Part shown: one piece after another, positions 1 to 64,000 of the stretch
How the letters are laid out: every line of letters starts with the position of its first letter
Numbering within the stretch: the stretch's first letter is position 1
DNA from: Minisyncoccota bacterium
GTDB lineage: Bacteria; Patescibacteriota; Minisyncoccia; Phycocordibacterales; PALSA-1337
Assembly: GCA_041671485.1 (NCBI GenBank)
Contig: JBAZBL010000002.1
Span: forward strand, 9,320 to 73,319
Length of the DNA: 64,000 nt
Reading direction: 5' to 3'
Notes under the pieces: model-generated
Database searches by the model: none
Told to the model about the DNA's origin: nothing
What the model saw: only the letters and a program-made list of their open reading frames with translations
Translations under genes and position numbers: made by a program

Positions 1-969
1 ACTATGAATTGTAGATGATATTTTGTCTCCTCTTCGAGATTTTTCCATTTTGGTAATGTCTATTTTTTGTGTTTCAAGTATTTCACTAAATAGTTTATAT
101 GCTCTATGATACATTGCTCCTATTTGACGATATTTTGGATTGTCTGATATTTCTACTTTGAATTCTTCTGCCAATTGATTTCTGATAGGAATACTAGAAT
201 CGCATAGATAAGCAATATTTCTGAAAGCAATAAGTTGACTCATTATCTCATCTAATACTATTGACTTGATTGGATGTTTTGCAAGTACATCTCTTGCAAT
301 CTCTTTTATAGATACATTTGGATTTGATTTGATAGCATTGACTAGAGTATCAGCAAAATCAGCAACTGCTTCTCCGTCTGCACCTATAATTACTTTTGCA
401 ATCCACATATTGCGTGTTTTACCTTTATCAGGGAATTCTCCGTATTTTACTGAAGGGGAATACCCTCTGACTATACTATCTCTCAGTGTATCTCCAAGTT
501 TCTTACTAGCATCTTCTGCTTTGCTACAGAAATCAAATGCCAAACCAAATATATTTCTTCGAATATTATCTGGCCTTTCTATATTTGGATCTTCTGGTCC
601 GGCAGCAACAATAAGGTCTACTTTCCTCACAAAGTCATCATATTGAGAAGGTATTATGACTTCTGTACCTTCTCCGAACATATCTCCATTTATAATACTA
701 TGAGTAAATATTGCTTCAGTTATTTTGCCATTTTCTTGTGCCTTAAGTTCTTCCGGACTCATGCGTCTCAACTTCTCTTCGAATAACTGCTTTAGATGAG
801 CAACCTTCTCTAAATCTCTATCTATCTCTTCATTACTAAATCTAGGATCATTCCTGAAACTCTCCAATTTGATGCGCTTGGCCTCCAAGACCTTTATATA
901 ATCCTCAAAAAACTTCTTTATATCTTCGAAGCGATCGGCTCCTGATGTCTGTGGTGCATGTTCTATCAT
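1..969 (-). CDS. Hypothetical protein, N-terminal 323 codons; gene continues beyond the window start
   Basis: Reverse-complement of 967-969 is ATG. An uninterrupted minus-strand frame (MIEHAPQTSGADRFEDIKKFFEDYIKVLEAKRIKLESF...) runs to position 1. It is absent from the ORF track only because no stop lies in the window. No family recognised. Confidence 0.45.
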   Translation of the reverse strand, partial: MIEHAPQTSGADRFEDIKKFFEDYIKVLEAKRIKLESFRNDPRFSNEEIDRDLEKVAHLKQLFEEKLRRMSPEELKAQENGKITEAIFTHSIINGDMFGEGTEVIIPSQYDDFVRKVDLIVAAGPEDPNIERPDNIRRNIFGLAFDFCSKAEDASKKLGDTLRDSIVRGYSPSVKYGEFPDKGKTRNMWIAKVIIGADGEAVADFADTLVNAIKSNPNVSIKEIARDVLAKHPIKSIVLDEIMSQLIAFRNIAYLCDSSIPIRNQLAEEFKVEISDNPKYRQIGAMYHRAYKLFSEILETQKIDITKMEKSRRGDKISSTIHS

Positions 970-1131
970 ATATATTATAAATAATTCAATAGTTTAATAT
1001 TTTTCACTTGTCTATTTTATATCACATATTACTATTCTTCTCAATATATATTAATAACCATTTTCCACAAATTGAAAATCCCCAACCTTTCGGCCGGGGA
1101 ATGAGGATGTCTAATCACTGATTGACGTTGA

Positions 1132-1533
1132 TCAATCAGTGGTCTCAAAATCGAATGGTACAGGTTCTGCTTCAAACGTCTCACCACGGTTCAGAGATAA
1201 GTTATGAAAAACTCTCTCTCCTTTAATGGCATGCTCCTCATCACCTGTGATGGGCTGATGACATTTCTGGCAGATTGAGTCAGGTGATGGTAACAAGCCA
1301 CCCGGTAAATCTCTCTCTGGATCAAATGGTGGTGGATTGGTTTGAACTGATTCACCTTGAAGTCCTGGAATCACTTCGAGCTGTGTTGGATGCTTCATCC
1401 GCCACAGCACTACTTCTTCAATTTCCCACACTTCGGGACTAGACAATTGTCTAGTCCTAAGAACAGTCAGTTTCAAACAACAAAGCAGTTGTTCTGGTGA
1501 CACTCTGGCATATTTCAATTGTGTTTCGGTCAT
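1132..1533 (-). CDS. Small hypothetical protein with a Cys/His cluster (CQKCH...H...H)
   Basis: 133-aa ORF with moderate GC. A 9-bp-arm stem-loop (cactgattg/caatcagtg) overlaps its stop at about 1117-1142. Confidence 0.35.
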   Translation of the reverse strand: MTETQLKYARVSPEQLLCCLKLTVLRTRQLSSPEVWEIEEVVLWRMKHPTQLEVIPGLQGESVQTNPPPFDPERDLPGGLLPSPDSICQKCHQPITGDEEHAIKGERVFHNLSLNRGETFEAEPVPFDFETTD

Positions 1534-1595
1534 AATATTCCTTTCTCCTTTAATAAACTAACATTTCTTGCAAGATTATAATAGGTACAATAACA

Positions 1596-1624
1596 TTGAC
1601 AACATAATCATTGTATGCTTAAAT
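1596..1624 (+). promoter_or_regulatory. Candidate sigma70-like promoter (TTGACA-17-TTAAAT) upstream of the 1705 cassette
   Basis: TTGACA at 1596-1601, 17-nt spacer, TTAAAT at 1619-1624. It sits about 80 nt upstream of the GTG start at 1705, which has an AGGAG SD at 1694-1698. Confidence 0.3.
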
Positions 1625-1704
1625 TAAACAGAATTTCATTTGGCATTAAATGATGCTGAATAATAGTGAACATTGACAATAACCCCAAAACCCAGGAGTA
1701 ATAG

Positions 1705-2940
1705 GTGCAGATAAACTATCCCAGAGAAAGACACGGACTACCACCGGAACATGAAGTGCGAGATATCATTTTGGTCTTATGCCACGAGTGTGGTTGGAAC
1801 CATGATAATGTCAGACTTCAATACATTGGTGGTGATCGACGCAAATATTTCCCCAAACAGGGAATCAAACTTATGCGTGGTTGCCAGTTTACTGTGCAAT
1901 TATATGTAGGTTGCGACAACGAAACGGTTGAGACTCACTTCCAGCTTATAAACGGAAACGGACGAGCGCGTCCGGGTCATGAGCTTTACCAAGAAATGAT
2001 CGGAATCTTCAGCGGCCGAATGATGATCGTCACCGACGAAATGATCCGTGAATTGCGCACTGGCATCAGTGGAAACGTTGTTCGCAGTCAACAACCTGAA
2101 CAACCGACGGTTGTCGTATCTGACGACACTGTATCTGATGGTAGTGTGGACCAAAATGAAATCGTTGACGATGCTTCGTCCACAACTCCAGCACCAAAGT
2201 CATCAGAGCCATCACCGGAGCCACAAGCTCCATTAGCTGATCCGGTACATTACAAAAAGTACTTTGATGATCCCTCCAAACTGCATTTAGGTGTCTGTGC
2301 TCTCGTCGCCATGTGCGACGAAGATACACAAAAACCGTTCAGTTTCGGAGACTTCGAAAAAGTCATCGCCGAATTGGATGTCCCCACGGGTAACATATCG
2401 CCGATGGTGTTCATCAGAGTCTTCACGACAAGAGGATTTGTAATTCGGCTCAACCCGGAAAGCAAACCTTCTCGTTATGCGATCACCGCAGCCGCAGTAG
2501 ACTTTGCGCTCGGTCCGATACCGAATTCTTTGATAAAAACCAAAATGCAAATCGAAGCGGAAGCTAACCGAAAACGAACACCTTCCGCCAAACCGAAAGC
2601 AGACATCCCAAAAACAGACATCAAGCAATCATTGCTTGAACTGAGAGCCAAGGCGGATGAACACAAAGTCCTCGAGGGTAAGTTGACTGCCGTTAAAAAT
2701 CGGTTGGCCAAATTGCAGGAAGTGGACATTACTGCCGAGGAAAAAAACGCCAAGGCAGAAATCACTTCGCACCAAAAGCGAATCGATGACCTCCGTGTGT
2801 TTCTCGATGACCTCGAGAAACGGAAAGGGGAAATACAAGCTACAGAAAAGGAAAGCGAGCACCTGAACAAGGCACTTAGTGATCCTCATCTTCTGCAAGC
2901 ACTCAGTCAACTCGAAGAATTCAAGAAACTGCTGTCCTAA
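1705..2940 (+). CDS. Hypothetical protein with an N-terminal Cys-rich region (CHECGW...C...C) and a C-terminal coiled coil
   Basis: 411-aa ORF with GTG start 6 nt after an AGGAG SD. The C-terminal about 120 aa are K/E/L-rich heptad-like. A rho-independent terminator follows. Higher GC than the genome background. Confidence 0.5.
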   Translation: MQINYPRERHGLPPEHEVRDIILVLCHECGWNHDNVRLQYIGGDRRKYFPKQGIKLMRGCQFTVQLYVGCDNETVETHFQLINGNGRARPGHELYQEMIGIFSGRMMIVTDEMIRELRTGISGNVVRSQQPEQPTVVVSDDTVSDGSVDQNEIVDDASSTTPAPKSSEPSPEPQAPLADPVHYKKYFDDPSKLHLGVCALVAMCDEDTQKPFSFGDFEKVIAELDVPTGNISPMVFIRVFTTRGFVIRLNPESKPSRYAITAAAVDFALGPIPNSLIKTKMQIEAEANRKRTPSAKPKADIPKTDIKQSLLELRAKADEHKVLEGKLTAVKNRLAKLQEVDITAEEKNAKAEITSHQKRIDDLRVFLDDLEKRKGEIQATEKESEHLNKALSDPHLLQALSQLEEFKKLLS

Positions 2941-2966
2941 GTCTTGAATTTGCTGAAAAGAATCAC

Positions 2967-2992
2967 AGGCGCACAAAAGTGCGCCTTTTTTA
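2967..2992 (+). terminator. Rho-independent terminator
   Basis: aggcgcac-aaaa-gtgcgcct stem-loop followed by TTTTTT. Confidence 0.6.
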
Positions 2993-3037
2993 TATTTTTT
3001 CAAAATAATTAAAGATTTTAAGCATAAAAAAGTAGTC

Positions 3038-3066
3038 TTGACATTAAATCAAATATATGTAATATA
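3038..3066 (+). promoter_or_regulatory. Candidate promoter (TTGACA, about 17-nt spacer, TGtAATATA extended -10)
   Basis: TTGACA at 3038-3043 and a TG-extended AT-rich -10 at about 3058-3066. It lies about 45 nt upstream of the ATG at 3114. Confidence 0.35.
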
Positions 3067-3113
3067 TATACAAGATCTTCCACACAACAACAATTGACCA
3101 TTGACAATATGAA

Positions 3114-3782
3114 ATGAAGACCGCAAAAACAATGAAAACTAAGGATTGCATGGCGGATTTCTTTAGGCGTTTCGGTAAATCCGAAGCCCTGATTGAGTTC
3201 GCGGAGGTACAATCCGACACTGAAAGAATGTGGCGCAAACACGGCATTATGCCGACAGGAGAAGTTCTTCTTCGGGTGTGTTATTTTCTGGATCTGATCG
3301 GATACAAAGTTGAAGAGCTTATGCGGGTCCACCCTGACATATTCACGGTTGGACAATGTATAGCTTTCAACCTGATGACTCCACGTATCGTGGAGAGAGC
3401 CATCGGTACGACCGACCGAAAAGCCCTATATCGATATTTTCGAGAAGGCATCGGAGTAACCAGAGAGCGTCTGAATGAATTCAAACTCATTGCAGATTCT
3501 CGTCGGTCTCAACTGACCGAAATGGTAAAACAGAAGCGTCTCGGTTTGAAACAGTTGCTCGGTAATTCACCAAGCCACAGTAACAAACCAGACGATTCAT
3601 TGATAGGCGAATTTGCTGCAGCTTGTTCGAGCGTAAGAACACTAGGAGGGAAACTCTTGGAGGGTCCTGTTGAAAATCGAATACGGATGCGGCAAAAAAT
3701 GGTTGAAGGGCCAGAACCGGCTCTTCATCTGACTTGGGAAACACTGAACAACCTGTTAAGCGAAAAGAAAGGAATCATATGA
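3114..3782 (+). CDS. Hypothetical protein (222 aa), middle gene of the three-gene cassette
   Basis: ORF with no recognisable motifs. Its stop TGA overlaps the downstream ATG (ATGA), indicating translational coupling. Confidence 0.45.
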   Translation: MKTAKTMKTKDCMADFFRRFGKSEALIEFAEVQSDTERMWRKHGIMPTGEVLLRVCYFLDLIGYKVEELMRVHPDIFTVGQCIAFNLMTPRIVERAIGTTDRKALYRYFREGIGVTRERLNEFKLIADSRRSQLTEMVKQKRLGLKQLLGNSPSHSNKPDDSLIGEFAAACSSVRTLGGKLLEGPVENRIRMRQKMVEGPEPALHLTWETLNNLLSEKKGII

Positions 3783-5416
3783 ATGCAATTAATGTTGCAC
3801 TACATCAGGGTAAAGTCATGTATAGGTTGGCGAAAAACTATGCCGATCTATCAGCAGTAATCAAGGAGGTCGTGCAGAATTCTGTCGACTCTTGTGCCAA
3901 ACGAATCGCTATTCAAATAAGTGTGCCACAGCGCACCTTTACTGTGTATGACAATGGTTCGGGGGCTAGCCGTGAGAAAATCACGCAAGCCCTTCAATCC
4001 ATTGGTAATACCCTTAAGGATGTTGGCAAGTATGGGCAGTTTGGACTCGGTCTGATCTCTCCTATTTCCATTGCCCGAGAATTCACCCTGACTTCGTGTC
4101 CGGCACCACGCCGAAGCGATTTCATGGAGTATCGATTCGTAACCGCGACCATCATCAAGCAAAAGCAGGTCTCAATTCCCAGTAGTCCTGTGAGTGGTCT
4201 CGAACACGATCCCAATGGAAAAACTTGGTGGCGCACGAAAGTTAATGTGGGCGGAATCACTAAAGACCGTCGCACCTCGCATCTAGACCCCGCTGAACTG
4301 ACAAGCGATATCGCACTCAAGTTTGGCGATGCCATCAGGGAAAGGCAAATTGACATTACCATCGACATTACCAATGACGATGGACACCAGTCAATCCTCA
4401 AGGTTGAGGCCCCCCAATTCTCCGGAAGAAAGATTGATGTCTTTAAGGAGGAAATGCCCGAGAGCGGCAAGGTAAAGGTTGAGCTCTACATTGCTCCTTT
4501 GGGACGTCGCGGTCGTCAAGGAAAAGTCGTCTTTGGCACAATGAACAACCCATCGCGCCTTTCACCGAAGCAATTCGTTGATTGCACCGTGACATTGCTC
4601 GATCAGCCGGTCGCTAAAGCACTCCTCTCTGGGGTTTTTGAGGGTCAAGTGCTCTGTGAGAAGGTTGCTCTACATGCTGACCGTACCAAATTCGAGGAGA
4701 ACGACGCACTCTTTGTGCTTTGTGAAGTTCTTGGGTTCTGGCATAAGAAGGTCGGTAAGAAAATCATTATTGAGGTGGAAGAACAGGCCTCCGACGATCG
4801 ATTCCAACGAATCGGTGTACAAGTGATGCCATATGCCGAGCTCCTGCTAAAACAGGTGGAGTTCGAATCAGTGGCGAGATTGATCACAGTCGGGTCTGTT
4901 GGTCCTGAACATGTCAAAGTTTCTCGAAAACAGATCATTGGTCAGGATGATGGCACTTCAGTATCAATTGGGGGTAAACCTTTTGAAGAAAAGGAAATAT
5001 GCAAAGGAGGATCTGGCAGTGGTGGTAAAACAATCCCAAAGATAGACCATCCACTTCATAAACCAGGACTCGTCTACGGCCCTCGCGGTCGCAAACGGAC
5101 TGATGTCAGAAGCAGTTCTACAGGTCTCCGGTTTGAACACGTCGAGATGGAAGACTTCAGGGTTCCTTTCGTCTTTGAACCACGGACCGGCATGTTGTCA
5201 TTCAACATCAACAATCCCAACTGGGGATTGTGCCAAGAAAATGACACTTTCCTGTCGGACTATCACATGGCGGTAATCAATACCGCCCTGTCTGCTGAAT
5301 TGTTCAGAGATACGGGTGGAATGATTCACCCCGAAGTGACCAAGTTTGCTCACGAGAATCTGTCTCATCAGGTCTTTGCTATCAGGAACGGCAAAGCCAT
5401 CCAAGTGAAGCACTAA
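3779..5416 (+). CDS. GHKL (Bergerat-fold, HATPase_c/MORC-MutL-Hsp90-like) ATPase with a large uncharacterised C-terminal region
   Basis: N-box E-VVQNSVDS, G1 box DNGSG, G2 box GQFGLGL within the first ~110 aa. A GAAAGGAA SD precedes the ATG at 3779. An alternative in-frame start at 3734 overlaps the upstream gene. Confidence 0.6.
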   Translation: MNAINVALHQGKVMYRLAKNYADLSAVIKEVVQNSVDSCAKRIAIQISVPQRTFTVYDNGSGASREKITQALQSIGNTLKDVGKYGQFGLGLISPISIAREFTLTSCPAPRRSDFMEYRFVTATIIKQKQVSIPSSPVSGLEHDPNGKTWWRTKVNVGGITKDRRTSHLDPAELTSDIALKFGDAIRERQIDITIDITNDDGHQSILKVEAPQFSGRKIDVFKEEMPESGKVKVELYIAPLGRRGRQGKVVFGTMNNPSRLSPKQFVDCTVTLLDQPVAKALLSGVFEGQVLCEKVALHADRTKFEENDALFVLCEVLGFWHKKVGKKIIIEVEEQASDDRFQRIGVQVMPYAELLLKQVEFESVARLITVGSVGPEHVKVSRKQIIGQDDGTSVSIGGKPFEEKEICKGGSGSGGKTIPKIDHPLHKPGLVYGPRGRKRTDVRSSSTGLRFEHVEMEDFRVPFVFEPRTGMLSFNINNPNWGLCQENDTFLSDYHMAVINTALSAELFRDTGGMIHPEVTKFAHENLSHQVFAIRNGKAIQVKH

Positions 5417-5436
5417 AGAACAAATTATGTGTACAC

Positions 5437-5471
5437 ATCACCACGGACATCATGTCTGTGGTGATTTTTTA
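5437..5471 (+). terminator. Rho-independent terminator
   Basis: atcaccacgga...tctgtggtgat stem followed by TTTTTTATT. Confidence 0.55.
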
Positions 5472-5611
5472 TTAAAATATATCTTAACTTCTATATTTCT
5501 TTGCTATTCATTTCGTCGCTGAGTAAAGTTACCTAGCGTGGCGTACTGTGTGGTTTGGTGCGGAGCGATTGATCGTAAGGTCAGTCGCTTTTTATATACA
5601 CCAAAGATTTT

Positions 5612-6259
5612 ATGATACAATTCTCGAACATGATTTATATTTTTCTTGATGAAAGTGGAGATTTGGGATTTGGTGAGCGTTCTACTCGCTGGTTTGTGAT
5701 TGCTACTATTATAACTACAAATTTCAGACCAATAGAGAAAGCTGTGACAAAGATATGGTGTTCGATGTCAAAAAAATATCAGAAACACGGAGAACTTCAC
5801 GCCAATTTTCATAATAGTTCAATACGAAGAAGATTTGTAAAAGCTATATCTAAAATAGAAAATTTAAATATAGCTTATGTGGTAGTAAATAAGCGAAATA
5901 CACCACATAACATAAAATATGAACATGAAAATCTGTATACATATGCGACCTATGTTTTATTGGAGAAGATTCAGTCACTTGGAATAATTACTCATGACAA
6001 TCAAGTGACACTTTGTGCGGATAAAAGATCCACAAATAAGATATTGAACAAGCATTTTACAGAATATATCACTAAATTGACAGAAAAGAATAGAGATGAG
6101 CCAATAAAGGTTGAGTTAATCAATTCGAGTAATAGCAAATCATTACAAGCAGTAGATTTTGTGTCATGGGCAATCTTTAGGAAATACGAAAGAAATGATC
6201 ACGAATTGTATGATTTGATAAGAGAACAGATCTGTAGTGAACAGATTTTATATCAATAA
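5612..6259 (+). CDS. DUF3800 family protein
   Basis: N-terminal IYIFLDESGDLGF motif typical of DUF3800. Very low GC compared with both flanks. Confidence 0.6.
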   Translation: MIQFSNMIYIFLDESGDLGFGERSTRWFVIATIITTNFRPIEKAVTKIWCSMSKKYQKHGELHANFHNSSIRRRFVKAISKIENLNIAYVVVNKRNTPHNIKYEHENLYTYATYVLLEKIQSLGIITHDNQVTLCADKRSTNKILNKHFTEYITKLTEKNRDEPIKVELINSSNSKSLQAVDFVSWAIFRKYERNDHELYDLIREQICSEQILYQ

Positions 6260-6363
6260 TAAATAAGAAAGCCCCTCCACTTTAACGAAGCACCAAGTGC
6301 ATCAACATGGAAGGGTCTTACTCCTTAATGAGAATAATAACAAACAAAAAAATAAATACAATA

Positions 6364-6392
6364 TTGACAATACTTATTAGCTGTGATAGTGT
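6364..6392 (+). promoter_or_regulatory. Candidate promoter (TTGACA-17-TAGTGT)
   Basis: TTGACA at 6364-6369 with a weak -10. Sits just upstream of the ORF starting at 6407. Confidence 0.25.
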
Positions 6393-6406
6393 GATATTGG
6401 ATTAGC

Positions 6407-7072
6407 ATGTTGCTAAAACCCGATCTAAATAACAGATCGTTTGACAACTTTCAACTCATGAGAACATTGACTTTACGTATTCTTGGTACAACACCGTTAA
6501 TTTTACATCGCATTTCCAGGCATGAATTGCGTGAACAGATTGCCTCGGATGCCAGTAAGGGCATACTGTTCGAACAAGAAGCCTTGGAAAATATGAGCAA
6601 AGACGACGACGGTAACCCTGTCGTTCCCGTCTCTTGGCTCTGGGACGCAATCCGCAAAGGTTGCTCCAAGATAACTGTTGACGGAGGCAGTCAATTGAGC
6701 TTCGTCAGATTACAGCAAGTACTTCATCTGCCTAGTGGATCTATTCCGCTCCGCAAAAGGAATCAACATCTGGATAGGGAATGGGAGGTATACACTAGTG
6801 TCCAACATGCTTCACCGGGATCAAAGAAAATGATTACCGTGGTTGCTCCAATGTTTCGGCACTGGATGCTTGAGGGATCAGTGGCCGTTGATGGAAATCA
6901 ATACGATGATTACCTACTTCAGAGAGTTTTCAATGAAGCGGGCAAAGTCGGTATGGGTCTCTTCCATCCACCCAAGAAGCAGTTTGGGAAGTTCACGACT
7001 TTTGTTACGCCAAGCGACGTGCGCCTCTCCCAAGTCAAGTTAGGTGCCGTCCGGTCTAGTCTGGAGCGTTGA
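6407..7072 (+). CDS. Hypothetical protein (221 aa)
   Basis: ORF in a higher-GC segment. No family recognised. Confidence 0.4.
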   Translation: MLLKPDLNNRSFDNFQLMRTLTLRILGTTPLILHRISRHELREQIASDASKGILFEQEALENMSKDDDGNPVVPVSWLWDAIRKGCSKITVDGGSQLSFVRLQQVLHLPSGSIPLRKRNQHLDREWEVYTSVQHASPGSKKMITVVAPMFRHWMLEGSVAVDGNQYDDYLLQRVFNEAGKVGMGLFHPPKKQFGKFTTFVTPSDVRLSQVKLGAVRSSLER

Positions 7073-7124
7073 GATGTTTTTTTGACGCTATTCAGCGCAC
7101 GATCTTCTACAGGACTGTGCGCTT

Positions 7125-8966
7125 TTACTTTCTATCAGAAATCTCTCTCTGTAACTTCTCCAATATTTCCGCGGTTGGTAATTGTCCCACCTGCCCATTG
7201 TCCCTACTTTCCAACGTAACCTTGTTTGCCTCCACATCTTTGTCGCCAATAATTATAAAATAGGGGATTTTTGCTGTTTTCGCATTTCTGACTTTTTTGC
7301 CGAATCCATCATTTGAAATATCGAGTTCGGAGCGAATGAATGAGTCGTGTAATGATTCATGGACTTTTCTAGCAGTATCAAAATGAGTTTCTCCGATTGG
7401 TATGACTTTCACTTGAATAGGTGCAAGCCATAGAGGGAAGTTGCCACCATAATGTTCGATCAAAAATCCGATGAAGCGTTCATGTGTGCCGAGAGGAGCG
7501 CGGTGAATGCAGAGCGGAGTTTTCTTTGTGCCATCTTTATCGGTATATTCAAGATCAAATCTTTTTGGTACAGCAAAGTCAACTTGATTGGTTGCTAGGG
7601 TAAATTCTTTGCCAATAGCAGACCATACTTGTACATCTATCTTTGGTCCATAGAATGCGGCTTCATTGGCTACTTCTACGAAAGGTATTTTGGAATCAAC
7701 TAGTACTTTGCGTACCATATCTTCTGTTTTCTTCCATAATTCTGGCTCATCTACAAACTTTTTGCCAAGCTTCTTTGGATCGTGTGTAGAGAAACGCATT
7801 ATGTATTTGTCTATGCCAAATATCTTGAAATATTTTATATACATATCATTTACAGCCTGGAATTCACTGGCAAACTGTTCTTCTGTGCAATAGATATGTG
7901 CATCATTCATAGAAAGCATACGGACACGCATAAGGCCAAATAGTTCACCAGACTTTTCGTGGCGATAATTTGTGCCATATTCGGCTAAGCGCAAAGGTAG
8001 ATCGCGATAGCTTCTCATTCTAGAAGCAAAGATTTTGTGATGATGTGGACAATTCATGGCCTTGAGATAGTATTTGCCACCTTCATACTCCATAGGAGGG
8101 AACATAGATTCTTCATAATATGGCAAATGACCACTCTTCAGATACATAGAATCTTTGGCTATATGAGGAGTCCTAACCCTCTTATAATTCATCATGAATT
8201 CTGTTTCCTTTGCAAGTTTTTCCAATTCCTCTATCATAGCTGCGCCATTGGGTAACCATAGTGGAAGTCCTGGTCCAACATCATCATCAAATTCAAATAT
8301 ATCCATCTCTTTACCTATCTTGCGATGGTCTCTCTTTTCCGCTTCTTTCATCATGGTCTCATATTCAGATAGCTCTTTTTTATTTTCAAAAGCAAGTCCA
8401 TATATGCGAGTAAGCATTTTGTTTTTCTCATCACCACGCCAATATGCACCAGCTATGCGAGAAAGTTTCCACGAATCGGGCTTTATTTCTTTTGCAGGAT
8501 TTTCGACATGACCACCGCGACAGAGGTCGGTGAATGAAACCGCAACCTCCTCGGCGCGACGAAATGCCTTCGTTGGCTTCGCCAAGTCGCCATTTGTCGC
8601 CGCCTCAACGGTTGCGGTTTCGCTTTTATTTCCAACAGTGTAAAAAGTAATTATTTCTCCCGACTTTTCCAAGTCTTCTATCAATTCTAGTTTATAAGTA
8701 TTATCCTTGAATGAATCTTTAGCCTCCTCTGGACTCACTTCTTTATGCGAAAATGCTTGCCACTTTGGCAAAAGCTCTTTCATCTTTTTCTCTATCTTCG
8801 GCAAATCTTCATCAGTAATTTTCAAATCATCAAAGTCGTAATAAAAACCATTATCAATAGCAGGACCAATAGTGTTTTTTGCTTCTGGATATAGCTCCAA
8901 AACTGCTGCCGCTAGTAGGTGCGCGAGAGTATGTCTTTTCTTTGATAATTCTTCTGAAGGATTCAT
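7125..8966 (-). CDS. thrS: Threonyl-tRNA synthetase, short form lacking N-terminal TGS/editing domains
   Basis: Class II aaRS core plus C-terminal anticodon-binding domain. Strong similarity to ThrRS catalytic region (e.g. LAEYGTNYRHEKSGELFGLMRVR, HRAPLGTHERFIGFLIEHYGG, IIIGDKDVE). Confidence 0.88.
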   Translation of the reverse strand: MNPSEELSKKRHTLAHLLAAAVLELYPEAKNTIGPAIDNGFYYDFDDLKITDEDLPKIEKKMKELLPKWQAFSHKEVSPEEAKDSFKDNTYKLELIEDLEKSGEIITFYTVGNKSETATVEAATNGDLAKPTKAFRRAEEVAVSFTDLCRGGHVENPAKEIKPDSWKLSRIAGAYWRGDEKNKMLTRIYGLAFENKKELSEYETMMKEAEKRDHRKIGKEMDIFEFDDDVGPGLPLWLPNGAAMIEELEKLAKETEFMMNYKRVRTPHIAKDSMYLKSGHLPYYEESMFPPMEYEGGKYYLKAMNCPHHHKIFASRMRSYRDLPLRLAEYGTNYRHEKSGELFGLMRVRMLSMNDAHIYCTEEQFASEFQAVNDMYIKYFKIFGIDKYIMRFSTHDPKKLGKKFVDEPELWKKTEDMVRKVLVDSKIPFVEVANEAAFYGPKIDVQVWSAIGKEFTLATNQVDFAVPKRFDLEYTDKDGTKKTPLCIHRAPLGTHERFIGFLIEHYGGNFPLWLAPIQVKVIPIGETHFDTARKVHESLHDSFIRSELDISNDGFGKKVRNAKTAKIPYFIIIGDKDVEANKVTLESRDNGQVGQLPTAEILEKLQREISDRK

Positions 8967-9011
8967 GAGTAAAATATAACATTTTATTGTTTTCCTTGCT
9001 ATATAGTCCTT

Positions 9012-9032
9012 TACCGAAATCGGATCTCGGTA
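9012..9032. repeat. Palindrome family A copy 1 (taCCGAaATCgGATCTCGGta)
   Basis: Near-perfect 10-nt arms. Lies in the divergent intergenic region between thrS and the cupin gene. Related copies at 32895-32915 and 50103-50121. Confidence 0.6.
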
Positions 9033-9096
9033 GTGATTATCTGGTATAATAAATATACAGTCTTGAAAATAGGAATTAATAAATAATTATAATAAT

Positions 9097-9492
9097 ATGA
9101 ATAAAGAGCCACATATATCGAATATCGAGAAATTAACAGTAGAAAATGACTATTTCCGCCAAGTGATCTATACAGCTCCGCATAGCCAACTTGTCTTAAT
9201 GTCTCTTTTGCCCGGTGAAGAGATAGGATCTGAAACACATCTGAAAGTCGATCAATTCTTCCGTTTCGAGAAAGGGGAGGGTAAAGCTATAGTAAATGGT
9301 GTCGAATACAAAGTCGAAGATGGTATAGCGCTTCTGGTTCCTGCAGGATCCGAGCACAATATCATAAATACTGGTAATGAAGCACTCAAATTGTATACAG
9401 TGTATTCTCCAGCAAATCACATAGATGGACGCATCCACAAGACCAAAGATGAAGCTTTACAGGATATTGAAGATGAAAAGTTTGGGGAGTAA
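9097..9492 (+). CDS. Cupin-domain protein
   Basis: 131 aa with cupin-2-like motifs (G-x5-H-xH...E...G...P-x-G-x2-H-x3-N). Confidence 0.6.
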   Translation: MNKEPHISNIEKLTVENDYFRQVIYTAPHSQLVLMSLLPGEEIGSETHLKVDQFFRFEKGEGKAIVNGVEYKVEDGIALLVPAGSEHNIINTGNEALKLYTVYSPANHIDGRIHKTKDEALQDIEDEKFGE

Positions 9493-9567
9493 ATCTTGAT
9501 ATTAAAAGACTCCAGTACATGTGGTACTGGAGGTAATCTGACATGTAGTTAGTAGAGGATGTGCTCT

Positions 9568-10242
9568 CTAGATCACTCCACTGACGATCTCTTTGATCCC
9601 AGATAGGAGGTCATATTGACCTACAAATTCATGGAACGATCCAGGTCTCTGATTTGCAAAGCTGATTGCAGCTTTCATTGCTTCTGGGTAGCGTCGAGCA
9701 GGTTTGGTCTGGCAATTCGGCTGTTGGTCTTTGGACTTGTTTCTCGTATCAGATGATAGCCTTTCCTGCATGCTTTCCCAGAACATGTGTTCTGCTTCTT
9801 CTGCCACGTATAGGAGACGCACATTCACAAACTCCTTCAGGAACATATGAACTTGGTCTTTGTGTAGTGGCAATCCAAAAGCGATGATATGATTGTAATC
9901 ACCAACATCTTTCCTTGTAACATGGCGAACAAACTTGACAAAAGCAGTTGCAACCAACCTGACAGGCAATGTATCGCTACTTCTGTGATGATCTGAGATT
10001 TTCAAGATCTTAACCCCCGTTGGTGTTTCCGCATGAAGATTCCATGATACAGCATGCCCCAAACTGGTGATAAGAGTGCCGTTGCGATCAAAATCATTCT
10101 GGACTGATTCCACCATTGATTTGATCAGAAAGCCACTTTCTGAATTGTTTGTTGATGCCGTTATGAATGTTACTGGAATCGTCAACTTTCCTGTCTGTTT
10201 TGCTTGCTCCGAATGTCTCTTTTGCAACATAATGTGCTCCAA
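9568..10242 (-). CDS. Hypothetical protein (224 aa)
   Basis: ORF in a slightly higher-GC segment. No family recognised. Confidence 0.35.
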   Translation of the reverse strand: MEHIMLQKRHSEQAKQTGKLTIPVTFITASTNNSESGFLIKSMVESVQNDFDRNGTLITSLGHAVSWNLHAETPTGVKILKISDHHRSSDTLPVRLVATAFVKFVRHVTRKDVGDYNHIIAFGLPLHKDQVHMFLKEFVNVRLLYVAEEAEHMFWESMQERLSSDTRNKSKDQQPNCQTKPARRYPEAMKAAISFANQRPGSFHEFVGQYDLLSGIKEIVSGVI

Positions 10243-10393
10243 TCTGTTTTTTTGTCGAGATTCCTCCTAATCCATTATTTAGAAAGAACCATTACTAGTC
10301 AAAGACGATATCATACTTTTTGAATATTAGCAAGCGAAAACTATAAGGATTAATATTGATGAGCTCAAGGTAATTCTTCGATTATTTTAGATT

Positions 10394-10589
10394 TTAAGAA
10401 AACAATATGTTATTTCATGTCCGAGGACTGTCTGAACGAGTATAAATTTCTTGGTAAAATGCGTAGGTTGTGGGAATTGCTACGAAACTGAGGCATGTAA
10501 TGCCGAAGTATCGAGCAATTCAATAGCATTTTACCTAGAAATTTACCGAGTGAGTTCCGCAGGACATGAAATAACATATTGTTTTCTTA
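10394..10589. repeat. Long imperfect palindrome / MITE-like element (~196 nt)
   Basis: Perfect 29-nt terminal inverted repeats (ttaagaaaacaatatgttatttcatgtcc at 10394-10422; its reverse complement at 10561-10589). Internal nested inverted repeats include ggtaaaatgc/gcattttacc. Confidence 0.6.
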
Positions 10590-10681
10590 AAGCATAGATT
10601 TTATCATTTCTTCAGCGAAATTTTATCAAAATTTTAGGAGAATTTTATCAGGATTTTATCTCTCTCTGATACGATGCTCGT

Positions 10682-11818
10682 ATGATTACGATAAAAGACT
10701 TGTCACTACAGAAGATAACATCTTTTCCAATGATGCCAGGAACAGCGTTTGAAGCTATAGATGATATTCTATGGTATGCAACTTCTATGAAAGCATCAGA
10801 TATCCATATAGATCCACGCATTTCTGACATACTAATAAGATTGCGAATAGATGGTCATATAGAAGAAGTAGGAATTTGGGAAAAAAGATTGCATGAAGAA
10901 ATTATTGCCAGATTGAAGATATTGGCTTGTGTAAGGACAGATCTTCATGCAGTACCACAAGACGGTAGATGGAAAGCATCAATTCGAAATGAAGAATTCA
11001 ATATACGAGTTTCATTTATGCTCACTTATCATGGTGAAAATGCTGTTATACGTCTACTACCAGCACGAGTGCCAAAACATATTTCTTTTTCCAAATTGGG
11101 ATTTACACCAGACCATGTAAGGATGATAGACCATGCTCTGAAGCGACCAAATGGCCTCATCCTTGCTACTGGTCCAACAGGTTGTGGCAAAACCACCACT
11201 CTCCATACTTGTCTATCATTCAAGGCCAGAGAACCACTATCTATCATCACTCTCGAAGATCCAGTCGAATATGAGATAGATGGTGTGAGACAAGTACATA
11301 TCAAACACAATCTAGGCATCACTTTTCCTATAGGACTTCGTGCTGCATTACGCCAAGATCCAGATGTCATCATGGTTGGAGAGATAAGAGACAATGAAAC
11401 TGCTAGAGTTGCAATCCATACAGCTCTCACTGGACATTTGGTATTTTCTACGCTTCATACAAATTCCGCACTCGAATCCATATTGCGTTTGGTTGATATG
11501 AATGTCGATAACTATCTTCTCGCTTCTACTTTGCGATTGGTCATTTCACAAAGATTGGTCAGAAATATCTGTCATGAATGTTCGCTAGCAGGATGTAGCA
11601 GTTGTAGAGGAACTGGATATGTAGGTAGATCTGTCATAGCCGAAGTGTGTGAGATTGATTCAGGATTGTCTCAATTGATTGCAAATAAAGAAGCACCGTC
11701 TGTGATTCGAGACTATGTGATATCAAAAGGATTTAGACCAATAAGTGAAGATGGAGCCGAAAAAGTCGAATGGGGAGTAACTACAAAAGAAGAGATTCTG
11801 CGCGTCTTGGCCGAATAA
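10682..11818 (+). CDS. pilB: Type IV pilus / type II secretion assembly ATPase (PilB/GspE family)
   Basis: Walker A GPTGCGKTTT, Asp box ITLEDPVEY, VGEIRD, His box TLHTN, and the tetracysteine motif CHEC...CSSC. Confidence 0.85.
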   Translation: MITIKDLSLQKITSFPMMPGTAFEAIDDILWYATSMKASDIHIDPRISDILIRLRIDGHIEEVGIWEKRLHEEIIARLKILACVRTDLHAVPQDGRWKASIRNEEFNIRVSFMLTYHGENAVIRLLPARVPKHISFSKLGFTPDHVRMIDHALKRPNGLILATGPTGCGKTTTLHTCLSFKAREPLSIITLEDPVEYEIDGVRQVHIKHNLGITFPIGLRAALRQDPDVIMVGEIRDNETARVAIHTALTGHLVFSTLHTNSALESILRLVDMNVDNYLLASTLRLVISQRLVRNICHECSLAGCSSCRGTGYVGRSVIAEVCEIDSGLSQLIANKEAPSVIRDYVISKGFRPISEDGAEKVEWGVTTKEEILRVLAE

Positions 11819-11840
11819 TAAGATCAAACTGAATATCAAT

Positions 11841-12902
11841 GTGATAAAAAATATATTTCAAAAAAGAAAATGGAAAAGGCGCGAACTTATTTTATTTCTA
11901 GAAAGACTAGAATTGTATATTTCTTCTGGTTTACCACTCGACATGTGTCTCCAAATCTCAAGTGATGGTGTTACAAAGAGACAAAAGAAAATAGTTCTTG
12001 ATATTAGGTCTGCAGTTCTCTTGGGAAGTCAATTATCGAAAGCAATGGTTGTAAATATGAATTTATCAAATACAATTGCTGGTCTTATAAGGCACGGTGA
12101 GACTTCTGGTCAACTAGGAAAAGCGCTTGTTTATGCAAAAGAACTCTTGGAAAGGGAAGAAGATCTAATAAAAAAATGTATCTCTGCACTTATTTATCCT
12201 ACTGTGATAGGAATATTTGCAATAATCCTCACATTTGCACTTGTGAAAGGCGTTATGCCACAGATCATCCCTATGCTTCGTAGTCTGAATGTACAATTGC
12301 TACTCATTACTAGAATTATTATGTTCATATCAGAGAATCTAATGAAATATAGTATTCATTTGATAGTCTTTGGTATTTTATCGACAGTAGGCCTTTTGAT
12401 TTTATATAAAAAGGTTGAGACTTTTCGGAATAAATGTCAGTCTTTTATTTCAAGATTGCCTATTATAGGTCGTTTGATAAATCTGTATTATATATCTCTA
12501 TTTACCCAATCACTCGGTTCACTCATAGAATCTGGTACATCACTTACGATTGCTTATTCAAATACAGTCTCTTCTTTGTCTTTTGCTCCAATAAAGCTTT
12601 TATGTAAAAAACAAGAAGATAATGTAAAAAATGGTTATTCACTAGGTTTAGTTTTTGCAAAAATTCATAGATTGCCACCATATATTGCACCACTTATATC
12701 TGCAGGCGAAATGGCTGGTACTCTCGGTAATTCTCTCATCCGCACAGCAAAGATTGCTGATAGTGATCTAGAATACTCTCTCAAGAAGATTACCTCTCTC
12801 ATAGAGCCAGTAATGATGGCTGGTATGGGACTTGTAGTTGGAGCGATCGCACTTTCTATAGTTTTACCAATATATGATGTATCAAAAGTTCTACAACAGT
12901 GA
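11841..12902 (+). CDS. pilC: Type IV pilus platform protein (PilC/GspF family)
   Basis: 353-aa polytopic membrane protein with GspF-like repeats. Immediately downstream of pilB. Confidence 0.75.
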   Translation: MIKNIFQKRKWKRRELILFLERLELYISSGLPLDMCLQISSDGVTKRQKKIVLDIRSAVLLGSQLSKAMVVNMNLSNTIAGLIRHGETSGQLGKALVYAKELLEREEDLIKKCISALIYPTVIGIFAIILTFALVKGVMPQIIPMLRSLNVQLLLITRIIMFISENLMKYSIHLIVFGILSTVGLLILYKKVETFRNKCQSFISRLPIIGRLINLYYISLFTQSLGSLIESGTSLTIAYSNTVSSLSFAPIKLLCKKQEDNVKNGYSLGLVFAKIHRLPPYIAPLISAGEMAGTLGNSLIRTAKIADSDLEYSLKKITSLIEPVMMAGMGLVVGAIALSIVLPIYDVSKVLQQ

Positions 12903-14287
12903 TTACAAATATTTCCAAAAACAAAGGAATATTACTCATTGATATTATGATTGCTCTTTCTTTGTCACTTCTATTTATTGTTGCAATTACCGAATCGTCT
13001 CTTATTGGTCGAAAAGTTTTTGATGGAGCAAAAAATAGGAATGATCTATTGGATGCATTCTCAGGAATTGTTTCAACTACGACTATTGATATAGTTAGTT
13101 TTTCAAGACCTTTTGGTAATGATCGAATAGAGATCATTACAAAGATAAAGAGTTTCTATGATGAGGTTACATTTCATGAAGTAATTTCATCAAATTCTAC
13201 TATCAATGCGAGTACACCTATTTGTTCTCCATTTTTTGCAAATAAAAATGTTATTGGTAATTATCAATATATAAAAGAATTTGATTCGAATAATATTGCT
13301 GACGTAGATTCAATTGAAATAAAACAAATAACATTACCAATAGATCCACTCTTACTACTCACAGATATTGAAGTTAGGAATAATATAGCATATGTCTCAA
13401 CAGATTCTGCTAGAGCATCTGATCCTGATATATTGATATTTGATATCCATGAAGTACAAAATCCAATACTTCTTTCATCTGTAAACACTGGTCCTGGAAT
13501 AGCTTCGGTATCTATCTTTGGTAATAAAATATATGGATCGGCAAGTAGTCGCATTGGACAATTACACATTATCAAATTGAATAGTCCAAATGATATATCT
13601 CTTATCAATAAATTTCGTTTGCCTCTACCATATGCAACAGCAACGGCACCACTTGGTAGTTCTGTATTCTACGATAATAATTTTGTATATCTTGGCACAG
13701 ATAAATGGGATGGCAGTGAATTGTCTATTATAGATATTGACGATCCGATGAATCCAGAAGTAGTTGGCAATTTTGAAACTGGAAGTAAGATAAATGATAT
13801 ATTTGTCCACAATAATATTGCTTATATTGTTGCTTCAGATCAGAATCAACTCCGTACTATTCACGTATTCGATCATTCAAATCCTTTATTAATAAGTTCA
13901 TTTTCTCCTACAGGTTGGCAGAGGCAAGAAGGTAAAAGTATTTCTATATTTGAAGATGGTTTGTCACTCGGACGTACTCCTGGTGGTTTCAATATTATTC
14001 AGGATCATGAAATATTCCATTGGGCTAGCACTTCAAATGGAGTACTAAATAATATGACTTCAAAAGATATTTCTGGTGGTGTATATGGCATTGTTCTCGA
14101 TAAAAACAATATTTATTTTATTACTAGAACAATTGATAAAGAGTTGATAATAGGAAACAATGATCTATCTTCTCTAGAATATAAATATTATTCACTACCT
14201 ATAGCTCCAAAAACTATTACATGTGATAGTGATCGACTTTACATTCTCGCCAATTCGGCGCCAATCATATATGAAATCACTTTCTAA
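12899..14287 (+). CDS. Pilin-like N-terminus fused to an LVIVD-type beta-propeller repeat domain (candidate minor pilin / tip adhesin)
   Basis: N-terminal KNKG/ILLIDIMIALSL resembles a prepilin cleavage site followed by a hydrophobic helix. At least four repeats of the form NIAYV..D....I.D...P..v follow. Start overlaps the pilC stop. Confidence 0.5.
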   Translation: MITNISKNKGILLIDIMIALSLSLLFIVAITESSLIGRKVFDGAKNRNDLLDAFSGIVSTTTIDIVSFSRPFGNDRIEIITKIKSFYDEVTFHEVISSNSTINASTPICSPFFANKNVIGNYQYIKEFDSNNIADVDSIEIKQITLPIDPLLLLTDIEVRNNIAYVSTDSARASDPDILIFDIHEVQNPILLSSVNTGPGIASVSIFGNKIYGSASSRIGQLHIIKLNSPNDISLINKFRLPLPYATATAPLGSSVFYDNNFVYLGTDKWDGSELSIIDIDDPMNPEVVGNFETGSKINDIFVHNNIAYIVASDQNQLRTIHVFDHSNPLLISSFSPTGWQRQEGKSISIFEDGLSLGRTPGGFNIIQDHEIFHWASTSNGVLNNMTSKDISGGVYGIVLDKNNIYFITRTIDKELIIGNNDLSSLEYKYYSLPIAPKTITCDSDRLYILANSAPIIYEITF

Positions 14288-14459
14288 ATACATAAAGACT
14301 CATTCATATTGCCAAAATAAAGGCATGACACTTATTGAAGTCATATTATATTCAATGCTTCTGTCTATGTTATTGGCCGGATTTATAAAATATGTCTATG
14401 ATATTCATTCAAATGAAATCAAACTCGATCTTGATATCAAAGATGCGCAGTTCAGATAA
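14271..14459 (+). CDS. Type IV prepilin-like small protein (leader ending KG / MTLIEV)
   Basis: Classic G/MTLIE prepilin peptidase site followed by a hydrophobic helix. An alternative longer ORF starts at 14223. Confidence 0.5.
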   Translation: MKSLSKYIKTHSYCQNKGMTLIEVILYSMLLSMLLAGFIKYVYDIHSNEIKLDLDIKDAQFR

Positions 14460-14462
14460 AAT

Positions 14463-14816
14463 ATGAAAGAGAATCCAAATAAATACAGTCAAGGTTTTAT
14501 AGCACTTATTGCTGTTATTCTACTTGCATTTGGGACAACTGCATTTTCTCTCGCAACACTTTCATCTGCTTTCTCTTATGCTGATACTGTAGCAAAAATG
14601 GAAATTCGTATTCAGGCACGTCTCAATCTGAACGCCTGTTTGGATACTTTGACCCTCATGATTTCTAGAGACTATTTCCTGAATGGTAATGTGACAATCC
14701 GAGAATTTGCCTGCGAAGCAAAAATATCAAATGATTTTGTAAATCCAATCCTACTAGAAGTGAAAACGATGCTGAATGAGGTTTCTGTTTATGATAGTCG
14801 TATTATTTACAGATAA
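14463..14816 (+). CDS. Pseudopilin-like protein (QG/FIALIAVILLAF N-terminus)
   Basis: Pilin-like N-terminal hydrophobic segment. Located within the pilus cluster. Confidence 0.45.
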   Translation: MKENPNKYSQGFIALIAVILLAFGTTAFSLATLSSAFSYADTVAKMEIRIQARLNLNACLDTLTLMISRDYFLNGNVTIREFACEAKISNDFVNPILLEVKTMLNEVSVYDSRIIYR

Positions 14817-14879
14817 GAAAAATCTCATTGACATTCTTTTTCAAAAGACTATCCTTAGAGGTCAGAAGGAGATAGAACA

Positions 14880-15212
14880 ATGAATGAAAAAAATCAATGC
14901 ACATGGTTTATTGACCCCATGGGTGATACCCATGTGAATCGGGTACTTGCGGGTAACTCGGATCCAGAAGATGAATGCTTTGGCCAGCTCTGTTCTGATG
15001 GATTGAAACGAAATCTATGGCGTTGTAGTCATGACCTGATCACACGCCTCAACAGAGCAGCAACAGAGAACAAAATGCATTTTCGGATCTATCGGAAACG
15101 TGGTAACAATGGTGAGATCGAACCGTGGAGATTTGAGACACTTCCACATCCAGTGGTGCCGAGAAGGAATGAATCAATCTTCACACTGATTCTTACCAGC
15201 CAACCAATATGA
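14880..15212 (+). CDS. Hypothetical protein (110 aa)
   Basis: ORF with higher GC, followed by a terminator. No family recognised. Confidence 0.3.
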   Translation: MNEKNQCTWFIDPMGDTHVNRVLAGNSDPEDECFGQLCSDGLKRNLWRCSHDLITRLNRAATENKMHFRIYRKRGNNGEIEPWRFETLPHPVVPRRNESIFTLILTSQPI

Positions 15213-15213
15213 T

Positions 15214-15259
15214 CCATACAAAGCCGTACATCTAGACCTCCTTCGGGAGATCCGGATGT
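15214..15259 (+). terminator. Rho-independent terminator (likely bidirectional)
   Basis: ccgtacatctagacctcc-ttcg-ggagatccggatgtacgg followed by TTTTTT. Confidence 0.55.
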
Positions 15260-15284
15260 ACGGTTTTTTAAAGATATTTATAAT

Positions 15285-15503
15285 TTATTTTTCAGAAAAC
15301 TTATTACGAGATATTTTCGATTGTTTCACAATTGCGAGAAATGTCCCTATTGGAATCACTTTGTTACTACCATGACAAGGAACTGGTACAGATACTCCGG
15401 TTTCTTCATTATAAAAAATATGGTGACTGCCTTTCTGACGAGATAGAACGAATCCATTCATTTCAAGAATGGTGATAATTCGCTTAGCAGTTAGCGGTCG
15501 CAT
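15285..15503 (-). CDS. hicA: HicA-family mRNA interferase toxin
   Basis: LTAKRIITILEMNGFVLSRQKGSHHIF...PIGTFLAIVKQ matches the HicA signature (KGSHH). Start taken at an internal Met of the 87-aa ORF. Confidence 0.6.
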   Translation of the reverse strand: MRPLTAKRIITILEMNGFVLSRQKGSHHIFYNEETGVSVPVPCHGSNKVIPIGTFLAIVKQSKISRNKFSEK

Positions 15504-15771
15504 ATGAAGTTTTTGTCCGGCGGGGTATAGGAGATAAATTTCTCCCAATTACATATTCAATAGACACAGACATTATTTTTTGTCCGTGTTCCGTAAGTTC
15601 TTCAATCCATAACTGAAGAACCTCCTTGGCTTTTCTTTTTGCCTCTGCGAAAGTTCTGCCGAAAGTGACGCAACCTGGAAAGTCAGGAAAAGAGACTTCG
15701 TAACAACCTTTTTTATACGGTTTGAAAATGGCATTATAAGTCATAGTTGTTTTTGGTCCAATTAATTTCAT
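15484..15771 (-). CDS. hicB: HicB-family antitoxin (N-terminal UPF0150-like domain)
   Basis: YEVSFPDFPGCVTFGRTFAEAKRKAKEVLQLWIEEL is typical of HicB. Overlaps the hicA start by about 20 nt. Confidence 0.5.
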   Translation of the reverse strand: MKLIGPKTTMTYNAIFKPYKKGCYEVSFPDFPGCVTFGRTFAEAKRKAKEVLQLWIEELTEHGQKIMSVSIEYVIGRNLSPIPRRTKTSYATANC

Positions 15772-16034
15772 AGATTAATTCTACCTTGGATATTTCAAAA
15801 AAGTCAAGGTTCTGATACATATCCAAGAAAATAATAAGCTTCAACAATATGGTACTTGTCTTTGAGGTATATGCGCATTTTTTTCAGATCTACTTTCCAG
15901 TTATCTTGAGTGGTCCCAAGATGCAGATCTTGACCATTTATAAATACAATGTCTGATACTTTTACTTTATCAATAAGAACATTATTGCATGAGAACCAAG
16001 AGCGGGATTGCTAACCAATCAGTCCTAGTTATTT

Positions 16035-16727
16035 CTATGACAAAAACGGATTGTAGCTGATACTTCGATCATACACATCAATACCCTCCGCTTTTTTGAG
16101 TCTATTCACAATCACATATGTAACCGGTGTAAGAATTACCTCATAGACAACTTTTGCAATGTAACCTGATAAGATAAGTATTAGGAGACTTGAGAAAGGT
16201 ATAGTTCCGGCAAATGCAATAATGCCAAAAATAAGGCTATCTACTCCTTCACCCACAATTGTTGATCCAATAGTCCTCATCCATAGATGTTTACCATTGC
16301 TCCAAATCTTCATTCTTGAAAGGACATAGGAGTTACTAAATTCTCCTACAAAATAGGCGATGATTGATCCGAATACAATTCTTGGCACTGTTCCCAAAAT
16401 CATTTCATATGCAGTCTGATTTTGCCAAAACGCTGGAGCTGGAAGTGCTTGAACTAGCCAATAACAAAGAGCCATGAAAACTAGTGCAACAAATCCTGAC
16501 CAGATTATTTTTCGAGAAGCCTTATATCCGTAGACCTCGGTTAAAATATCACCGAAAATATAACTAATCGGAAAGATAAATATTGCACCAGCAAACACAA
16601 ACGGTCCTATCTGCACAAGTTTTACAGCAACAGTATTTGAAATCATAAGAACGACGACAAACAAAATTGCTATGTAAATAAAGTACTTGCTATTGCGAGA
16701 AATGTCTGTATGTGGTTCCGTTTTCAT
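16035..16727 (-). CDS. Queuosine-precursor transporter family membrane protein (YhhQ/DUF165-like)
   Basis: Polytopic protein with the FPISYIFGDILTEVYGYK motif characteristic of the YhhQ/VUT family. Confidence 0.6.
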   Translation of the reverse strand: MKTEPHTDISRNSKYFIYIAILFVVVLMISNTVAVKLVQIGPFVFAGAIFIFPISYIFGDILTEVYGYKASRKIIWSGFVALVFMALCYWLVQALPAPAFWQNQTAYEMILGTVPRIVFGSIIAYFVGEFSNSYVLSRMKIWSNGKHLWMRTIGSTIVGEGVDSLIFGIIAFAGTIPFSSLLILILSGYIAKVVYEVILTPVTYVIVNRLKKAEGIDVYDRSISYNPFLS

Positions 16728-16790
16728 ATTTTTTGTATAATTTTGTATAATGACTATATGGTACAATAAGATTAGCCTTTTTACAAAATA

Positions 16791-17507
16791 ATGACTTTAA
16801 ACAATTATGATAAATTGGCGGCGACTTACAAAAAATCAGATATCAAGCCTGATAAGCAATTTTCTATTCTCCCCACAGTATTAGGCATAATCGGCTACCC
16901 ATGCGGTAAAGTCATTTTAGATCTTGGTTGTGGTGATGGATTTTTCACTCATGCACTAGCTTCTCTCGGAGCAAGGCATGTTATAGGGATTGATAATTCA
17001 AAAGAACAAATAAGGCTGGCAAATGCTAACCCTAGCGAACATGTCACCTTTCAATACGGAGATATATTCAAAGACATGTTATCACCAGCTGATATTATCC
17101 TTTCACCGTTTGTGGTTAATTATGCCAATTCTGTACAGGATATCGAATTTCTGTTCGGAAATATCATGCGCGTTTTGTCTGAAAGAGGAAAGGTAATACT
17201 AGTTGTCGATTTACCAAAAGGCGAAAATCTGAAAAAATTCGGAAGCGTAAAAATACTACAAGGACCACCAATAGATGGTACAAAAATCAAGATCGATTTA
17301 TATAATTCCGATGAATTGATTTGTACTCTCTTCTCACATTACTTTACACCAGCTACTTTAGAAAACGCCCTGAAAAAAGTTGGATTCAAAAATATTATTT
17401 GGCATAAGACAATCATTTCGGAAGAAGGTATAGAAAAATTTGGAATAGAATTCTGGAAAGACTACTGTGATAATTCTGAACTTGGATATGTAAGTGCTGA
17501 GAACTAG
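16791..17507 (+). CDS. Class I SAM-dependent methyltransferase
   Basis: Motif I VILDLGCGDGFFT. Confidence 0.6.
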   Translation: MTLNNYDKLAATYKKSDIKPDKQFSILPTVLGIIGYPCGKVILDLGCGDGFFTHALASLGARHVIGIDNSKEQIRLANANPSEHVTFQYGDIFKDMLSPADIILSPFVVNYANSVQDIEFLFGNIMRVLSERGKVILVVDLPKGENLKKFGSVKILQGPPIDGTKIKIDLYNSDELICTLFSHYFTPATLENALKKVGFKNIIWHKTIISEEGIEKFGIEFWKDYCDNSELGYVSAEN

Positions 17508-17512
17508 TTTTC

Positions 17513-18190
17513 CTACACTGTATTAGGTTTGATTCTGTACATTCTCCATAGATGTCCTATGTCTTCGATTTCAATAAATCTTTCAATTTTATACCCATAT
17601 TTTGAAACCATCTTTTCAAACTTTTCAAAATCACTTGTACCCTTGAAATTAATATGAGTCATAATTATGATGCCAGTACTGGTCAAATGCTTTCCAACCT
17701 CAGCAAAAAATCGCCTATGAAGTCTATATTCTGGATCATACAAAGATGACTCAACAATTCCTTCAATAGGATAATCAGTAATCGGTAAATTGGCTATTAC
17801 TATGTCGAATTTTTCATCTAGTTTTAGAGCCGAAAATAGATCACTTTGCAAAATAGTCGCCTCAGATTTAACACAATTCAATTCGATATTTTCTTTAGCA
17901 CACGAGACTGCTTCTGGATTTATATCTAAACCAACAGCTTTACGCGCCCCCCTTATAACAGCCTGAATCGTTTGGACACCGGTACCAGTTCCGACATCGA
18001 GAACCGCCAATCCTTTAAGGTCACCAAAAATTATATGGAGCTTTTCCGATGTTCTAGAGAAATTACTTCTCGGTGGAAAAACATTCTTGCAAGTTTTTAT
18101 CTTAACCCCATCGATGTCAACAATCTCACTTTTCTGATTTTTTATTTCTTTAAGAAATTTTTGGCTTAATTCTGGATTTATTTTTTTCAT
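17513..18190 (-). CDS. SAM-dependent methyltransferase (small-domain MTS/HemK-like)
   Basis: VLDVGTGTGVQTI motif I. FDIVIANLPI resembles the N/D-PP-Y/F motif of N-methyltransferases. Confidence 0.55.
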   Translation of the reverse strand: MKKINPELSQKFLKEIKNQKSEIVDIDGVKIKTCKNVFPPRSNFSRTSEKLHIIFGDLKGLAVLDVGTGTGVQTIQAVIRGARKAVGLDINPEAVSCAKENIELNCVKSEATILQSDLFSALKLDEKFDIVIANLPITDYPIEGIVESSLYDPEYRLHRRFFAEVGKHLTSTGIIIMTHINFKGTSDFEKFEKMVSKYGYKIERFIEIEDIGHLWRMYRIKPNTV

Positions 18191-18348
18191 AAGATTTTTA
18201 CTAATCTTTACGGAATTCTACCATGATAAATATAATATATCATAACTTATTTGCCCCAAGTAAAATATATTATTTCATTAACATTCTTGCTCAAAAAGCT
18301 ATCTTTAATAGTTAGAAGGAGATGAAATGATGAAAATAGAGATATTTA

Positions 18349-19539
18349 TTATTTAACCCTAGACCTCCTCAAAAATGCAGGTATTGCTCCCCAATCATCG
18401 TCATCTTTCGTTTCTTTCTTTGGATCTGTCTTGATAGAAGTATCAGTTGAATCTGTCTTTTTTGATTCAGATATAGAGTTGAATATTTTGCCACGCTCTT
18501 TTTCTTTTCCTTGCGTAAGTGAAGAGATAGATGGATCGGTATCGGTAATGTTCTTTGTTTGTGCCTTTATAGTTGATAAGGCATTTTCAGGAAAACCAGT
18601 TGCAATGACTGTAATCTTGATCTCATTTTTCTTTAACTTATCATCACGAACTGTTCCAAATATGATCTTTGCTTCAGGATCAATAGATTCTGTGATCACT
18701 TTGGCTGCATCTTGGATTTCGAACATTGTTAGATCTTCGCCACCTGCGATAGAGAAGAGAACACCTTTTGCTCCTGCTATAGATACATCTAATAATGGGG
18801 AATTGATGGCTTGCTTGGCTGCTTCTATGGCTCTATTTTCACCAGAAGCAGAGCCAATGCCCATGAGAGCAGAGCCGGCATTTTCCATTACTGTTCTTAT
18901 GTCTGCAAAGTCTATATTTATGAGCCCAGGAGTTGTAATAAGATCTGATATACCTTCGACTGCTTGGCGCAATATTTCATCACACATACCAAAAGCATTT
19001 CTGACCGTTGTTGCTTTGTCTACTACTGTAAGTAGTTTGTCATTTGGTATTACAATGATTGCATCAACTTCTTTTCTCAAATCATCCAATGATGCATCTG
19101 CAATGCGTGATCTCTGTCTACCCTCAAAATAAAATGGTTTTGTTACTACTGCTACAGTGAGGCAACCAAGTTCTTTGGCAGTACGTGCTATGAGCGGACT
19201 AGCACCACTCCCTGTGCCACCACCTAGGCCACATGTTACAAAGACCATATCTGCACCCTTTACTACTTCTTGGATTTCATCTTTTGTTTCTTCTACTGCT
19301 CTTTTGCCTAGATCAGCATTCATGCCTGTACCCAATCCACGGGTTAGATTCTTGCCTATATGGATACGCTTCTTTGTTAGGGATCGATGCAAATCTTGTG
19401 AATCTGTATTGACAGCAATAAAATCGACTCCTTTGACTTTGCAATTAATCATATGATTTACTGCATTACCACCGGATCCTCCTATACCCAATACTTTGAT
19501 TCTTGCAAATGCTTCGATTTCTGGTGTTATATTTGGCAT
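18349..19539 (-). CDS. ftsZ: Cell division GTPase FtsZ
   Basis: Tubulin signature GLGGGTGSGASP, T7 loop, and an acidic C-terminal tail. Confidence 0.9.
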   Translation of the reverse strand: MPNITPEIEAFARIKVLGIGGSGGNAVNHMINCKVKGVDFIAVNTDSQDLHRSLTKKRIHIGKNLTRGLGTGMNADLGKRAVEETKDEIQEVVKGADMVFVTCGLGGGTGSGASPLIARTAKELGCLTVAVVTKPFYFEGRQRSRIADASLDDLRKEVDAIIVIPNDKLLTVVDKATTVRNAFGMCDEILRQAVEGISDLITTPGLINIDFADIRTVMENAGSALMGIGSASGENRAIEAAKQAINSPLLDVSIAGAKGVLFSIAGGEDLTMFEIQDAAKVITESIDPEAKIIFGTVRDDKLKKNEIKITVIATGFPENALSTIKAQTKNITDTDPSISSLTQGKEKERGKIFNSISESKKTDSTDTSIKTDPKKETKDDDDWGAIPAFLRRSRVK

Positions 19540-19640
19540 AAATGGAAATTGTATTTATAAGTCCAATACTATCATATGATTTTTTTGACGCAAGAAGTGC
19601 GCCCGAGGTCTACTCCGTGCAACTGAAACGAGGCTTCGAA

Positions 19641-20828
19641 TTATGGTAAAAACTGTTTTGTCCAGTCGGATATCTTTTTCCAAGTCCTTTTCAGAAGTGA
19701 ATTGAAAGTTGTCTCCAAACTGTTTGTATCTTGATCTGTATGAAGTCCCCAAATACAGAGTCCATATGCAACAGCCCAAGTTGCATCCTTGAATGAAGAC
19801 TTGCCATCGATCAGTCCCAAAGTACCAATGCGTGAAGGTAGTTTGAGAGCAGCACGAGCCATAGTATCGATAGAGTTGAGTGCCGATCCACCACCAGTAA
19901 TTATGATACCAGCAGGTAGAAGACCGTTTCTGCCAATTTTCTTCAAATGAACTTCGATGAGTTCAAATATGTCAGACAGACGAGCTCCAACAATCTCTTC
20001 GAGTTTCTTTCTCGGGAAAGTGCTTCCCGTGATTGCACCAATCTTGATTTGCTCGGCTTCTTCGAGTGGTACTTTGAGACCGAGAGCAATATCATTTGTA
20101 ATATCTGTTGAACCGATAGGGAATACTTCTAGAGATGTTGGTATATTGTTTTCGAATACTGCTATAGATACTGTTTCTGCACCAATATTTGCAAGAACAC
20201 AGCCAGCAATCTTTTGAGTTTTTGATAATGTTACAAATCCTGCTGCAACTGGTGCTGCCATAATATCTTCTACTTCTATACCAGCTTCGTTCACTGCTTG
20301 GATCAGATCAGAAAAATGATGATCGAGACAAGTTATAAATAGCATTTTGAGCTCGAGTTTATTACCTTTCATACCTTCTGGTTTGCCCAAGACTGGGTTG
20401 CCATCTATCTTATAGAGAAGTGGTATTGCATATATTATCCTTCTATTTGCAATGAGGGCATGAGGAATGTCTTTTTCGCATTGACTCTGCAATCTTTGTA
20501 TATCCAATGATGTTATCTCTGCATCAGCCCTAGAAGTAACTATAAAACTCGAAAGAGATGTGCTAGATAAACCTATGCCACCTATGCCTATAAAAGCTCT
20601 TCGAATCTTTTGATTTGCCTTTTCTTCTGCAATAGATATTGCTTTCTTGATACTATATACAACATCTTCGACATTGGTTACATAGCCATGTCGTAGACCA
20701 CGAGTCTCGGCCATACCAGTCCCAAGGATCTTTGGGAATCCCTTTTCATTTTTTTCTCGGGTATCAGTTATGACAACTTTCGTTTGATAAGTTCCTATAT
20801 CTATTCCTGTAATGATATTGCGCGACAT
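19641..20828 (-). CDS. ftsA: Cell division protein FtsA (actin-like ATPase)
   Basis: N-terminal IITGIDIGTYQTKVV and an actin-fold ATPase. Immediately upstream of ftsZ. Confidence 0.85.
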   Translation of the reverse strand: MSRNIITGIDIGTYQTKVVITDTREKNEKGFPKILGTGMAETRGLRHGYVTNVEDVVYSIKKAISIAEEKANQKIRRAFIGIGGIGLSSTSLSSFIVTSRADAEITSLDIQRLQSQCEKDIPHALIANRRIIYAIPLLYKIDGNPVLGKPEGMKGNKLELKMLFITCLDHHFSDLIQAVNEAGIEVEDIMAAPVAAGFVTLSKTQKIAGCVLANIGAETVSIAVFENNIPTSLEVFPIGSTDITNDIALGLKVPLEEAEQIKIGAITGSTFPRKKLEEIVGARLSDIFELIEVHLKKIGRNGLLPAGIIITGGGSALNSIDTMARAALKLPSRIGTLGLIDGKSSFKDATWAVAYGLCIWGLHTDQDTNSLETTFNSLLKRTWKKISDWTKQFLP

Positions 20829-21184
20829 ATTTTCTTTTCGAATACATCCATTCTACTGCCATGATCATATCCTTTCAAGTGAGCACAACCGTGGATAAAT
20901 AGATATACAAAAAAATTATTGTAACTTCGTCCAAATTGTTTTGCCTGTTTCCTAGATTCACTCGTGCATATATATATCTCACCTTGACTTTTGGAGAGTG
21001 GAAAACTCAATATATCTGTTGGCTTATCTTTGCCACGATATATCTTGTTTAGGAGCTTGATCCTGGAAGGTGTGGTTACAATCAGATTGAGATCGTATGA
21101 TTTTCCGAGGACGAGATTTCTAATAACATCAAAATCAACCTTAGGCATGGTTGATTTAGTTTCATTTATTATTGTTATAGACAT
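20801..21184 (-). CDS. ybeY: Endoribonuclease YbeY (rRNA maturation)
   Basis: HGCAHLKGYDHG matches the H-x3-H-L-x-G-x2-H zinc motif. Confidence 0.7.
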   Translation of the reverse strand: MSITIINETKSTMPKVDFDVIRNLVLGKSYDLNLIVTTPSRIKLLNKIYRGKDKPTDILSFPLSKSQGEIYICTSESRKQAKQFGRSYNNFFVYLFIHGCAHLKGYDHGSRMDVFEKKICRAISLQE

Positions 21185-21423
21185 TATCTCCTTTTGACTT
21201 TTATAGGGGCTTTGCCTTGCTTAATGAGTTCCGCTAGATTTGCTCTTTTTATGATCTTTTTTAGTGTACATTGTTTGATTTTGTAATGTGATTGGGTACG
21301 ACTACTATATCGGAGTGATCTCATACGAGGTATTACACCAGCACTTTGAACTTTCCTAGAAAAGCGTCGCAGTATGCCTAGATTGTTTTCGTTTGGATTC
21401 TTATTTATTTGTACGTTTAGCAT
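21184..21423 (-). CDS. rpsU: 30S ribosomal protein S21
   Basis: ILRRFSRKVQSAG plus a basic C-terminus. Start taken at an internal Met (MLNVQINK) of the 91-aa ORF. Confidence 0.55.
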   Translation of the reverse strand: MLNVQINKNPNENNLGILRRFSRKVQSAGVIPRMRSLRYSSRTQSHYKIKQCTLKKIIKRANLAELIKQGKAPIKVKRR

Positions 21424-21459
21424 GAAGAAAATATTAACACAAACATTATATGTATGCAA

Positions 21460-22710
21460 TTATTGTTTTGACCAGAATTTTGTCTCTATCTTTTTCATAT
21501 ATTTTGCCAATTCATCTAAGGAAACAGTCTCTTGGGAACGAGTATCTGTATCTCTTACAATTGCAGTGTGTTCTACGGCTTCTTTCTTGCCAATAACTAT
21601 AGTATATGGAGTATGATATCTTTCGATAGATGAAACTTGTGCTCCAAGACGGTCTTTTGCGAGTGATACATATAAAGGTACTTTTATTTGACGTAATCTC
21701 TCTATAATATCTAGGCATAAAAGTTTCGATTCGACACCGAGCTGAACAAATGAAGCTATTGGTCTTTTGATCTTTTTGACTATTTTTCTATTGTCAATAT
21801 TATTTGGTTTTACAACTATCGAAATACCTACACCAATAATATCTCTTTTCATACCTAGACGTTTCGCAAGACCACTATATCGCATACCTACTGCAAGTAT
21901 CTTTTGATCTTTTTTTGATTGGTTACGGTTGTTGTTTACAATAGAAAAGATTGTTTCGGTTGCATATTTACGATTTGCAATAAGAGAATTGTTGATAGTG
22001 TATGAAATATTTAGAGCTTCAAAGTATTCTAGAAGTTCTTCTAGATGTTGACGGCTATCCTCTGTCAAGAAATCAAGTGACTTTGGTGCCTGTTCATTTA
22101 GTGCTCTGCATGATTCATTGTTTGATGAGAGCAATTCGAAAGGATCTTTCTTGAATAATTGTCTACATTCTGGAGACATATTGTTTATATTTTTGCGATA
22201 GTATGCGGTGAGTTCTCGAGTAAATTTTGCAATTGAATCACGGTCTCCTGTACTATTTATCTCTACGACCGTATCTTTGTATCCTTCTTCGGAAAGTATA
22301 AGTCTAGCAACGTGGATAAGTGTTGCCTCGGCTATGCTACCAGAGGGACCCAATATTTCTAGATCTGCATAACGATGATATGCACTTTTTTTGCTTCCTC
22401 GAGAAGGATCTTTGAAATAGAGCATCACTGGTTGCAATAAAGTGTGCATATTTTGTTCATTGTATGTACGCAGTAATGCAGCTTTTTCTTCTACATGGAG
22501 TGGCAGTCGGCCGTGATATTCTGTTTCATCATCAATAGAATCATTTTCCAAAATGTCTTTTGTATAGTCCATATCAGTTTTTGTTATGGATACACTTTTT
22601 GTCGGTGTAAAACCATAATAAACAGCGATCTCTCCGATCTTGTCTAGGTTATCGCAAGCTATGAATTTTGTTTCTTTCTTTTTGTTCATAGATTTATTTG
22701 TCCTGGCCAT
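21460..22710 (-). CDS. hisS: Histidyl-tRNA synthetase-like class IIa aaRS
   Basis: Class IIa C-terminal anticodon-binding domain (YTIVIGKKEAVEHTAIVRD). VGMRYSGL resembles the HisRS GGRYDGL motif. Size 416 aa. Assignment to His is moderate. Confidence 0.55.
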   Translation of the reverse strand: MARTNKSMNKKKETKFIACDNLDKIGEIAVYYGFTPTKSVSITKTDMDYTKDILENDSIDDETEYHGRLPLHVEEKAALLRTYNEQNMHTLLQPVMLYFKDPSRGSKKSAYHRYADLEILGPSGSIAEATLIHVARLILSEEGYKDTVVEINSTGDRDSIAKFTRELTAYYRKNINNMSPECRQLFKKDPFELLSSNNESCRALNEQAPKSLDFLTEDSRQHLEELLEYFEALNISYTINNSLIANRKYATETIFSIVNNNRNQSKKDQKILAVGMRYSGLAKRLGMKRDIIGVGISIVVKPNNIDNRKIVKKIKRPIASFVQLGVESKLLCLDIIERLRQIKVPLYVSLAKDRLGAQVSSIERYHTPYTIVIGKKEAVEHTAIVRDTDTRSQETVSLDELAKYMKKIETKFWSKQ

Positions 22711-23309
22711 AAGGATATATTCGAAAATGGAAATAGTCGAAGTATTGGTCTACCTACAATGAGATTTTGGTCTAAGAGACCCCAAGCACGAGAATCGGAA
22801 CTTTGTATACGATTGTCTCCCATTACAAAATATTGTTCTGATCCGAGTTGTATAGTACTTGTGTCGTGTGATAATCGTGATTCGGAAATGAAAGATTCAT
22901 CTAGTACAAAACCATCTTTATTTTCTTCATTTATGATTGTGATTTTTCCATCCTGAATTTTTACAGTTTCATTGGGAAGGCCGATAATACGCTTGATATA
23001 ATATACTTTTTGATTGAAAGGATATTTAAAGACTATTACATCATCTCTTTGTGGTTCTTGAAATCTATATGATAGGCGATCTATTATGAGGAAATTTCCT
23101 GAATCAAATGTTGGGTCCATAGAAGCGCCATTTACGATGAATGGTTCGGCTATGAAGAATCTTATGGGTAGAGCAATCAAAAGAGCTATAATGATCGTTT
23201 TGGCCCATTCACGAGCAGAATTTCGCCAATTTAGGTCTTTTTTCTCTTCAATCTCTGGATTCATTTTACTATTGTAATACACTTTTCGGGTATTTGCAAA
23301 TTGATACAT
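22686..23309 (-). CDS. lepB: Signal peptidase I
   Basis: Box B GASMDPTF and VMGDNRIQSSDSR motifs. N-terminal TM helix. Confidence 0.8.
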   Translation of the reverse strand: MYQFANTRKVYYNSKMNPEIEEKKDLNWRNSAREWAKTIIIALLIALPIRFFIAEPFIVNGASMDPTFDSGNFLIIDRLSYRFQEPQRDDVIVFKYPFNQKVYYIKRIIGLPNETVKIQDGKITIINEENKDGFVLDESFISESRLSHDTSTIQLGSEQYFVMGDNRIQSSDSRAWGLLDQNLIVGRPILRLFPFSNISLWPGQINL

Positions 23310-23350
23310 ATTTCCATGAATGAGTTGATTTTATGTCAGTTTTCATTTAA

Positions 23351-23447
23351 TCTGGCTACAGAGTCGATTTAATCGGCAAAGCCAAAAGCACGGCTTAGTG
23401 TGCTCATTTGAACGTTGAAATAGACATATAAACTGGAGGATTTTCTC
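23351..23447 (+). promoter_or_regulatory. Conserved ~90-nt leader, copy 1 (upstream of pyrD)
   Basis: Shares agagtcgaYttaatcgRcaaag...tgaacRttgaaa with 25519-25598. Hairpin agcac/gtgct here; swapped arms in copy 2. Confidence 0.45.
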
Positions 23448-24347
23448 ATGATTACTCTCTCAAACGGCCATGCTTTCAAATACATGGTCGCTAGTGGTGC
23501 TCTAGCATTTGATGGCAAAGGCTGGTTTTGGGAACGACCACTGGTGTGGCTTGGTCTTATCAAGCCCGAACTTTTCACTGTCGTCATAAAATCTCTAACA
23601 CGTAACCCGCGTGCCGGAAATCTACGCTGGTGGAAACCATGGAATTGTGTTCGTCTGATTCCTGGTGGTTCGGTCAACAAAGTTGGTCTTACCAATCCTG
23701 GAATCGAATGGTGGTGCCGAGGAGTCGGTCCCAAACTCGATTTTAAGAAGTTCCCTACAGCCGGATCAATTTTCGGTGATGAAAAGGAACTGGTGGAAAT
23801 GGCGGAGATGCTCAATCGCTTCAGTCTCGTCGCGCTTGAAGTCAATGTCTCATGCCCGAATACCGGCCATGCAATCGAGCAGGCAGAGATGGTGGTAAAC
23901 AGCATGAAGGCGGTCAAACATGTTTCGTGTCATCCTGTCATCGTCAAAGTCTCGGCTGATCAAGACTATCTGATCATTGCACGCGAACTTGTTGGAGTCG
24001 CAGAAGCGGTCTCTCTCAACAGCGTGCCGTGGAAAACAGTCTTCACCAATGGCGAGCAAACGCCTTTGGCTAAGCTCGAGAAACAAGTCGGTGGTGGAGG
24101 CGGAGGCGTCTCTGGCAAACCAGCACAGAAACACAACTGGGCGGCAGTCGAGAGCTTATCCAAACAAGGATCGCTCCCCATGATCGGTCCAAGCGTCATG
24201 GAATTCGAAGACATGAAAAAGCTCAGGAGACTCGGCGCAAAAGCAATCAGCTTCGGTGCGATTCATCTTCCAACAAAAGGGAAACCATGGACCCTATTTA
24301 CAAATCCATGCAAGCCAACATTGTTCATCGAAAAGGAAAACATGTGA
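23448..24347 (+). CDS. pyrD: Dihydroorotate dehydrogenase (class 1-like)
   Basis: ASGAL.FDG.G N-terminus, NPGIE, EVNVSCPNT active-site region. About 300 aa. GC much higher than the genome. Confidence 0.7.
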   Translation: MITLSNGHAFKYMVASGALAFDGKGWFWERPLVWLGLIKPELFTVVIKSLTRNPRAGNLRWWKPWNCVRLIPGGSVNKVGLTNPGIEWWCRGVGPKLDFKKFPTAGSIFGDEKELVEMAEMLNRFSLVALEVNVSCPNTGHAIEQAEMVVNSMKAVKHVSCHPVIVKVSADQDYLIIARELVGVAEAVSLNSVPWKTVFTNGEQTPLAKLEKQVGGGGGGVSGKPAQKHNWAAVESLSKQGSLPMIGPSVMEFEDMKKLRRLGAKAISFGAIHLPTKGKPWTLFTNPCKPTLFIEKENM

Positions 24348-25426
24348 AAGAAAACTCTGTAACTATCCCTCGATGGTTTGACCGCCATCTCCATATTCGC
24401 GATGGCGACATGCTCAAAATCGTTCTTCCGTTCACGCTCAAACAGCGTGCGACAGGAGCTATCATCATGCCTAACCTTACTGATCCGATCTCGGATATCG
24501 AAAAGGCGAGGGCCTATCGCAATCGGATAGAACACTTCCTTAGAAGGATTCTACCGTTAGGTTGTGGCTTCATTCCGTGCATGACGCTGTATTTGACGGA
24601 TCACACTGATCCTGAAGAAGTTGTGCGCGGATTCGAAGAAGGTGTTTGGAGGGCGGTGAAGCTCTACATGGCCAATCAAAAAGGCCAAGGCGGAACTACC
24701 GGTTCTGCGCACGGCGTGAAGAATCTTTTCGGTCGCTATCCGGTGTTCAAGGCAATGGAGAAACACAAAATCCCGTTGCTCGGACACTTCGAAGCAGTCG
24801 AAGAAGATGTTGACGAATTCGATCGAGAGATCGTCTCCGTCGAGCGTGACCTCATGCCCATCCTCAAGTCCTTCCCAGGACTGCCGGTGGTCTTCGAGCA
24901 TATCACGGACGGACGCGCGGCCGACTTCGTCGCAGAAGTCGATCACGACATCCATGCGACCGTGACTGCCCATCATCTGATGATCAATCGCAATGCCATG
25001 TTCTGGGGCGGTATGAATCCTGGCCACTACTGCAAGCCTGTGCCGAAGCGCGAAACGCATCGTGCAAAGGTCCGGCAGTATGTGACTTCGGGTAATCGTC
25101 GCTTCGGGGCGGGAACTGATTCCGCTCCTCACGATGAAAGTGTTAAGTCTCGTTGCTATGGTTGCGCGGCTGGCATCTTCACTGCTCTATCGGCCGTCGA
25201 GCTCTACACGATGACCTTCGACGAAGACGATGCACTCGAACATCTCGGTCCATTCCTTTCCGAAAACTTCCTCGACATCTATGGTATGGAAGTGAGTTCG
25301 AATACGATGACGATCGAACGGCAAGGTTGGCATCTTCCGGAAAGTGTTTCGAGTCAGCTTATCGGCACACCGACCGTCAAAGTTTTCAAAGGAGGTGCAG
25401 ATCTTCCGTGGAAACTCGTTGGTTGA
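24308..25426 (+). CDS. pyrC: Dihydroorotase, E. coli PyrC-type (class II)
   Basis: Near-colinear similarity to E. coli PyrC (DRHLHIRDGDMLK, IIMPNL, LYLTD, VVFEHIT, GTDSAPH, CAAG). Confidence 0.85.
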   Translation: MQANIVHRKGKHVKENSVTIPRWFDRHLHIRDGDMLKIVLPFTLKQRATGAIIMPNLTDPISDIEKARAYRNRIEHFLRRILPLGCGFIPCMTLYLTDHTDPEEVVRGFEEGVWRAVKLYMANQKGQGGTTGSAHGVKNLFGRYPVFKAMEKHKIPLLGHFEAVEEDVDEFDREIVSVERDLMPILKSFPGLPVVFEHITDGRAADFVAEVDHDIHATVTAHHLMINRNAMFWGGMNPGHYCKPVPKRETHRAKVRQYVTSGNRRFGAGTDSAPHDESVKSRCYGCAAGIFTALSAVELYTMTFDEDDALEHLGPFLSENFLDIYGMEVSSNTMTIERQGWHLPESVSSQLIGTPTVKVFKGGADLPWKLVG

Positions 25427-25449
25427 AATCAAAAACAAGAACCTTAACC

Positions 25450-25485
25450 CAGCCCTGACATTAATTTGTCAGGGCTGATTTTTTG
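25450..25485 (+). terminator. Rho-independent terminator
   Basis: cagccctgaca-ttaatt-tgtcagggctg followed by TTTTTT. Confidence 0.6.
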
Positions 25486-25518
25486 TGTGCTTTACATTTT
25501 AATAAAATTATAGTAATG

Positions 25519-25598
25519 TTCCGCTTAGAGTCGACTTAATCGACAAAGGCTAAAGTGCTGCCTTAAAGCATACAACTGAACATTGAAAGGAAAATACC
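25519..25598 (+). promoter_or_regulatory. Conserved leader, copy 2 (upstream of putative pyrE)
   Basis: See 23351-23447. Confidence 0.45.
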
Positions 25599-26315
25599 AT
25601 GAAGCCAATCATTCCATTGCCAGGGGAAGATCTCCTGGAACTTGGGAAGCGTTGCAACGCAGTCTATGTCTGTCCGAAAGTCGGCTCTGAACGCAAGGGA
25701 CCTCTGGTCGCCTACGCAGGAAAGGATAAATACGGGAGGAATCTCGTCGGAGACATTTACTTCAACTTCCGGCGGATCGAGGTTCACCCAAAAGTGGTCG
25801 AGGCATTCGCCGAAGCCGCATGCCAGAAACTCCGCGATCAAGGTCTCATCGATGTGTTTGATACTGTCTGCGGAATTCCGCAAGGCGGTCGGACGTTCGG
25901 TCAGATGCTTGCGCTCGTCGCTGGTAAGCGGTTCGCATATGCGGACAAGAAGCCGAAACCGACGGAGGCGGGCAAGAAACAGGAATACACCTGGGACCTC
26001 TCGCAGTTCGATTTCGAGCAAGGCGAACGCGTTGCGGTTGCGGAAGATGTTTTTAACAACTTCCAGAATACCGACAATACTCTCGCAGAAATCGCCGTCA
26101 CTGGTGCGAACATCGTGCTTCTCGTCGGGGCGCTTAACCGCTCTCCGATCTACAGCACGTCCTACAAGGGTCTGCCGGTAATTGCTTCCATTCGTGAAGC
26201 GTATCCGGAATTCGAACAGGATGATCCTGCGGTTGCGAACGATATCGCTGCCGGCAAGCTCGAACTCGAAGTGAAAAAGAACTGGGCACGTCTCTGCGCA
26301 GCAATGCAACAGTAA
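25599..26315 (+). CDS. pyrE: Type I phosphoribosyltransferase, probable orotate phosphoribosyltransferase
   Basis: PRTase-fold motifs (VCGIPQGGRTFG; VAVAEDVFNNFQNT matching the PRPP-binding acidic patch). Sits between pyrC and pyrF. Product assignment rests on context. Confidence 0.45.
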   Translation: MKPIIPLPGEDLLELGKRCNAVYVCPKVGSERKGPLVAYAGKDKYGRNLVGDIYFNFRRIEVHPKVVEAFAEAACQKLRDQGLIDVFDTVCGIPQGGRTFGQMLALVAGKRFAYADKKPKPTEAGKKQEYTWDLSQFDFEQGERVAVAEDVFNNFQNTDNTLAEIAVTGANIVLLVGALNRSPIYSTSYKGLPVIASIREAYPEFEQDDPAVANDIAAGKLELEVKKNWARLCAAMQQ

Positions 26316-26345
26316 CTCTCAAACAAAACGAAAGGAAAACAGAAC

Positions 26346-27086
26346 ATGCAAAAGACACTGACACCGGAGGAACGATTGATCGTTGCCGCCGACTTCAAGC
26401 CAACGGCTCCCAACGGAAAGGACTGGGTGAAAGCCCGAGTTCTCGCACTGGCCGACAGCCTCAAAGGGACCGGAGTCTACCTCAAGGTGAACTCCGCCCT
26501 TCGAGCTTGCGGCTACAATCTGATCGGCGAAATCCAGTCGCGCGGTTTGCGGGTCTTCGCGGACCTCAAACTCTTCGACATCAGCGAGACTCTGTCCACA
26601 GACGGCGTCTTGCTGAAGGAAGCGAAACCGGAACTGCTCACCACTGTCTGCGTCGCGGGAGTTACCGCAATGCAGGCTTTGAAAGCCGAACTGCCCGACA
26701 CGGAAGTGCTCGGTGTGACGGTTCTTACGAGCCTCAAGGATGCCGATACGCAAGCGATGTTCACCTGCTCAACTGAGGAAGCCGTCATGCGGTTCGCCCA
26801 AGTCGCGGCAGATGCGAAGATCGATGGACTCATCTCGTCTCCCAAAGAGGCGGAAGTGCTCCGTGCGAAATTCGGCATCGTCTTGTCGCTCAACACACCG
26901 GCTATTCGGCCGACGTGGGCGATCGTTCCTGGCGATGATCAGAATCCCGAGCGGATCATGACTCCCGCAAAGGCCATCAAGGCCGGTGCGGATCGTATCG
27001 TGGTCGGACGTCCGATCGTGAAGGCCGAAAAGCCCTACGACGCGGTCATGCGGACCATCGAGGAAATCGCTTCGGCTATGGTGTAG
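26346..27086 (+). CDS. pyrF: Orotidine-5'-phosphate decarboxylase
   Basis: LIVAAD, DLKLFDI, and IVVGRPI motifs. Confidence 0.8.
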   Translation: MQKTLTPEERLIVAADFKPTAPNGKDWVKARVLALADSLKGTGVYLKVNSALRACGYNLIGEIQSRGLRVFADLKLFDISETLSTDGVLLKEAKPELLTTVCVAGVTAMQALKAELPDTEVLGVTVLTSLKDADTQAMFTCSTEEAVMRFAQVAADAKIDGLISSPKEAEVLRAKFGIVLSLNTPAIRPTWAIVPGDDQNPERIMTPAKAIKAGADRIVVGRPIVKAEKPYDAVMRTIEEIASAMV

Positions 27087-27104
27087 CCAAGTCCTCAGCA
27101 ACAA

Positions 27105-27138
27105 TTAGCTCGTTCACTCCGGTGGCGAGCTAATTTTT
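27105..27138 (+). terminator. Rho-independent terminator after pyrF
   Basis: ttagctcg...cgagctaa stem followed by TTTTT. A second hairpin (aaaacccca-agt-ggggtttt) lies at about 27175-27197. Confidence 0.55.
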
Positions 27139-27363
27139 CATAATTAACTTTTTTAGTGTTTATGATAAATAACAAAAACCCCAAGTGGGGTTTTTGTGCG
27201 TTTCTGTGACATCATATGATACACAGAGTGTTTGCCTGCCATCAACACGCTGTCGATAGAATCATCTTGGTCGCAACTCCAATGACTCGCAGGCTTAACT
27301 ACAAGATAGTATAGACAAAAAATCTTACTTGTCAAGTATTTGTTTTAGACTTATAATCGCATC

Positions 27364-27960
27364 ATGTCATATACAATAGTTGGTCTAGGCAATCCGGGTG
27401 CAGAGTATGAAAATACACGTCACAATACTGGTCGTATTGTTTTGAATGTGATTGCAGATGAATTCTCGAAAAAAGACTTTGAATCAGATAAGAAAATAAA
27501 TGCATTGATAGTAGAAGGGAAGATAGGCAAAGAAAAAGTAGTTTTTGTGGTACCCGATACATTCATGAATAATTCTGGCAAAGCAGTTGGAGTATTGATC
27601 AAAAGCAAAAAGGCAGCAGAAAGACTTGTCGTTATCTATGATGATTTCAATTTACCACTCGGAAGAATCAAAATCTCTTTCAATAGAAGTTCTGGTGGGC
27701 ACAATGGTATAGAATCTATAATCAAAGCAATAAAGACTGAAAGCTTTATCCGTATTCGTATTGGCACTGCTCCAGAGAATGCAAAAGGAGAAGCAAAAGT
27801 ACCACACGGTGATGAGAAAATAGAGAAATTCATTCTTGGATCATTCAAACCAGATGAATTGAAAACATTAAAAAAGGTTGCAAATAAATGTACTGAAGCC
27901 GTAGAGATGATAGTGAGAGAAGGAAGGCAAAAAGCCATGAGCGTTTTTAACGCTATTTAG
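27364..27960 (+). CDS. pth: Peptidyl-tRNA hydrolase
   Basis: N-terminal IVGLGNPGAEYENTRHNTG and GHNG motifs. Confidence 0.85.
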   Translation: MSYTIVGLGNPGAEYENTRHNTGRIVLNVIADEFSKKDFESDKKINALIVEGKIGKEKVVFVVPDTFMNNSGKAVGVLIKSKKAAERLVVIYDDFNLPLGRIKISFNRSSGGHNGIESIIKAIKTESFIRIRIGTAPENAKGEAKVPHGDEKIEKFILGSFKPDELKTLKKVANKCTEAVEMIVREGRQKAMSVFNAI

Positions 27961-27998
27961 TATTTTTTATACCCAAAATATCTGTCTCAAAAATAGAT

Positions 27999-29225
27999 TT
28001 ATTTTTTCTCCCCAGAAAAACTCAATGCCATTTTTTGTTCCTTTGGTTCGAATAGTGTTATCTTGAAATCATAAGTTTTACCCAATTCGAGAGTTTTCCT
28101 CAATTTTTCTTCAGAGCCAAATTCAGAAACATGAACCAAGCCTGCTACACCTTCTTCGATAGAAGCCAATGCACCATGCTTATTGAATTTGATAATAACT
28201 CCAGATATAGGCATATCCTTTTTGTATTTTTTACCTGCTTCTACCCATGGATTTGGCTTCAGTTGTTTTATCGATAGAGATATCTTGCCATCTTTGATCT
28301 CTATGATCTTGGCTTTGACTTTTTGTCCAACTTTTACAAAATTGCTTGGATTGTCTACGAGACCCCAGTCAATTTCTGATATATGTACCAAACCTTCCAT
28401 GCCTTCTTCTAGCTTTATGAATGCACCAAATTCTACGACACCTGTTATAGTACCCTCGACCTCATTGCCCACTTCGTATTTACTTGCTATTTCTTCTTTT
28501 TCTTTGAGTTCAGAACCCTTTTCAGAGAAAATAAGTTTGCCTTCCTTTGGGTCGGCGGTGATGATAGAAACCTGTAGTCTTGTACCAACGAGCTTCTTCA
28601 ATTCCTCGAGGATTTTGTCTTTGTCTCCGTCTGCTACTTTGGGATAATGTTCTGGTTTCAATTGTGATGCTGGAAGAAATCCAGTTATTCCTTGCCAATC
28701 GATAAGAAGTCCTCCTTTATTTGCTTCTTTTATCTGGAGATCGAGCATTTTCCTATCTTTGATTGCAGATTCTGCTTCATTCCATATGAGAGCTTGCCTT
28801 GCTTCCTTTAGAGACAGTTCGTAATAGCCTTCTTTATGTGCATTGTCTACTATCTTTGCTGCTACGATATCTCCAACATTGATCTTTTTTATAATATCGC
28901 GTGCAGTCAAAAACTCTTTACCATATATGATACCTGTACCAAATGGTGCAAGATCTATAAATACAGAAGACTTTTCTGTTGCTATCACTGGTCCCTCGAC
29001 CAAGTCACCAATCATCGGAGGGTTTTTGATCTGTGCAATAAGTTTACCCATTACGGTTGCCTTCTTTTCTTCGGCAATCCTCATTGCTTTGTCTTTTATC
29101 TTTTCCTTATCATCAGACTTTTTGTCAGAAACTTTTTTTGGAGCCTTTATCTCTATCTCTTTTTCTTTTGTCACTTTACTATCATCTTTCGAACCAGTCA
29201 GAGTTTCTCTTAATTTTTTGAACAT
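27999..29225 (-). CDS. rpsA: 30S ribosomal protein S1 (four S1 domains)
   Basis: Repeated S1 OB-fold motifs (G.V..I...GAFV.L..G..GL.H.SE). Confidence 0.75.
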   Translation of the reverse strand: MFKKLRETLTGSKDDSKVTKEKEIEIKAPKKVSDKKSDDKEKIKDKAMRIAEEKKATVMGKLIAQIKNPPMIGDLVEGPVIATEKSSVFIDLAPFGTGIIYGKEFLTARDIIKKINVGDIVAAKIVDNAHKEGYYELSLKEARQALIWNEAESAIKDRKMLDLQIKEANKGGLLIDWQGITGFLPASQLKPEHYPKVADGDKDKILEELKKLVGTRLQVSIITADPKEGKLIFSEKGSELKEKEEIASKYEVGNEVEGTITGVVEFGAFIKLEEGMEGLVHISEIDWGLVDNPSNFVKVGQKVKAKIIEIKDGKISLSIKQLKPNPWVEAGKKYKKDMPISGVIIKFNKHGALASIEEGVAGLVHVSEFGSEEKLRKTLELGKTYDFKITLFEPKEQKMALSFSGEKK

Positions 29226-29428
29226 TTTGTTTTGCCCATCTTTATAGCATTTATGATTGATGGGGCGTTCCGCTTTTTAGGCTATTAATATTTGTTGCGG
29301 GATTACGCTATTTCTAAACTTATAAAAATGGCTTATAGCCATCTTTTTCTTTTTGTAATTTAACATGGATAGGTGAAATAATCAATGTTTGGCTATTTAT
29401 CCACATTTTTGGTAATATTTAAGTAATT

Positions 29429-29818
29429 ATGAACTACAAAGGCGTAATAATTGAAGAAAGTTTAGAAAAGAAAGACATTCTCAAAGATGTCAAAATTTTA
29501 GATACAAAAGTTGAGGAAGTTGTGGAGGAGCATAAAACCCCTTGGATAAAACAATGGACTTTACATACTGTTGAGATTCTAGAAAATCAAGCAAGAGATG
29601 TCGCGGAAAAAATAAGTAAAGTATTGGATTCAAAACATGATTGGTATGCCGATTTCAAAAACGGAACCCATCATTACATTATTTTTCGCGACAAAGTTTT
29701 TTATATAGACAGAAAAAGTAAGGAGCAATATAATGAAGCAAAACATTACGGCATCTCTCTTGGCATACCTGAATATCAAGTTGATTTTGCTCCTGACGAT
29801 ACGATTTGGGAAAGATAA
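29429..29818 (+). CDS. Hypothetical protein (129 aa)
   Basis: ORF only. Confidence 0.35.
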   Translation: MNYKGVIIEESLEKKDILKDVKILDTKVEEVVEEHKTPWIKQWTLHTVEILENQARDVAEKISKVLDSKHDWYADFKNGTHHYIIFRDKVFYIDRKSKEQYNEAKHYGISLGIPEYQVDFAPDDTIWER

Positions 29819-29820
29819 TT

Positions 29821-30522
29821 ATGACAACAATTAACAAGAAAGTTTGGAGAGAATATTTTGAGAAAATCATTTCCGGTAAGAAAAAGCTGGAATTACGTCT
29901 TGCCGATTTTGAAGTGAACGAAGGAGATACTTTGGTTTTGGAAGAATGGGACAAAGACAAGAAAGAACACACCGGAAGAAAAGTTGAAGTTATCGCTACC
30001 TATATTCTCAAAACAAAAGGTCAAACTTTTTGGTCAACGGAGGAAGTTGAAAAATGCGGTTTTCAGATTATTCAGTTTGAGCCAAAAGATAGCCCTGCCC
30101 AATGTCCGAAAGTTGGTGTTGGTGTAATGATTTTGAAAGACAATAAAGTTTTGTTAGGAAAACGCAAAGGTTCACATGGCGAGGGCGAGTACGCCTTCCC
30201 CGGTGGTCATTTGGAATACATGGAATCCTTTGAGGATTGTGCTCGGCGCGAAGTAAGTGAGGAGTGCGGAATAGAAATTGATAATATTCGTTTTCAGTAT
30301 TTGGCGAATATTACCAAGTACGCACCGAAGCACTATACGCATATCGGTCTTGTGGCAGATTGGAAAAGTGTCGAGCCAAAAGTTTTAGAACCAGAAAAAT
30401 CAGAATTGTGGGGTTGGTATGAAATAGACGACTTGCCTCAACCAATTTTTGAAATGTGCAAGTTGGCTGTTCAGTGCCACAAGACAGGAAAGAACTATTT
30501 GGATGTTTCAGATTTGAAATAG
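29821..30522 (+). CDS. ASCH/PUA-like domain fused to a NUDIX hydrolase
   Basis: Nudix box GGHLEYMESFEDCARREVSEECGI. The N-terminal ~90 aa are ASCH-like. An alternative start at 29806 overlaps the upstream ORF. Confidence 0.6.
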   Translation: MTTINKKVWREYFEKIISGKKKLELRLADFEVNEGDTLVLEEWDKDKKEHTGRKVEVIATYILKTKGQTFWSTEEVEKCGFQIIQFEPKDSPAQCPKVGVGVMILKDNKVLLGKRKGSHGEGEYAFPGGHLEYMESFEDCARREVSEECGIEIDNIRFQYLANITKYAPKHYTHIGLVADWKSVEPKVLEPEKSELWGWYEIDDLPQPIFEMCKLAVQCHKTGKNYLDVSDLK

Positions 30523-30655
30523 CCACCGATTTATTTAAGAAAAGAAAGCCGAAGTCCCTACAAATTCCTCCGCAGACTTCTCAGTTTGCGAAGGTTTTAA
30601 TTCGGGAGGTTAGTCCTTATTTGAAAAATGAAAGTTTTCTTGCTATATTAATCCC

Positions 30656-31300
30656 ATGATAATCACTTACCTAGGTGGAGAATTCGTAAAAGTACAATTT
30701 GGTGATACAACGATTGCACTCAATCCTATTTCCAAAGAGTCAAATCTAAAGACATCAAAGTTTGGTGCCAGCATCGTATTGTCTAGTATCAATCATCCAG
30801 ACACAAATGGTGTCGATCAAGTCACTTTTGGCGAGAAGAAACCATTTGTCATAAATGGCCCCGGAGAATATGAAGTCGGTGGTGTATTCGTAAAAGGCTT
30901 CAAATCATTATCAAATTTTGATTACGGAGGTCAGACCTCCGTAAGGATCAATACCATCTTTACTGTAACTTTAGAAGGCATGAATATATGTTATCTCGGA
31001 GCTATAAATCAGATAGAATTACCAATAGAGGCAGATGAAGCAATAGATGATGTTGATATATTATTTGTTCCAATAGGTGGTGATGGAGTATTGGATGCAG
31101 TAAAGGCTTATAAATTGGCTATAGAAATAGGTCCCAAAATAATCATACCAATACACTACGGTGATATTGGCAATCCCAATGCATTGAAGATATTCCTAAA
31201 AGAGGCTGGCGAAAATCCTAGTCCTATGTCAAAATTAACATTGAAGAAGAAAGATCTAGATGGTAAGGAGGCAGAGGTGGTCGTGCTTGAGAAGGAGTAA
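30656..31300 (+). CDS. MBL-fold metal-dependent hydrolase (UPF0173-like)
   Basis: IPIHYGD metal-binding motif and an N-terminal beta-lactamase-fold pattern. Contains a 21-nt palindrome (family B) at 30923-30943. Confidence 0.6.
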   Translation: MIITYLGGEFVKVQFGDTTIALNPISKESNLKTSKFGASIVLSSINHPDTNGVDQVTFGEKKPFVINGPGEYEVGGVFVKGFKSLSNFDYGGQTSVRINTIFTVTLEGMNICYLGAINQIELPIEADEAIDDVDILFVPIGGDGVLDAVKAYKLAIEIGPKIIIPIHYGDIGNPNALKIFLKEAGENPSPMSKLTLKKKDLDGKEAEVVVLEKE

Positions 31301-31339
31301 TGTGGATTCCCGCTTTCGCGGGAATGACACAAAAAACAA

Positions 31340-31639
31340 ATGAGCATACAATCATATATAGAAAATTTGCGTACGAAGCCCGAACATGTTCGCAGGAGGC
31401 ATGCATTCTGGTATTCTTTTGGTGTAACTTTTGTGATATTTGCATTCTGGATATCTTCTTGGACCACTTTAGGAAATACAACCAAGGGTGTTGTAACAAA
31501 AGCTGTAGACAAAGTAGAGACTCCTGCTCAATCTCTAATTGCAGGAGTAGGTTCATTTTTCGTAGATATAAAAGATATTGTCTTTGGTCCCAAAAAGATC
31601 ATCTATTCCGAGGTTGAGGCTGTTCCGGGGAATCGATAG
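31340..31639 (+). CDS. Small membrane protein (99 aa)
   Basis: ORF with one TM helix. A hairpin attcccgctttcgcgggaat precedes it. Confidence 0.3.
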   Translation: MSIQSYIENLRTKPEHVRRRHAFWYSFGVTFVIFAFWISSWTTLGNTTKGVVTKAVDKVETPAQSLIAGVGSFFVDIKDIVFGPKKIIYSEVEAVPGNR

Positions 31640-31673
31640 GGTACTAGTATACTTGCTATTTTAGATATATATA

Positions 31674-32825
31674 TTGTATACTATACCCATGAATTATAAT
31701 AGAATAATAAGCAAGGCTTTACTTGAAAATATAGGCAAAAAACCTATATTGGTACTTTATGGTGCGAGACAGGTCGGTAAAACAACATTGATAAAATCCA
31801 TTTTGGAAAAGTTTACAAAGACATTGTATTTACAAGGAGATGACCCGAAGGATGCTTTACTACTTGAACATAGATCAACAGATGAGCTTAGAGATCTCGT
31901 GTCAGGTTACGATCTCGTTGTTATTGATGAGGCTCAGAGAGTGAAAGATATCGGTACGACGCTCAAGTTGATCGCTGATAATGTAAAAGATGTGAGAGTC
32001 ATTGCATCAGGGTCGTCTGCATTTGAATTGGCTAATAGGTTGAGTGAGCCTCTGACAGGTAGAAATCGTAAATTTTATCTTTACCCACTGTCCATGTCGG
32101 AACTGATAGAGGCATACGGGAAAATAAATACGAGCAAAGAACTCGAGACATATATGTCCTTTGGCATGTATCCAAAGATCGTATCCGCAGAGTCTAGAGA
32201 GGAAAAAGCACTTCTAGTAAAAGAGTTGGCAGGGGATTATCTATTCAAGGACTTGTTCATGTTCGGAGACATTCGAAACTCATTTGCTTTTGAAAAACTC
32301 ATAAAACTCCTGGCACTTCGCATAGGTGGCGAGATTTCTTACTCAGAATTGGCAAAAGAAGTCGGAATAAGTAGAGATACGGTGTTGAATTATATCAAAT
32401 TACTTGAACAAGCGTTCATAATATTCCGATTGACACCTCTATACACCAATAAGTCCAAGGAGATAAACAAAAGCCACAAGATATATTTCTATGATGTTGG
32501 TATCAGAAATGCTCTCATCAATAATACCGATCCAATGGAATTGCGTCTAGATAAAGGTGCGATTTTTGAGAATTTCTTTATCGCAGAAAAAGTGAAAGAA
32601 AAAGAATATTCTGGTCGTACAAGTGAAATCCATTTCTGGAAGAGTCGCAGTGGAAGTGAGGTCGATTTTGTCGAAGTCTCTGGTGGTTCTATCAATGCTT
32701 TTGAATGTAAATGGAAGGAAGTGGTTAAGGCTCCGAAGACGTGGTTAGAAACATATCCAAAATCAAGCTTTGAATGTGTCACAACAGAAAATATACTCGA
32801 TTCATTTGCTGTCAAAACTTTATAA
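31674..32825 (+). CDS. AAA-family ATPase with DUF4143-like C-terminal domain
   Basis: Walker A GARQVGKTTL and Walker B DLVVIDEAQRV. Confidence 0.65.
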   Translation: MYTIPMNYNRIISKALLENIGKKPILVLYGARQVGKTTLIKSILEKFTKTLYLQGDDPKDALLLEHRSTDELRDLVSGYDLVVIDEAQRVKDIGTTLKLIADNVKDVRVIASGSSAFELANRLSEPLTGRNRKFYLYPLSMSELIEAYGKINTSKELETYMSFGMYPKIVSAESREEKALLVKELAGDYLFKDLFMFGDIRNSFAFEKLIKLLALRIGGEISYSELAKEVGISRDTVLNYIKLLEQAFIIFRLTPLYTNKSKEINKSHKIYFYDVGIRNALINNTDPMELRLDKGAIFENFFIAEKVKEKEYSGRTSEIHFWKSRSGSEVDFVEVSGGSINAFECKWKEVVKAPKTWLETYPKSSFECVTTENILDSFAVKTL

Positions 32826-32894
32826 AGTATAAGAGTCAAAACAGATATTTCCTTGATGACAAACACTCTTTTTCTTGCTAGAATGATATAGTAA

Positions 32895-32915
32895 TACCGA
32901 GATCGGATCTCGGTA
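32895..32915. repeat. Palindrome family A copy 2 (taCCGAGATCgGATCTCGGta)
   Basis: Perfect 10-nt arms. Sits 13 nt upstream of the gyrA start. Confidence 0.6.
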
Positions 32916-32927
32916 AAAGTATTAAAA

Positions 32928-35414
32928 ATGGCAAAAAAGAATGAAAATAATGAAATGAAGATAAGGCCGGTAAATACGGCCGGAGTTGTTTCGCGGTCTA
33001 TAACAACAGAGATGCGTGAGTCATTCCTCGACTATGCAATGTCAGTTATCACAGATAGGGCATTGCCAGATGTAAGAGATGGTTTGAAGCCAGTGCATCG
33101 TCGTATCTTATACGCAATGCATGAAAAAGGTTTGACGGCTTCGGTCAAATTTCGCAAATCTGCTGTCGTAGTCGGTGATGTACTCGGTAATTATCATCCT
33201 CATGGTGATGTAGCTGTTTATGATTCTTTGGTAAAGATGGCTCAAGACTTTACCATGCGATATCCTCTGGTACAAGGTCAAGGAAACTTTGGTACGGTAG
33301 ATGGCGACAATGCCGCTGCTATGCGTTATACAGAGTCCAGAATGTCCAAGATCGCAGCAGAACTCTTGCGAGATATAGATAAAGATACAGTTAACTTTCG
33401 TCCGAACTACGATGGTACCAAGAAAGAACCGATAGTCTTGCCAACTGCTGTACCAAACTTGCTCCTGAATGGAACGCTGGGCATAGCAGTCGGTATGGCA
33501 ACGAATATACCACCACACAATCTTCGTGAAGTTCTAGATGCAACTATGCATCTCGTAGAAGATTCGGGTGCAAGTACAGAAGATTTGCTCAAATTTATAA
33601 AGGGTCCTGATTTTCCTACAGGGGCCATCATGTATGGAGAAAAAGATATTCAACATGCATATTCTACTGGACGTGGTGGTATCGTTGTCCGTGGTGAAGC
33701 AGAGATAGTAGAAGACAAAAAAGGACAATTCCAGATCATCATAAGTTCTATCCCTTATAGAGTGAATAAATCATCACTTATTATGCGTATTGCTGATCTT
33801 GTCCGTGAAAAGTCTATAGAAGGTGTAAAAGCACTACGTGATGAATCTGATAAAGAATTGAGGATAGCGATAGACCTAAAACAAGGTTCATTCCCGGAAA
33901 AGATCTTGAATCAGCTTTACAAACATACACAACTCGAAGAGACATTTCATGTAAATATAGTTGCTCTAGTAGACGGTGTTCCTCACACTTTGGGCCTAAA
34001 GACAATATTAGAAGAATTTGTAGATCATAGGATAGAGGTTATACGTCGAAGAACAAAGTTTGACCTCAACAAAGCCGAAGAACGCGAGCATATACTTCTA
34101 GGCCTGAAAAAAGCACTCGATCATATAGATGAAATAATTACTCTTATACGTGCATCGAAAGATGTCCTAGAAGCTCATGCTGGCCTCATGAAGAAATTCA
34201 AGTTTAGTGATAGACAAGCAACAGCAATATTAGAAATGAAATTGCAAAGATTGGCAGGACTTGAGAGAAAGAAAGTTCTAGACGAATTGGAACAAGTACA
34301 AAAACTCATTATCGAACTCAAAAGTATTCTTGACAGTGATAAGAAAGTCCGTGGCATCATAAAGACAGAACTTTCAGATATTAGAGAAAAGTATGGTGAT
34401 GATAGGAGGACAAAACTGGTCAAACATGGTGTCAAAGAATTTAGTGCAGAAGACCTTATCGCTGATGAAGAATCTGTTTTGGTTTTGACAAAGGGTGGCT
34501 ATATAAAGAGAACTGATCCTTCGGAATATAGAAAACAAAAGAGGGGTGGTGTAGGTGTTATAGACCTAGATACAAAAGAAGAAGATTTCATAACTCATCT
34601 CGTATATGCAACAACTCACAATGATATTTTATTCTTTACCGACAAAGGCAAAGCTTATCAGATAAGGATGTTCGAAATACCAGAAGGCAAACGTGCCACA
34701 AAAGGCAAATCAATAATGAATTTTCTTTCTCTAGCAGATGGAGAAAGAGTGACTTCTATATTGCCTATGCCAAAAGACAAAAAAGTAGCAGAAGGTCTAT
34801 CACTCATGATGGTGACAAAGAATGGCACAGGCAAAAAGAGCTCGGCAAAATATTTTCGAGATGTACGAAGGTCAGGACTCATCGCTATCACTCTAGATGA
34901 AAAAGACGAATTGATCCAAGCATCATTTGTCACAAAGAGTGATGATATAGTCCTAGCTACAAAACAAGGTCAGTCAATACGATTCAAAGAAAGCGATGTT
35001 CGTGAAATGGGTAGAAATGCTTCTGGAGTGAGAGTTATCAAGCTCGATAAATCTGGCAAATCTGAAAGTGATGAAGTAATTTCTGCAGATATCGTTTCCA
35101 AGGATGCAAAAGATCCAGCATTGTTTGTCATGAGTGCAAATGGTTATGGCAAGAAGACAGAACTTTCTGAATACAAAACACAAAAGCGTGGTGGTTCTGG
35201 CATACTCACCATGAAAGTCACAACAAAGACTGGTCCACTAATATCTGCAAAAGCAATTGTAGAAGGAGATGAAGAGATAGTTGCTATGTCGAAGAAAAGC
35301 CAAGTAATAAGAGTTGATATCAAAGAAATTCCAACTCTAAGTAGAGCTACACAAGGAGTCCGTGTTATGAAGCTTCGAGAAGGGGATACTTTGGCGAGTT
35401 TGATTTGTTTGTAA
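32928..35414 (+). CDS. gyrA: DNA gyrase subunit A
   Basis: Active-site region AAMRYTE, QRR region, and C-terminal beta-pinwheel repeats. 828 aa. Confidence 0.9.
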
Positions 35415-35439
35415 ATTATTATTGAGCTATAATTAGCAT

Positions 35440-35958
35440 ATGTTTTCTGACCCTACTCAAAATATAGGAAAGTTGGGACTAATACATGGAATGAAAGTAG
35501 TGGATCTTGGTGCAGGATCTGGTTTTTATACATTGGAAGCTGCAAGAAGAGTTGGAGCTGACGGAAGAGTATATGCAGTAGATGTACAAAAGAATTTGCT
35601 TGAACGCATAAGGACAAATGGAGCGCAAGAGGGACTCCGAAATATCGAAGTTGTTTGGGGCAATGCAGAGAAGATAGGCGGAACAAAGTTGCGTGAATCT
35701 ATAGCAGACATGGTTATTGCTTCAAATGTATTGTTTCAGATAGAAAAGCCAGATGAATTTGCTCTGGAGACAAAAAGATTATTGAAGCAAGGAGGCAAAG
35801 TATTGATAATAGATTGGAGTGAATTGAGCCCTATGGGACCACAAAATATTTTTACAGCCAATAAAGCACAAATGTTATTTGAGAAATCTGGATTCAAACT
35901 AGAGCAATCTTTCTCTGCTGGTGACCATCATTATGGGCTAATATTTATAAGACCATGA
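35440..35958 (+). CDS. Class I SAM-dependent methyltransferase
   Basis: Motif I VVDLGAGSGFYT. Confidence 0.6.
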   Translation: MFSDPTQNIGKLGLIHGMKVVDLGAGSGFYTLEAARRVGADGRVYAVDVQKNLLERIRTNGAQEGLRNIEVVWGNAEKIGGTKLRESIADMVIASNVLFQIEKPDEFALETKRLLKQGGKVLIIDWSELSPMGPQNIFTANKAQMLFEKSGFKLEQSFSAGDHHYGLIFIRP

Positions 35959-37250
35959 GTAAATTCCAAATAATAGTATTGGGAGTATTTGTTCTGGCTA
36001 TAATTGTCGGAGTAGCTACTTTTGCTACATACAAAGGTAGAGGAGGATCTAGTACACAATTACCACCTATCACAATCTGGGGTACATTTCCTGCAGAAAC
36101 TTTCAATAGTTATATATCCAAGATCAATCAAACTTTTTCTTTGCCATTAAGTATTTCTTATACAGAGATAAATCCAAATTCTTTTTCCAAACAATTTATC
36201 GCTGCTCTAGCTAGAGGGACTGGACCAGACGCCATATTGATATCGGCTGATATGATATTGCCACATTTGGATAAAATAACTCCTATACCATATGAAGCAT
36301 TACCACAGAGAACATTTATGGATTCTTATATAAATGAAGCACAGATATATGTAGGAGATGGTGGTATCCTAGCAATTCCTTTTGTAGTAGATCCATTACT
36401 TATGTATTGGAATAAAGACATGTTTGCTTCCGCCAATATAGCAACATATCCAAAATATTGGGATGATTTTACTGAATTGAATAAAAAGCTAACAGTCAAA
36501 GACAATAATGGAAATATAAGAAAGTCTGCTATTGCAATGGGAGACTTTGTAAATATAGCAAATGCAAGAGAGATCCTAGGAACACTCATACTTCAATTGG
36601 GGAATCCAGTTACAGTGAAAAATCAAGATGGATATATTTCAAGTACTATCAATACTTCTAATTCGACGAATCCAATCTCTGCTGTCCAATACTTTACTCA
36701 ATTTGTAAATCCAAATAGTTCAAATTATTCTTGGAATAGAGGAATGCAAAATTCCAAAACTGCTTTCTTATCTGGTACACTCGCTACATATTTTGGCTTT
36801 GCATCTGAACTCAAAGATATTCGTTCCAAGAATTCAAATCTCAATTTTGATGTTGCAGTCTTGCCACAGATGAAAGTTGGTGGTATGAAAGCTAGTTATG
36901 GCAAACTATACGGCTTCTCTGTAGTAAAGGCCTCAACAAATCAAAATGCTGCATATCAAACTTTTACCATGATAACAAATCCAAATAGTTTGAGAGTTTT
37001 GTCGGAAATGACATATTTGCCATCCGTTAGTATCGATCTTATTGCCCAAGGTTCAAAAGATCCATATATAACAGTATTCAATGGCGTTGCACTTATCGCC
37101 AAGACTTGGCTTGATGCAGATCCCATACAATCCAATAGGATATTTGGCAATATGGTAGATGCTATAACTAGTGGAGCGAAGAATATTTCGGAAGCCATAA
37201 ATGATACTGGAGACCAGTATGATGTATTGTTGTATCAAGCGACACAATAA
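35955..37250 (+). CDS. Extracellular solute-binding protein (ABC transporter SBP-like)
   Basis: N-terminal TM/signal anchor and periplasmic SBP-like composition. Family-level call only. Confidence 0.4.
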   Translation: MSKFQIIVLGVFVLAIIVGVATFATYKGRGGSSTQLPPITIWGTFPAETFNSYISKINQTFSLPLSISYTEINPNSFSKQFIAALARGTGPDAILISADMILPHLDKITPIPYEALPQRTFMDSYINEAQIYVGDGGILAIPFVVDPLLMYWNKDMFASANIATYPKYWDDFTELNKKLTVKDNNGNIRKSAIAMGDFVNIANAREILGTLILQLGNPVTVKNQDGYISSTINTSNSTNPISAVQYFTQFVNPNSSNYSWNRGMQNSKTAFLSGTLATYFGFASELKDIRSKNSNLNFDVAVLPQMKVGGMKASYGKLYGFSVVKASTNQNAAYQTFTMITNPNSLRVLSEMTYLPSVSIDLIAQGSKDPYITVFNGVALIAKTWLDADPIQSNRIFGNMVDAITSGAKNISEAINDTGDQYDVLLYQATQ

Positions 37251-37304
37251 TAGATTACAAATGTTCCGCCTTCGCCAAGGCTTCGGTGGACAAGCAAAAT
37301 CCAG

Positions 37305-37766
37305 ATGACAAATCAATTTCAAAATCCAAAGTATCTAATTATTATTGTTCTTTTGGTCATGGTATTGACTCCGATGCTAGTCAATGCAGCCAATCCTATA
37401 ACAGATGTATTCAATAGTAATTTCAAACTTTCTGTTTGCGATGGCCCTGCCAAGAATCCAAATGCAAATGCAACGAACTATCCCAATGGTTATGTAGCAT
37501 GCGACTTCAATGGTCTCATGTTACAAGCACAGCATCTTATTAATGTTTTTATAATATTTGGTGTTTTGGCGGCGATAGTAAGTTTTAGTTATGCTGGGTA
37601 TCTATATATTACTGGTGTAGAGAAAAATATAAGTCATGCAAGAGAGATCTTCCGTAAAACTGGCATAGGTCTTATAATGATGTTGACTGCATGGTTTGTT
37701 GTTTATCAGATACTGGACTGGCTAGTCGCAGATCCGGGGGTAAAGACACTTTTGGGGACACCATAA
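37305..37766 (+). CDS. Small secreted 2-TM protein, paralog 1 (VirB2/TrbC-pilin-like topology)
   Basis: Signal peptide plus two hydrophobic helices. First of six tandem paralogs. Confidence 0.5.
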   Translation: MTNQFQNPKYLIIIVLLVMVLTPMLVNAANPITDVFNSNFKLSVCDGPAKNPNANATNYPNGYVACDFNGLMLQAQHLINVFIIFGVLAAIVSFSYAGYLYITGVEKNISHAREIFRKTGIGLIMMLTAWFVVYQILDWLVADPGVKTLLGTP

Positions 37767-37783
37767 TTGTTGAATAAATATAT

Positions 37784-38272
37784 ATGAGAAAAATTATTTT
37801 TATAACTATAATTGCAGTCTTAATTGCTACTGGACCATTATCTGTATTTGCACAGAATTTATCAAATCAGACAGGTGGATCAACGTCAGGACAGACCGGA
37901 GGATCAACATCAGGACAAACTGGTGGTCCAAGTAATTCAAACACGAATACAATAACTCTAAAGAATCCACTAAAACCAGAAATAAACTCTGTTGGTGCAA
38001 TAGTGAGTGAAGGAGTGAAAATCTTTAGTTATGTTGTTGTCTTATTTGCTGTAATTGTACTTATATGGGTTGGCTTGCAATTTATTCTTGCAAGAGGTAA
38101 TGCAGAAGAATTGAAAAAGCTCAAACTATGGCTTACATGGGTAGTTGTTGGTGTTGCTATAGTCATAGGTGCTAGGATAATCATAGAATTGGTCATAAAC
38201 ACTTTGAGCTCTACGAATCTGGTCGATCAAAATGTTATTCAAAGTGCAGGTCAAGCTATAAGGAGTCAATAA
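37784..38272 (+). CDS. Small secreted 2-TM protein, paralog 2 (with GGSTSGQT repeats)
   Basis: Same architecture. Carries a tandem GGSTSGQT x3 low-complexity insert. Confidence 0.5.
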   Translation: MRKIIFITIIAVLIATGPLSVFAQNLSNQTGGSTSGQTGGSTSGQTGGPSNSNTNTITLKNPLKPEINSVGAIVSEGVKIFSYVVVLFAVIVLIWVGLQFILARGNAEELKKLKLWLTWVVVGVAIVIGARIIIELVINTLSSTNLVDQNVIQSAGQAIRSQ

Positions 38273-38293
38273 AATATTTATAAATAAAATAAT

Positions 38294-38689
38294 ATGAATA
38301 AAAAAATATATATAACAATATCGTCACTTGCTCTAGTATGTTTGCCACTATTTGCATTTGCTCAACAAAAGAAAGATTTGAATTATCTCATTTCTTTGTT
38401 TACAGATTATCTCAATAAAATACTATTGGTGATGATGGGTGTGGCCGTAGTTTTGTTCGTCTATTACATAATCAAATTCTTCTTAAGGCCAAGTGACAAA
38501 AGAGAAGAAGGTGCAAAATATCTCATGTGGAGTATTATTGGTTTCTTCATCATCTTATCATTTTGGGGTGTAGTGAATGTTCTGAAAAATACTTTCAATC
38601 TCGATAGTGAACGTCCTGCTTCATGGAGCGATTTCTTCAATATTTTTCCTAGAAATACTAATTCTGGAGGTACGACCTTAACTAGATAA
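38294..38689 (+). CDS. Small secreted 2-TM protein, paralog 3
   Basis: Shared motif W.I.G..I..S.WG.VN.L.NTF. Confidence 0.5.
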   Translation: MNKKIYITISSLALVCLPLFAFAQQKKDLNYLISLFTDYLNKILLVMMGVAVVLFVYYIIKFFLRPSDKREEGAKYLMWSIIGFFIILSFWGVVNVLKNTFNLDSERPASWSDFFNIFPRNTNSGGTTLTR

Positions 38690-38700
38690 ACTGATAGGCA

Positions 38701-39123
38701 ATGAATCAAACAGTATTCAATACAATAAATAATGCGAATGACCTATTTGGAAGATTGATGTATCTTGGCAATCTCATAATATATCTACTAATAGCTCTCG
38801 GTGTTGTATATATAGTATGGAATATAGTTATATATTTTATCAAAGGCAAAGAGGGCGATGAGAATCGTAGAGAGTCTGGCAAACATATTATGTGGGGTAT
38901 AGTTGGTCTGGCGATAATATTATCAGTTTGGGGCTTGGTCAATATTTTGGTCAATACATTTAGGACAAATCCTAATGAACCAAGAGATCGTTTCCCAAAT
39001 GCTGACTTCGTCAATTCTCAATCAGGACAAACTAATTCAGGCCAATACTATGATCGTAATATAGATAATCGTATGATTGACGCCCCTCAAGGCTGGGAGA
39101 GACAATATGAGAATATGATCTGA
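38701..39123 (+). CDS. Small secreted 2-TM protein, paralog 4
   Basis: IMWGIVGLAIILSVWGLVNILVNTF. Confidence 0.5.
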   Translation: MNQTVFNTINNANDLFGRLMYLGNLIIYLLIALGVVYIVWNIVIYFIKGKEGDENRRESGKHIMWGIVGLAIILSVWGLVNILVNTFRTNPNEPRDRFPNADFVNSQSGQTNSGQYYDRNIDNRMIDAPQGWERQYENMI

Positions 39124-39223
39124 TATATTACAATCCACAGCTAGTGTTGCTATATCTGTGTATAAACATATATAATTAGATTACATAATGTACGTTTATT
39201 TATTAGGTTAATATTAATTAAAA

Positions 39224-39592
39224 ATGAAAAAGACTTTTCTAACAGTTTTATTGACATCTTCGCCTATACTCGCTTTGGCGCAGACCAACCTTGTTACAGA
39301 TGCAAATTCTCTAACACAAAAGTTGATTGACATTAGCAATGTAGTCATATATCTTCTCATTGCTCTTGCAGTCATATTTATAATTTGGAATATAGTCATG
39401 TTCCTCATAAAGTCAGGCGAGGAAGATGCGAGAACAAAAGCGAGAAGTTCGATATTGTGGGGAATAGTAGGTTTGGCTATCATCTTGTCCATCTGGGGCT
39501 TGGTCAATATACTCATCAATACATTCAGGACAACTCCACCGGTTACTCCAAATCCAAATATAAGCAATACTGGTGTACCATTGATCAGATAA
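39224..39592 (+). CDS. Small secreted 2-TM protein, paralog 5
   Basis: ILWGIVGLAIILSIWGLVNILINTF, nearly identical to the core of paralog 4. Confidence 0.5.
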   Translation: MKKTFLTVLLTSSPILALAQTNLVTDANSLTQKLIDISNVVIYLLIALAVIFIIWNIVMFLIKSGEEDARTKARSSILWGIVGLAIILSIWGLVNILINTFRTTPPVTPNPNISNTGVPLIR

Positions 39593-39601
39593 TATTCAAA
39601 G

Positions 39602-39889
39602 ATGTTTTCGATCATATCATATGCTCATGCAGAAGTGAATGCAGTTACTTTTGGTAAAGTAATAGATCCTATAATTGCAAATGTGGTCAATCCGATAATC
39701 CAGATACTTTTTGCAATTGGTATATTTGTTTTTGCTTTGGGTGTAGTAGAGATGATAGTAAAAGGTGATGATGCTACAGCTAGAGAAAAGGGGAAGTTGC
39801 ATATGCTATATGGGGCGATAGGAATGTTCATAATGGTATCTGCATGGGGTATCATATATCTTATAGCAAATACGATAAAAGGGATTTAG
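39602..39889 (+). CDS. Small secreted 2-TM protein, paralog 6
   Basis: LYGAIGMFIMVSAWGIIYLIANTIKG. Confidence 0.45.
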   Translation: MFSIISYAHAEVNAVTFGKVIDPIIANVVNPIIQILFAIGIFVFALGVVEMIVKGDDATAREKGKLHMLYGAIGMFIMVSAWGIIYLIANTIKGI

Positions 39890-39905
39890 TCTAGAAAAGA
39901 TATTG

Positions 39906-39940
39906 AAAAAGGCCGTGAGAGTATCACGGCCTTTGCGTTT
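39906..39940. terminator. Bidirectional rho-independent terminator
   Basis: aaaaa-ggccgtga-gagta-tcacggcc-tttgcgttt, lying between convergent genes. Confidence 0.5.
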
Positions 39941-39951
39941 GAAATCCATAT

Positions 39952-40344
39952 TTACTGGGTCCAAATCTTTACGACTAAAGGACCGTTCAACAGATTTATC
40001 TTTTCTGCGAGCATCTGAAATCTTTTGATGCCAGCGGTGTTGAAGTGTTTCCCAGGTTCTATGGAATGTCTCTCAGATGGATGGTCGAGGTCAATGACTC
40101 TGATTTCCTCTGCCCATCCCCTAACGATTTCAAAGAACCAATCTTGATTTGTCCCAACATGGAATACCTGAGAAGGATTTGCAGTTAGGGTAATAACTGC
40201 AGAATTTCCATTAACACCAGTTTGTGTATTGGATGAACTTTGATCGCGATTGCTGTAAACACGCCATCCCCAACCAGCTATTGCGACTACGGCCGCAATC
40301 AGTATGATTGTCGTTGCGATTTTCCAACCTTGTTTGGTGTCCAT
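39952..40344 (-). CDS. Membrane-anchored hypothetical protein (possible NfeD-like partner of the SPFH protein)
   Basis: N-terminal TM helix. Located immediately downstream of the SPFH gene on the same strand. Confidence 0.4.
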   Translation of the reverse strand: MDTKQGWKIATTIILIAAVVAIAGWGWRVYSNRDQSSSNTQTGVNGNSAVITLTANPSQVFHVGTNQDWFFEIVRGWAEEIRVIDLDHPSERHSIEPGKHFNTAGIKRFQMLAEKINLLNGPLVVKIWTQ

Positions 40345-41367
40345 TTACTTTCCTCCTTTCTTTTCTCCACCCTTTCCACCAAATTTGATGTCGGGGTTTA
40401 CAAGATTTATGTTTTGGCCACTACCGCCACTCTCGATACGTGCAACCATATTGTCTCTTACGAGACGTTGGACACGGATAGTTTCGAGACATTCAGTAAG
40501 ACCAGGAATAGTCTTTGCTTGAACCAGAGCTCTCATTTGAGCTAGGAATTGATCTTCTGAAAGATTGGTCGGTAAGTATTGTCGTGCCAGTGCCACTTGC
40601 AGTTCTTGGGCTGCAATTCGCATTGTCTGGTACTCCATCCGTTCTGCCTCACGTTGGAATTTCTCTCTCTCGACTTGTCTCATGTCATCATGGATATCTT
40701 TGTCGAGAGTAAAGTTGACTCTGACTTTGATCAGTTCAATTCCAAATGCTTGACGCTGAAACAGATTGTTTTTGATCTTTGCATGCAGTAGATTTGCAAT
40801 CTTATTGCCTTCTCTGCTGATAGCAAGGACATCCATTTTTTGTTCTGGATCCATCACAATCTCCTGTACTTCTTGAAATACTGGATCTGCTAGTTGGGTA
40901 AATACCTGTTCTATGTCATTGCCTGCCTGAACAAAGTCTTCTAGGTCAGCAATATCTGGACAAGCAGTTACCGAGACTTTTCCTGATATCGGAACTTTAT
41001 TCCATGAGATAATAGTCATAGGAAAGTCGCGATCCTTATTGTCCATGGCGATCTTGATGCTTCCTAGTTTGAATGGGAAGTAGTCGGCAAGTATCGTAGT
41101 ACCTCCAACGACCACACATTGCCCGTAGATCTTGATCGGTGCGTCCCAGAGAGTGAGCAAGCCCGCTTCTCGAGGTTTTGATGGCGAATGTTTGGTAAGA
41201 CCAAATCCAAATGCAAATGCACCAATTGCTGTGATTAAAATCCCGACCAACCCTATCACGAATGACAGAATTAATCCGATAATGATGAAGCTACCAACGA
41301 TGATTGCTATCAATATCGTAACTGGATTTCCGAATGGAACTAACTTTGGAGCAACTCTTTCTTCCAT
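40345..41367 (-). CDS. SPFH/Band-7 (stomatin/prohibitin/flotillin-like) domain membrane protein
   Basis: N-terminal TM segments followed by an SPFH-like domain and a coiled-coil tail. Confidence 0.65.
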   Translation of the reverse strand: MEERVAPKLVPFGNPVTILIAIIVGSFIIIGLILSFVIGLVGILITAIGAFAFGFGLTKHSPSKPREAGLLTLWDAPIKIYGQCVVVGGTTILADYFPFKLGSIKIAMDNKDRDFPMTIISWNKVPISGKVSVTACPDIADLEDFVQAGNDIEQVFTQLADPVFQEVQEIVMDPEQKMDVLAISREGNKIANLLHAKIKNNLFQRQAFGIELIKVRVNFTLDKDIHDDMRQVEREKFQREAERMEYQTMRIAAQELQVALARQYLPTNLSEDQFLAQMRALVQAKTIPGLTECLETIRVQRLVRDNMVARIESGGSGQNINLVNPDIKFGGKGGEKKGGK

Positions 41368-41506
41368 ATTTCCTTTCTAACCTCCCACAGTAGGGAAGTA
41401 TTGTTTCTTTTGTTGTTGTCAACGCAATACTCACAAGAGTACTACTAACTAAATTCCTATAAATGGTAGCATTTAAAGGATACTTTGTCAAGATTAGGAA
41501 GTCATA

Positions 41507-41531
41507 CGGATGTTTTCATACGGAGGTCTGA
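41507..41531. repeat. Palindrome family B copy (cataCGGAGGTCtGACCTCCGtatg)
   Basis: Perfect 12-nt arms. Related copies at 30923-30943, 50293-50311, and 50978-50996. Confidence 0.6.
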
Positions 41532-41544
41532 CCTCCGTATGTCC

Positions 41545-41588
41545 GTAGGTGTATAAAAAAGAGCGCGACCACATGTATTGCTACACAT
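41545..41588 (-). terminator. Rho-independent terminator for the 41618-43765 gene
   Basis: On the minus strand, gagcgcgaacatgtgtagcaatacatgtggtcgcgctc is followed by TTTTTT. Confidence 0.55.
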
Positions 41589-41617
41589 GTTCGCGCTCCG
41601 TGAATCTGGAAACAGTT

Positions 41618-43765
41618 CTACCTCATTCGGTAGAATGTGAACTCGAGGCTTGTTTCCTGAATGCCTACGAGTCGCAGTTTCCACTCATGTTGCTGGAGTG
41701 GATCTGCCGCAACTTTGACCTGACCGGAATGTTTGGTGGACAGCTTTCCGTCTATTACACATTCGATCTGATCACTGTTTGCTGGAGTGTAACAGGACAT
41801 GTTCCAGCCATCTGGAATAATGACCTGAAGCAACTCTCCAGCCTTGATCCATCTTGAATCGGTGAAGCTCTTGCAACAGTTATTAGCTGGCACACAGAGC
41901 CGTCCGTCGAGGATTTGTGTCGGAGGTAGTTCCCACCAATTGGGAACCTTAACCTCGACAGGCTTCTCCTGTGGCACTGATGCCGTCCGAGGAGAAGTCG
42001 CCGTGACGTCTGTTGGCTTTGCCGTCGTTGGACAGCAACCGCCTATAACGACATTGCTTTTGCCAACAGCATTGCCGTTGCCGATCACAATGTTGATGAC
42101 ATTATTGTCACCAACACCGTCACGAGTTACCCTTTGTAAGAGGGCGTTCGTCAGGTCGGACACGTTGGTCACGACTGGTGGCACAATTACCGACCGCTGA
42201 CCCAGTCCATCCACCGACTTTTGTAGTCCTTGGATGGCTGACAGGAACGGAGTCGTGTCAGTAACCGGCGGAGTTGTCGCTGTTGGCACTGTGGACTTTT
42301 TGAAGAGCACGGCCTGCCACACAAACCACACCGCTCCGATGATCATGAGGACGACCAGGAGTGGCAACCACTGCAAGTCGCGATCATACCAGGACCCCTT
42401 CTTTGCAGGAGGAGTTGGTGGCACCACGGGCGGAGGTGTCGGAGTGACCAACTTGCCACGAAGTTCATCAAGTTCCTTTCGGAGTTTGGTTACTTCATCA
42501 CTTGTTGTCACCACTGGTGCTGGCGGAGTCTGTGCCACTTTCGTGGCAGTTCCTACAGCCAACTCACGAATGAGATCGATCTGGCTCTGAAGCGCAGAGA
42601 TCTCATCTTTCGCAACTTTCAGTTCCTGTTGTGCCAGAGCCGAATGGTCATCGAATGATCCGGCCGGGAGTTTCTCCTCGGCGGGTTTCGATGGCTCTGC
42701 TGTTGCTGACCCAACCTTTTCCTCGGCAGGCTTCGGAGCCAGCGTCGGAGGAGGCGGGACCACTTTCGGTTCCTCGACCACGGGGGTCGGAGGTGGAGCC
42801 GGAGGAACGGCATGACCGACAGGTGGTGTTGTCACTGGTGCTGGTGTGTCAATGACCGCGGGGGTCGGAGCTGGTTTTTCCTTCGCCATTTCGGTGGCGA
42901 GGTTGGCGCAGGCGACACTGTGGTGTTGCTCCAGCTCGTCGATGATCTTTGTAAGCTCGTCCCATCCTCCTTGGAACTTGCTATACAGAGATTTGAGTTG
43001 GATGACTTGTCTCCTCATTTGGTTCAATGCGAGTCCCATGTTTCTCAACATGGAAGTGTCTGGAGTGATTTGTTTGGCCTCGACTCCCACAAGGTCGTTC
43101 TTGATCCTCTCCAATCGCCGGACCATCGTCACATACCCAGGCGGGACCCTCTCCTTCTTTTCTGACCCATCCGCTTTTGGCGTTGGGGGCAGAGTCGGAG
43201 GAGGAGTGATCACTTTTGGTTCCTCGGCCATGGTGGCCGTGGGAACTGGAGGAGTCACCACAGCAGGCGGTGTTGCCACTGCCGGTGTCTCGGTCGCAGG
43301 GGTCGGAGGAAGTGGAAGCTTAATCGCAAGTGCAGATAACTTTCCGTTTTCTTTGCACGAGAGCTTTTCCTTCCACGGTTCACTTCGATCGAGGTTAGGT
43401 GCCATGAGAGCACATACCTGAAGACCATAGAAGATCGTATCGTTTGGATGTCCGGGAGCCCAACTGAGACCCTCGTTGATATCCATGATGAGCCGATCAT
43501 TTGAAAGTATCGGTTCAAGCGTTCTCACGTTTGTTACGATACTTTCTTTGTCATAGTCAATCACGACGATGACAAATGAAGACTCACCAGTCTTCGGCAT
43601 GATCGTGAGCGTATTACCACTCAGTTCACATGTCGGGGCAAGAGCCCGTTTTGTTTTCTTAGCCATTTTCTGTTTTCTCCGTTTGTTGCGACCCCTTTTA
43701 TAGGGCCTTTGTTTTGCGAGAATCCATTGAAGGATCCTTGCGGTTTTTGTCTTTTTGATTGTCAA
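41618..43765 (-). CDS. Large Pro/Thr-rich repeat membrane protein with coiled-coil segments and a Cys-rich C-terminal domain
   Basis: 715-aa ORF (the start may be an internal Met at 43666). One TM helix (LPLLVVLMIIGAVWFVWQAVLF). Two copies of a ~150-aa repeat (EEPKV.TPPPTL...). About 55% GC in a ~35% GC genome. Confidence 0.5.
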   Translation of the reverse strand: MTIKKTKTARILQWILAKQRPYKRGRNKRRKQKMAKKTKRALAPTCELSGNTLTIMPKTGESSFVIVVIDYDKESIVTNVRTLEPILSNDRLIMDINEGLSWAPGHPNDTIFYGLQVCALMAPNLDRSEPWKEKLSCKENGKLSALAIKLPLPPTPATETPAVATPPAVVTPPVPTATMAEEPKVITPPPTLPPTPKADGSEKKERVPPGYVTMVRRLERIKNDLVGVEAKQITPDTSMLRNMGLALNQMRRQVIQLKSLYSKFQGGWDELTKIIDELEQHHSVACANLATEMAKEKPAPTPAVIDTPAPVTTPPVGHAVPPAPPPTPVVEEPKVVPPPPTLAPKPAEEKVGSATAEPSKPAEEKLPAGSFDDHSALAQQELKVAKDEISALQSQIDLIRELAVGTATKVAQTPPAPVVTTSDEVTKLRKELDELRGKLVTPTPPPVVPPTPPAKKGSWYDRDLQWLPLLVVLMIIGAVWFVWQAVLFKKSTVPTATTPPVTDTTPFLSAIQGLQKSVDGLGQRSVIVPPVVTNVSDLTNALLQRVTRDGVGDNNVINIVIGNGNAVGKSNVVIGGCCPTTAKPTDVTATSPRTASVPQEKPVEVKVPNWWELPPTQILDGRLCVPANNCCKSFTDSRWIKAGELLQVIIPDGWNMSCYTPANSDQIECVIDGKLSTKHSGQVKVAADPLQQHEWKLRLVGIQETSLEFTFYRMR

Positions 43766-43915
43766 AATTCACTACCTATACATTATACTCTGTTTTACGA
43801 AAATGTCAAGTATTTTATTGGTTTCTACGCAGGTCTACCCTGCGTAAATCCCAAAAATGATATCCACACAATATTTCAATTAGTTTTCTCTAATAGTGTT
43901 ATAATTACTGCATAA

Positions 43916-44188
43916 ATGGAAAAAAATGTAAAAATGGTATTACTTGTATTGATAATTATCCTTTCATGTGTATTTATCTTCTTCTATTCCTTTCAATCAA
44001 AATCTTCGCTACCATCTCAATCACCTCAACCCAATAAAGAAAAGACAGAAGAGCAGATTATGCAGGTTTTTACCGACTCTATTGCTCCAACGACTGCAAC
44101 AACCTCATTAGACATACAGGAGTCAAAGGAGCTTATAGATTCTATTGCACCACGAGATAATAAAATAATTAAAACTATTAATAATTAA
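43916..44188 (+). CDS. Small secreted protein (90 aa)
   Basis: N-terminal hydrophobic helix. ORF only. Confidence 0.3.
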   Translation: MEKNVKMVLLVLIIILSCVFIFFYSFQSKSSLPSQSPQPNKEKTEEQIMQVFTDSIAPTTATTSLDIQESKELIDSIAPRDNKIIKTINN

Positions 44189-44199
44189 TTAAAATATTT

Positions 44200-45108
44200 A
44201 TGAAACAACAAAAAATCCTTAATATAACAGGAATTATTGTACTGGGTCTTGTTATTAGTTTTGGCGCCAACTATGCTTTTGCTGTGTGGACAAATCCTCC
44301 CGGAAATCCTCCAACATGTCCGGATACGATAGAGGGTTGCAATACACCACTCAATGTATCAGGTACAACTCAGAATAAAGTTGGAGGACTTACTTTGGGT
44401 GGAGGAATTATTGTCGGAACACAAAATCCTGTAAATGGCCTTATCGTCCAGACGGGAAAGGTTGGTATTGGGACAATTACACCTAGCAACAAATTGACTA
44501 TAAATGGTGGTGGATTAACCGGCAGCGGAATTAATAATGTTTTGCGTCTTTCTGGCGGGGCTATGTCAACCGTGAATGATGCTACGAGTTTGCTCTTTAT
44601 TCAGTGGGATGTCCACAATGCCTACGGGGCGGCCATCCGTTTGGTAAACACGCAATCAACTCCGCAGGTTCTTAATCCGCGCCTGGATTTTGCTGTTCAA
44701 AACACGGGTACGAGCGCGCAAGCAGATATTGGAGTAAAGATGAGTATATTGGGGAATGGCAATATTGGTGTTGGTACAATCAATCCAACACAGAAACTAG
44801 AAGTAGTAGGAACAGTAAAGACTACAGGTCTTCAAGTTACAGGTGGAACTCCTGGCGCTGGCAAAGTTTTGACTTCTGATGCGAATGGAGTAGGAACATG
44901 GCAGATATCTACTGGTGGAAGTGGTGGTAGTAGTCCTAAAATAATCTCAGGTGTTGCGAATATTCCTATAAGTATTTGTCTGGCATCGGGTGGTGTATGT
45001 ACACATGATGTTACTTTTCCTTCAGGATCGTTTTCCTTGACACCAAATGTGGTTATTACACCCAAATGGGTTGCCTTTCATGCGAATTCAGAAGAAGCTT
45101 CTATGTAG
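44200..45108 (+). CDS. Secreted protein with tail-fibre-like VGIGT..P..KL.V repeats
   Basis: Signal peptide. Repeats KVGIGTITPSNKLTINGG and NIGVGTINPTQKLEVVG resemble the repeat found in phage tail-fibre / fibre-like proteins. Confidence 0.45.
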   Translation: MKQQKILNITGIIVLGLVISFGANYAFAVWTNPPGNPPTCPDTIEGCNTPLNVSGTTQNKVGGLTLGGGIIVGTQNPVNGLIVQTGKVGIGTITPSNKLTINGGGLTGSGINNVLRLSGGAMSTVNDATSLLFIQWDVHNAYGAAIRLVNTQSTPQVLNPRLDFAVQNTGTSAQADIGVKMSILGNGNIGVGTINPTQKLEVVGTVKTTGLQVTGGTPGAGKVLTSDANGVGTWQISTGGSGGSSPKIISGVANIPISICLASGGVCTHDVTFPSGSFSLTPNVVITPKWVAFHANSEEASM

Positions 45109-45265
45109 TGGATTACTAACATTACAAAAAATGGTTTTAAGATTAATTGGCGTACACCATCTTTCGATAGAGATACACAAGGAGAGAATGGAGTAATGTG
45201 GATAGCAACATCTCCATAAATATTATTAAGTTTTATAAGGACAATTCTTATGGAAGGATAAAATA

Positions 45266-46486
45266 ATGAAAATTTCTTTTCAAAAAATTATTTTTACACT
45301 AGTTTTTCTTTTATTACCATTTATTGTTTCTGCAGGAACTGAACATAATATATTTGGTTATGCTTGGTCATCGAATGTCGGTTGGATCAGTTTCAATGGT
45401 GTAAACAAAGACGCAAGTGGCAATCTAATAGGTTATGCGTGGTCTTCTAATGTTGGTTGGATACAGTTCGGTGGACTCTCGGGTTTTCCTTCTGGAACTG
45501 GAACACAAGCTCAAAATGCAAAAATAAGTGGCAACAATCTAAAAGGTTGGGCCAAGGCTCTTTCTGCTGATGGCAATGGTTGGGATGGTTGGATTTCACT
45601 TTCTGGTGCTGGATATGGCGTGACTCTCTCGGGGACGAGTCTTACAGGATATGGTTGGGGTTCGACTGTTATTGGATGGGTTGATTTTAATCTTGTTACT
45701 ATTGTGCCATCTATTCCAACAGAAATAACAGGGGCGTGTTCATTGAATAACATTCCATACAGTGATTTAAATCCAGTAACCATCTTTTCATTAGGAGATA
45801 TAGTAACATTCAAATTGTCTAATATTGGTGGCGGTACGAATCCAACAGGTTATACATATGAACTTACTGTGGGTAGTGGATGGACCCCTATATCTCTGAA
45901 TGCAAATAGTTCATATATACATACATTTATCATAACAACAGGTGTCGGATTTCCTACAGTTATCAAGGTTACCAATGCTGGTATTACAAAAGATATACAA
46001 TGTGGCAAGATCACAGTTTTAGATCCGACTCCGCCAGCAACGGTTCCTCCGGGTCCATTGCTTTGGTTTAAAGATAGAGGTCAGCCAAATAGTAATGTTA
46101 AAGCAGTATGGGATCAACAAGCAAAGACAGTGAGGGAAGGAACAGATGTGGAAGTTGTATATGATAGAGATAGTCTTTTGTGTTATGGATATTCCATTCC
46201 CTCAGTCATTCCTGGAGATTCAAATTGGGGAAATCAAGGATTTATTACCCAAAATTCAAATTATTATATCAATCCTGATCATCAAATATACAAATTTACC
46301 AATTTAGTAAAAGGTAAGTATGTTTTAATCTTGACATGTGATGACTCATTAGCAATAAAAATCCAATATTCATGGCTTGCTAATATTATTAACTCGTTCT
46401 CTCAAATCTTCGCTCAAAGTCCTTCCACTATCGATAGCAATAGAATAACAATCAATGTAGTAAAGCCAACCATAGAAGAGATATAG
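45266..46486 (+). CDS. Secreted protein with GYAWSSNVGWI(S/Q)F repeats
   Basis: Signal peptide and tandem W-rich repeats. No family assigned. Confidence 0.45.
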   Translation: MKISFQKIIFTLVFLLLPFIVSAGTEHNIFGYAWSSNVGWISFNGVNKDASGNLIGYAWSSNVGWIQFGGLSGFPSGTGTQAQNAKISGNNLKGWAKALSADGNGWDGWISLSGAGYGVTLSGTSLTGYGWGSTVIGWVDFNLVTIVPSIPTEITGACSLNNIPYSDLNPVTIFSLGDIVTFKLSNIGGGTNPTGYTYELTVGSGWTPISLNANSSYIHTFIITTGVGFPTVIKVTNAGITKDIQCGKITVLDPTPPATVPPGPLLWFKDRGQPNSNVKAVWDQQAKTVREGTDVEVVYDRDSLLCYGYSIPSVIPGDSNWGNQGFITQNSNYYINPDHQIYKFTNLVKGKYVLILTCDDSLAIKIQYSWLANIINSFSQIFAQSPSTIDSNRITINVVKPTIEEI

Positions 46487-46500
46487 AGTTATTTATGTAT

Positions 46501-46540
46501 AAAAAAAGTGAGGCCGAGCGATTGCATCGCCGGCCTCTTG
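46501..46540 (-). terminator. Rho-independent terminator for the 46561-47550 gene (hairpin shared with the convergent + gene)
   Basis: gaggccg-agcgattgcatcgc-cggcctc hairpin with a T-run on the minus strand. Confidence 0.5.
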
Positions 46541-46560
46541 TTGTCTCGAAATGATACGTC

Positions 46561-47550
46561 TCAATACGGCGACACATTGGTCGTCACCGTACGGAAAAAC
46601 ATTTGATTTGTTTTCCCAATAACGAAGGACCGTGAAGCCCCACTGGGGAAGTAATGTGACAATGGCGAAACAATGTTCACCTCTCCAACATTCGTCCAGC
46701 TCTTGAGATTCTGTGACTTTTGTAGGAAGTACGCTCTACCAGAGTCTCCACCTCTCACTGTTACGGTAACGGAACTCCCAGAGGAAGCAATGCCAGTTCT
46801 CATAGGAGTTTCGGGAAGCAGTTTCCCGTCTCCATTGAAGCTTTGGAAGCCAGCACTAGAGAAGATAGACACCTTGAGCTGGTACGTACCAGTCGCAATT
46901 GACGAATCTGTGATTACATCAACAGGGAGGTAGATGAAACCGTCAGAATGGAGTATGTCCGTGGAAGGATCCAGTCTCCGATCATCCACCTCAAATGGAA
47001 ATGGATCTCCCCAGTATCCGATCTCCATCCTTACCCAAGAAGTTCCTGGGATGTACATGGGCAGATCGCTGGCCATGGTTGTCTTGAACCATGACAAGTC
47101 CGGGACAGAGTACACACCACCTACCTTGTTTGGGGTGATGTAGATGTAGGGGGTTGCGAATGAGGCTTGGGCAAGTTGCCAATTTGCTGCCATACGACAT
47201 TGTACATACACTTTAATCCCCATATCCTTGTTTATGATCGGATTTGCATTGGCCAATAAATTGCTAAGGATGTTAGACAACTGAGTGGCAATGATTTGAT
47301 CCATTTGCACCTTGTTTGTCATGGGCGTAGAAGGATACATCCCACTTGTCATGTATCCTTTCCAACTACCATTGGTATTGAAATAGTACGTCCAGATTCC
47401 AATTACATACACATTTGACACCGCGTACTGTTCCACTTTCGCCATATTCCCAAAGGGGAGCGAAGGAACTTCACCCACTGCATGTTGTGCAATGAGTGTA
47501 TTCGTGGCAATCAGGAAGACCGCCACGATCAAACTGCTGATCTTTTTCAT
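46561..47550 (-). CDS. Secreted hypothetical protein (higher GC)
   Basis: Signal peptide MKKISSLIVAVFLIATNTLIA. ORF only. Confidence 0.4.
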   Translation of the reverse strand: MKKISSLIVAVFLIATNTLIAQHAVGEVPSLPFGNMAKVEQYAVSNVYVIGIWTYYFNTNGSWKGYMTSGMYPSTPMTNKVQMDQIIATQLSNILSNLLANANPIINKDMGIKVYVQCRMAANWQLAQASFATPYIYITPNKVGGVYSVPDLSWFKTTMASDLPMYIPGTSWVRMEIGYWGDPFPFEVDDRRLDPSTDILHSDGFIYLPVDVITDSSIATGTYQLKVSIFSSAGFQSFNGDGKLLPETPMRTGIASSGSSVTVTVRGGDSGRAYFLQKSQNLKSWTNVGEVNIVSPLSHYFPSGASRSFVIGKTNQMFFRTVTTNVSPY

Positions 47551-47770
47551 GACGATTCTTTCTGATCTACCAATACTCCAACACACGTCAGGGTAATAGC
47601 AGACCTTTTGTTGCGCCTAGGTTTTACCCTTGGCTTTGTTTATCTGTGAAATTATTAGAATGCTGTACTTCGTTATCATTTCGATGTCAACGAACGAGCA
47701 GTCTAGAGTATATATAGCATGTTTTGGAGGGGAAGTAAAGGGGGTAAGAAGTACATTCAATCTTTTATTT

Positions 47771-48436
47771 TTATGATATAAACAATGACGCATCAGCAGA
47801 TGCAAGTTTTGAAGCGCTAGTTTCAGGATGATTATGTAAATATGCTGCAACAAGATCATATCCTAATGTATACCCTGTCCAACGCGGAATGATATCTGGC
47901 TTTGAACCGAAGAACCAGAGATCGTTATCATATGTTGGCTTTTTCCATTCCTCCGAAGCCTTTTTAAAAAATATTTTCTTCTGTTCAGGAGTTAATGCAC
48001 AAGAATATAATGAAGGTTTACTTCTTCCAGTCACTTCTTGAGCAAAATGATCGGCGAGGCCTTCGAAAACCATAGCTTCAAGTAATGTGTCACCTTCAAC
48101 TTGTTTTTGCCAACGAATAGTGTGATGTAATTCATGTGCAAGTGTAAAAAATAGCTCATGTTTAAGGGAATCCTTAAACTTTGGATGGCGCGGATCAAGC
48201 GAGATAAAGATGGTGTGGGCATTTGGTGCAAACCCTCCAATACCGCCAATCTCATCTTCTTTAAATGTCGCTACTGGGTTATCGTAAAAAACTATATCCA
48301 CATCTTTTATCGGCAAGAATTTCTTAACTGAAGCGATAGTGTCTTCAGCAATAGATTTTATCTCCTTAGAATATGGTCTGATATCCTTTGAAGCGGACAG
48401 AATGTGGATGTTTACGGACATGTTAGCATTATACAA
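47771..48436 (-). CDS. Predicted Zn-dependent protease (DUF2268-like, HEXXH)
   Basis: LAHELHHTIRW zincin motif. Confidence 0.5.
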   Translation of the reverse strand: MYNANMSVNIHILSASKDIRPYSKEIKSIAEDTIASVKKFLPIKDVDIVFYDNPVATFKEDEIGGIGGFAPNAHTIFISLDPRHPKFKDSLKHELFFTLAHELHHTIRWQKQVEGDTLLEAMVFEGLADHFAQEVTGRSKPSLYSCALTPEQKKIFFKKASEEWKKPTYDNDLWFFGSKPDIIPRWTGYTLGYDLVAAYLHNHPETSASKLASADASLFIS

Positions 48437-48657
48437 TATTATTTAGAAATAAAAAAATTCGCGATAGTCATCTGGTGATAACGAAAGAGGATTACTGTAA
48501 ATATATTGATGACTTTTATTCAGTTCACGAAAAAGAGATGAAGAAAATCTTAAATGAAACTATTAAATGTTTTGATGATGTAAAAGATATCTTGTTTTCT
48601 GAGTTGTTTAAATATTTCAGTCATGATTATAGTAAGGAAGATTACAAATGCTATTTA

Positions 48658-49173
48658 TCAATTTTTGGCTTGTAAACTTTTCTCGACAATTTTCTTATAT
48701 TCTGCAAAACTCTCCATACTGTATTCTGCGCGTCTTTTTTCTAGATCTTCCGGTTGCTCAATATCGATATATTTTATGATACCATCTTTGTCAATATTAT
48801 ATTGAGTACCATATAGTTGAGGTAACTTTTGAATGACCCTAGCTTTATCTATCATGTAAGCAATATCTCTTTTTTGTATTGAAATAGGATCTGCATCCTG
48901 CAAATTCTTAATTGATTTGTTTAGAAGATCAACATCTCCAGAATGTAACACTACTAGTACAGCCCCCTTATAAGCTTTTTGTGAGGTTAGATTTATTGTT
49001 GGAAATCCGATTTCAGTAATAATATTTTTAACGATGCTGACATTCTTTTTATTTATTTCCATGAAATCAGATTCTGTAATTTTTCTAGTCTTAAAATCCT
49101 TTATTGCTTGTTGGTCTGTTTCCAGAATTGTTTCCAGCGTAATGGTATCCTTTTTGATTAAAGTTGAATCCAT
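48658..49173 (-). CDS. Hypothetical protein (171 aa)
   Basis: ORF only. Confidence 0.35.
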   Translation of the reverse strand: MDSTLIKKDTITLETILETDQQAIKDFKTRKITESDFMEINKKNVSIVKNIITEIGFPTINLTSQKAYKGAVLVVLHSGDVDLLNKSIKNLQDADPISIQKRDIAYMIDKARVIQKLPQLYGTQYNIDKDGIIKYIDIEQPEDLEKRRAEYSMESFAEYKKIVEKSLQAKN

Positions 49174-49197
49174 AGCAATACTATACTATATTATCAT

Positions 49198-49407
49198 ATG
49201 AAAAAGATTTCACTAAAAAGTCTAGTATGGAAAGAGGGAAAGTATTTTGTTTCCCATGCCCTTAACGTGGATGTTTCAAGTTTTGGAAAAACACGAGGTG
49301 AAGCTTTGAAGAATCTAGTTGAAGCAATTAAACTATATATGGAGGATCTTCCTAAATTCAAGATTAGGGAAGTCACACGGCCAGCCATTGTCAACAATGC
49401 TTTGTAA
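49198..49407 (+). CDS. HicB-like (UPF0150) small protein, orphan
   Basis: WKEGKYFVSHALNVDVSSFGKTRGEALKNLVEAIKLYMED follows the HicB N-domain pattern. No hicA partner lies adjacent. Confidence 0.4.
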   Translation: MKKISLKSLVWKEGKYFVSHALNVDVSSFGKTRGEALKNLVEAIKLYMEDLPKFKIREVTRPAIVNNAL

Positions 49408-49408
49408 T

Positions 49409-49441
49409 TAAAAACCGCCACTTCCTTTCGAAAGTGGCGGG
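49409..49441 (-). terminator. Rho-independent terminator for the 49461-50003 gene
   Basis: ccgccactt-cctttcga-aagtggcgg hairpin with a T-run on the minus strand. Confidence 0.5.
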
Positions 49442-49460
49442 CGAAACTGTTTGGTGGATC

Positions 49461-50003
49461 TTATCGGCGTCCACCACCGTGGCCACCACCACCATGGGTG
49501 CTGTACGACGGGTACACTGCTCCCGGAGGCGAGCTGTATTGATTCCCGTACCGAGTGTAAACACTCGGCCCCGGTTGCTGGTAAACAGCACCGGGCGGGT
49601 ATGAGATCTGGTCGGGGTACCTCACATACGACGATCCTCCGTTGTAGTATGTTGGGACGGAATTGTACGTTGGTGCGTATCCACCGGAGTACCCGACACT
49701 ACCGGATCCGGTCCAGTAATGAGTTTGCCCACTGCTATTCATCGGGGTGATGGAGACATTGTTCTCCGCCCCGACAGGGATCTGCGACCAGTACTTGCGG
49801 TTGTAGGACTGACTCCCAACGAGAGCCCACCCCTTCGAGTGGTCTTCATAGGTGGACAAGTCCACCGTGTTACCACAGGCGTCCTTGGTGATGTGATTGC
49901 GTTTGACCACATCGTTCTTCTGGTACGTTGCACAACCAGTGCCGACGACCGACACTGCGATGAGACCAACCGTCAGGACAACCAACGAAACTAAATTCTT
50001 CAT
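49461..50003 (-). CDS. Gly/Tyr/Pro-rich putative lipoprotein (higher GC)
   Basis: Signal peptide with lipobox-like VGTGC. The C-terminal half is low-complexity G/Y/P/S. Confidence 0.45.
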   Translation of the reverse strand: MKNLVSLVVLTVGLIAVSVVGTGCATYQKNDVVKRNHITKDACGNTVDLSTYEDHSKGWALVGSQSYNRKYWSQIPVGAENNVSITPMNSSGQTHYWTGSGSVGYSGGYAPTYNSVPTYYNGGSSYVRYPDQISYPPGAVYQQPGPSVYTRYGNQYSSPPGAVYPSYSTHGGGGHGGGRR

Positions 50004-50102
50004 AATTCAAAGTTCTATCTATCTGTAGTTTGTTTTCTTTTTTACCCAGAGACGTTCCAGGTAATTCCCTAGAAGTCTAGCATACTAGAGCTAAATTGTC
50101 AA

Positions 50103-50121
50103 GCGAGATCAGATCTCGGTA
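50103..50121. repeat. Palindrome family A copy 3 (gCGAGATCaGATCTCGgta)
   Basis: See 9012-9032. Confidence 0.55.
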
Positions 50122-50128
50122 AAAATGC

Positions 50129-50286
50129 GCATAGCTTGATGAGATATGCTCTTGAGCCGACACGCAATGCGATCTGAGCCATGAACAAATTGCTCGTATT
50201 TGCTGAATCCTTGTAAGCAAATACGATTGCAATTTGGAATGGCGACCTTGCGTGGAGGCGAGGGAGCATATCTCATCAAGCTATGC
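50129..50286. repeat. Long inverted-repeat / MITE-like element (~158 nt)
   Basis: Perfect 23-nt terminal inverted repeats (gcatagcttgatgagatatgctc at 50129-50151; its reverse complement at 50264-50286). Nested inner inverted repeat ttgctcgtatttgct / agcaaatacgattgcaa. Confidence 0.6.
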
Positions 50287-50475
50287 TGAGAATCGGAGGT
50301 GCGACCTCCGATATTGGCACTATCCCAGAGTTATCCACAGGTCGCCTTGTGGTGTGGATAGCGAGAAGTGTTGTAGAATAGCAGTAAGTGGGAAGAAGTG
50401 GGATAAGTAAAAAACGTACATATGTTCATCATTTGAATACGTCATACAAACTGCTTCAATACCCGCAAAATTTAT

Positions 50476-50919
50476 ATGCTCATTGGCGAATACAAGCACA
50501 CTATCGACGGCAAGAATCGCCTCTCCATACCTGTCAAATTTCGACAGGAAATGGGGAATAAGGTGATCATAACGAGCGGGCTCGATAACTGTCTCTTCAT
50601 CTTTACGATGATAGAGTGGGAAAGAGTCACAGCACGTTTGTCGGCTTCGGAAGCGTCAATGTTGCAGGCGGACAATCGAGGCTTCAACCGTTATCTCCTC
50701 GGAGGAGCGGTTGAAGTCGAGATTGATACAGTAGGTCGTATGCTCATACCACAATATTTGCGTGATAGGGGCAATCTAATAAAAAGTAAGGTTGTGATAG
50801 TAGGCGTGAGAGATCGTGCCGAAATATGGGATGAAGAAAATTGGGAAAAGTATAGGAGTGGGGTCGAACAAAATGTCGATGCATTGGCAGAGAAGCTGGG
50901 ACAGAGTAGTGAAAAGTAA
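50476..50919 (+). CDS. mraZ: Transcriptional regulator MraZ
   Basis: N-terminal GEYKHTIDGKNRLSIP and duplicated MraZ half-domains. First gene of the dcw cluster. Confidence 0.8.
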   Translation: MLIGEYKHTIDGKNRLSIPVKFRQEMGNKVIITSGLDNCLFIFTMIEWERVTARLSASEASMLQADNRGFNRYLLGGAVEVEIDTVGRMLIPQYLRDRGNLIKSKVVIVGVRDRAEIWDEENWEKYRSGVEQNVDALAEKLGQSSEK

Positions 50920-50923
50920 GAGT

Positions 50924-51826
50924 ATGGAAAGTATTCATAAAGCAGTTCTTTTACATGAAGTAGTAAGTGGACTAGTCACGAGGTCGGACCTCGTGGGTTG
51001 TGTGAATTATCTAGATTGCACTATAGGTGGTTGCGGGCATGCTCTCGCTATAGCCGAAGCACTAAAAGGCAATCTCAATATAATAGGTCTTGATCGTGAT
51101 CCGAGATCAATAGAGAGAGCAAAAGTCTTATTGAGTGGTAAAGCAGAGAAAGTAATATTGGAAAATGAAGACTTTCGCAATCTTGATAAGGTATTAGACA
51201 AAAATGAGATAAAAAATGTTGATCTTATTCTCATGGATCTAGGGCTATCTAGTGATCAGCTACAAGATTCTATGCGAGGCTTTTCATTCCAGGCAGATGA
51301 ACCACTACTTATGACTATGAATGATCCAACGAAACATTTATTCAATGCAGGAAGTATAGTCAACAATTGGAAGGAAGAAGATATTGCAAATGTAATATTT
51401 GCTTATGGAGAAGAGAGATTTGCAAGGAGGATAGCAAAGGGGATCGTAGAATATAGAGAGAAGAAAGAGATAGAAACTTCTGGAGAACTCGTAGAAATAA
51501 TAAAGATGAGAGTGCCAGCATTTTATAGGAGGGGGAAGATTCATCCGGCAACAAAGACTTTCCAAGCATTACGGATAGCAGTAAACGATGAATTGAATTC
51601 CTTGAAAGAAGGACTAGAGAAGAGTTATGAAAGACTAAATATAGGAGGCAGGATGGCAGTGATTTCATTTCATAGTTTGGAAGATAGAATAGTCAAAAAT
51701 TTTTATAAAGAAAAAGCAAATACAAAAGAATCTATTGTTACCAAGAAACCAGTCTGTGCGAGTTTGGAAGAAGTGAGAGATAACCCTAGGTCTAGAAGTG
51801 CAAAATTGAGAATTTTTCAAAAATGA
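50924..51826 (+). CDS. rsmH: 16S rRNA (cytosine1402-N4)-methyltransferase RsmH
   Basis: HKAVLLHEV N-terminus and the SAM-binding motif DCTIGGCGHA. Start taken at an internal Met of the listed ORF. Confidence 0.8.
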   Translation: MESIHKAVLLHEVVSGLVTRSDLVGCVNYLDCTIGGCGHALAIAEALKGNLNIIGLDRDPRSIERAKVLLSGKAEKVILENEDFRNLDKVLDKNEIKNVDLILMDLGLSSDQLQDSMRGFSFQADEPLLMTMNDPTKHLFNAGSIVNNWKEEDIANVIFAYGEERFARRIAKGIVEYREKKEIETSGELVEIIKMRVPAFYRRGKIHPATKTFQALRIAVNDELNSLKEGLEKSYERLNIGGRMAVISFHSLEDRIVKNFYKEKANTKESIVTKKPVCASLEEVRDNPRSRSAKLRIFQK

Positions 51827-52158
51827 ATAAAGCAATAATAAAGATATATAATATAGTTTCTAGAGATCAATCGAAGTTTGTATACTTATTGATTGCTATT
51901 TGTATCTGTGTATCTTTTGTATACGGTTTGTTCGTCTATAGAACAATAGAATACACTATTGCCATCCGAGACAATGAAACAAAGATAGCAGACCTTGGAA
52001 GTCTTGTTGGTGAACTAGATACACAATATATTGCCAAATCATCCAAGATTACTTCAGAATTGGCAAAAGAATATGGTCTCTATGAGACAAAAGTAAGTGC
52101 ATATATCAATCGTACAACTTCTCTCGGAAGTGTAGCGCGAGCGCGGTTGGAGTTGTGA
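51823..52158 (+). CDS. ftsL: FtsL-like small membrane protein
   Basis: Single TM helix followed by a coiled-coil region. Lies between rsmH and ftsI. Call rests on position. Confidence 0.4.
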   Translation: MNKAIIKIYNIVSRDQSKFVYLLIAICICVSFVYGLFVYRTIEYTIAIRDNETKIADLGSLVGELDTQYIAKSSKITSELAKEYGLYETKVSAYINRTTSLGSVARARLEL

Positions 52159-53882
52159 TGAATCATATACAAAAGATCAAAACAAGGACCGCTCTTATCG
52201 GCATTATATTGTTTGCTCTTATTCTATGCATAACTCTATATTCGCGACAAATAGTAAAAGGGGAAATATATGCTATAAAAGCTGATAAACAATATGCTCG
52301 TCCTGGGGCGCAAGTATTCGATCGTGGAAGTATATATTTCAAATCAAAAGATGGAACAAAGATCGCCGCAGCAACGATAGAGCGTGGTTATGTTGCATTT
52401 GTAAATCCCAAACTCATAAATGATGCAGAGGAAGTTTTTAATGTTGTTTCTCAATTCTTGAAAATAGATAATGCTACGTTTCTGAAAATTGCATCGAAGA
52501 AAGATGATCCATATGAAGAGATTGCACATAGATTGGATCAAAGTACAATGCAATCATTGTTATCTCTATCTATGCCCAGTGTTGGTGTTACTAGTGAAGC
52601 TTGGCGATCATACCCTGGAGGAGTCTTATCTGCACATTTGCTTGGTCTTACTGGACAAAATAAAGATTCATCTCTAATCGAAGGTAAATATGGTCTGGAG
52701 AGATCGTATCAAGATATTCTGGATCGTTCTCGAGAAAGTAATAGTTCTATTGAAATCTTTGCTCAATTATTTGTTGATGTGAGGGATAGCCTTATCGGAG
52801 AAAAAGAAGTTGTAGGTGATATAGTAACAACTATAGAACCTACCGTTGAAGCATATTTAGAAAAAACTTTAAGTGAGACAAATGCAATATGGCATCCCGA
52901 TGAAATAGGAGGTATCATAATTGATCCAAAAACTGGTGATATTATAGCGATGGCATCTCTACCCACATTCAATCCAAATGATACTTCTCTTATAAATAAC
53001 GCTTCTATATTCTCAAATCCATTGGTTGAACATGTATATGAGATGGGTTCAATCATGAAGCCACTCACTATAGCAATGGGATTGGATTCTGGAGCAATAG
53101 GTTTGGATTTTACCTATGATGATCCTGGTTGCATCACTCTCGACACAAAGAAGATATGCAATTCTGATAAACTTCCACGCAATCGAGTAGATATTCAAAC
53201 AGTGTTGGATCATTCCTTGAATGTGGGAGCGGCTACAATTGCCATAAAAACTGGTAGTGAAAAAGTAATCAATTATTTTTCTGATAGATATAATTTTGGC
53301 AGAAAGACTGGTATTGATTTGCCCAATGAAGCTACGAATCTACTAGGCAATATGAAACGGGGTCGTGATATAGAGATAGCTACTGCAGCATATGGACAAG
53401 GTATAGCAGTGTCCCCGATCGCCATGACAAGAGCTCTTTCAATCCTTGCAAATGATGGATATGGGATTGTACCTCATGTAGTAAGTGAAGTCATCTATTC
53501 CGATGGAACGAGAGAAGACATGAAGGTAGAACAAGTCAAGATAAGATCATTGAATAAAATTACTGTTGATGAAGTGACCAAGATATTGGTGTCTATTGTA
53601 GACAAAACACTGAAGGGTGGTGCTATCAAAATGCCAAATCATTCTATTGCTGCGAAGACTGGTACTGCACAAATACCGGATCCGAAGAATGGTGGCTACT
53701 ATACTGATAGATATTTGCATTCATTCTTCGGGTATTTCCCTGCATACAATCCAAAATTTTTGATTTTCATCTATCAAGTGCATCCAAAGGGTGCTCAATA
53801 TGCATCGGAGACTTTGACAGATCCGTTTGCCAATATGACCAAGTTTCTGATAAATTACTACAATGTGCCTCCGGACAGATAG
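52155..53882 (+). CDS. ftsI: Penicillin-binding protein transpeptidase (FtsI/PBP2-like)
   Basis: N-terminal TM anchor, SxxK (GSIMKP), SxN (HSLN), and KTGT motifs. Confidence 0.75.
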   Translation: MMNHIQKIKTRTALIGIILFALILCITLYSRQIVKGEIYAIKADKQYARPGAQVFDRGSIYFKSKDGTKIAAATIERGYVAFVNPKLINDAEEVFNVVSQFLKIDNATFLKIASKKDDPYEEIAHRLDQSTMQSLLSLSMPSVGVTSEAWRSYPGGVLSAHLLGLTGQNKDSSLIEGKYGLERSYQDILDRSRESNSSIEIFAQLFVDVRDSLIGEKEVVGDIVTTIEPTVEAYLEKTLSETNAIWHPDEIGGIIIDPKTGDIIAMASLPTFNPNDTSLINNASIFSNPLVEHVYEMGSIMKPLTIAMGLDSGAIGLDFTYDDPGCITLDTKKICNSDKLPRNRVDIQTVLDHSLNVGAATIAIKTGSEKVINYFSDRYNFGRKTGIDLPNEATNLLGNMKRGRDIEIATAAYGQGIAVSPIAMTRALSILANDGYGIVPHVVSEVIYSDGTREDMKVEQVKIRSLNKITVDEVTKILVSIVDKTLKGGAIKMPNHSIAAKTGTAQIPDPKNGGYYTDRYLHSFFGYFPAYNPKFLIFIYQVHPKGAQYASETLTDPFANMTKFLINYYNVPPDR

Positions 53883-53893
53883 GTTGCACAATT

Positions 53894-55195
53894 ATGAGAT
53901 TTATAAAGAAAATTCTTGTTTCAATACTTACTCTAGAGTCCAAAGCTATCCTAAAGAAGTATAGGCCATTTGTAATAGCTGTGACTGGAAGTGTAGGCAA
54001 AACTTCTACAAAAGATGCTATATATGCAATGCTTCGGAATAGTGGTGGCTTTGTAAGGAAAAGTGAAAAGAGTCTAAATAGTGATATCGGCTTGCCTCTC
54101 ACTATCATTGGAGTTCCGAATGCTTGGTATAGTATTTCTCTATGGGTACAGAATATTATTCAAGGATTATCTCTTATATTAATTAACCAAGAATATCCAA
54201 ATCTATTGATCCTAGAAGTTGGTGCAGATCATCCAGGTGATATAAAGAAGATTACAAAATGGCTTCATCCAGATATTGCAGTTATTACAAAGATAAGTGA
54301 TATGCCAGTACATGTAGAATTTTTCAAATCACCAGAGCAAGTTTTCGAAGAAAAGATGGCTTTGGGGGAAGCCCTGAAAGATGGTGGAACACTATTACTA
54401 TTTGCAGATGACAATAAGGTTGCATCTATAGGCAATATAATAAAAAAGAATTCAAAGAAGAAATTTGAAGTACTGACTTTCGGTACAGCAGAAAATGCAA
54501 ATATAAGAGGTTTTGACTATGAAGTAAAAGGTATGAATGAAGGATTTACTTTCAAGATGAATTTCTCTGGTCGCATAGAGACGGTGAAGATAGATAGGGT
54601 GTTAGGGAAGCAACAGATGTATCCACTACTTGCTGCTATAGCTGTCGGCAAAGTCAGAGGACTTTCTGTCGATGATATGATGAGAGGCTTGTATGAATAT
54701 GAATCACCTAGGGGGCGTATGAATGTATTGGATGGAGTGAATGGTTCTCAAATAATTGATGATACTTACAATTCATCACCAGATGCGGTAGTCTCTGCCC
54801 TCGAAACTCTCAAAGAATCGAAGTGTAGAGGTAGAAGAATAGCTATATTGGGGGATATGATGGAGCTTGGAAAATATTCTACGGAAGAACATAGGAAGGT
54901 AGGAAAAGTTGTTTCGAAGATTTCTGATATTTTGATAACAGTTGGACCTAGAGCAAGGATGATAGGAGAAGAAGCATTGGCAAATGGTATGGAAAAAGAA
55001 AGGATAATATCCTTTGACTGCTCAATAGATGCTATACCTTATGTCAAATCTTTGATTCAAACTGGTGATGTTGTACTTATAAAAGGATCACAGAGTCCTA
55101 GACTAGAGCGTATAACAAAAGCTCTCTTGAAAAATCCCGAGAAAGCAGATAAACTCCTTGTGCGACAAGAGAAAGAATGGTTGGAGAAGAAGTGA
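53894..55195 (+). CDS. murF: UDP-N-acetylmuramoyl-tripeptide--D-alanyl-D-alanine ligase
   Basis: Mur ligase P-loop AVTGSVGKTSTKD and Mur ligase middle and C-terminal domains. Confidence 0.75.
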   Translation: MRFIKKILVSILTLESKAILKKYRPFVIAVTGSVGKTSTKDAIYAMLRNSGGFVRKSEKSLNSDIGLPLTIIGVPNAWYSISLWVQNIIQGLSLILINQEYPNLLILEVGADHPGDIKKITKWLHPDIAVITKISDMPVHVEFFKSPEQVFEEKMALGEALKDGGTLLLFADDNKVASIGNIIKKNSKKKFEVLTFGTAENANIRGFDYEVKGMNEGFTFKMNFSGRIETVKIDRVLGKQQMYPLLAAIAVGKVRGLSVDDMMRGLYEYESPRGRMNVLDGVNGSQIIDDTYNSSPDAVVSALETLKESKCRGRRIAILGDMMELGKYSTEEHRKVGKVVSKISDILITVGPRARMIGEEALANGMEKERIISFDCSIDAIPYVKSLIQTGDVVLIKGSQSPRLERITKALLKNPEKADKLLVRQEKEWLEKK

Positions 55196-55208
55196 TTGTG
55201 GTACTAAG

Positions 55209-55280
55209 GGCCCTATCGTCTAACGGTTAGGACATTGCCTTCTCAAGGCAGTAATCCGGGTTCGATTCCCGGTAGGGTCA
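55209..55280 (+). tRNA. tRNA-Glu (anticodon CUC)
   Basis: Hand-folded cloverleaf: acceptor ggcccta/tagggtc (one G-U pair), D arm gtc..gac, anticodon stem ttgcc/ggcag with loop ttCTCaa (U33, A37), T arm ccggg-ttcgatt-cccgg, discriminator A. No encoded CCA. Confidence 0.65.
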
Positions 55281-55286
55281 CTCGGT

Positions 55287-55322
55287 CAAAAAAGACTGGA
55301 TTATTCCAGTCTTTTTTGACCG
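55287..55322. terminator. Perfect 15-bp hairpin (gtcaaaaaagactgg / ccagtcttttttgac), bidirectional terminator-like
   Basis: Perfect inverted repeat with internal A/T runs, immediately 3' of the tRNA. Confidence 0.5.
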
Positions 55323-55762
55323 TAGGGAGGCTCTGGGAATCGAAGCCCGATTGAGATTTTATCGAGTCCGCAGGACGAAGAGAAAATCCAATTGGGGTAC
55401 TGGTCCTGTAAGGACCGATTCCCGGTAGGGTCACCAAGAGAAACATTGTAGGATTTAAGATAGCAGAGCGATTTTGTGGAAGCCAAAATCGTTCCAAAAT
55501 GCAGAAACTGAAGAAGTTTCTCTTGGTGATGTAATTGTATCATTTGCTCGAATTTTCTTCCAAAGGAATTCTTGAAGCACCCCGCCACTTTTTTATCTGG
55601 AGAAAGTGAAGCGGGGTGCTCTACTCGCCCGCACGCAGGAGTGGTTTGGAGAGGAATGCGTGCGGGCTCCCATTCTTTTTTGGCAGGGGGAATCCTTAAA
55701 TACAGAATATCATAATATCTAAACTTTGGATATTGATTATTTAGATAGATGATAGTATCATT

Positions 55763-55984
55763 ATGACTAAGTCAATCAGAACCAAAGAATATGCTTATTT
55801 TGTTGAGCGATTGCGTAAAGCTCGCGAGGAGAAAGGATTGACACAGATACAAGTTGCAAAAAAATTGAGGCGTCCACAATCGCATATTTCTAATATCGAA
55901 TCAGGACAGCAGAGAGTTGATGTTGTTGAACTTCAGACTTTTGCGAAGATTTATGGGAAGGATATTGGGTATTTTATTAAATAA
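55763..55984 (+). CDS. XRE-family HTH transcriptional regulator
   Basis: Cro/C1-type HTH (GLTQIQVAKKLRRPQSHISNIESGQQ). Confidence 0.7.
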   Translation: MTKSIRTKEYAYFVERLRKAREEKGLTQIQVAKKLRRPQSHISNIESGQQRVDVVELQTFAKIYGKDIGYFIK

Positions 55985-55995
55985 CTTTAAATGAT

Positions 55996-56502
55996 ATGAA
56001 TTGGTCAAAGGAAAATGCTTTAAAAATACTAATCCTAATAGCTCTAACAGTAGGAGCAACAGTTTTTGTTTTGAATAGCAACGGTAAAGATATCAAATTA
56101 ACTAATGTTCTAGACAAAGAAATAGAGTTACCTAAACTGGTAGAGACAAAAATTGTTAAAATTGGTCGTTATGGTCTAGATTGTCAAACTACTTACTATT
56201 CAGCCATTGTTACAGGAGATTTTTTAATTGATGAATCTTATGTAAAAATAGCTGAAGGTCATGAAAAACAAGTACTCTATGTAGAAGATAAAACTGCTAA
56301 ATTTTTTGGGGCTGACTATGCTGTAATACAAGATGACGAAAGCTATCTTGTTATCGTGCGAACCTATCCCGTTAGTGGTTTAATTGAGACAGTAACAATT
56401 AACAAGGAAAAGGGGATTGGTTTTGATACAAAGACAATGGGTATGGGTATAAGTGGAGGACCACAGTCGGATACCTATATTCTGAAGTGTTTAGAAATAT
56501 AA
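55996..56502 (+). CDS. Hypothetical membrane-anchored protein (168 aa)
   Basis: N-terminal TM helix. ORF only. Confidence 0.35.
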   Translation: MNWSKENALKILILIALTVGATVFVLNSNGKDIKLTNVLDKEIELPKLVETKIVKIGRYGLDCQTTYYSAIVTGDFLIDESYVKIAEGHEKQVLYVEDKTAKFFGADYAVIQDDESYLVIVRTYPVSGLIETVTINKEKGIGFDTKTMGMGISGGPQSDTYILKCLEI

Positions 56503-56511
56503 AACAATTAT

Positions 56512-57006
56512 ATGAAATTAAAAGAAAATTGGTTTATGATTTTACTGCTATTGCTCATAGGTATATTTGTTATTTTTTCCCTTACTAAAAAAAGTAGCGA
56601 CTCAACCGAGATAAAAAAATCATTTTCTGAAACAAATGTTTCTTCTGCTGTTCAAATAACTTGTACTTATCCTCAAGTTTTGAATGCTAATTATTTAAAT
56701 AGTGAAATTTCTCACAACATATCGCAACCTGAAACAAATCCTATAATTTTTACTTTTTCAAAACTTGAGGATCCTAAAGTGGGACAATTGAGTTATATAG
56801 ATTCAACGCGATCTATAACAAATGTTCCGATCTATAAAATAATTGATGATTCTGAAAAATTTGTCTATCTTGATGGAACTGGTGAAAATTATTTATCAAC
56901 TCATACTATCTACAAAAAAACTGGTGTTTCTACATATACAAAAACTGTGAGCATACTCGGTATTCCATCGGGAACTTTAGCCATGGGAAGCTGTGTCGGG
57001 TATTAG
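56512..57006 (+). CDS. Hypothetical secreted/membrane-anchored protein (164 aa)
   Basis: N-terminal TM helix. ORF only. Confidence 0.35.
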   Translation: MKLKENWFMILLLLLIGIFVIFSLTKKSSDSTEIKKSFSETNVSSAVQITCTYPQVLNANYLNSEISHNISQPETNPIIFTFSKLEDPKVGQLSYIDSTRSITNVPIYKIIDDSEKFVYLDGTGENYLSTHTIYKKTGVSTYTKTVSILGIPSGTLAMGSCVGY

Positions 57007-57327
57007 ACCTATGGAAAATTCAAGTAAAAAAAGCCAAGAGGAGTAGGTAGAAATTCGGAATAGTTCGACAATTAATTCTGAGGAATATCAAAGAGCAAAA
57101 GATCATATTCGAGATATACAGGGTAATGTAAATAATATTTAAATTGCTAATTTAACTGATTTTATTAGGGCATATAAAATTGAAACCGAGAAAAACATTG
57201 AAAGTAATCGTAATCTGTCACTTGTAGCTATTGGTGTTGCCATACTAATGCCTTTAATTCCAATGATAATTGATTTAATATTAAAATATTGTTCATAAAA
57301 TTATGAACAAATTAAAGAAAAAACAAT

Positions 57328-57618
57328 ATGAAATATAAAGGTGTAATTATTATTGTTCTTATTGTCGCTGGGATTTACTTCTTTTGGGGTGGAAAAGAAA
57401 CATGGCTCGGATTTTACTATCCTAATGGTTGTTTAACTTGCACAGACCAATATATTTATAGCCCACAATTTGATAATCGTGCTTCATGCCTCGCTTGGGC
57501 TACAAACACCAAGCAGCGACGAAATAATCCCAATGACGATTTTGAGTGTGGAAAAAATTGTAAAGTACCAAATAGTCCAGACGGGTTGTATGTGTGTGAT
57601 GAGACTGTAGATTACTAA
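57328..57618 (+). CDS. Small Cys-rich secreted protein (96 aa)
   Basis: Signal anchor and 7 Cys. A 10-bp-arm palindrome (ttgttcataa aa ttatgaacaa) lies just upstream. Confidence 0.35.
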   Translation: MKYKGVIIIVLIVAGIYFFWGGKETWLGFYYPNGCLTCTDQYIYSPQFDNRASCLAWATNTKQRRNNPNDDFECGKNCKVPNSPDGLYVCDETVDY

Positions 57619-57623
57619 TTCGT

Positions 57624-58022
57624 ATGACGACTGATTCTCTCATCACTCTACATCGTTATTATACTTGGGCTAACAAACTGCGTGTAGATTTTCAGAATAT
57701 TCTGGAAAATAAGAATAAAACTTCTAAAGATGAATTTGAAATAACATCTATAATGTATATGTCGTTGTGGTATGGAATGTTATATGTAGTAATCGAAGGG
57801 TGGCGAGAATTAAAATTTAAAGATCAAGTTATTGACGATTTATTGAGATCAAAATATACCAATTTACTTAGACAATACAGAAATGGAGTTTTTCATTTTC
57901 AGAAAAAATATAAAGATGAAAGATTTGAGGATTTAGATAAAGAAAAAGATGCAGTTAAATGGATAATTGATTTAAACAAAGAATTTGGGAGATTTTTTCT
58001 GGAAAAATTGAAAATGCGATGA
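57624..58022 (+). CDS. Hypothetical protein with a HEPN-like R-x4-H motif (RNGVFH)
   Basis: 132 aa, alpha-helical composition, R-x4-H near the C-terminus. The HEPN assignment is tentative. Confidence 0.35.
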   Translation: MTTDSLITLHRYYTWANKLRVDFQNILENKNKTSKDEFEITSIMYMSLWYGMLYVVIEGWRELKFKDQVIDDLLRSKYTNLLRQYRNGVFHFQKKYKDERFEDLDKEKDAVKWIIDLNKEFGRFFLEKLKMR

Positions 58023-58098
58023 TCTTTACAATACTCTGATATACGATAATCTTCACCAATTTTATTTTCTATACTATAAAATCTGAACAAATGATATA

Positions 58099-58938
58099 AT
58101 GCTATCTAATAATATGGCTGAAATAAACAAAAAAATCATAGTTTCAGGCACAAAAATATCAGTTGTCTCAAAAGACGGCCAAGATTACCTGTCTCTCACA
58201 GAAATGCTCAAGGCAAAAGATGGTGATTTTTTTATTGCTGATTGGCTCAGAAATAGGAATACTGTTGAATTTCTGGGAATATGGGAGAGTATAAACAACC
58301 CCGATTTTAATTATGGCGAATTCGCCACAATTAAAAGCCAAGCAGGGCTTAACAGCTTCAAAATCAGCGCTAAAGAATGGGTGCAAAAGACTAGGGCGAT
58401 AGGTCTCAAGGCTACTGCTGGTAGGTATGGAGGCACATTTGCACATAAAGACATCGCTTTTGAATTTGGCATGTGGATCAGTCCTCAATTTAAACTTTAC
58501 TTAATCAAAGAGTTCCAAAGGTTAAAAGATGAAGAAAAGATAAGAATAGAAACGGGCTGGGATGTAAAAAGATTACTAGCAAAAGTTAATTATCGTATTC
58601 ATACAGATGCTATCAAGGCACATCTGATACCTCCCAAGATAAGCCATATTTCCTCAACTATTTTATATGCCAATGAAGCGGATATTTTAAATGTCGCTCT
58701 ATTCGGTTTAAGCGCAAAAGAGTGGCGAGATAAAAATAAAGATAAACAAGGAAATGTGAGAGATTATGCAACTGTTGAGCAACTTGTAGTGCTTGTAAAT
58801 CTAGAATCACTCAATGCACAATACATTATTGAGGGAGTTTCTCAACCCTTGAGACTCGCCAAACTCAATGAAATAGCGATATCACAAATGAGATCTTTGA
58901 TAAATAATCCATCAATTAAGAAATTAGAAATAAAATAA
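58099..58938 (+). CDS. KilA-N domain protein (phage-associated)
   Basis: GGTFAHKDIAFEFGMWISPQFKLYLIKEFQRL closely matches the KilA-N core. Confidence 0.6.
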   Translation: MLSNNMAEINKKIIVSGTKISVVSKDGQDYLSLTEMLKAKDGDFFIADWLRNRNTVEFLGIWESINNPDFNYGEFATIKSQAGLNSFKISAKEWVQKTRAIGLKATAGRYGGTFAHKDIAFEFGMWISPQFKLYLIKEFQRLKDEEKIRIETGWDVKRLLAKVNYRIHTDAIKAHLIPPKISHISSTILYANEADILNVALFGLSAKEWRDKNKDKQGNVRDYATVEQLVVLVNLESLNAQYIIEGVSQPLRLAKLNEIAISQMRSLINNPSIKKLEIK

Positions 58939-59221
58939 CAAGGTTTGTAGTCCTCCCAAATCCCGCCAAAAAAATGGGAGCCCGCACGCATTCCTCTTCA
59001 GACCACTCCTGTGTGCGGGCGAGCAGAGCACTCTTACAGGGTCAGTACACCTTTTGGATATTTTCATTCGCTTCGCTCTGAAAATCTCAATTGTGGTACT
59101 GGTCCTGTAAGGACCGATTCCCGGTAGGGTCACATTCAAACTTTATAAGAATTTAGTATTTTGCATAACTTTATAAAGTTTGGTAATATGTTTATATTCG
59201 GTATTTAGGCCGTTTACCAAC

Positions 59222-60154
59222 ATGACCACTCGTCAAAAGCTCGAGATTATTCAGAAAATGCTGGGACTAACCCAAACCAAATTAGCCGAACGGGTTGGCG
59301 TGTCTTTTGCTGCATTCAACAGTTGGTGGACTGGCAAGTCGGAACCGAGAGCAAAAGCACTAGCCGTTATAGACGAGCTATTCATGGAGATAACTGGGCA
59401 GAAAGTTATTCCAGCTGATCAACTTACTGCAAAGAAAAAAGCTATTGAGCAAAAATCTAGCGAGCACAAGAATGTGATCCAAGAAATTTTGAATAACCCT
59501 GATATCCGTGACCAATTCATCCTCAAGCTTACATATCATAGCAACAGCATTGAGGGTAGCACCCTTACCGAGCCTGATACTGCTGCTATTCTTTTTGATA
59601 ATGCGGCATTGCCTGACAAGAGTCTGACAGAACAGCTTGAAGCAAAGAATCACCAAACAGCGTTGAATTATCTGTTTGGACATATCCTGAAAGACGAGAA
59701 AATTGATGAAAATCTAATCTTGAAATTACACAGTATTCTCATGAACGGAATCCGTCCAGATGCAGGTGCTTACAGAAATCATGGTGTTCGGATCACCGGA
59801 GTCAATCTGCCAACAGCTAATCATATGAGCATTCGTAAGCTCATTGGAGAAGTCTTTGCTCGGGTATCGGAAGACACAAAGGATATTATCAGCTTGTCTT
59901 CTTCGGTTCATGCCAAATTTGAGCAGATCCACCCATTCTCCGATGGCAATGGACGCATCGGCCGACTGTTCATGAATGCAATGCTACTCAAAGAAAATAT
60001 TGCGCCTGCAATTATTCGTCAGGAACAGAAGCGACTTTATTATATGTATCTCTATAAGGCGCAGACTAAAGACGATATGAGTCAGCTCGAGGACTTTCTA
60101 TGTGAAGCAGTTATAGATGGTTTTATGATCTTGGAGAGAAAGGATAAGAGATAG
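59222..60154 (+). CDS. Fic/Doc-family (Fido) protein with an N-terminal HTH
   Basis: Canonical Fic motif HPFSDGNGRIGRL. The N-terminus has an XRE-like HTH (LGLTQTKLAERVGVS). The ORF track starts at TTG 59180; ATG 59222 is preferred. Confidence 0.8.
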   Translation: MTTRQKLEIIQKMLGLTQTKLAERVGVSFAAFNSWWTGKSEPRAKALAVIDELFMEITGQKVIPADQLTAKKKAIEQKSSEHKNVIQEILNNPDIRDQFILKLTYHSNSIEGSTLTEPDTAAILFDNAALPDKSLTEQLEAKNHQTALNYLFGHILKDEKIDENLILKLHSILMNGIRPDAGAYRNHGVRITGVNLPTANHMSIRKLIGEVFARVSEDTKDIISLSSSVHAKFEQIHPFSDGNGRIGRLFMNAMLLKENIAPAIIRQEQKRLYYMYLYKAQTKDDMSQLEDFLCEAVIDGFMILERKDKR

Positions 60155-60532
60155 TTTATTACATTTTTATGAATATATATCTACGATTAAAGAGTCGATA
60201 AGTCAAGCTAGAAATAATAAAAGCCCTGCTGCAACGAAGTGCGCAGCAGGGCTGTCGGAAGACGGGGTAATCTCTGTTCCACGGAGCTAAACATCATCTC
60301 CAAGGTATGGAACTGGACGAGGCGTTTAAACGTCCTCTCATTCTTCGCTGTGAATGGTCAAGGCAATAGGTCGCCCATCTAGGCATTGGTTACGACCTTC
60401 GCGTATGAACGATCCAACGAGTGTACCCACATCTAGAGATAATATTAGATATATAAGATTCATTTGTAAAGCTTTACCTGTGTATATCTATCGGCCTCGC
60501 CTCGGACTTTCTTTTCTGATACCATTTAGCTT

Positions 60533-62776
60533 ATGAATAAGAAAATAGATAAAGAAATAAAGGACGACAATGTACACCCTAAATTTTTGAAGCCGTACGA
60601 TCCTCTTGCGACAGAGGATAAGATATACAAAATGTGGGAAGATAGTGGATATTTCAATCCCGACAAATTGCCAGAGAGACACCAGAAGGGTGAACCATTT
60701 TCTATCGTTCTGCCACCACCAAATGTTACTGGAACGCTACATATGGGACATGCTGCTATGCTTGCTATCGAAGACATAATGATACGATACAAAAGAATGA
60801 AAGGTTATAAGACTCTCTGGTTGCCCGGTACAGACCATGCAGCTATTGCCACACAATCCAAAGTAGAGAAAGAGCTTGAGAAAAAAGAGAAAAAGCACAG
60901 GAAAGATCTTGGTCGTGAAGAATTTTTGAAAAGAGTTGATGCCTTCGCAAAGGAGAGTCACGATACTATAGTCAATCAAATACGCAAGATGGGTGCATCT
61001 ATAGATTGGTCTCGAGAAGCTTTTACATTGGATGAAAAGAGAACATTTGCTGTAAATACTGCATTCAAAAAAATGTATGATATGGGTCTCATATATCGTG
61101 GACATAGAATAGTCAATTGGGATCCAAAGGGTCAGACGACTATATCGGATGATGAAATCGAGTACAAAGAAGAAAAAGCCAAGTTTTATTATTTCAAATA
61201 CGGGCCCTTCACTATCGGTACAGCAAGACCAGAGACAAAGTTTGGTGATAAATATGTTGTCATGCATCCGAGTGATAAAAGATATGCAGAGTATAAACAT
61301 GGTCAAAAGATTGACCTTGAATGGATAAATGGCCCGATAACTGCAACTGTCATAAAAGATGAATCTATCGATATGGAATTTGGTACAGGAGTTATGACTA
61401 TCACCCCTTGGCACAGTACTGTCGACTTTGAAATAGCTGAAAGACATGGACTGGACAAAGAACAAATAATTGACTTTCATGGAAGACTTTTACCTATTGC
61501 AGGCGAATTTGCTGGACTCAAGATAGGGGATGCAAGGTCAAAGGTTGTGGAGAAATTGCGTGTAAAAGGTCTCATCGCAAAAGAAGAAGATTATATTCAC
61601 AATATTGCGATTGCTGATCGATCTTCTGGCATGATCGAACCACAAATAATGAATCAATGGTTCGTTGCTGTTAATAAGCAGTTCAAGCTAGAACACTCTA
61701 ACATTTCTGGGATAAATAGTGGACAAGAAACAACTTTGAAAGAGATTATGAAGAAAGGTGTCGAAGGTGGTGCGATAAAGATCATTCCAGAGAGATTCGA
61801 AAAGACATATTTTCACTGGATAGAAAATCTGCATGATTGGTGTATATCGAGACAAATATGGTATGGGCATAGGGTGCCGGTGTGGTATAAGATCAAAGAT
61901 AAAAAATCAAAGATCAAAGATAGGGAAGAAATTTTTGTTGGGGATGAGAGACCAGAGGGGGAAGGGTGGACGCAAGATGAAGATACACTCGACACATGGT
62001 TTTCTTCTGGACTATGGACATTTTCGACTTTGGGCTGGCCAGAAGAGACAGATGATTTGAAAGTTTTTCACCCTACAAGTGTCTTGGAAACTGGCTATGA
62101 CATACTCTTCTTCTGGATCGCAAGGATGATCCTCATGACAGGATGTCTCTTGGGTGAAGTTCCATTCAGGACTGTATATCTACATGGCCTAGTACGAGAC
62201 GGCAAGGGCAGGAAGATGTCCAAGTCACTCGATAATATAATTGATCCATTGGATATGATCGCGAAGTATGGAGGAGATGCAACTCGTCTTTCTCTCATCA
62301 TTGGTACTGGGCCTGGAAATGATATGAAACTTTCTCCAGACAAGGTGAAGGGATATAAGAATTTTTCCAATAAGATATGGAATATAGCGAGGTTTGTAAT
62401 TGCTTCTACAGATGGAATAGAAATAATAAAAGGTTTTAATGATTATACAGAAATAGATGCTGGATATTGTGCAGAGAGAGACAATATGCTTATTGATATA
62501 ACTTATGATATTGAGAATTTCCGATATTATCTCGCTGGTGAGAAACTATATCATTATATCTGGCACAAGTTTGCTGATGTTATACTCGAGAGTAGTAAAA
62601 AAATATTTGAGGAAGGGAATAGTGAAGAGATAATGTCACGCAAACAAATATTATTAGTTTCATTGAATAAAATATTGCGTGCATTGCATCCATTTATGCC
62701 ATATGTAACTGAAGAGATTTGGCAAGAATTGTATAAAGGGAAGTCATTGCTCATGGTCGAAGAGTGGCCAGTTTGA
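60533..62776 (+). CDS. valS: Valyl-tRNA synthetase (short form, 747 aa)
   Basis: PPPNVTGTLHMGHA (HIGH region typical of ValRS), KMSKS, and the editing-domain region. Lacks the long C-terminal coiled coil. Confidence 0.8.
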   Translation: MNKKIDKEIKDDNVHPKFLKPYDPLATEDKIYKMWEDSGYFNPDKLPERHQKGEPFSIVLPPPNVTGTLHMGHAAMLAIEDIMIRYKRMKGYKTLWLPGTDHAAIATQSKVEKELEKKEKKHRKDLGREEFLKRVDAFAKESHDTIVNQIRKMGASIDWSREAFTLDEKRTFAVNTAFKKMYDMGLIYRGHRIVNWDPKGQTTISDDEIEYKEEKAKFYYFKYGPFTIGTARPETKFGDKYVVMHPSDKRYAEYKHGQKIDLEWINGPITATVIKDESIDMEFGTGVMTITPWHSTVDFEIAERHGLDKEQIIDFHGRLLPIAGEFAGLKIGDARSKVVEKLRVKGLIAKEEDYIHNIAIADRSSGMIEPQIMNQWFVAVNKQFKLEHSNISGINSGQETTLKEIMKKGVEGGAIKIIPERFEKTYFHWIENLHDWCISRQIWYGHRVPVWYKIKDKKSKIKDREEIFVGDERPEGEGWTQDEDTLDTWFSSGLWTFSTLGWPEETDDLKVFHPTSVLETGYDILFFWIARMILMTGCLLGEVPFRTVYLHGLVRDGKGRKMSKSLDNIIDPLDMIAKYGGDATRLSLIIGTGPGNDMKLSPDKVKGYKNFSNKIWNIARFVIASTDGIEIIKGFNDYTEIDAGYCAERDNMLIDITYDIENFRYYLAGEKLYHYIWHKFADVILESSKKIFEEGNSEEIMSRKQILLVSLNKILRALHPFMPYVTEEIWQELYKGKSLLMVEEWPV

Positions 62777-62806
62777 TTTCGTAACAACGGAAGGTTAGTC
62801 CTCCCG

Positions 62807-62844
62807 TTGGACAATTGAAAAAGGGCGGTACTGATATCAGCCGC
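62807..62844. terminator. Bidirectional rho-independent terminator
   Basis: aaaaa-gggcgg-tactgatatcag-ccgccc-tcttttt. Confidence 0.6.
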
Positions 62845-62889
62845 CCTCTTTTTCTCACACGGAAGTCCCTTTGGCTTACGTGTACAGTG

Positions 62890-63117
62890 TTATCCTCGAT
62901 CTTCGGGTGGCAAACACTGTCTGCCACGCTGGACTCGAGACTCTAAACTTTCTGGTTTATTCCTAGTTACAGGTTTTGACCAGAAGTTTGTACTCTTTCC
63001 GCTACTCGTCACGATCTGATCGTTCACTATTTGAACCTTGCCACTAGTGACAAGTCTCAGCAATGTAAACCAACCGTGCGGGCTACACGGAACCGCCCTT
63101 CTTAGGTTTATGGTCAT
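62890..63117 (-). CDS. Small basic protein (75 aa) or structured ncRNA, expressed from a consensus promoter
   Basis: A minus-strand TTGACA-18-TATAAT promoter (63169-63140) is followed about 20 nt downstream by a GGAG SD, then ATG at 63117. The ORF ends 40 nt before the bidirectional terminator. The region is GC-rich, and its 5' and 3' ends can pair (cacggag / cttccgtg). Confidence 0.3.
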   Translation of the reverse strand: MTINLRRAVPCSPHGWFTLLRLVTSGKVQIVNDQIVTSSGKSTNFWSKPVTRNKPESLESRVQRGRQCLPPEDRG

Positions 63118-63139
63118 ACTGTTCTCCGTCTCCGTGGCT

Positions 63140-63169
63140 ATTATATCACCTAAATTAGTGATCTGTCAA
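63140..63169 (-). promoter_or_regulatory. Near-consensus sigma70 promoter (TTGACA-18-TATAAT) on the minus strand
   Basis: Reverse complement of 63164-63169 is TTGACA and of 63140-63145 is TATAAT, with an 18-nt spacer. Confidence 0.5.
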
Positions 63170-63180
63170 ATACGAAATAT

Positions 63181-63648
63181 TTAGCCTTTCTTTATCGCCT
63201 CTTTCTCTTCATTTGATAGTTCAAATTCGGATGCATGCTTCTTGATCGGCTTTGAGAAGACGCTTATATGGTCACGAGAATACAAACTTGAAATGACTAC
63301 ACCATCGCCACTTTGGTCTAAGAAAGATGTAGCGAAACTCTGATTACCACCACCACCAGTTCCTTTGAATGGATTGAATCGAACTGTTTTGACCGTTTGA
63401 ACACTTTTCTGCAATCTCTTTTCTACGCTAGATAAATATTTTTCAAGTTCATTTTTAAATGTTTTCAATTCATTCAATTCTGAAGAAACGAAATTGAGCG
63501 AATCACCAACATGTTTCGAATCAAATCCTATAAGAAAACGACGCATACGAAATAAAAGCCAAAGGACGATGCCAAGTAATATGAGTGTTGCAACAGTAAG
63601 GATAATAAAACCCAAAAGTAGGGGATCTATATTTGAAAATATATTCAT
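63181..63648 (-). CDS. Membrane protein (DUF4446-like)
   Basis: N-terminal TM helix followed by a coiled-coil region. Family call tentative. Confidence 0.35.
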   Translation of the reverse strand: MNIFSNIDPLLLGFIILTVATLILLGIVLWLLFRMRRFLIGFDSKHVGDSLNFVSSELNELKTFKNELEKYLSSVEKRLQKSVQTVKTVRFNPFKGTGGGGNQSFATSFLDQSGDGVVISSLYSRDHISVFSKPIKKHASEFELSNEEKEAIKKG

Positions 63649-63686
63649 ATAAATATTATTGCATATTTGTGCTAATATCTCTAATT

Positions 63687-64000
63687 ATGAAACGTATATA
63701 TCTAGACTATGCATCTCTAACGCCTATGGACAGGCGGGTTTTGCGAGAATATAAGAAGTATTCCAAAGCAAAGTATGCAAATCCTTCTTCTTGGTATAAA
63801 GAAGGTGTTTTGGCCAAGAATGCATTGGTTGAAGCCAGAAAGACTATTGCTAACTTTATCTCTTCACATCCTGATGAGGTCGTATTTACTTCTGGTGGAA
63901 CAGAAGCGAACAATATGGGAATACTTGGAACAGTCGAAGCTTTGCACAGTACAGGAGTAGATTATAAAGATATGCATATTGTGAAAAGTGCAATTGAACA
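63687..64000 (+). CDS. Class-V aminotransferase (cysteine desulfurase-like), N-terminal fragment, continues past the window end
   Basis: MKRIYLDYASLTP...FTSGGTEANN matches the NifS/IscS N-terminal motifs. Absent from the ORF track because no stop lies in the window. Confidence 0.7.
   Translation, partial: MKRIYLDYASLTPMDRRVLREYKKYSKAKYANPSSWYKEGVLAKNALVEARKTIANFISSHPDEVVFTSGGTEANNMGILGTVEALHSTGVDYKDMHIVKSAIE

What the first reader, a model, noticed from the sequence alone, without database searches (positions are those of the whole stretch)
1..7080. Mosaic accessory island between the window edge and thrS, with a nested low-GC DUF3800 insertion
From 1 to about 7080 no housekeeping gene is seen; every ORF is hypothetical or defence-associated (DUF3800). 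The very AT-rich DUF3800 gene (5612-6259) sits between two GC-richer segments (the GHKL cassette and the ORF at 6407-7072), consistent with successive insertions, as is typical of defence islands. The partial minus-strand gene at 1-969 and the Cys/His small ORF at 1132-1533 may belong to the same island.
Basis: partly seen in the sequence, partly recalled or inferred. Interest (0 to 1): 0.55.

Follow-up and report, generated by a model that had tools for sequence, protein, structure and literature searches.

The report
VIPR RNA-guided locus beside GHKL cassette
The stretch next to the threonyl-tRNA synthetase gene of this tiny-celled (Patescibacteria) bacterium is an add-on region made of two unrelated modules: a recently described CRISPR-like RNA-guided system (VIPR), which had not been recognised here, and an uncharacterised three-gene ATPase cassette that keeps turning up beside the same housekeeping gene.

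Summary
Window 970-7124 has no housekeeping gene, is absent from 80 related thrS loci, and is compositionally mixed. The interpretation needs correcting.

- Composition: DUF3800 (GC3 0.27) is host-like (window median 0.31). Its GC-rich neighbours are the outliers.
- VIPR locus: the "ORF at 6407-7072" (true start 6458) is a Vipr-family stand-alone RAMP. It has a Cas7-like fold, and the only significant PDB sequence hit is SUSP1 Vipr (E 0.0017).
- Guide RNAs: two vrRNA-like genes flank the DUF3800-vipr pair, at 5514-5594 and 7000-7092. Each has 10-13 YNNNG pentamers followed by a hairpin that covaries. A covariance model built only from other loci hits the window at exactly these two sites (E 5e-7 and 3e-6).
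- Extent: 5514-7092 is therefore one VIPR locus, with DUF3800 in the accessory-gene position. Whether DUF3800 is the accessory nuclease or a later insert is open.
- GHKL cassette (1705-5416): a conserved three-gene module of a coiled-coil protein, an HTH protein and a MutL/Hsp90-type ATPase. Every member with a taxon name is from Patescibacteria. It occurs in 11 different contexts, 4 of them beside thrS. Its function is unknown.
- Gene at 1-969: a conserved thrS neighbour, not part of the insertion.

No integrase, tRNA or flanking repeats were found.

The parts
1..969 (-). 3' part... strictly the first 323 codons of a 348-aa gene of unknown function (orf348). It is a conserved neighbour of thrS and lies outside the insertion.
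   Evidence: The full gene is in L001 17998-19044. A 43%-identical homologue directly follows thrS in L006. No Pfam, NCBIfam, PHROG, PADLOC or PDB hit. GC3 is 0.23, host-like.
1132..1533 (-). orf133, an orphan small gene with its own promoter-like site (1602-1575) and terminator (1100-1079). It is the left-most gene of the inserted stretch.
   Evidence: No domain hit. No homologue in any cassette or vipr locus. Terminator and promoter scan.
1705..2940 (+). Cassette gene A (411 aa). It has an N-terminal domain, a disordered linker, a mid domain read by eye as possibly winged-helix-like, and a C-terminal coiled coil. It has its own terminator at 2967-2986.
   Evidence: Homologues precede B and C in 10 of 11 contexts at 20-69% identity. 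Only coiled-coil hits in PDB. Terminator.
3132..3782 (+). Cassette gene B (216 aa), an HTH-type DNA-binding protein. A promoter-like site lies at 3038-3065. Its stop codon overlaps the start of C (ATGA).
   Evidence: phrog_1763 HTH hit at 3e-3. Weak P22 C2 repressor match. Present in all 11 contexts at 26-64% identity.
3779..5416 (+). Cassette gene C (545 aa), a GHL-type ATPase. It has a Bergerat fold plus transducer domain, a long helix (309-357), a conserved disordered loop (373-446) and a C-terminal domain. Terminator at 5437-5465.
   Evidence: HATPase_c_3 at 3e-12. MutL, HtpG and MORC2 hits with the family profile. AF2 model has pLDDT 79. Foldseek finds Hsp90, the GyrB 43K fragment and the PMS1 N-terminal domain, E 1e-14 to 1e-12. 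Motifs E30/N34/D37, D58xGxG62 and G86-G91 are invariant.
5514..5594 (+). vrRNA-1 candidate. Ten pentamers, 9 matching YNNNG (5514-5563), then the tail hairpin AGCGAUUGAUC-GUAA-GGUCAGUCGCU (5564-5589) and a U-run.
   Evidence: Periodicity scan. Detector and tail. Covariance model built without window sequences scores 37.8 bits, E 5.5e-7 at 5549-5592. Fold z-score is -3.0.
5612..6259 (+). DUF3800 gene (215 aa), an RNase H2-like putative nuclease. It is either the accessory gene (vap) of the VIPR locus or an independent insert.
   Evidence: PF12686 at 1.8e-17. phrog_9243 at 4e-18. The N-terminal DE motif (FLDESGD) and C-terminal QxxD motif (LQAVD) can be read in the translation. RNase H2 similarity and retron type VII association are from PMC7736814. 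GC3 z is -0.4.
6458..7072 (+). vipr gene (204 aa from M18 of the 6407 ORF). It encodes a stand-alone minimal Cas7-like RAMP of the Vipr family.
   Evidence: Family alignment of 33 proteins. The profile's top PDB hit is 36pp_D 'SUSP1 Vipr protein', E 0.0017, collinear at both ends, with H17 conserved. AF2 pLDDT 86, pTM 0.80. Foldseek hits Cas7, Csm3, Cas7-11 and Csf2 at E 2e-6 to 1e-4. Best viral matches are ~200-aa stand-alone RAMPs, TM about 0.6. phrog_4652 at 6e-9.
7000..7092 (+). vrRNA-2 candidate. Thirteen pentamers, 11 matching YNNNG (7000-7064, inside the 3' end of vipr), then the tail hairpin AGCGUUGAGA-UGUUU-UUUUGACGCU (7065-7089).
   Evidence: Covariance model scores 34.4 bits, E 3.4e-6 at 7050-7092. 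It sits at the same position, the 3' end of vipr, as in L104.
7125..8966 (-). thrS, the housekeeping right-hand boundary of the insertion.
   Evidence: tRNA-synt_2b, HGTP_anticodon and tRNA_SAD domains. 72-82% identical to Paceibacteria relatives.

Best explanation
Window 970-7124 is an accessory stretch in the variable 3' flank of thrS of a Candidatus Paceibacterota (Patescibacteria) genome. It holds two independent modules plus an orphan gene.

Module 1 (5514-7092) is a VIPR locus: vrRNA-1, DUF3800, vipr, vrRNA-2. By analogy with the characterised SUSP1 system, the mechanism would run as follows. Vipr protomers would polymerise along the 5-nt repeats of each ~80-90-nt vrRNA, one protomer per repeat. 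They would sequester the conserved G and Y and present the three variable bases of each repeat for gapped pairing with double-stranded DNA of a competing phage or mobile element. Binding would silence that element. The structured 3' hairpin caps the guide. DUF3800, an RNase H-like protein with intact acidic motifs, sits where VIPR loci carry their accessory gene. It may add target cleavage.

Module 2 (1705-5416) is a three-gene cassette specific to Patescibacteria. It is transcribed as A alone, then B and C translationally coupled. The HTH protein B would bring the ATP-driven dimerising GHL clamp C to DNA, with the coiled-coil protein A as scaffold or sensor. Its biological role is unknown. 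Conflict or defence is the leading guess.

Shown here: gene content, folds, the repeat and tail architecture, covariation, and absence from relatives. Inferred: RNA expression, RNP assembly, targeting, any role of DUF3800 in VIPR, and everything about how the cassette acts.
For: Accessory status:
- None of the six genes appears in 80 related thrS loci.
- thrS abuts the orf348 homologue in L006, and the orf377 homologue in L008, L002 and L010.

Vipr membership:
- The profile of 33 family members has SUSP1 Vipr as its only significant PDB hit (E 0.0017). The alignment is collinear at the N-terminal strand (H17 kept) and the G-loop.
- The confident model (pLDDT 86) matches Cas7-type RAMPs and ~200-aa viral stand-alone RAMPs.
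- No CRISPR array or cas gene is present.

vrRNAs:
- 30 elements lie in the four kinds of loci that encode this protein. All are on the gene's strand.
- Each has 8-15 units. Position 1 is Y, positions 2-4 carry 0.01-0.03 bits, and position 5 is G in 89% of units. Spacing is about 100 nt.
- The tail hairpin pairs in 96% of cells against 70% in shuffles. Eight of 11 pairs show compensatory changes.
- The detector finds 0 elements in 3.1 Mb of control sequence.
- Model R1, built without the window, hits only 5549-5592 and 7050-7092. The next best hit has E 0.43.
- These features match the published description: 9-16 pentamer repeats, a YNNNG variant, a structured tail, ~100-nt RNAs, and nuclease or helicase accessory genes.

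Module independence:
- Cassette loci lack vipr and DUF3800.
- vipr loci lack the cassette.
- In L094, L095 and L097 the closest cassette (74% identical) abuts thrS with only a shared terminator between them.

Cassette:
- It is conserved in 11 contexts.
- It has a GHL fold with intact ATP-binding motifs.
- The family has at least 171 clusters at 50% identity with a uniform architecture.
Against: - Sequence similarity to a characterised Vipr is weak (21 bits). Two of its G-contacting residues (R138, D177) are not conserved.
- The canonical YNNGG repeat reaches only 3 units.
- No target of either vrRNA was found.
- No expression data exist.
- DUF3800 is not the neighbour of vipr in the other loci. 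Those carry a PD-(D/E)XK nuclease in L104 and a DinG-like helicase in L108 and L109. DUF3800 occurs on its own in a Gordonia phage immunity region.
- vrRNA-2 overlaps coding sequence, so part of its periodicity could be constrained by the protein.
- The cassette is flanked by housekeeping genes elsewhere and gave no specific PADLOC hit (only a weak GHKL-domain match to TmtA, E 2e-4). A defence role is therefore a guess.
Confidence: 0.78

Rival explanations
1. DUF3800 is an independent single-gene defence or 'moron' element that landed inside a pre-existing VIPR locus. It is not an accessory of that locus. The locus would then be vrRNA-1 / [insert] / vipr / vrRNA-2, close to the first reader's 'nested insertion'.
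For: - Other loci of this Vipr clade pair the gene with a PD-(D/E)XK nuclease or a DinG-like helicase, never with DUF3800.
- The GC3 of DUF3800 (0.27) differs from that of vipr (0.48).
- DUF3800 stands alone after the immunity repressor of Gordonia phage Kenna and serves as a retron type VII partner.
- vipr has a promoter-like TTGACA box of its own upstream (sequence read).
Against: - The DUF3800 start codon lies 17-22 nt after the vrRNA-1 tail, and no promoter-like site lies between them.
- VIPR accessory genes are reported to be swapped between types and to include nucleases.
- DUF3800 genes are known to be accompanied by at least 11 different structured RNAs.
Confidence: 0.45
2. The 6458-7072 protein is a leftover Cas7 from a decayed CRISPR-Cas system (type III, IV or VII), and the pentamer tracts are unrelated sequence.
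For: Foldseek's best solved matches are Cas7, Csm3 and Csf2. L108 and L109 pair the gene with a DinG-like helicase, as type IV CRISPR does.
Against: - No CRISPR repeats or other cas genes occur in the window or in the homologous loci.
- The family is tightly conserved at 50-72% identity at ~190-200 aa, so it is not decaying.
- The only significant PDB sequence hit is Vipr.
- The pentamer-plus-hairpin elements co-occur with the gene in every locus and nowhere in 3.1 Mb of controls.
Confidence: 0.05
3. The GHKL cassette is not a recent insertion. It is an old, vertically inherited neighbour of thrS in this clade that has been lost or moved in many lineages. It may have a housekeeping-like role on DNA, such as repair or chromosome organisation, rather than defence.
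For: - It lies beside thrS in 4 of 11 contexts, including two relatives with thrS 70-72% identical.
- It lies beside dnaG and rpoD in two distant members.
- Its neighbours are always information-processing genes, and there is never an integrase.
- In the other loci its GC excess is small, +1 to +5 points.
- It has a MutL/Hsp90-type fold.
Against: - It is absent from the thrS neighbourhood of L002, L003, L006, L008 and L010.
- The window's cassette is closest (64-74% identical) to that of a host whose thrS is only 45-54% identical. It is only 24-56% identical to the cassettes of hosts whose thrS is 70-72% identical.
- In the window its GC3 is about 2 robust sd above the host.
- A truncated remnant exists in L096.
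Confidence: 0.25
4. The YNNNG periodicity is a chance or compositional artefact, and there is no guide RNA.
For: - The unit is loose, with only two constrained positions.
- Two 7/7 tracts occur in 1.56 Mb of control loci.
- One of 200 block shuffles of the window reaches the observed score.
Against: - Requiring the tract plus the AGYR...YGCU hairpin gives 0 hits in 3.1 Mb of controls, against 2, 1, 19 and 8 in the vipr loci.
- All elements are on the vipr strand.
- The hairpin covaries, with 0 of 500 shuffles reaching the observed score.
- The independent covariance model gives E-values of 5e-7 and 3e-6.
Confidence: 0.03

Closest known systems
VIPR (Viral Interference Programmable Repeat) systems: Vipr RAMP plus vrRNA plus vap (bioRxiv 10.64898/2026.04.26.720920 and 10.64898/2026.04.26.720927)
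   Same: - A stand-alone ~200-aa minimal RAMP with a G-loop.
- No CRISPR array and no cas genes.
- Flanking ~80-100-nt RNA genes made of 8-15 tandem pentamers with hypervariable inner bases, followed by a structured 3' tail.
- One RNA gene upstream and one downstream of the protein genes.
- An accessory gene slot occupied by a nuclease or a helicase in relatives.
   Different: - The repeat is YNNNG (one conserved G and three variable bases), not YNNGG. The paper mentions such variants but does not characterise them.
- The host is a chromosome of a Patescibacteria cell, not a phage, and no relatives were found in IMG/VR.
- The gene in the accessory position is DUF3800, which the paper's main text does not name. 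Its figures and supplementary tables were not available to me.
- SUSP1 residues R138 and D177 are not conserved.
- vrRNA-2 overlaps the end of the vipr ORF.
- The pairing rule and the targets are unknown.
Cas7 backbone subunits of class 1 CRISPR-Cas (Csm3 in type III-A, Cas7 in type VII, Csf2 in type IV)
   Same: An RRM-based RAMP fold, at Foldseek probability 1.00 and TM about 0.5. The mode of action is expected to be one protomer per short RNA period. Some relatives (L108, L109) are linked to a DinG-like helicase, as in type IV.
   Different: There are no CRISPR repeats, no Cas5, Cas6 or large subunit, and no adaptation genes. The RNA has a 5-nt rather than a 6-nt period and is genomically hard-wired.
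GHL ATPases: MutL N-terminal domain, Hsp90/HtpG, GyrB 43K fragment, MORC
   Same: A Bergerat ATP-binding fold with motifs I-III intact. It is followed by a transducer-like domain and a long helix.
   Different: - The C-terminal half (residues 300-545) has no detectable relative outside the family itself.
- There is no MutS partner, no Toprim or topoisomerase A subunit, and no MutL endonuclease motif was found.
- It is always encoded with an HTH protein and usually with a coiled-coil protein.
- It is restricted to Patescibacteria as far as names are available.
DUF3800 (PF12686) as the retron type VII partner, and the DUF3800-associated RNA motifs
   Same: The same Pfam domain with the DE and QxxD motifs. 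It sits next to a structured non-coding RNA that ends in a terminator-like hairpin. Weinberg et al. 2017 reported this arrangement for 11 motifs.
   Different: No reverse transcriptase is present. None of the Rfam DUF3800 motifs matches. Here the RNA has the vrRNA architecture.
CapK/CapS regulators of immune operons (PMC13373217)
   Same: A GHKL-domain protein plus a DNA-binding partner, encoded immediately upstream of a conflict locus in this window.
   Different: - CapK is an HTH-STAS-GHKL anti-sigma-type kinase and CapS is STAS-wHTH.
- The cassette has no STAS domain and has a MutL/Hsp90-type ATPase with a transducer domain.
- In 10 of 11 contexts it is followed by housekeeping genes.
Rejected on these grounds.

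Membership tests
VIPR system | Vipr protein: a stand-alone minimal RAMP (RRM core, G-loop, thumb) outside any CRISPR context | tested here: met
   AF2 model has pLDDT 86 and pTM 0.80. Foldseek hits Cas7-type RAMPs at E 2e-6 to 1e-4 and ~200-aa viral stand-alone RAMPs at TM about 0.6. A conserved G-rich loop GIGLFHPPKKQFGQF is present. No cas genes or CRISPR repeats.
VIPR system | Sequence homology to an experimentally characterised Vipr (SUSP1) | tested here: met
   The family profile has 36pp_D as its top and only significant hit among 177,635 PDB sequences. E is 0.0017 at 21 bits. The alignment is collinear at the N-terminus and G-loop, and H17 is conserved. The match is weak, and R138 and D177 are not conserved.
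VIPR system | vrRNA: about 9-16 tandem pentanucleotide repeats with conserved and hypervariable positions, followed by a structured invariant 3' tail of about 100 nt | tested here: met
   The window has two elements of 10 and 13 units. Across homologous loci there are 30 elements of 8-15 units. Positions 1 and 5 are conserved and positions 2-4 are random. The tail hairpin covaries. The independent covariance model gives E 5.5e-7 and 3.4e-6.
VIPR system | Canonical GGY/NN (YNNGG) repeat | tested here: not met
   At most 3 consecutive YNNGG units (5549-5563). The repeat is YNNNG, which the paper lists as an alternative consensus. This makes the locus a variant type, not the characterised type II.
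VIPR system | An accessory gene (vap) encoding a DNA-binding protein, nuclease or helicase | tested here: inconclusive
   DUF3800 (RNase H-like) occupies the slot. Relatives instead carry PD-(D/E)XK (L104) or a DinG-like helicase (L108, L109). No second locus with DUF3800 next to vipr could be fetched.
VIPR system | vrRNA expression, Vipr-vrRNA RNP formation, and gapped DNA targeting of mobile elements | not testable with these tools
   No target was found locally or in IMG/VR with exact patterns. The pairing rule for YNNNG repeats is unknown.
GHL (MutL/Hsp90/GyrB/MORC) ATPases | Bergerat fold with motif I (ExxxNxxD), motif II (DxGxG) and a G-rich motif III | tested here: met
   E30, N34, D37, D58, G60, G62 and G86-G91 are invariant in 38 sequences. 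Pfam HATPase_c_3 at 3e-12. MutL at 1.6e-8.
GHL (MutL/Hsp90/GyrB/MORC) ATPases | A transducer (ribosomal S5 domain 2-like) domain after the ATPase | tested here: met
   Foldseek alignments of 360-400 columns to Hsp90, the GyrB 43K fragment and the PMS1 N-terminal domain, E 1e-14 to 5e-12.
MutL mismatch-repair proteins | A C-terminal dimerisation/endonuclease domain and a MutS partner | tested here: not met
   The profile matches MutL only over residues 29-122. The C-terminal half finds only its own family. No mutS is adjacent in any of the 11 contexts.
CapK/CapS regulator pair | HTH-STAS-GHKL kinase plus STAS-wHTH repressor upstream of an immune operon | tested here: not met
   No STAS domain in A, B or C. 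The ATPase is MutL/Hsp90-type. The downstream genes are housekeeping in 10 of 11 contexts.
Integrative genomic island / prophage | An integrase or recombinase, a tRNA or other att site, and flanking direct repeats | tested here: not met
   No integrase domain. The only tRNA is at 55209. No flanking repeats beyond chance.
DUF3800 (PF12686) | The Pfam domain with an N-terminal DE motif and a C-terminal QxxD motif | tested here: met
   Full-length match 1-149/149 at 1.8e-17. FLDESGD and LQAVD can be read in the translation. The motif definition is from PMC7736814.

The most novel reading that the evidence does not exclude
DUF3800 is a previously unlisted nuclease accessory of VIPR. The Vipr-vrRNA filament finds the DNA and the RNase H-like DUF3800 cuts the RNA-DNA hybrid or the displaced strand. 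This would give a CRISPR-like interference system in ultra-small Patescibacteria. By extension, some of the 11 orphan 'DUF3800 RNA motifs' (and the drum and skipping-rope RNAs) described in 2017 would be guide or partner RNAs of related systems. Separately, the GHKL three-gene cassette could be a new conflict or mobile module with a preference for the neighbourhood of thrS and other aminoacyl-tRNA synthetase genes.
Probability: 0.2. Interest if true: 0.8.

Novelty: new variant of a known kind. Interest (0 to 1): 0.68.

Why it matters
VIPR was described only in 2026 preprints, as a mainly phage-borne RNA-guided DNA-binding system proposed to predate CRISPR.

This locus shows a complete-looking VIPR of the little-studied YNNNG-repeat type fixed in the chromosome of a Patescibacteria cell, a lineage with very small genomes. 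NCBI annotates the gene as 'hypothetical protein'.

The work here supplies 30 natural guide-like RNAs and a covariance model for the clade. It also notes residue changes in the G-recognition pocket that parallel the change in the repeat. Together these make the pairing code of this variant directly testable.

The position of DUF3800 offers a concrete hypothesis for a domain whose association with many structured RNAs has been unexplained since 2017.

The GHKL cassette is a sizeable uncharacterised family, with at least 171 clusters at 50% identity. Its recurrence beside thrS is odd and deserves a systematic look.

Tried and rejected
- Rfam at gathering and permissive thresholds found nothing on the window region, including none of the DUF3800 motifs. 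Across the vipr loci it found only a sub-threshold skipping-rope match in L108.
- Canonical YNNGG scans reached at most 3 units.
- IMG/VR scans with the GHKL, orf221 and DUF3800 proteins and with the Vipr alignment found no relatives.
- A phage GenBank search with orf221 found none. The same search with DUF3800 found only Gordonia phages, where the gene follows the immunity repressor and no RAMP is nearby.
- The vrRNA target search gave nothing.
  - 30 vrRNAs under 3 skip rules against 3.1 Mb of held sequence scored at control level.
  - An exact 21-base gapped pattern in IMG/VR gave 0 hits.
  - An 18-mer contiguous pattern gave 2 hits that do not extend, which is chance.
- CapK/CapS as a model for genes B and C was rejected because there is no STAS domain and the GHKL class differs.
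- The PADLOC hits to LmuB (coiled coil) and TmtA (GHKL motif only) are too weak and too partial to count.
- PDB profile searches for A and B found only coiled-coil noise and a marginal HTH match.
It was redone with 23 sequences.

Full report
**Source and gene map**

The window is part of an 89-kb metagenome contig, ERZ27249449:k141_382806. The same proteins are deposited for two Candidatus Paceibacterota MAGs as MFA6404959-65, all named hypothetical, ATP-binding or DUF3800. The nearest thrS genes (65-82% identical) come from MAGs mostly labelled Paceibacterota or other Patescibacteria lineages.

Genes in 1-9000 are listed below.

| Coordinates | Strand | Gene |
|---|---|---|
| 1-969 | - | orf348 (the full 348 aa continue beyond the window edge) |
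| 1132-1533 | - | orf133 |
| 1705-2940 | + | gene A, 411 aa |
| 3132-3782 | + | gene B, 216 aa |
| 3779-5416 | + | gene C, GHKL ATPase, 545 aa |
| 5612-6259 | + | DUF3800 |
| 6407/6458-7072 | + | ORF identified below as vipr |
| 7125-8966 | - | thrS |

**Observation check**

The compositional contrast is real: A, B and C have GC 0.46-0.48, DUF3800 has 0.31, and the last ORF has 0.47.

The baseline changes how this should be read. Over 58 long ORFs of the window the median GC3 is 0.307, with a robust sd of 0.076. DUF3800 has z = -0.4 and thrS +0.6. A, B, C and the last ORF have z = +2.1, +1.8, +2.4 and +2.2. The "very AT-rich" gene therefore looks like the host, and the flanks are what look foreign.

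Several other GC-rich patches occur in the window (23-27 kb, 41-44 kb, 46-50 kb). None is rRNA.

**Synteny**

I fetched 80 thrS loci from one genome per species. None encodes orf133, A, B, C, DUF3800 or the last ORF.

- In L006 (thrS 82% identical over the portion on that short contig), thrS is followed after about 30-60 bp by a 43%-identical homologue of orf348.
- In L008 thrS directly meets the homologue of the PKD-like gene that lies just beyond the window edge.
- L002 has a protein-kinase-like gene in the same gap, and L010 has small ORFs there.

The thrS 3' flank is thus a variable spot in this clade. The stretch specific to this genome is window about 970-7124, and orf348 lies outside it. 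No integrase, tRNA or flanking repeat marks the borders.

**The GHKL cassette is one module**

The GHKL protein has about 40 full-length relatives in the word-indexed search. Every one with a taxon name is Patescibacteria. An exhaustive search with its C-terminal half finds 269 clusters at 50% identity (171 at E <= 1e-10). The full-length hits are about 530-630 aa and carry the module at the same position; shorter hits look like fragments. The one additional named member is Parcubacteria.

Context look-ups and a metagenome scan gave 11 distinct neighbourhoods. In 10 of them the order is A, B, C. The most distant member (31% identical) has only B and C.

Transcription signals in the window point to A being transcribed alone, and to B and C being translationally coupled (with sequence read directly):

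- divergent promoter-like sites at 1575-1625
- a terminator after A (2967-2986)
- a promoter-like site before B (3038-3065)
- the B stop overlapping the C start (ATGA)
- a strong terminator after C (5437-5465)

Protein C:
- The ATP-binding motifs are invariant.
- The family profile matches MutL, HtpG and MORC2 only over the Bergerat fold.
- The AlphaFold model (pLDDT 79) aligns over 360-400 columns with Hsp90, the GyrB 43K fragment and the PMS1 N-terminal domain. That corresponds to the ATPase plus a transducer domain.
- A long helix, a conserved but disordered basic loop and a C-terminal domain without outside relatives follow.

Protein B has a weak HTH signal. Protein A shows only a coiled coil to the databases. 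Its alignment shows a conserved N-terminal domain and a conserved mid domain, which I read by eye as winged-helix-like (inference). PADLOC gives only a weak GHKL-domain match to TmtA (E 2e-4) and nothing specific. The CapK/CapS regulator model was considered and rejected, because there is no STAS domain, the GHKL class differs, and the downstream genes are housekeeping in 10 of 11 contexts.

**Cassette neighbours and history**

- thrS: window; L094/95/97 and the remnant L096; L082/L099; L092/93
- pheS and pheT: L082, L103
- dnaG and rpoD: L085, L090
- dnaE: L100
- ftsK and recA: L083
- groESL and secG: L087
- surface proteins: L101

In L094, L095 and L097 the cassette most like the window's (C 74%, B 64% identical) ends 58 bp from the stop of a convergent thrS. 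Only a shared terminator lies between them. This is the window's geometry without DUF3800 and the last ORF.

The gene identities disagree with each other. That thrS is only 45-54% identical to the window's. The relatives with thrS 70-72% identical (L082, L092) carry the cassette on the other side of thrS, at only 53-56% (C), 30-38% (B) and 24-27% (A) identity. L096 keeps only a truncated A against thrS. In the other loci the cassette is 1-5 GC points above its flanks. In the window it is 7.6 points above.

I read this as an accessory module that is gained, lost and probably exchanged between Patescibacteria. Why it recurs beside thrS is unexplained. I did not test its function. A DNA-directed, ATP-driven clamp recruited by an HTH partner is the mechanism its parts suggest. 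A role in conflict is the leading but unproven guess.

**The last ORF is a Vipr**

Pfam and NCBIfam are silent on it, and PHROGs gives a full-length hit to phrog_4652 of unknown function. Its 37 relatives (50-72% identical) start at the ORF's M18 and are about 180-205 aa. They end in an invariant G-rich loop, GIGLFHPPKKQFGQF.

- The single sequence gave a marginal PDB hit to "SUSP1 Vipr protein".
- With the family profile this becomes the top and only significant hit (E 0.0017). It is collinear at the first strand (MRTLNLRLVGTTPLLLH against MKLLNIKITGTRPFLSH) and at the G-loop, in proteins of the same length.
- The AlphaFold model (pLDDT 86, pTM 0.80) matches Cas7-type RAMPs in the PDB: type VII Cas7, Csm3, Cas7-11 and Csf2, at E 2e-6 to 1e-4.
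- It matches ~200-aa stand-alone RAMPs of viruses better, at TM 0.58-0.63.

Two 2026 preprints describe VIPR systems. Their features are:
- a minimal RAMP (Vipr)
- ~100-nt vrRNAs of 9-16 YNNGG repeats, or related consensuses including YNNNG, with a structured 3' tail
- an accessory gene (vap) that is a DNA binder, nuclease or helicase

**Guide-RNA-like genes**

Canonical YNNGG arrays are absent, reaching at most 3 units. A YNNNG scan found two tracts in the window, at 5514-5563 and 7030-7064. One of 200 block shuffles of the window reaches their score. The same scan found one tract at the 3' end of the homologous gene in L104, and many on the gene's strand in the long gene-free flanks of L108 and L109.

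Adding the requirement of a following hairpin gives 30 elements: window 2, L104 1, L108 19, L109 8. It gives none in 3.1 Mb of control sequence counting both strands.

- Each element has 8-15 units.
- Position 1 is T or C. Positions 2-4 carry 0.01-0.03 bits. Position 5 is G in 89% of units.
- The last unit ends in GG in 26 of 30 elements.
- Elements in arrays are about 90-105 nt apart.

The tail is a hairpin with an invariant AGC...GCU base. On the 30-sequence alignment, 96.3% of cells pair, against 70% in shuffles and at most 53% with slid partners. Eight of 11 pairs show changes on both sides, and 0 of 500 shuffles reach the covariation score.

A covariance model built only from L104, L108 and L109 was searched over the whole window with filters off. 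It hits 5549-5592 (37.8 bits, E 5.5e-7) and 7050-7092 (34.4 bits, E 3.4e-6). The next best hit has E 0.43. No Rfam family matches these RNAs.

I therefore call 5514-5594 vrRNA-1 and 7000-7092 vrRNA-2. The stretch 5514-7092 is a VIPR locus of the YNNNG type.

In the alignment to SUSP1 Vipr, H17 (which contacts G1) is kept, W178 becomes F, and R138 and D177 become A and L. This would fit the loss of one conserved G from the repeat. That is inference only.

**DUF3800**

The gene carries the DE and QxxD motifs. It begins 17-22 nt after the vrRNA-1 tail, with no promoter-like site in between. It occupies the slot of the accessory gene.

Against a functional link:
- The other loci of this clade carry a PD-(D/E)XK nuclease (L104) or a DinG-like helicase (L108, L109) instead.
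- DUF3800 has the host's composition, unlike vipr.
- In Gordonia phage Kenna a DUF3800 gene sits alone after the immunity repressor.

For a link:
- VIPR accessory genes are reported to vary between types and to include nucleases.
- DUF3800 genes are known to be accompanied by many different structured RNAs.

I leave this open, at roughly even odds.

**Targets**

None was found.
- Exact-pattern scans of IMG/VR gave nothing beyond chance.

These negatives are weak, because the pairing rule is unknown and the collection scans allow no mismatch.

**Verdict**

The finding is real and more interesting than proposed. The region is an accessory, mosaic stretch. Its right half is a coherent VIPR locus rather than two unrelated inserts. 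Its left half is a conserved cassette of unknown function specific to Patescibacteria. The leftmost gene does not belong to the insertion.

The VIPR part is a member of a kind described in 2026, and differs in its repeat, its host and its neighbouring gene. The cassette is uncharacterised.

Noticed in passing
window 23448-27086: A strongly GC-rich block (GC3 0.50-0.70, z 2.5-5.2 against the window). It contains a dihydroorotate-dehydrogenase-like gene (23448-24347) and OMP decarboxylase (26346-27086). These are pyrimidine synthesis genes that look acquired in this low-GC genome.
   Followed up: partly
window 41618-43765 (-), 46561-47586 (-), 49461-50003 (-): Further GC3 outliers (0.52-0.65). 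The 715-aa ORF at 41618-43765 and its 340-aa neighbour at 40345-41367 have no Pfam hit. They may be additional acquired segments.
   Followed up: partly
window 10393-10422 / 10562-10591: A perfect 30-nt inverted repeat, with a nested 95%-complementary 20-nt inverted repeat (10443-10462 / 10526-10545), in the intergenic region upstream of the PilB/T2SSE-like gene (10682-11818).
   Followed up: no
L108 8817-8884 (-): A sub-threshold match to the skipping-rope RNA (RF02924, 30.1 bits against a gathering score of 36.7, E 0.0034). It lies 2.2 kb downstream of a vipr gene. Weinberg et al. 2017 linked the skipping-rope, drum and DUF3800 RNAs.
   Followed up: no
L108 1823-2846 and 4816-5957; L109 1283-1763, 3808-4368 and 5188-5273: Large arrays of 19 and 8 vrRNA-like elements, spaced about 100 nt apart. 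They flank a DinG-like helicase and a vipr gene in two other Patescibacteria contigs, an architecture that resembles type IV CRISPR.
   Followed up: partly
L096 1623-2393: A truncated copy of cassette gene A (the first ~213 aa, 64% identical) abuts thrS, with B and C missing. This is a decayed cassette in a relative of the L094 organism.
   Followed up: partly
window 7000-7072: The vipr ORF reads through the vrRNA-2 repeat tract. This gives a 20-25-aa C-terminal extension that is shared by P0049-P0052 but absent from most family members. It may be dual coding or a by-product.
   Followed up: no
cassette loci L082, L092, L094-97, L103 and the window: The three-gene GHKL cassette lies beside thrS in 4 of 11 contexts and beside pheS or pheT in 2. 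The cassette and thrS identities disagree: 74% against 45-54% in one pair, 53-56% against 70-72% in another. This is unexplained.
   Followed up: partly
L001 3196-3682 and 19057-21842 (beyond the window edge): A HicB/HicA toxin-antitoxin pair lies on the far side of thrS. Beyond window position 1 lie a 58-aa gene, a PKD-like surface protein, RNase HII and a RhuM-family gene. RNase HII is on the opposite side of thrS in relatives, which points to a local rearrangement.
   Followed up: no

Follow-up and report, generated by a model that had tools for sequence, protein, structure and literature searches.

A 199-nt palindrome upstream of the pilus gene pilB lies at a site where long hairpins of different sequence recur in related Paceibacteria

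The window (by which we mean the whole 64-kb stretch of DNA analyzed) carries a type IV pilus operon whose first gene, at 10682-11818 on the + strand, encodes a PilB/ComGA-like assembly ATPase (Pfam T2SSE, E = 1.5e-101) and is followed by pilC (11841-12902; a T2SSF match) and then by more pilus genes. Homologues of this PilB are Patescibacteria proteins, Paceibacteria-like, and its nearest relatives other than itself are only ~75% identical. Facing away from pilB on the - strand (9568-10242) is an ORFan gene of 220-224 amino acids with no Pfam or NCBIfam match; a search of 5.8 billion proteins returned nothing but the protein itself, from an NCBI Candidatus Paceibacterota MAG, and with only this self-match, it was useless as a marker for finding close relatives. 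The noncoding gap between the two genes measures 439 nt (10243-10681), or 451 nt if the gene start in the ENA record is used, and not the 410 nt reported when the DNA was first read from its letters. Within this gap, at 10393-10591, lies a hairpin-forming palindrome of 199 nt. The best σ70-like site for the divergent gene, a consensus match only (TTGACT-17-AATAAT, 10 of 12 positions, 10274-10302 on the - strand), is to the left of the palindrome, which would therefore sit between two diverging promoters.

On the pilB side, the + strand between the palindrome and the predicted -10 element is occupied by an array of direct repeats (10598-10662) with ATTT(T/C)ATCA-like units (the ATTTTATCA array) and a period of ~11 nt; the motif occurs at 10599, 10621, 10643, and 10654, with degenerate units between. 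The predicted pilB promoter and start follow at 10667-10684 on the + strand, where an extended -10-like TGA-TACGAT is separated by a 6-nt spacer from the ATG. This arrangement (TG-A-TAnnnT, then 6-7 nt, then ATG or GTG) was found in 8/8 relatives, and the same layout can be read at L011 2851-2928, L097 1517-1586, L009 40-129, L092 2900-3003, L090 2940-3003, L094 ~720-808, and L101 ~990-1076. The repeat array is conserved in all relatives, as seen in an alignment with L011, L097, and L009, and in eight Paceibacteria 4-6 direct units occupy the place of the -35 element. These 11-nt units are reminiscent of OmpR/PhoB-type activator sites, and the array probably binds an activator. Because the extended -10 is fixed at 6-7 nt before the start codon, established promoter geometry indicates that the pilB mRNA is probably leaderless, and the layout suggests that the true pilB start is 10682 (giving a protein of 378 amino acids) and not position 10730 of the ENA record. 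Since the extended -10 lies downstream of the hairpin site in all eight, the palindrome, at -91 to -289 relative to the start codon, would fall outside the pilB mRNA. The genes upstream of pilB vary among relatives (an ORFan, hisS, an ADK-like gene, or a dksA-like gene), and the left flank of the pilB promoter is therefore a variable region. The ORFan and the 241-amino-acid neighbor of pilB in L011 share only 25% similarity and one short N-terminal motif.

The terminal arms of the palindrome (TTTAAGAAAACAATATGTTATTTCATGTCC on the left, 10393-10422, and its partner at 10562-10591, whose outer end and the pilB start codon are 91 nt apart) are 30 nt long and 100% complementary. The sequence-only reading had placed the element at 10394-10589 with perfect arms of 29 nt; the palindrome itself stands, and its limits move outward by 1-2 bases per side. 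Between the arms lies an interior of 139 nt (10423-10561), a degenerate palindrome with indels, which contains a nested inverted repeat of 20 nt and 95% complementarity (10443-10462 and 10526-10545), in agreement with the nested repeats noted earlier, and an apical hairpin, GGCAT-GTA-ATGCC, with a 3-nt loop (10492-10504). Identity to its own reverse complement is 78% for the whole element and 69% for the interior alone, compared with a baseline of ~52% in nonpalindromic interiors. The proposal that the whole element can fold as a hairpin was borne out for DNA and for both RNA strands: the single-stranded DNA fold reached -60.2 kcal/mol versus -16.5 ± 3.0 for shuffled sequences (z = -14.5), the RNA folds reached -93.9 on the + strand (z = -13.5) and -87.1 on the - strand (z = -14.8), and none of 200 shuffles folded as well. 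The longest ORFs in the element encode 55 and 48 amino acids, which leaves it no coding capacity, and for a 58-amino-acid stop-to-stop translation that contains the 55-amino-acid ORF, a search of 5.8 billion proteins found no homologue.

The palindrome is real and not an assembly artifact. It is spanned by an 89-kb MEGAHIT contig (k141_382806; ENA ERZ27249449), and an independent Logan assembly, L096, made from a different run (SRR6484324), agrees at 100% with window positions 8776-10527, covering the left arm and continuing into the interior with the orientation unchanged. In several samples, short-read contigs are interrupted within ~40-270 nt of pilB on its upstream side, at or next to the hairpin and array (L001 starts at 10646, L096 ends at 10527, and L009, L099, and L100 start 40-155 nt before pilB), which suggests that the region upstream of pilB is hard to assemble. 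The breaks at 10646 and 10527 fall off the arm boundaries, and we discarded them as uninformative about inversion or repeats.

A long structured RNA had been put forward as one identity for the element, which could then control the pilus operon either as a separate small RNA or as a long hairpin in the 5' leader, such as an RNase III target. Such an RNA would account for the very stable fold on both strands, it would be compatible with the recurrence of hairpins at this position in other species (described below), and σ70-like sites are present on the + strand upstream of the hairpin in L097. However, the predicted position of the extended -10 puts the pilB transcription start downstream of the hairpin, the best promoter of the divergent gene is likewise past the hairpin, and the species compared have no promoter or terminator in a consistent place. 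The mismatches in the stem also show no G.U bias (n = 6; none would be G.U on the + strand, a single one would be on the - strand, and the remaining 5 would be so on neither strand). Searches of Rfam returned nothing at the gathering score, and a permissive search (E up to 10) gave nothing better than E = 2.5. With the palindrome outside the predicted pilB transcript, the RNA alternative is left unsupported, and we judge it to be very improbable.

Perfect 30-nt repeats that bracket 139 nt of DNA ahead of a pilus operon also call to mind an invertible promoter switch of the fimS type, which would make pilus expression phase-variable, and in L011 a second element has perfect 33-nt arms around 178 nt of nonpalindromic DNA. 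Inversion would change little in the window palindrome, though, because the interior is so largely complementary to itself; moreover, the interior holds no σ70-like site on the + strand, the conserved pilB promoter is outside the repeat, no recombinase gene was found in the 64-kb window, and a single orientation was found in both assemblies (from different runs) that cover the interior. The L097 spacer, of only 31 nt, could neither invert nor accommodate a promoter. We therefore give an inverton almost no weight. Retrons, integron attC sites, parS, DNA-uptake sequences, and type I toxin-antitoxin systems were also considered and rejected, as the palindrome lacks the neighboring gene, motif, copy number, or ORF that each would need. 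With an RNA function disfavored and an inverton very unlikely, an element acting or arising at the level of DNA remains.

We then asked what occupies the same site in relatives. A search of genome contigs with PilB returned mostly distant phyla, and only L011 was useful. Among seven Paceibacteria with readable DNA upstream of pilB, three have a long inverted repeat at the same place, with arms of 30-44 nt that are 89-100% complementary and with spacers of 31 nt (L097), 139 nt (the window palindrome), and 315 nt (L011). In L011, a Paceibacterota MAG (JBAZRX01), the repeats lie between the 241-amino-acid gene on the - strand and pilB. The outer inverted repeat is AT-rich, with arms of 36 nt that pair at 32 of 36 positions (2463-2498 and 2814-2849), and nested in its spacer is a GC-rich inner element of 244 nt (2516-2759; z = -14.5) with perfect 33-nt arms (2516-2548 and 2727-2759), several internal hairpins, and the nonpalindromic 178-nt segment mentioned above; this inner element looks like a separate insertion. 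Another species, represented by L097 and L098 from two samples, has 44-nt arms that are 98% complementary (z = -16.5), with 68 nt between the end of the repeat and the pilB start. No population variation was seen in this hairpin, the four assemblies being identical. The promoter-proximal end of the hairpins thus ranges from -68 to -91 in the three species. In the other four relatives (L094, L090/91, L092/93, and L101/102), no long inverted repeat is present and the leader array adjoins the upstream gene, with gaps of 36-246 nt; at ~70-75% PilB identity, these genomes are too diverged to provide an exact empty site. The start of the L009 contig (GAAGGACATTTG) was considered as a truncated right arm, an assignment that a profile search did not support.

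When one scanner was applied to ~640 kb of sequence, long inverted repeats were found once per 54 kb, and the probability that at least 3 of 7-8 relatives would carry one in the same 400 nt is about 1e-5 (1.4-2.2e-5). We conclude that the positional recurrence of long repeats upstream of pilB is real.

Every one of these hairpins is unique in sequence: the window palindrome, the outer and inner repeats of L011, the repeat of L097, and also a second element in the window. This second element, at 50129-50286, is an unrelated quasi-palindrome of 158 nt with the same foldback architecture (39-nt arms that are 85% complementary, the outer 23 nt perfect; DNA z = -11) and no obvious target duplication, and it lies in the divergent region between an ORF at 49461-50003 on the - strand and mraZ (50476-50919). 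Downstream of it, at 50331-50359, are a perfect DnaA-box-like TTATCCACA and an inverted near-copy, TGTGGATAG, followed (within 50331-50408) by GTGGGAAGAAGTGGGATAAG, which resembles the GTGGG direct-repeat operator of MraZ; the genes after this site are mraZ-mraW-ftsI-murE. A perfect 18-nt hairpin with a 4-nt loop at 55283-55322, directly after the window's only tRNA gene (55209-55280), is probably the tRNA terminator.

Whether the hairpins at the pilB site share ancestry was addressed by comparing their arms. The arms of the window palindrome and of L011 have in common a core, AATATGTT[A/C]TTTCAT, matching at 14 of 15 positions and at equivalent offsets; 13 of 500 shuffles and 2 of 124 real chunks of the window scored as high. 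Aligned by hand, the three arm pairs are 50-60% identical, and between species the positions that differ are matched on both arms in 11/12, 12/12, and 14/17 cases. Leave-one-out profiles recovered the L011 arms weakly (E = 0.07 and 0.65) and recovered neither the arms of the window palindrome nor those of L097, and the PilB tree is star-like, with no clustering of the hairpin-bearing genomes. Since the profiles fail and the tree shows no clustering, we refrain from tracing the three hairpins to one ancestor. An arm sequence conserved in all three was dropped as a candidate, homology being marginal for the window and L011 and absent for L097; from the shared core, common descent of the window and L011 hairpins is possible. 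It had been proposed that a single-copy element conserved in position, with compensated changes, would point to a structured RNA instead of a transposable element; of that scenario, recurrence at one position holds in three of seven relatives, but the homology of the arms is weak and the site is outside the predicted pilB transcript.

The same observations could reflect a regulatory hairpin under selection at the DNA level. An ancestral repeat upstream of the pilB array would have been kept for its pairing or as a pair of inverted protein-binding sites, drifting by compensated changes and being lost in some lineages, and it could be extruded as a cruciform by negative supercoiling. According to the twin-domain model, negative supercoiling builds up between diverging promoters, and this is where the palindrome is predicted to be. 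The shared position in three species argues for such selection, as do the differing positions that are matched on both arms, the shared core of the window and L011 arms, and the resemblance of the arm core to the unit of the leader array. Against it, four of the seven relatives with the same promoter layout have no hairpin, the matched changes come from arms aligned by hand and the unbiased profiles fail for the window palindrome and L097, one mechanism would not easily accommodate spacers as different as 31, 139, and 315 nt, a 31-nt nonpalindromic loop disfavors cruciform extrusion, and near-perfect arms suggest youth over long maintenance. We regard selection of this kind as unlikely, with a chance large enough to make it the main competitor of the reading we prefer. 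A more specific form, in which the hairpins are one functional module defined by structure and selected at -70 to -90 of a leaderless pilus promoter in a subclade of Paceibacteria, appears to us doubtful; such a module would either respond to supercoiling, as a cruciform or insulator placed between the diverging promoters, or offer the array-binding factor a paired distal operator.

Palindromes could also have been made in place without any transposase, by template switching or fold-back priming during replication, with quasi-palindrome correction keeping or extending the arms. The uniqueness of all the hairpins and the lack of a second copy are consistent with local origin, as are the lack of consistent target duplications and of a transposase, and a likeness between the arm core and the neighboring array unit is expected if the arms were copied locally. 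Yet a single inverted duplication predicts uniform symmetry, and the window palindrome has perfect ends around a degenerate interior with indels; the GC-rich element nested in L011 looks foreign to its AT-rich surroundings; and for one site to have undergone three such events independently, the local DNA would have to be strongly predisposed. Formation in place therefore strikes us as rather improbable.

The element had first been described as MITE-like. By definition, a MITE is shorter than 400 bp, carries terminal inverted repeats on either side of a core, lacks a transposase, and folds into a long stem-loop (PMC3184786); the window palindrome matches in each respect, with 199 nt free of any transposase gene, 30-nt terminal repeats, and a long stem-loop. 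Size, terminal repeats, foldback, and noncoding character thus support the description in part, and what speaks against it is the single copy in 64 kb, the lack of a transposase gene in the window, the ambiguity of the flanking repeat, and the lack of any match in the sequence collections searched. No second copy was found in the window, perhaps a tenth of the genome, by searching with the 30-mer arm at ≤3 mismatches, with a 17-mer core, or with a profile of all arms, and the exact 20-mer of the arm is absent from viral contigs and genome contigs. BLAST of the element against plasmids and phages found nothing, nor did scans of viral contigs with the inner arm of L011 and the arm of L097. The k141 MEGAHIT and k31 Logan contigs pass through the element, and this speaks against the genome holding other identical copies. 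Six metagenome matches (L002-L007, TARA/marine) to the arm 20-mer CAATATGTTATTTCATGTCC proved to be chance, falling within a conserved motif encoded by an unrelated family of marine genes; the case of CAATATGTTATTTCATGTCC illustrates that exact 20-mer matches in very large collections need checking.

A transposase with matching terminal repeats had been suggested as a check, and none was found in the 64-kb window: among its likely genes (ORFs of ≥120 amino acids) there is no family match to a transposase or recombinase. Possible defense or mobile genes in the window are an HATPase_c_3 protein beside DUF3800, a HicA/HicB pair, an AAA_14/DUF4143 ATPase, and a KilA-N protein followed by a Fic protein, in the regions 3734-6259, ~15285-15770, 31674-32825, and 58099-60154. 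Four tandem small genes at 37305-39123, downstream of gyrA and a solute-binding protein gene, have T4SS_pilin/TrbC-like matches.

As for a target-site duplication, a direct repeat of 9 nt, TAGATTTTA, is present on both flanks. The left copy (10388-10396, + strand) overlaps the left arm by 4 nt, and the right copy (10595-10603, + strand), 3 nt past the right arm, doubles as the leader array's first unit. Because the repeat is offset and is at the same time a unit of the pilB array, its reading as a possible target-site duplication is ambiguous. The short offset repeat noted in the sequence-only reading, which saw no clear duplication, is this 9-nt TAGATTTTA. A TTAA found at both ends of the element is itself palindromic and indistinguishable from an extension of the inverted repeat. 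No target-site duplication was seen at the hairpins of L011 and L097.

Taken together, these results lead us to favor, tentatively and at somewhat less than an even chance, a young, low-copy foldback insertion at a hot spot upstream of a promoter. Of the identities proposed at the outset, a hot spot for recombination or insertion fits best, given the other long palindromes at the same site in relatives. A single-copy foldback DNA of 199 bp with MITE-like architecture would have been added between the two diverging promoters, probably recently, at or inside the distal end of the conserved ~11-nt repeat array, and different or barely related palindromes occupy the same place in related Paceibacteria, in one genome nested one in another. 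In our view they most likely originate from low-copy, nonautonomous foldback elements that prefer, or are tolerated at, an AT-rich divergent site with phased repeats. We infer young and independent insertions because presence is patchy, the arms are near-perfect (complementarity of 100%, 98%, 100%, and 89% across the hairpins), the sequences are unrelated, the L011 elements are nested, and array-like units lie on both sides of the window palindrome. Any effect of the insertion would not be exerted via the pilB mRNA, since the palindrome is outside the predicted transcript, and could come from shifting upstream sequences by ~200 bp or from hairpin or cruciform formation. Demonstrated here are the palindrome's structure and reality, its single copy in 64 kb, the positional recurrence, the nesting in L011, and the conserved promoter layout, whereas mobility, recency, the leaderless start, and any regulatory effect are deduced. 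Against the preferred reading, the hairpin sequences are unique, unlike those of a repeat family, and neither a second copy, in the window or the collections searched, nor a transposase gene in the window was found; the 14/15 core of the window and L011 arms could in addition mean common descent, with arms kept in step. What probability remains beyond the readings set out here belongs to possibilities we did not consider.

Type IV pili are central to host attachment and DNA uptake in CPR/Patescibacteria, and their regulation is almost uncharted; for Patescibacteria, we found descriptions neither of MITE-like or palindromic elements nor of the structure of pilus promoters in the searchable literature. 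Our analysis provides a promoter model conserved in eight species (an 11-nt phased array, an extended -10, and a predicted leaderless start) and defines a site upstream of the pilB promoter where long palindromes recur. Should the recurring palindromes prove to be mobile foldback elements, no MITE-like elements would have been described before them in Patescibacteria, to judge from the searchable literature, and they would exemplify insertion with a site preference in very small genomes. Should they be hairpins under selection, they would represent a regulatory module based on DNA structure, and a module truly defined by structure would be an unusual control of the attachment and DNA-uptake machine in host-dependent bacteria with reduced genomes. 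Either way, the palindromes are likely break sites for metagenome assemblies.

Several known systems invite comparison. The Correia elements of Neisseria, RUP of Streptococcus pneumoniae, and ERIC of enterobacteria are bacterial MITEs that fold into one long hairpin, and they are found in tens to hundreds of near-identical copies per genome with clear target duplications (TA for Correia). The window palindrome resembles them in being 100-200 bp long and intergenic, with terminal repeats of ~26-30 nt, a full foldback, no transposase gene, and, as is often the case for such elements, a position adjacent to a promoter (PMC3184786 for MITEs in general). It differs from them in its one copy in 64 kb, in the lack of a related copy in the collections searched, in its ambiguous flanking repeat, and in that relatives carry hairpins of other sequence at this locus. 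In E. coli fimS and the invertons of Bacteroides, inverted repeats bracket a segment of 100-300 bp in front of a pilus or fimbrial operon. A segment upstream of a pilus operon is bracketed in the same way here, but without an internal directional promoter or a nearby recombinase, with a near-symmetric interior, in one orientation, and with the promoter outside the repeats. IS5 in E. coli inserts recurrently upstream of the bgl, flhDC, and glpFK promoters, in AT-rich or bent regions, and the recurrence of hairpins at a defined AT-rich region tens of bp upstream of a promoter is similar; the TTAA bracketing the window palindrome fits the YTAR target of IS5-type elements, which we offer as a lead only. 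Unlike the IS5 insertions, no IS or transposase was found, and the elements are tiny and differ in sequence. With promoter-modulating cruciforms the palindrome shares a long perfect repeat between predicted diverging promoters, and its 3-nt apical loop could nucleate extrusion; those cruciforms, by contrast, are mostly engineered or plasmid-borne, and the loop of L097 is 31 nt and the spacer of L011 is 315 nt. The window palindrome is, then, of a known kind, an intergenic foldback repeat beside a promoter; what sets it apart is that it is single-copy and that it is one of several hairpins, unrelated in sequence, found repeatedly at the same promoter-upstream site.

Follow-up and report, generated by a model that had tools for sequence, protein, structure and literature searches.

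A five-gene type-4 filament operon of Paceibacteria encodes a modular pilin with a predicted seven-bladed beta-propeller

Introduction

Which filament do five adjacent genes of a Paceibacteria genome (Patescibacteria/CPR) specify, and what might this filament bind? Patescibacteria are abundant, mostly uncultured and thought to live attached to other microbes. The genes occupy positions 10682-14816 (+ strand) of a 64-kb stretch of DNA, subsequently designated the window, and one of them encodes a 462-aa protein in which a first-pass annotation had noticed a prepilin-like N-terminus and a beta-propeller. Here we address the nature of the filament machinery, the architecture of the 462-aa protein and of its two small companions, and the readings that these features allow.

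Results

Five genes form a single pilus operon that is conserved among Patescibacteria

The locus is a single, self-contained five-gene operon for a minimal type-4 filament (T4F), and its products are an extension ATPase, a platform protein and three proteins of the pilin type (Table 1). ORF positions and Pfam matches confirmed the initial reading of five ORFs on one strand, in which pilB/pilC-type genes precede the gene for the 462-aa protein, and independent gene tables agreed with this order. The platform gene shares 4 nt with the gene of the 462-aa protein. The order of all five genes is kept in 57 of 84 related Patescibacteria loci from different species, and most of the loci in which the full order was not seen are cut by contig ends.

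Table 1. Features of the operon (positions within the window).
Feature	Position	Strand	Length	Evidence
Extension ATPase, type-4-filament superfamily (GspE/PilB/ComGA type)	10682..11818	+	378 aa	Pfam T2SSE, E 1.5e-101
Platform protein (GspF/PilC/ComGB family), polytopic membrane protein	11841..12902	+	353 aa	Pfam T2SSF, E 1.3e-33
Modular minor pilin	12899..14287	+	462 aa	AlphaFold2 model, N-terminal signal, LVIVD-type propeller
Very short prepilin	14271..14459 (ORF from 14223)	+	62 aa from probable start ATG 14271 (ORF 78 aa)	N_methyl, E 3.4e-4, 20.5 bits (cut-off 21.2)
Small pilin-shaped protein without Glu5	14463..14816	+	117 aa	AlphaFold2 model; no Pfam family

The ATPase is short (roughly 360-378 aa) and carries the Walker A motif GPTGCGKTT as well as a cysteine cluster (CHEC...CSSC). 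In the gene calls of other assemblies its start lies 16 codons later, which yields a protein of 362 aa. The original label "pilB" holds in that the protein is an extension ATPase of the GspE/PilB type, but it has to be narrowed to a protein that comprises the N2 and C-terminal domains only. Its closest counterparts in the PDB are GspE, PilB and PilF (about 1e-76 to 1e-73), with PilT following at 1e-35. When compared with NCBIfam models, the ATPase reached 385.8 bits for GspE, 355 bits for PilB and 234.9 bits for ComGA, all of them below the equivalog cut-offs (630, 675 and 300 bits, respectively). The platform protein, which matches T2SSF in two stretches, likewise stayed below every cut-off with 190.6 bits for GspF (cut-off 424), 157 bits for PilC and 132.6 bits for ComGB (cut-off 240). 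On these scores the machinery was assigned neither to type IVa pili, whose PilT, PilM, PilN and PilO were also absent among the scanned window proteins, nor to the Com pilus (T4dP), whose ComGC-GG models matched none of the pilins, nor to the type II secretion system.

The best NCBIfam scores being those for GspE and GspF, one could think of a pseudopilus that exports proteins by pushing, as in type II secretion, and JGI indeed names one homologue pseudopilin PulG. We consider this highly improbable. Both scores remain far under their cut-offs, and neither a secretin nor GspC, L or M is encoded in the cassette according to any of the gene tables. Moreover, Patescibacteria to our knowledge have no outer membrane, and we know of no precedent in type II secretion for a 35-kDa propeller on a pseudopilin.

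The 462-aa protein is organized as a modular pilin

At its N-terminus the 462-aa protein has the sequence KNKG/ILLIDIMIALSL, with the leader ending at Gly10, and this segment has the composition of a class-III-like signal (KNKG/ILLIDIMIALSLSLLFIVAI), i.e. a short basic leader and Gly at position -1 followed by a hydrophobic stretch of about 20 residues. All family members whose N-terminus is covered share Gly(-1), and R, K or S predominate at position -2. The residue at +5 is always acidic: of 77 distinct family sequences, 63 have Asp and the other 14 Glu. The window protein has Asp and thus lacks the Glu5 of type 4 pilins. No match to PF07963 or TIGR02532 was obtained for this protein at E <= 1, and no member of its homologue set (A1) matched the pilin N-methylation models at E <= 0.01. 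A profile alignment with the canonical neighbouring pilin placed G(-1) on G(-1) and D5 on E5, albeit weakly (probability 25%).

The AlphaFold2 model (pLDDT 87) predicts an alpha1 helix of 46 residues (9-54) packed on a small sheet of three strands (64-97), which corresponds to the lollipop topology of pilins. This pilin module (residues ~10-100) is connected by a linker (~100-139; pLDDT 62-75) to a propeller (140-462), and Cys109 and Cys442 are invariant in the family. By definition, modular pilins combine an N-terminal pilin module, a linker and a domain whose occurrence is not limited to pilus biology (Raynaud et al. 2021, PMC8179133), and the 462-aa protein displays all three. Its classification as a modular pilin, with a seven-bladed LVIVD-type beta-propeller mounted on a short pilin module, is well supported.

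If the N-terminus were an ordinary uncleaved signal anchor, the gene would encode a membrane-tethered surface propeller located beside pilus genes rather than a filament subunit. The missing match to pilin HMMs, Asp instead of Glu at +5 in the window protein and a motif search that revealed no prepilin peptidase nearby are in line with such an anchor. However, we know of no signal anchors that conserve a Gly at -1 and an acidic residue at +5 as this family does, let alone Glu as in 14 of its sequences. The long helix packed on a small sheet is pilin-like, and the gene is translationally coupled between platform and prepilin genes, a place it retains in the 57 loci with conserved order. A mere anchor is accordingly very unlikely; invariant Gly(-1), the consistently acidic +5 position and the helix-on-sheet fold sustain the earlier proposal of a prepilin-like N-terminus with D at +5.

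The propeller has one nearly invariant face

In the AlphaFold2 model the propeller of 35 kDa is closed and consists of seven blades with four-stranded repeat units. The window protein itself scored below the cut-off of the Pfam LVIVD model (PF08309/IPR013211; E 0.18, 11.6 versus 20.2 bits). LVIVD matches at E <= 0.01 were found in 38 of 48 homologues (41-88% identity), the best of them at 1.6e-13. Fold and homologues support the LVIVD-type beta-propeller that had been postulated from repeats in the sequence. The family profile also matches giant multi-repeat proteins with 12-37 matched stretches each, presumably LVIVD repeats as well. The protein does not belong to the PilY1/PilC adhesin family (IPR008707), whose members are not pilins and resemble the C-terminal propeller of PilY1 in sequence or closely in structure.

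Conservation is unevenly distributed. Mean column conservation is 0.67 in the propeller versus 0.48 in the pilin module, and 42 of the 44 loop residues with at least 90% conservation lie on one face of the propeller. This face is acidic and aromatic (D169, D175, D177, E274, E344, E371, W270 and W340). Its near-invariance suggests a conserved ligand; a constant ligand or binding partner would account for it more readily than a host-specific receptor under rapid evolution, and for an adhesin recognizing diverse hosts such conservation is unexpected.

The higher conservation of the propeller and the clustering of nearly all invariant polar and aromatic residues on one face could also be expected from an enzyme, hydrolase- or lyase-like, or from a lectin for a conserved glycan, in place of a host-specific adhesin; the tip of the filament would bring it to the wall of a target cell or to a polymer. 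Peptidase modules have indeed been predicted in some modular pilins (PMC8179133). However, no catalytic family was matched by sequence, the structural matches are generic to seven-bladed propellers and no activity is known for LVIVD repeats (PMC10210494). The conserved residues may just as well form the interface to the pilin module or to other minor pilins, and we rate a tip-displayed enzyme or lectin as quite unlikely.

The face also bears on a role of the filament in competence. Patescibacteria rely on extracellular DNA for nucleotides, and a DNA-uptake pilus of the Com/T4dP kind, a short filament, could capture this DNA through its tip complex, possibly involving the propeller. Layout and protein sizes resemble comGA-comGB-pilins, the ATPase aligns with ComGA over the full length of the model (E 7.6e-70) and ComGB is covered by the platform protein (E 2e-38). 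In addition, the cassette is devoid of genes for a retraction ATPase and PilMNO, and peptidase, ATPase, platform and pilins are enough for Com pili (PMC12153270). Nonetheless, GspE and PilB score higher than the Com models, which remain below their cut-offs, ComGC-GG matches are missing among the pilins, and comEA, comEC and dprA were found neither among the scanned window proteins nor in the gene tables of the related loci. DNA binding would call for an electropositive surface, which the acidic and aromatic face does not provide, and the propeller-bearing T4P-2 of the Saccharibacteria strain TM7x made no contribution to competence (PMC11623550). Competence is thus an unlikely function.

Two small companions: a headless pilin and a pilin-shaped protein without Glu5

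The first small protein has the leader MKSLSKYIKTHSYCQNKG and a mature peptide of 44 residues (MTLIEVILYS..., Glu at +5), which leaves room for the alpha1 helix only. Homologues were found in 74 of the 84 loci; their unfused mature length has a median of 44 and ranges from 40 to 51. In many of them the +1 residue is F, L, I or V, and consequently the leader must be translated.

The second protein comprises the leader MKENPNKYSQG and a mature part of 106 aa (FIALIAVILL...) with Ile at +5. Its AlphaFold2 model (pLDDT 90.7) shows a helix (7-69) and a four-stranded sheet forming a pilin-like lollipop. No Pfam family or pilin signature matched the sequence, and a Foldseek comparison of the model with the PDB returned no significant match. 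Homologues are present in 78 of the 84 loci, and G11, A14, R49, C59, F72 and C84, among them two cysteines, are invariant in the alignment. Both small proteins had initially been taken for canonical prepilins. This is nearly true for the first one (G/MTLIEV), which falls just short of the N_methyl cut-off, but not for the second one (QG/FIALI), which has no acidic residue at +5 and, for want of Glu5, falls outside the canonical prepilins. Glu5 is also missing in GspK and in PilA of S. sanguinis, which are tip or nucleating subunits (PMC9934059), and the 117-aa protein is a candidate for the top or nucleating subunit of a tip complex.

Seven loci carry an in-frame fusion of the 44-residue pilin and the 117-aa protein, with the junction precisely at the G/F site of the latter. 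The fusion amounts to two tandem N-in/C-out anchors, and it is hard to reconcile with both parts being ordinary pilins.

A likely major pilin is encoded downstream of the cassette in related genomes

A canonical FTLIE pilin is encoded directly downstream of the cassette at 21 of 68 loci with enough flank and passes TIGR02532 at 31-33 bits. Its identity to the reference copy is 58-74% (10 loci), compared with ~31-50% for the propeller pilin (all loci), and it is likely the major subunit. No major pilin gene was present in the 64-kb window. A search for the GxGDxK motif, a weak test, detected no prepilin peptidase in the window, in the 10 kb upstream of it or within 10 kb of the 84 loci.

Discussion

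We propose that the three minor pilins constitute a tip/priming complex displaying the propeller, which binds an extracellular ligand, and give this reading a probability of about 0.6. A prepilin peptidase encoded elsewhere would cut the three prepilins after the conserved Gly, whereupon the platform may serve for their assembly into a priming complex, the later filament tip. The uppermost position would belong to the 106-aa pilin without Glu5, with the propeller pilin beside it, while the 44-residue helix-only pilin could fill a position in the helical core and, being headless, would not clash with the propeller. Beneath this complex the ATPase would polymerize the major pilin, presumably the strongly conserved FTLIEVLVVIGIIA-type protein of ~145 aa, whose gene lies directly downstream in about a third of the related genomes and would lie elsewhere in the present one. 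The propeller held at the tip could then bind its ligand via the nearly invariant face. By analogy with PilX2 of Nanosynbacter lyticus TM7x, the ligand would most likely be a host-cell surface glycan or a component of the host cell wall. As the first-pass annotation suggested, such a filament might attach the cell to a host in an episymbiotic lifestyle. Three points lead us to infer the tip location: the propeller is bulky, a small pilin without Glu5 accompanies it, and S. sanguinis PilABC and TM7x PilX2 offer an analogy.

A more specific variant, which we consider rather doubtful, is that the operon represents a distinct minimal tip design, composed of a headless 44-residue spacer pilin beside the propeller pilin, a Glu5-less cap and, in some lineages, a tandem precursor with two Gly cleavage sites. 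The conserved face of the propeller might bind a ligand that many hosts share, e.g. a cell-wall glycan, or process it, and the propeller would act as a lectin or enzyme rather than as a host-specific adhesin.

The cassette is widespread and conserved in Paceibacteria, and a 35-kDa propeller with one near-invariant face offers a concrete candidate contact point between these bacteria and a partner. Annotation pipelines miss such pilins: the propeller pilin with Asp5 escapes the signatures, the third pilin has no family and gene calls omit the leader of the 44-residue pilin. That a functional module can be mounted on a pilin and displayed at the tip was established before; what is gained is a new, well-defined example and no new concept.

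Known systems share parts of this design. In type IVa pili, PilY1/PilC places a seven-bladed beta-propeller at the tip via a minor-pilin complex and mediates adhesion, and a tip-presented propeller of seven blades is what the present operon would have in common with it. The Com pilus (T4dP, comGA-GG of monoderms) likewise combines extension ATPase, platform and pilins in one operon and is a minimal filament with a minor-pilin cap and a peptidase encoded elsewhere; in contrast to the present case it has four ordinary minor pilins, no modular pilin and a proven role in DNA capture.

Fusions of pilin and LVIVD modules were known before, and the 462-aa protein is a further member. An InterPro census of modular pilins from 2021 contains 30 proteins with this identical domain combination (IPR012902-IPR013211; Dataset S1 summed), including an 860-residue protein of Ca. 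Falkowbacteria with 12 LVIVD copies. The census proteins have a recognizable N-methyl motif and were only listed, with LVIVD as a "motif of unknown function". The present family would escape the census because it mostly carries Asp5 and its N-methyl motif is missed, and the operon around it had not been described.

S. sanguinis PilABC provides a close parallel in organization: a short pilin module, a short linker and a bulky functional module, and three minor pilins from one operon, one of which lacks Glu5 and is proposed to reside on top. The PilABC complex fits at the tip only, and modular pilins are presented there (PMC8179133, PMC9934059). The differences are that vWA and lectin modules take the place of the propeller, that all three pilins are normal or large with no 44-residue pilin among them, and that the machinery includes PilT, PilM, PilN and PilO.

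A close counterpart of the propeller pilin itself is PilX2 from the thin T4P-2 pilus of Nanosynbacter lyticus TM7x (Saccharibacteria; bioRxiv 2024, PMC11623550). Like the 462-aa protein, it is a minor pilin from Patescibacteria that ends in a seven-bladed beta-propeller and has a non-canonical signal peptide that escapes predictors, and it is encoded together with its own PilB and pilins. PilX2 has been proposed as a tip adhesin, and TM7x depends on it to bind its host efficiently (PMC11623550); by analogy, host adhesion by the propeller pilin of Paceibacteria is plausible.

Structure prediction supports fusion of a pilin module to a seven-bladed propeller

The first-pass annotation had proposed that the 462-aa protein encoded by the third gene of the cassette, a five-gene pilus operon, combines a pilin-like N-terminus with an LVIVD-type β-propeller, and had suggested structure prediction as a check. 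The N-terminus of this protein, subsequently designated propeller pilin, reads MITNISKNKG↓ILLIDIMIALSLSLLFIVAI (the arrow denotes the predicted prepilin cleavage site). A large protein database contained at least 194 full-length homologues with 39-53% identity, besides one copy with 88% identity and one identical copy, and those that are named all derive from Patescibacteria, Paceibacterota, Parcubacteria or Taylorbacteria MAGs. The window as a whole matches a MAG assigned to Candidatus Paceibacterota. Exact-sequence look-ups with the propeller pilin and with a 747-aa ORF near the window end returned no record. In an alignment of 48 homologues (A1), the consensus around the cleavage site is (K/R)G↓xILxDILLALSL. 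Gly(-1) is invariant in a set of 77 distinct sequences from genome loci, in which residue +5 of the mature protein is Asp in 63 cases and the canonical Glu in the remaining 14. Since position +5 is always acidic, canonical Glu included, the N-terminus agrees with what is required of a pilin, unlike a plain signal anchor, which conserves no such position.

Using alignment A1 as input, AlphaFold2 returned a confident model with a pLDDT of 87.4 and a pTM of 0.81. It comprises a pilin-type module made of a 46-residue helix (residues 9-54) and a three-stranded sheet (64-97), a linker modelled with less confidence, and 28 strands (140-461) forming seven four-stranded blades, of which the last is closed by the first strand. 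The LVIVD match of the propeller pilin itself is under the Pfam cut-off (E 0.18), but 38 of the 48 homologues match this family, at best with an E-value of 1.6e-13. When 1.84 billion representative sequences were searched with the family profile, 27,832 proteins scored E <= 0.001. Of the 150 top matches, about 100 share the architecture at a length of roughly 420-530 aa; the others are giant proteins in which the profile hits numerous repeat stretches and which presumably consist of LVIVD repeats. No match was obtained when the family alignment was searched against the PDB. In hhalign, the N-terminal module aligned with the canonical neighbouring pilin with Gly(-1) and +5 in register, but at a low probability of 25%, and with the family of the 117-aa cassette protein at a probability of only 4%. 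Taken together, the LVIVD matches of the homologues, the model and the profile search confirm the initial observation, and a pilin module fused to a propeller is a supported structural interpretation.

One face of the propeller is conserved

When mapped onto the predicted strands, mean conservation is higher in the propeller (0.67) than in the pilin module (0.48). The 44 loop positions with at least 90% conservation are distributed over the B-C (19), D-A (23), A-B (2) and C-D (0) loops. B-C and D-A loops lie on the same face of a propeller. Thus, nearly all conserved loop positions map to one face of the model, which points to a ligand, partner or active site that is conserved. The invariant propeller residues include D169, D175, D177, K269, W270, E274, W340, R342, Q343, E344, D369, E371 and R410; this acidic and aromatic make-up would fit a carbohydrate better than DNA as ligand. 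Two cysteines, C109 in the linker past the pilin module and C442 in the last blade, are likewise invariant across the family and may form a disulfide locking the propeller to the linker. In two related loci (L001 and L004), a thioredoxin/DsbA-like gene precedes the cassette by a few kb.

The two small proteins of the cassette

For the first small ORF, ATG 14271 is the most likely start; the N-terminus then reads MKSLSKYIKTHSYCQNKG↓MTLIEV, with an N_methyl score slightly under the Pfam cut-off. Its predicted mature product has 44 residues, and in 64 distinct homologues the mature length has a median of 44 (range 40-51 if unfused), with the motif G↓(M/F/L/I/V)TLIE. Conservation of both length and motif argues that this tiny pilin is real and scarcely more than an α1 helix. 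In public assemblies it is called from the Met at +1 as a 44-aa protein without leader. Many homologues have F, L, I or V at +1, so the leader must be translated and the annotation conceals the prepilin nature of the gene.

The second small ORF encodes a 117-aa protein (p117; 106 aa mature) with the N-terminal site QG↓FIALIAVILL, whose +5 residue is not acidic, and it matches no Pfam family. Of the two small prepilins initially noted as canonical, only the first therefore comes close, with its just sub-threshold N_methyl score, while the second does not qualify as canonical. Gly(-1), Ala+3, Arg49 and two cysteines are conserved in the p117 family. The p117 model (pLDDT 90.7) shows a 63-residue helix followed by a four-stranded sheet. 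Foldseek detected nothing significant in the PDB (best E 0.34), and the fold was thus judged solely from the predicted topology, which suggests a pilin-like protein.

In seven loci, tiny pilin and p117 form a single in-frame ORF with the junction at the G↓F site of p117 (e.g. EAESG↓FIATTA). This fusion is hard to reconcile with two N-in/C-out anchors, whose tandem arrangement would be an unusual topology. It could encode a precursor that is cleaved twice, or a protein whose second domain stays in the cytoplasm.

The cassette encodes a type-4-filament machinery without subtype assignment

According to the ORF reading of the window, the five genes are arranged head to tail with intergenic gaps of at most 22 nt or overlaps. 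Promoter and terminator scans detected sites no more numerous than in shuffled sequence. The first ORF (378 aa) encodes a T2SSE-family ATPase (Pfam E 1.5e-101), which in a PDB search comes closest to GspE, PilB and PilF, all extension ATPases (~1e-76 to 1e-73), as compared to only 1e-35 for the retraction ATPase PilT; of the domains of the GspE/PilB/PilF enzymes, it contains just N2 and the C-terminal one. The second ORF (353 aa) encodes a T2SSF platform protein (Pfam E 1.3e-33). Both remain under all NCBIfam equivalog cut-offs (GspE/F, PilB/C, ComGA/B), placing them in the type-4-filament superfamily with no named subtype assignable. In membership tests, T2SS, Com pilus, T4aP and PilY1 were rejected, the equivalog scores being sub-threshold for the first three. 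Tad/Flp pili, brought to mind by the 44-residue pilin, were dropped in view of the GspE/PilB-type ATPase, to which the TadA model gives just 43.7 bits. The Flp 'EY' motif likewise appears to be absent.

Conservation was assessed by searching the ORFs of 84 related loci (80 from a one-genome-per-species scan and four from exact look-ups) with the five window proteins. Matches were found for the ATPase in 78, the platform in 82, the propeller pilin in 84, the 44-residue pilin in 74 and p117 in 78 loci. The complete order ATPase-platform-propeller pilin-tiny pilin-p117 is present in 57 loci, and the others are mostly cut-off contigs or contain fused ORFs. Directly after the cassette, 21 of the 68 loci with enough downstream sequence carry a sixth gene, encoding a canonical FTLIEVLVVIGIIA-type (FTLIE) pilin above the TIGR02532 cut-off (mature start G↓FTLIEVLVVIGIIAILAAVVLVAVNPARQ; 141-155 aa mature). 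With 58-74% identity to the reference copy in 10 loci, its conservation clearly exceeds that of the propeller pilin, in keeping with a major subunit. In the 64-kb window, no further prepilin-like N-termini were found beyond the cassette, and the 10-kb upstream extension of the contig contains no pilus genes. For many cassette loci (L005-L084), the third-party (TPA) assemblies give the title 'uncultured Candidatus Saccharibacteria bacterium', which looks like a default name; the specifically named records (Paceibacterota, Parcubacteria, Taylorbacteria or Minisyncoccia) point to Paceibacteria as carriers.

A search for the GxGDxK motif in hydrophobic ORFs, which is a weak test, detected no prepilin peptidase in the window or in any of the 84 loci; for the source genome it spans 74 kb and does not equal genome-wide absence.

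Other features of the window

The four tandem T4SS_pilin genes encode VirB2/TrbC-like pilins, which belong to a type IV secretion or conjugation-like system; VirB4 is not encoded beside them, and the adjoining 828-aa ORF is GyrA. The pyrimidine synthesis genes in the GC-rich island are of foreign composition, notable for Patescibacteria, and may have been acquired horizontally; neither of the two intervening ORFs matches a Pfam family. The higher-GC block near the window start may be a defence or mobile island.

Coordinates of features in the window and in related loci (L numbers)
Feature	Position	Strand	Remark
Cassette	10682-14816	+	five ORFs
Propeller pilin	12899-14287	+	462 aa
Tiny pilin	14271-14459	+	44 residues mature
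p117	14463-14816	+	117 aa
Unrelated ORF	14880-15212	+	110 aa; position taken by FTLIE gene in roughly one in three related genomes
HicA/HicB toxin-antitoxin pair	15285-15771	-	same post-cassette position
Higher-GC block	1705-7072		GC 0.44-0.45; several ORFs without Pfam match
HATPase_c_3 protein	3734-5416		560 aa; in higher-GC block
DUF3800 protein	5612-6259		in higher-GC block
GC-rich island	23448-27086		GC 0.47-0.51; surroundings about 0.36-0.40
Dihydroorotate dehydrogenase	23448-24347		PF01180; in GC-rich island
OMP decarboxylase	26346-27086		in GC-rich island
Four tandem T4SS_pilin genes	37305-39123	+	153, 162, 131, 140 aa; each PF18895, E 2e-4 to 2e-10
715-aa ORF	41618-43765	-	second GC-rich stretch (0.50); nothing in Pfam at E <= 0.001
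Tiny pilin, public call without leader	L085 9863-9997
Tiny pilin, public call without leader	L086 1008-1142
Tiny pilin, public call without leader	L087 3680-3814
Tiny pilin-p117 fusion	L020 7047-7442
Tiny pilin-p117 fusion	L023 11461-11859
Tiny pilin-p117 fusion	L027 11463-11885
Tiny pilin-p117 fusion	L029 11566-11964
Tiny pilin-p117 fusion	L030 3698-4105
Tiny pilin-p117 fusion	L039 11397-11801
Tiny pilin-p117 fusion	L041 11558-12052		leader-like linker kept

Discussion

A minimal type-4 filament consists of peptidase, extension ATPase, platform and pilins (PMC12153270), and three of these four parts are encoded in the cassette. By analogy with PilABC of S. sanguinis (PMC9934059) and with GspK of the T2SS, cited there, the three cassette pilins would constitute a priming and tip complex, in which the Glu5-less 106-aa pilin would be the top subunit and the propeller pilin the effector. 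The head-less 44-residue pilin would occupy a core position in which the 35-kDa propeller leaves no room for an ordinary head.

The concept of modular pilins is well established, and pilin-LVIVD architectures are already contained in a published census (30 proteins when summed from its Dataset S1, IPR012902 plus IPR013211, the latter being the LVIVD repeat; PMC8179133). Beyond this list, our literature search found no link between LVIVD and pilins. Three features appear to be undescribed: the Asp5 variant that pilin signatures fail to capture, the constant set of five or six genes forming the cassette in Paceibacteria, and the minor pilin of 44 residues. By analogy, the propeller pilin is a plausible candidate for an adhesin or host-binding factor: PilX2, a propeller-bearing minor pilin of the Saccharibacterium TM7x whose signal peptide is non-canonical and which carries RCC1 repeats, has been shown to promote host binding (PMC11623550).
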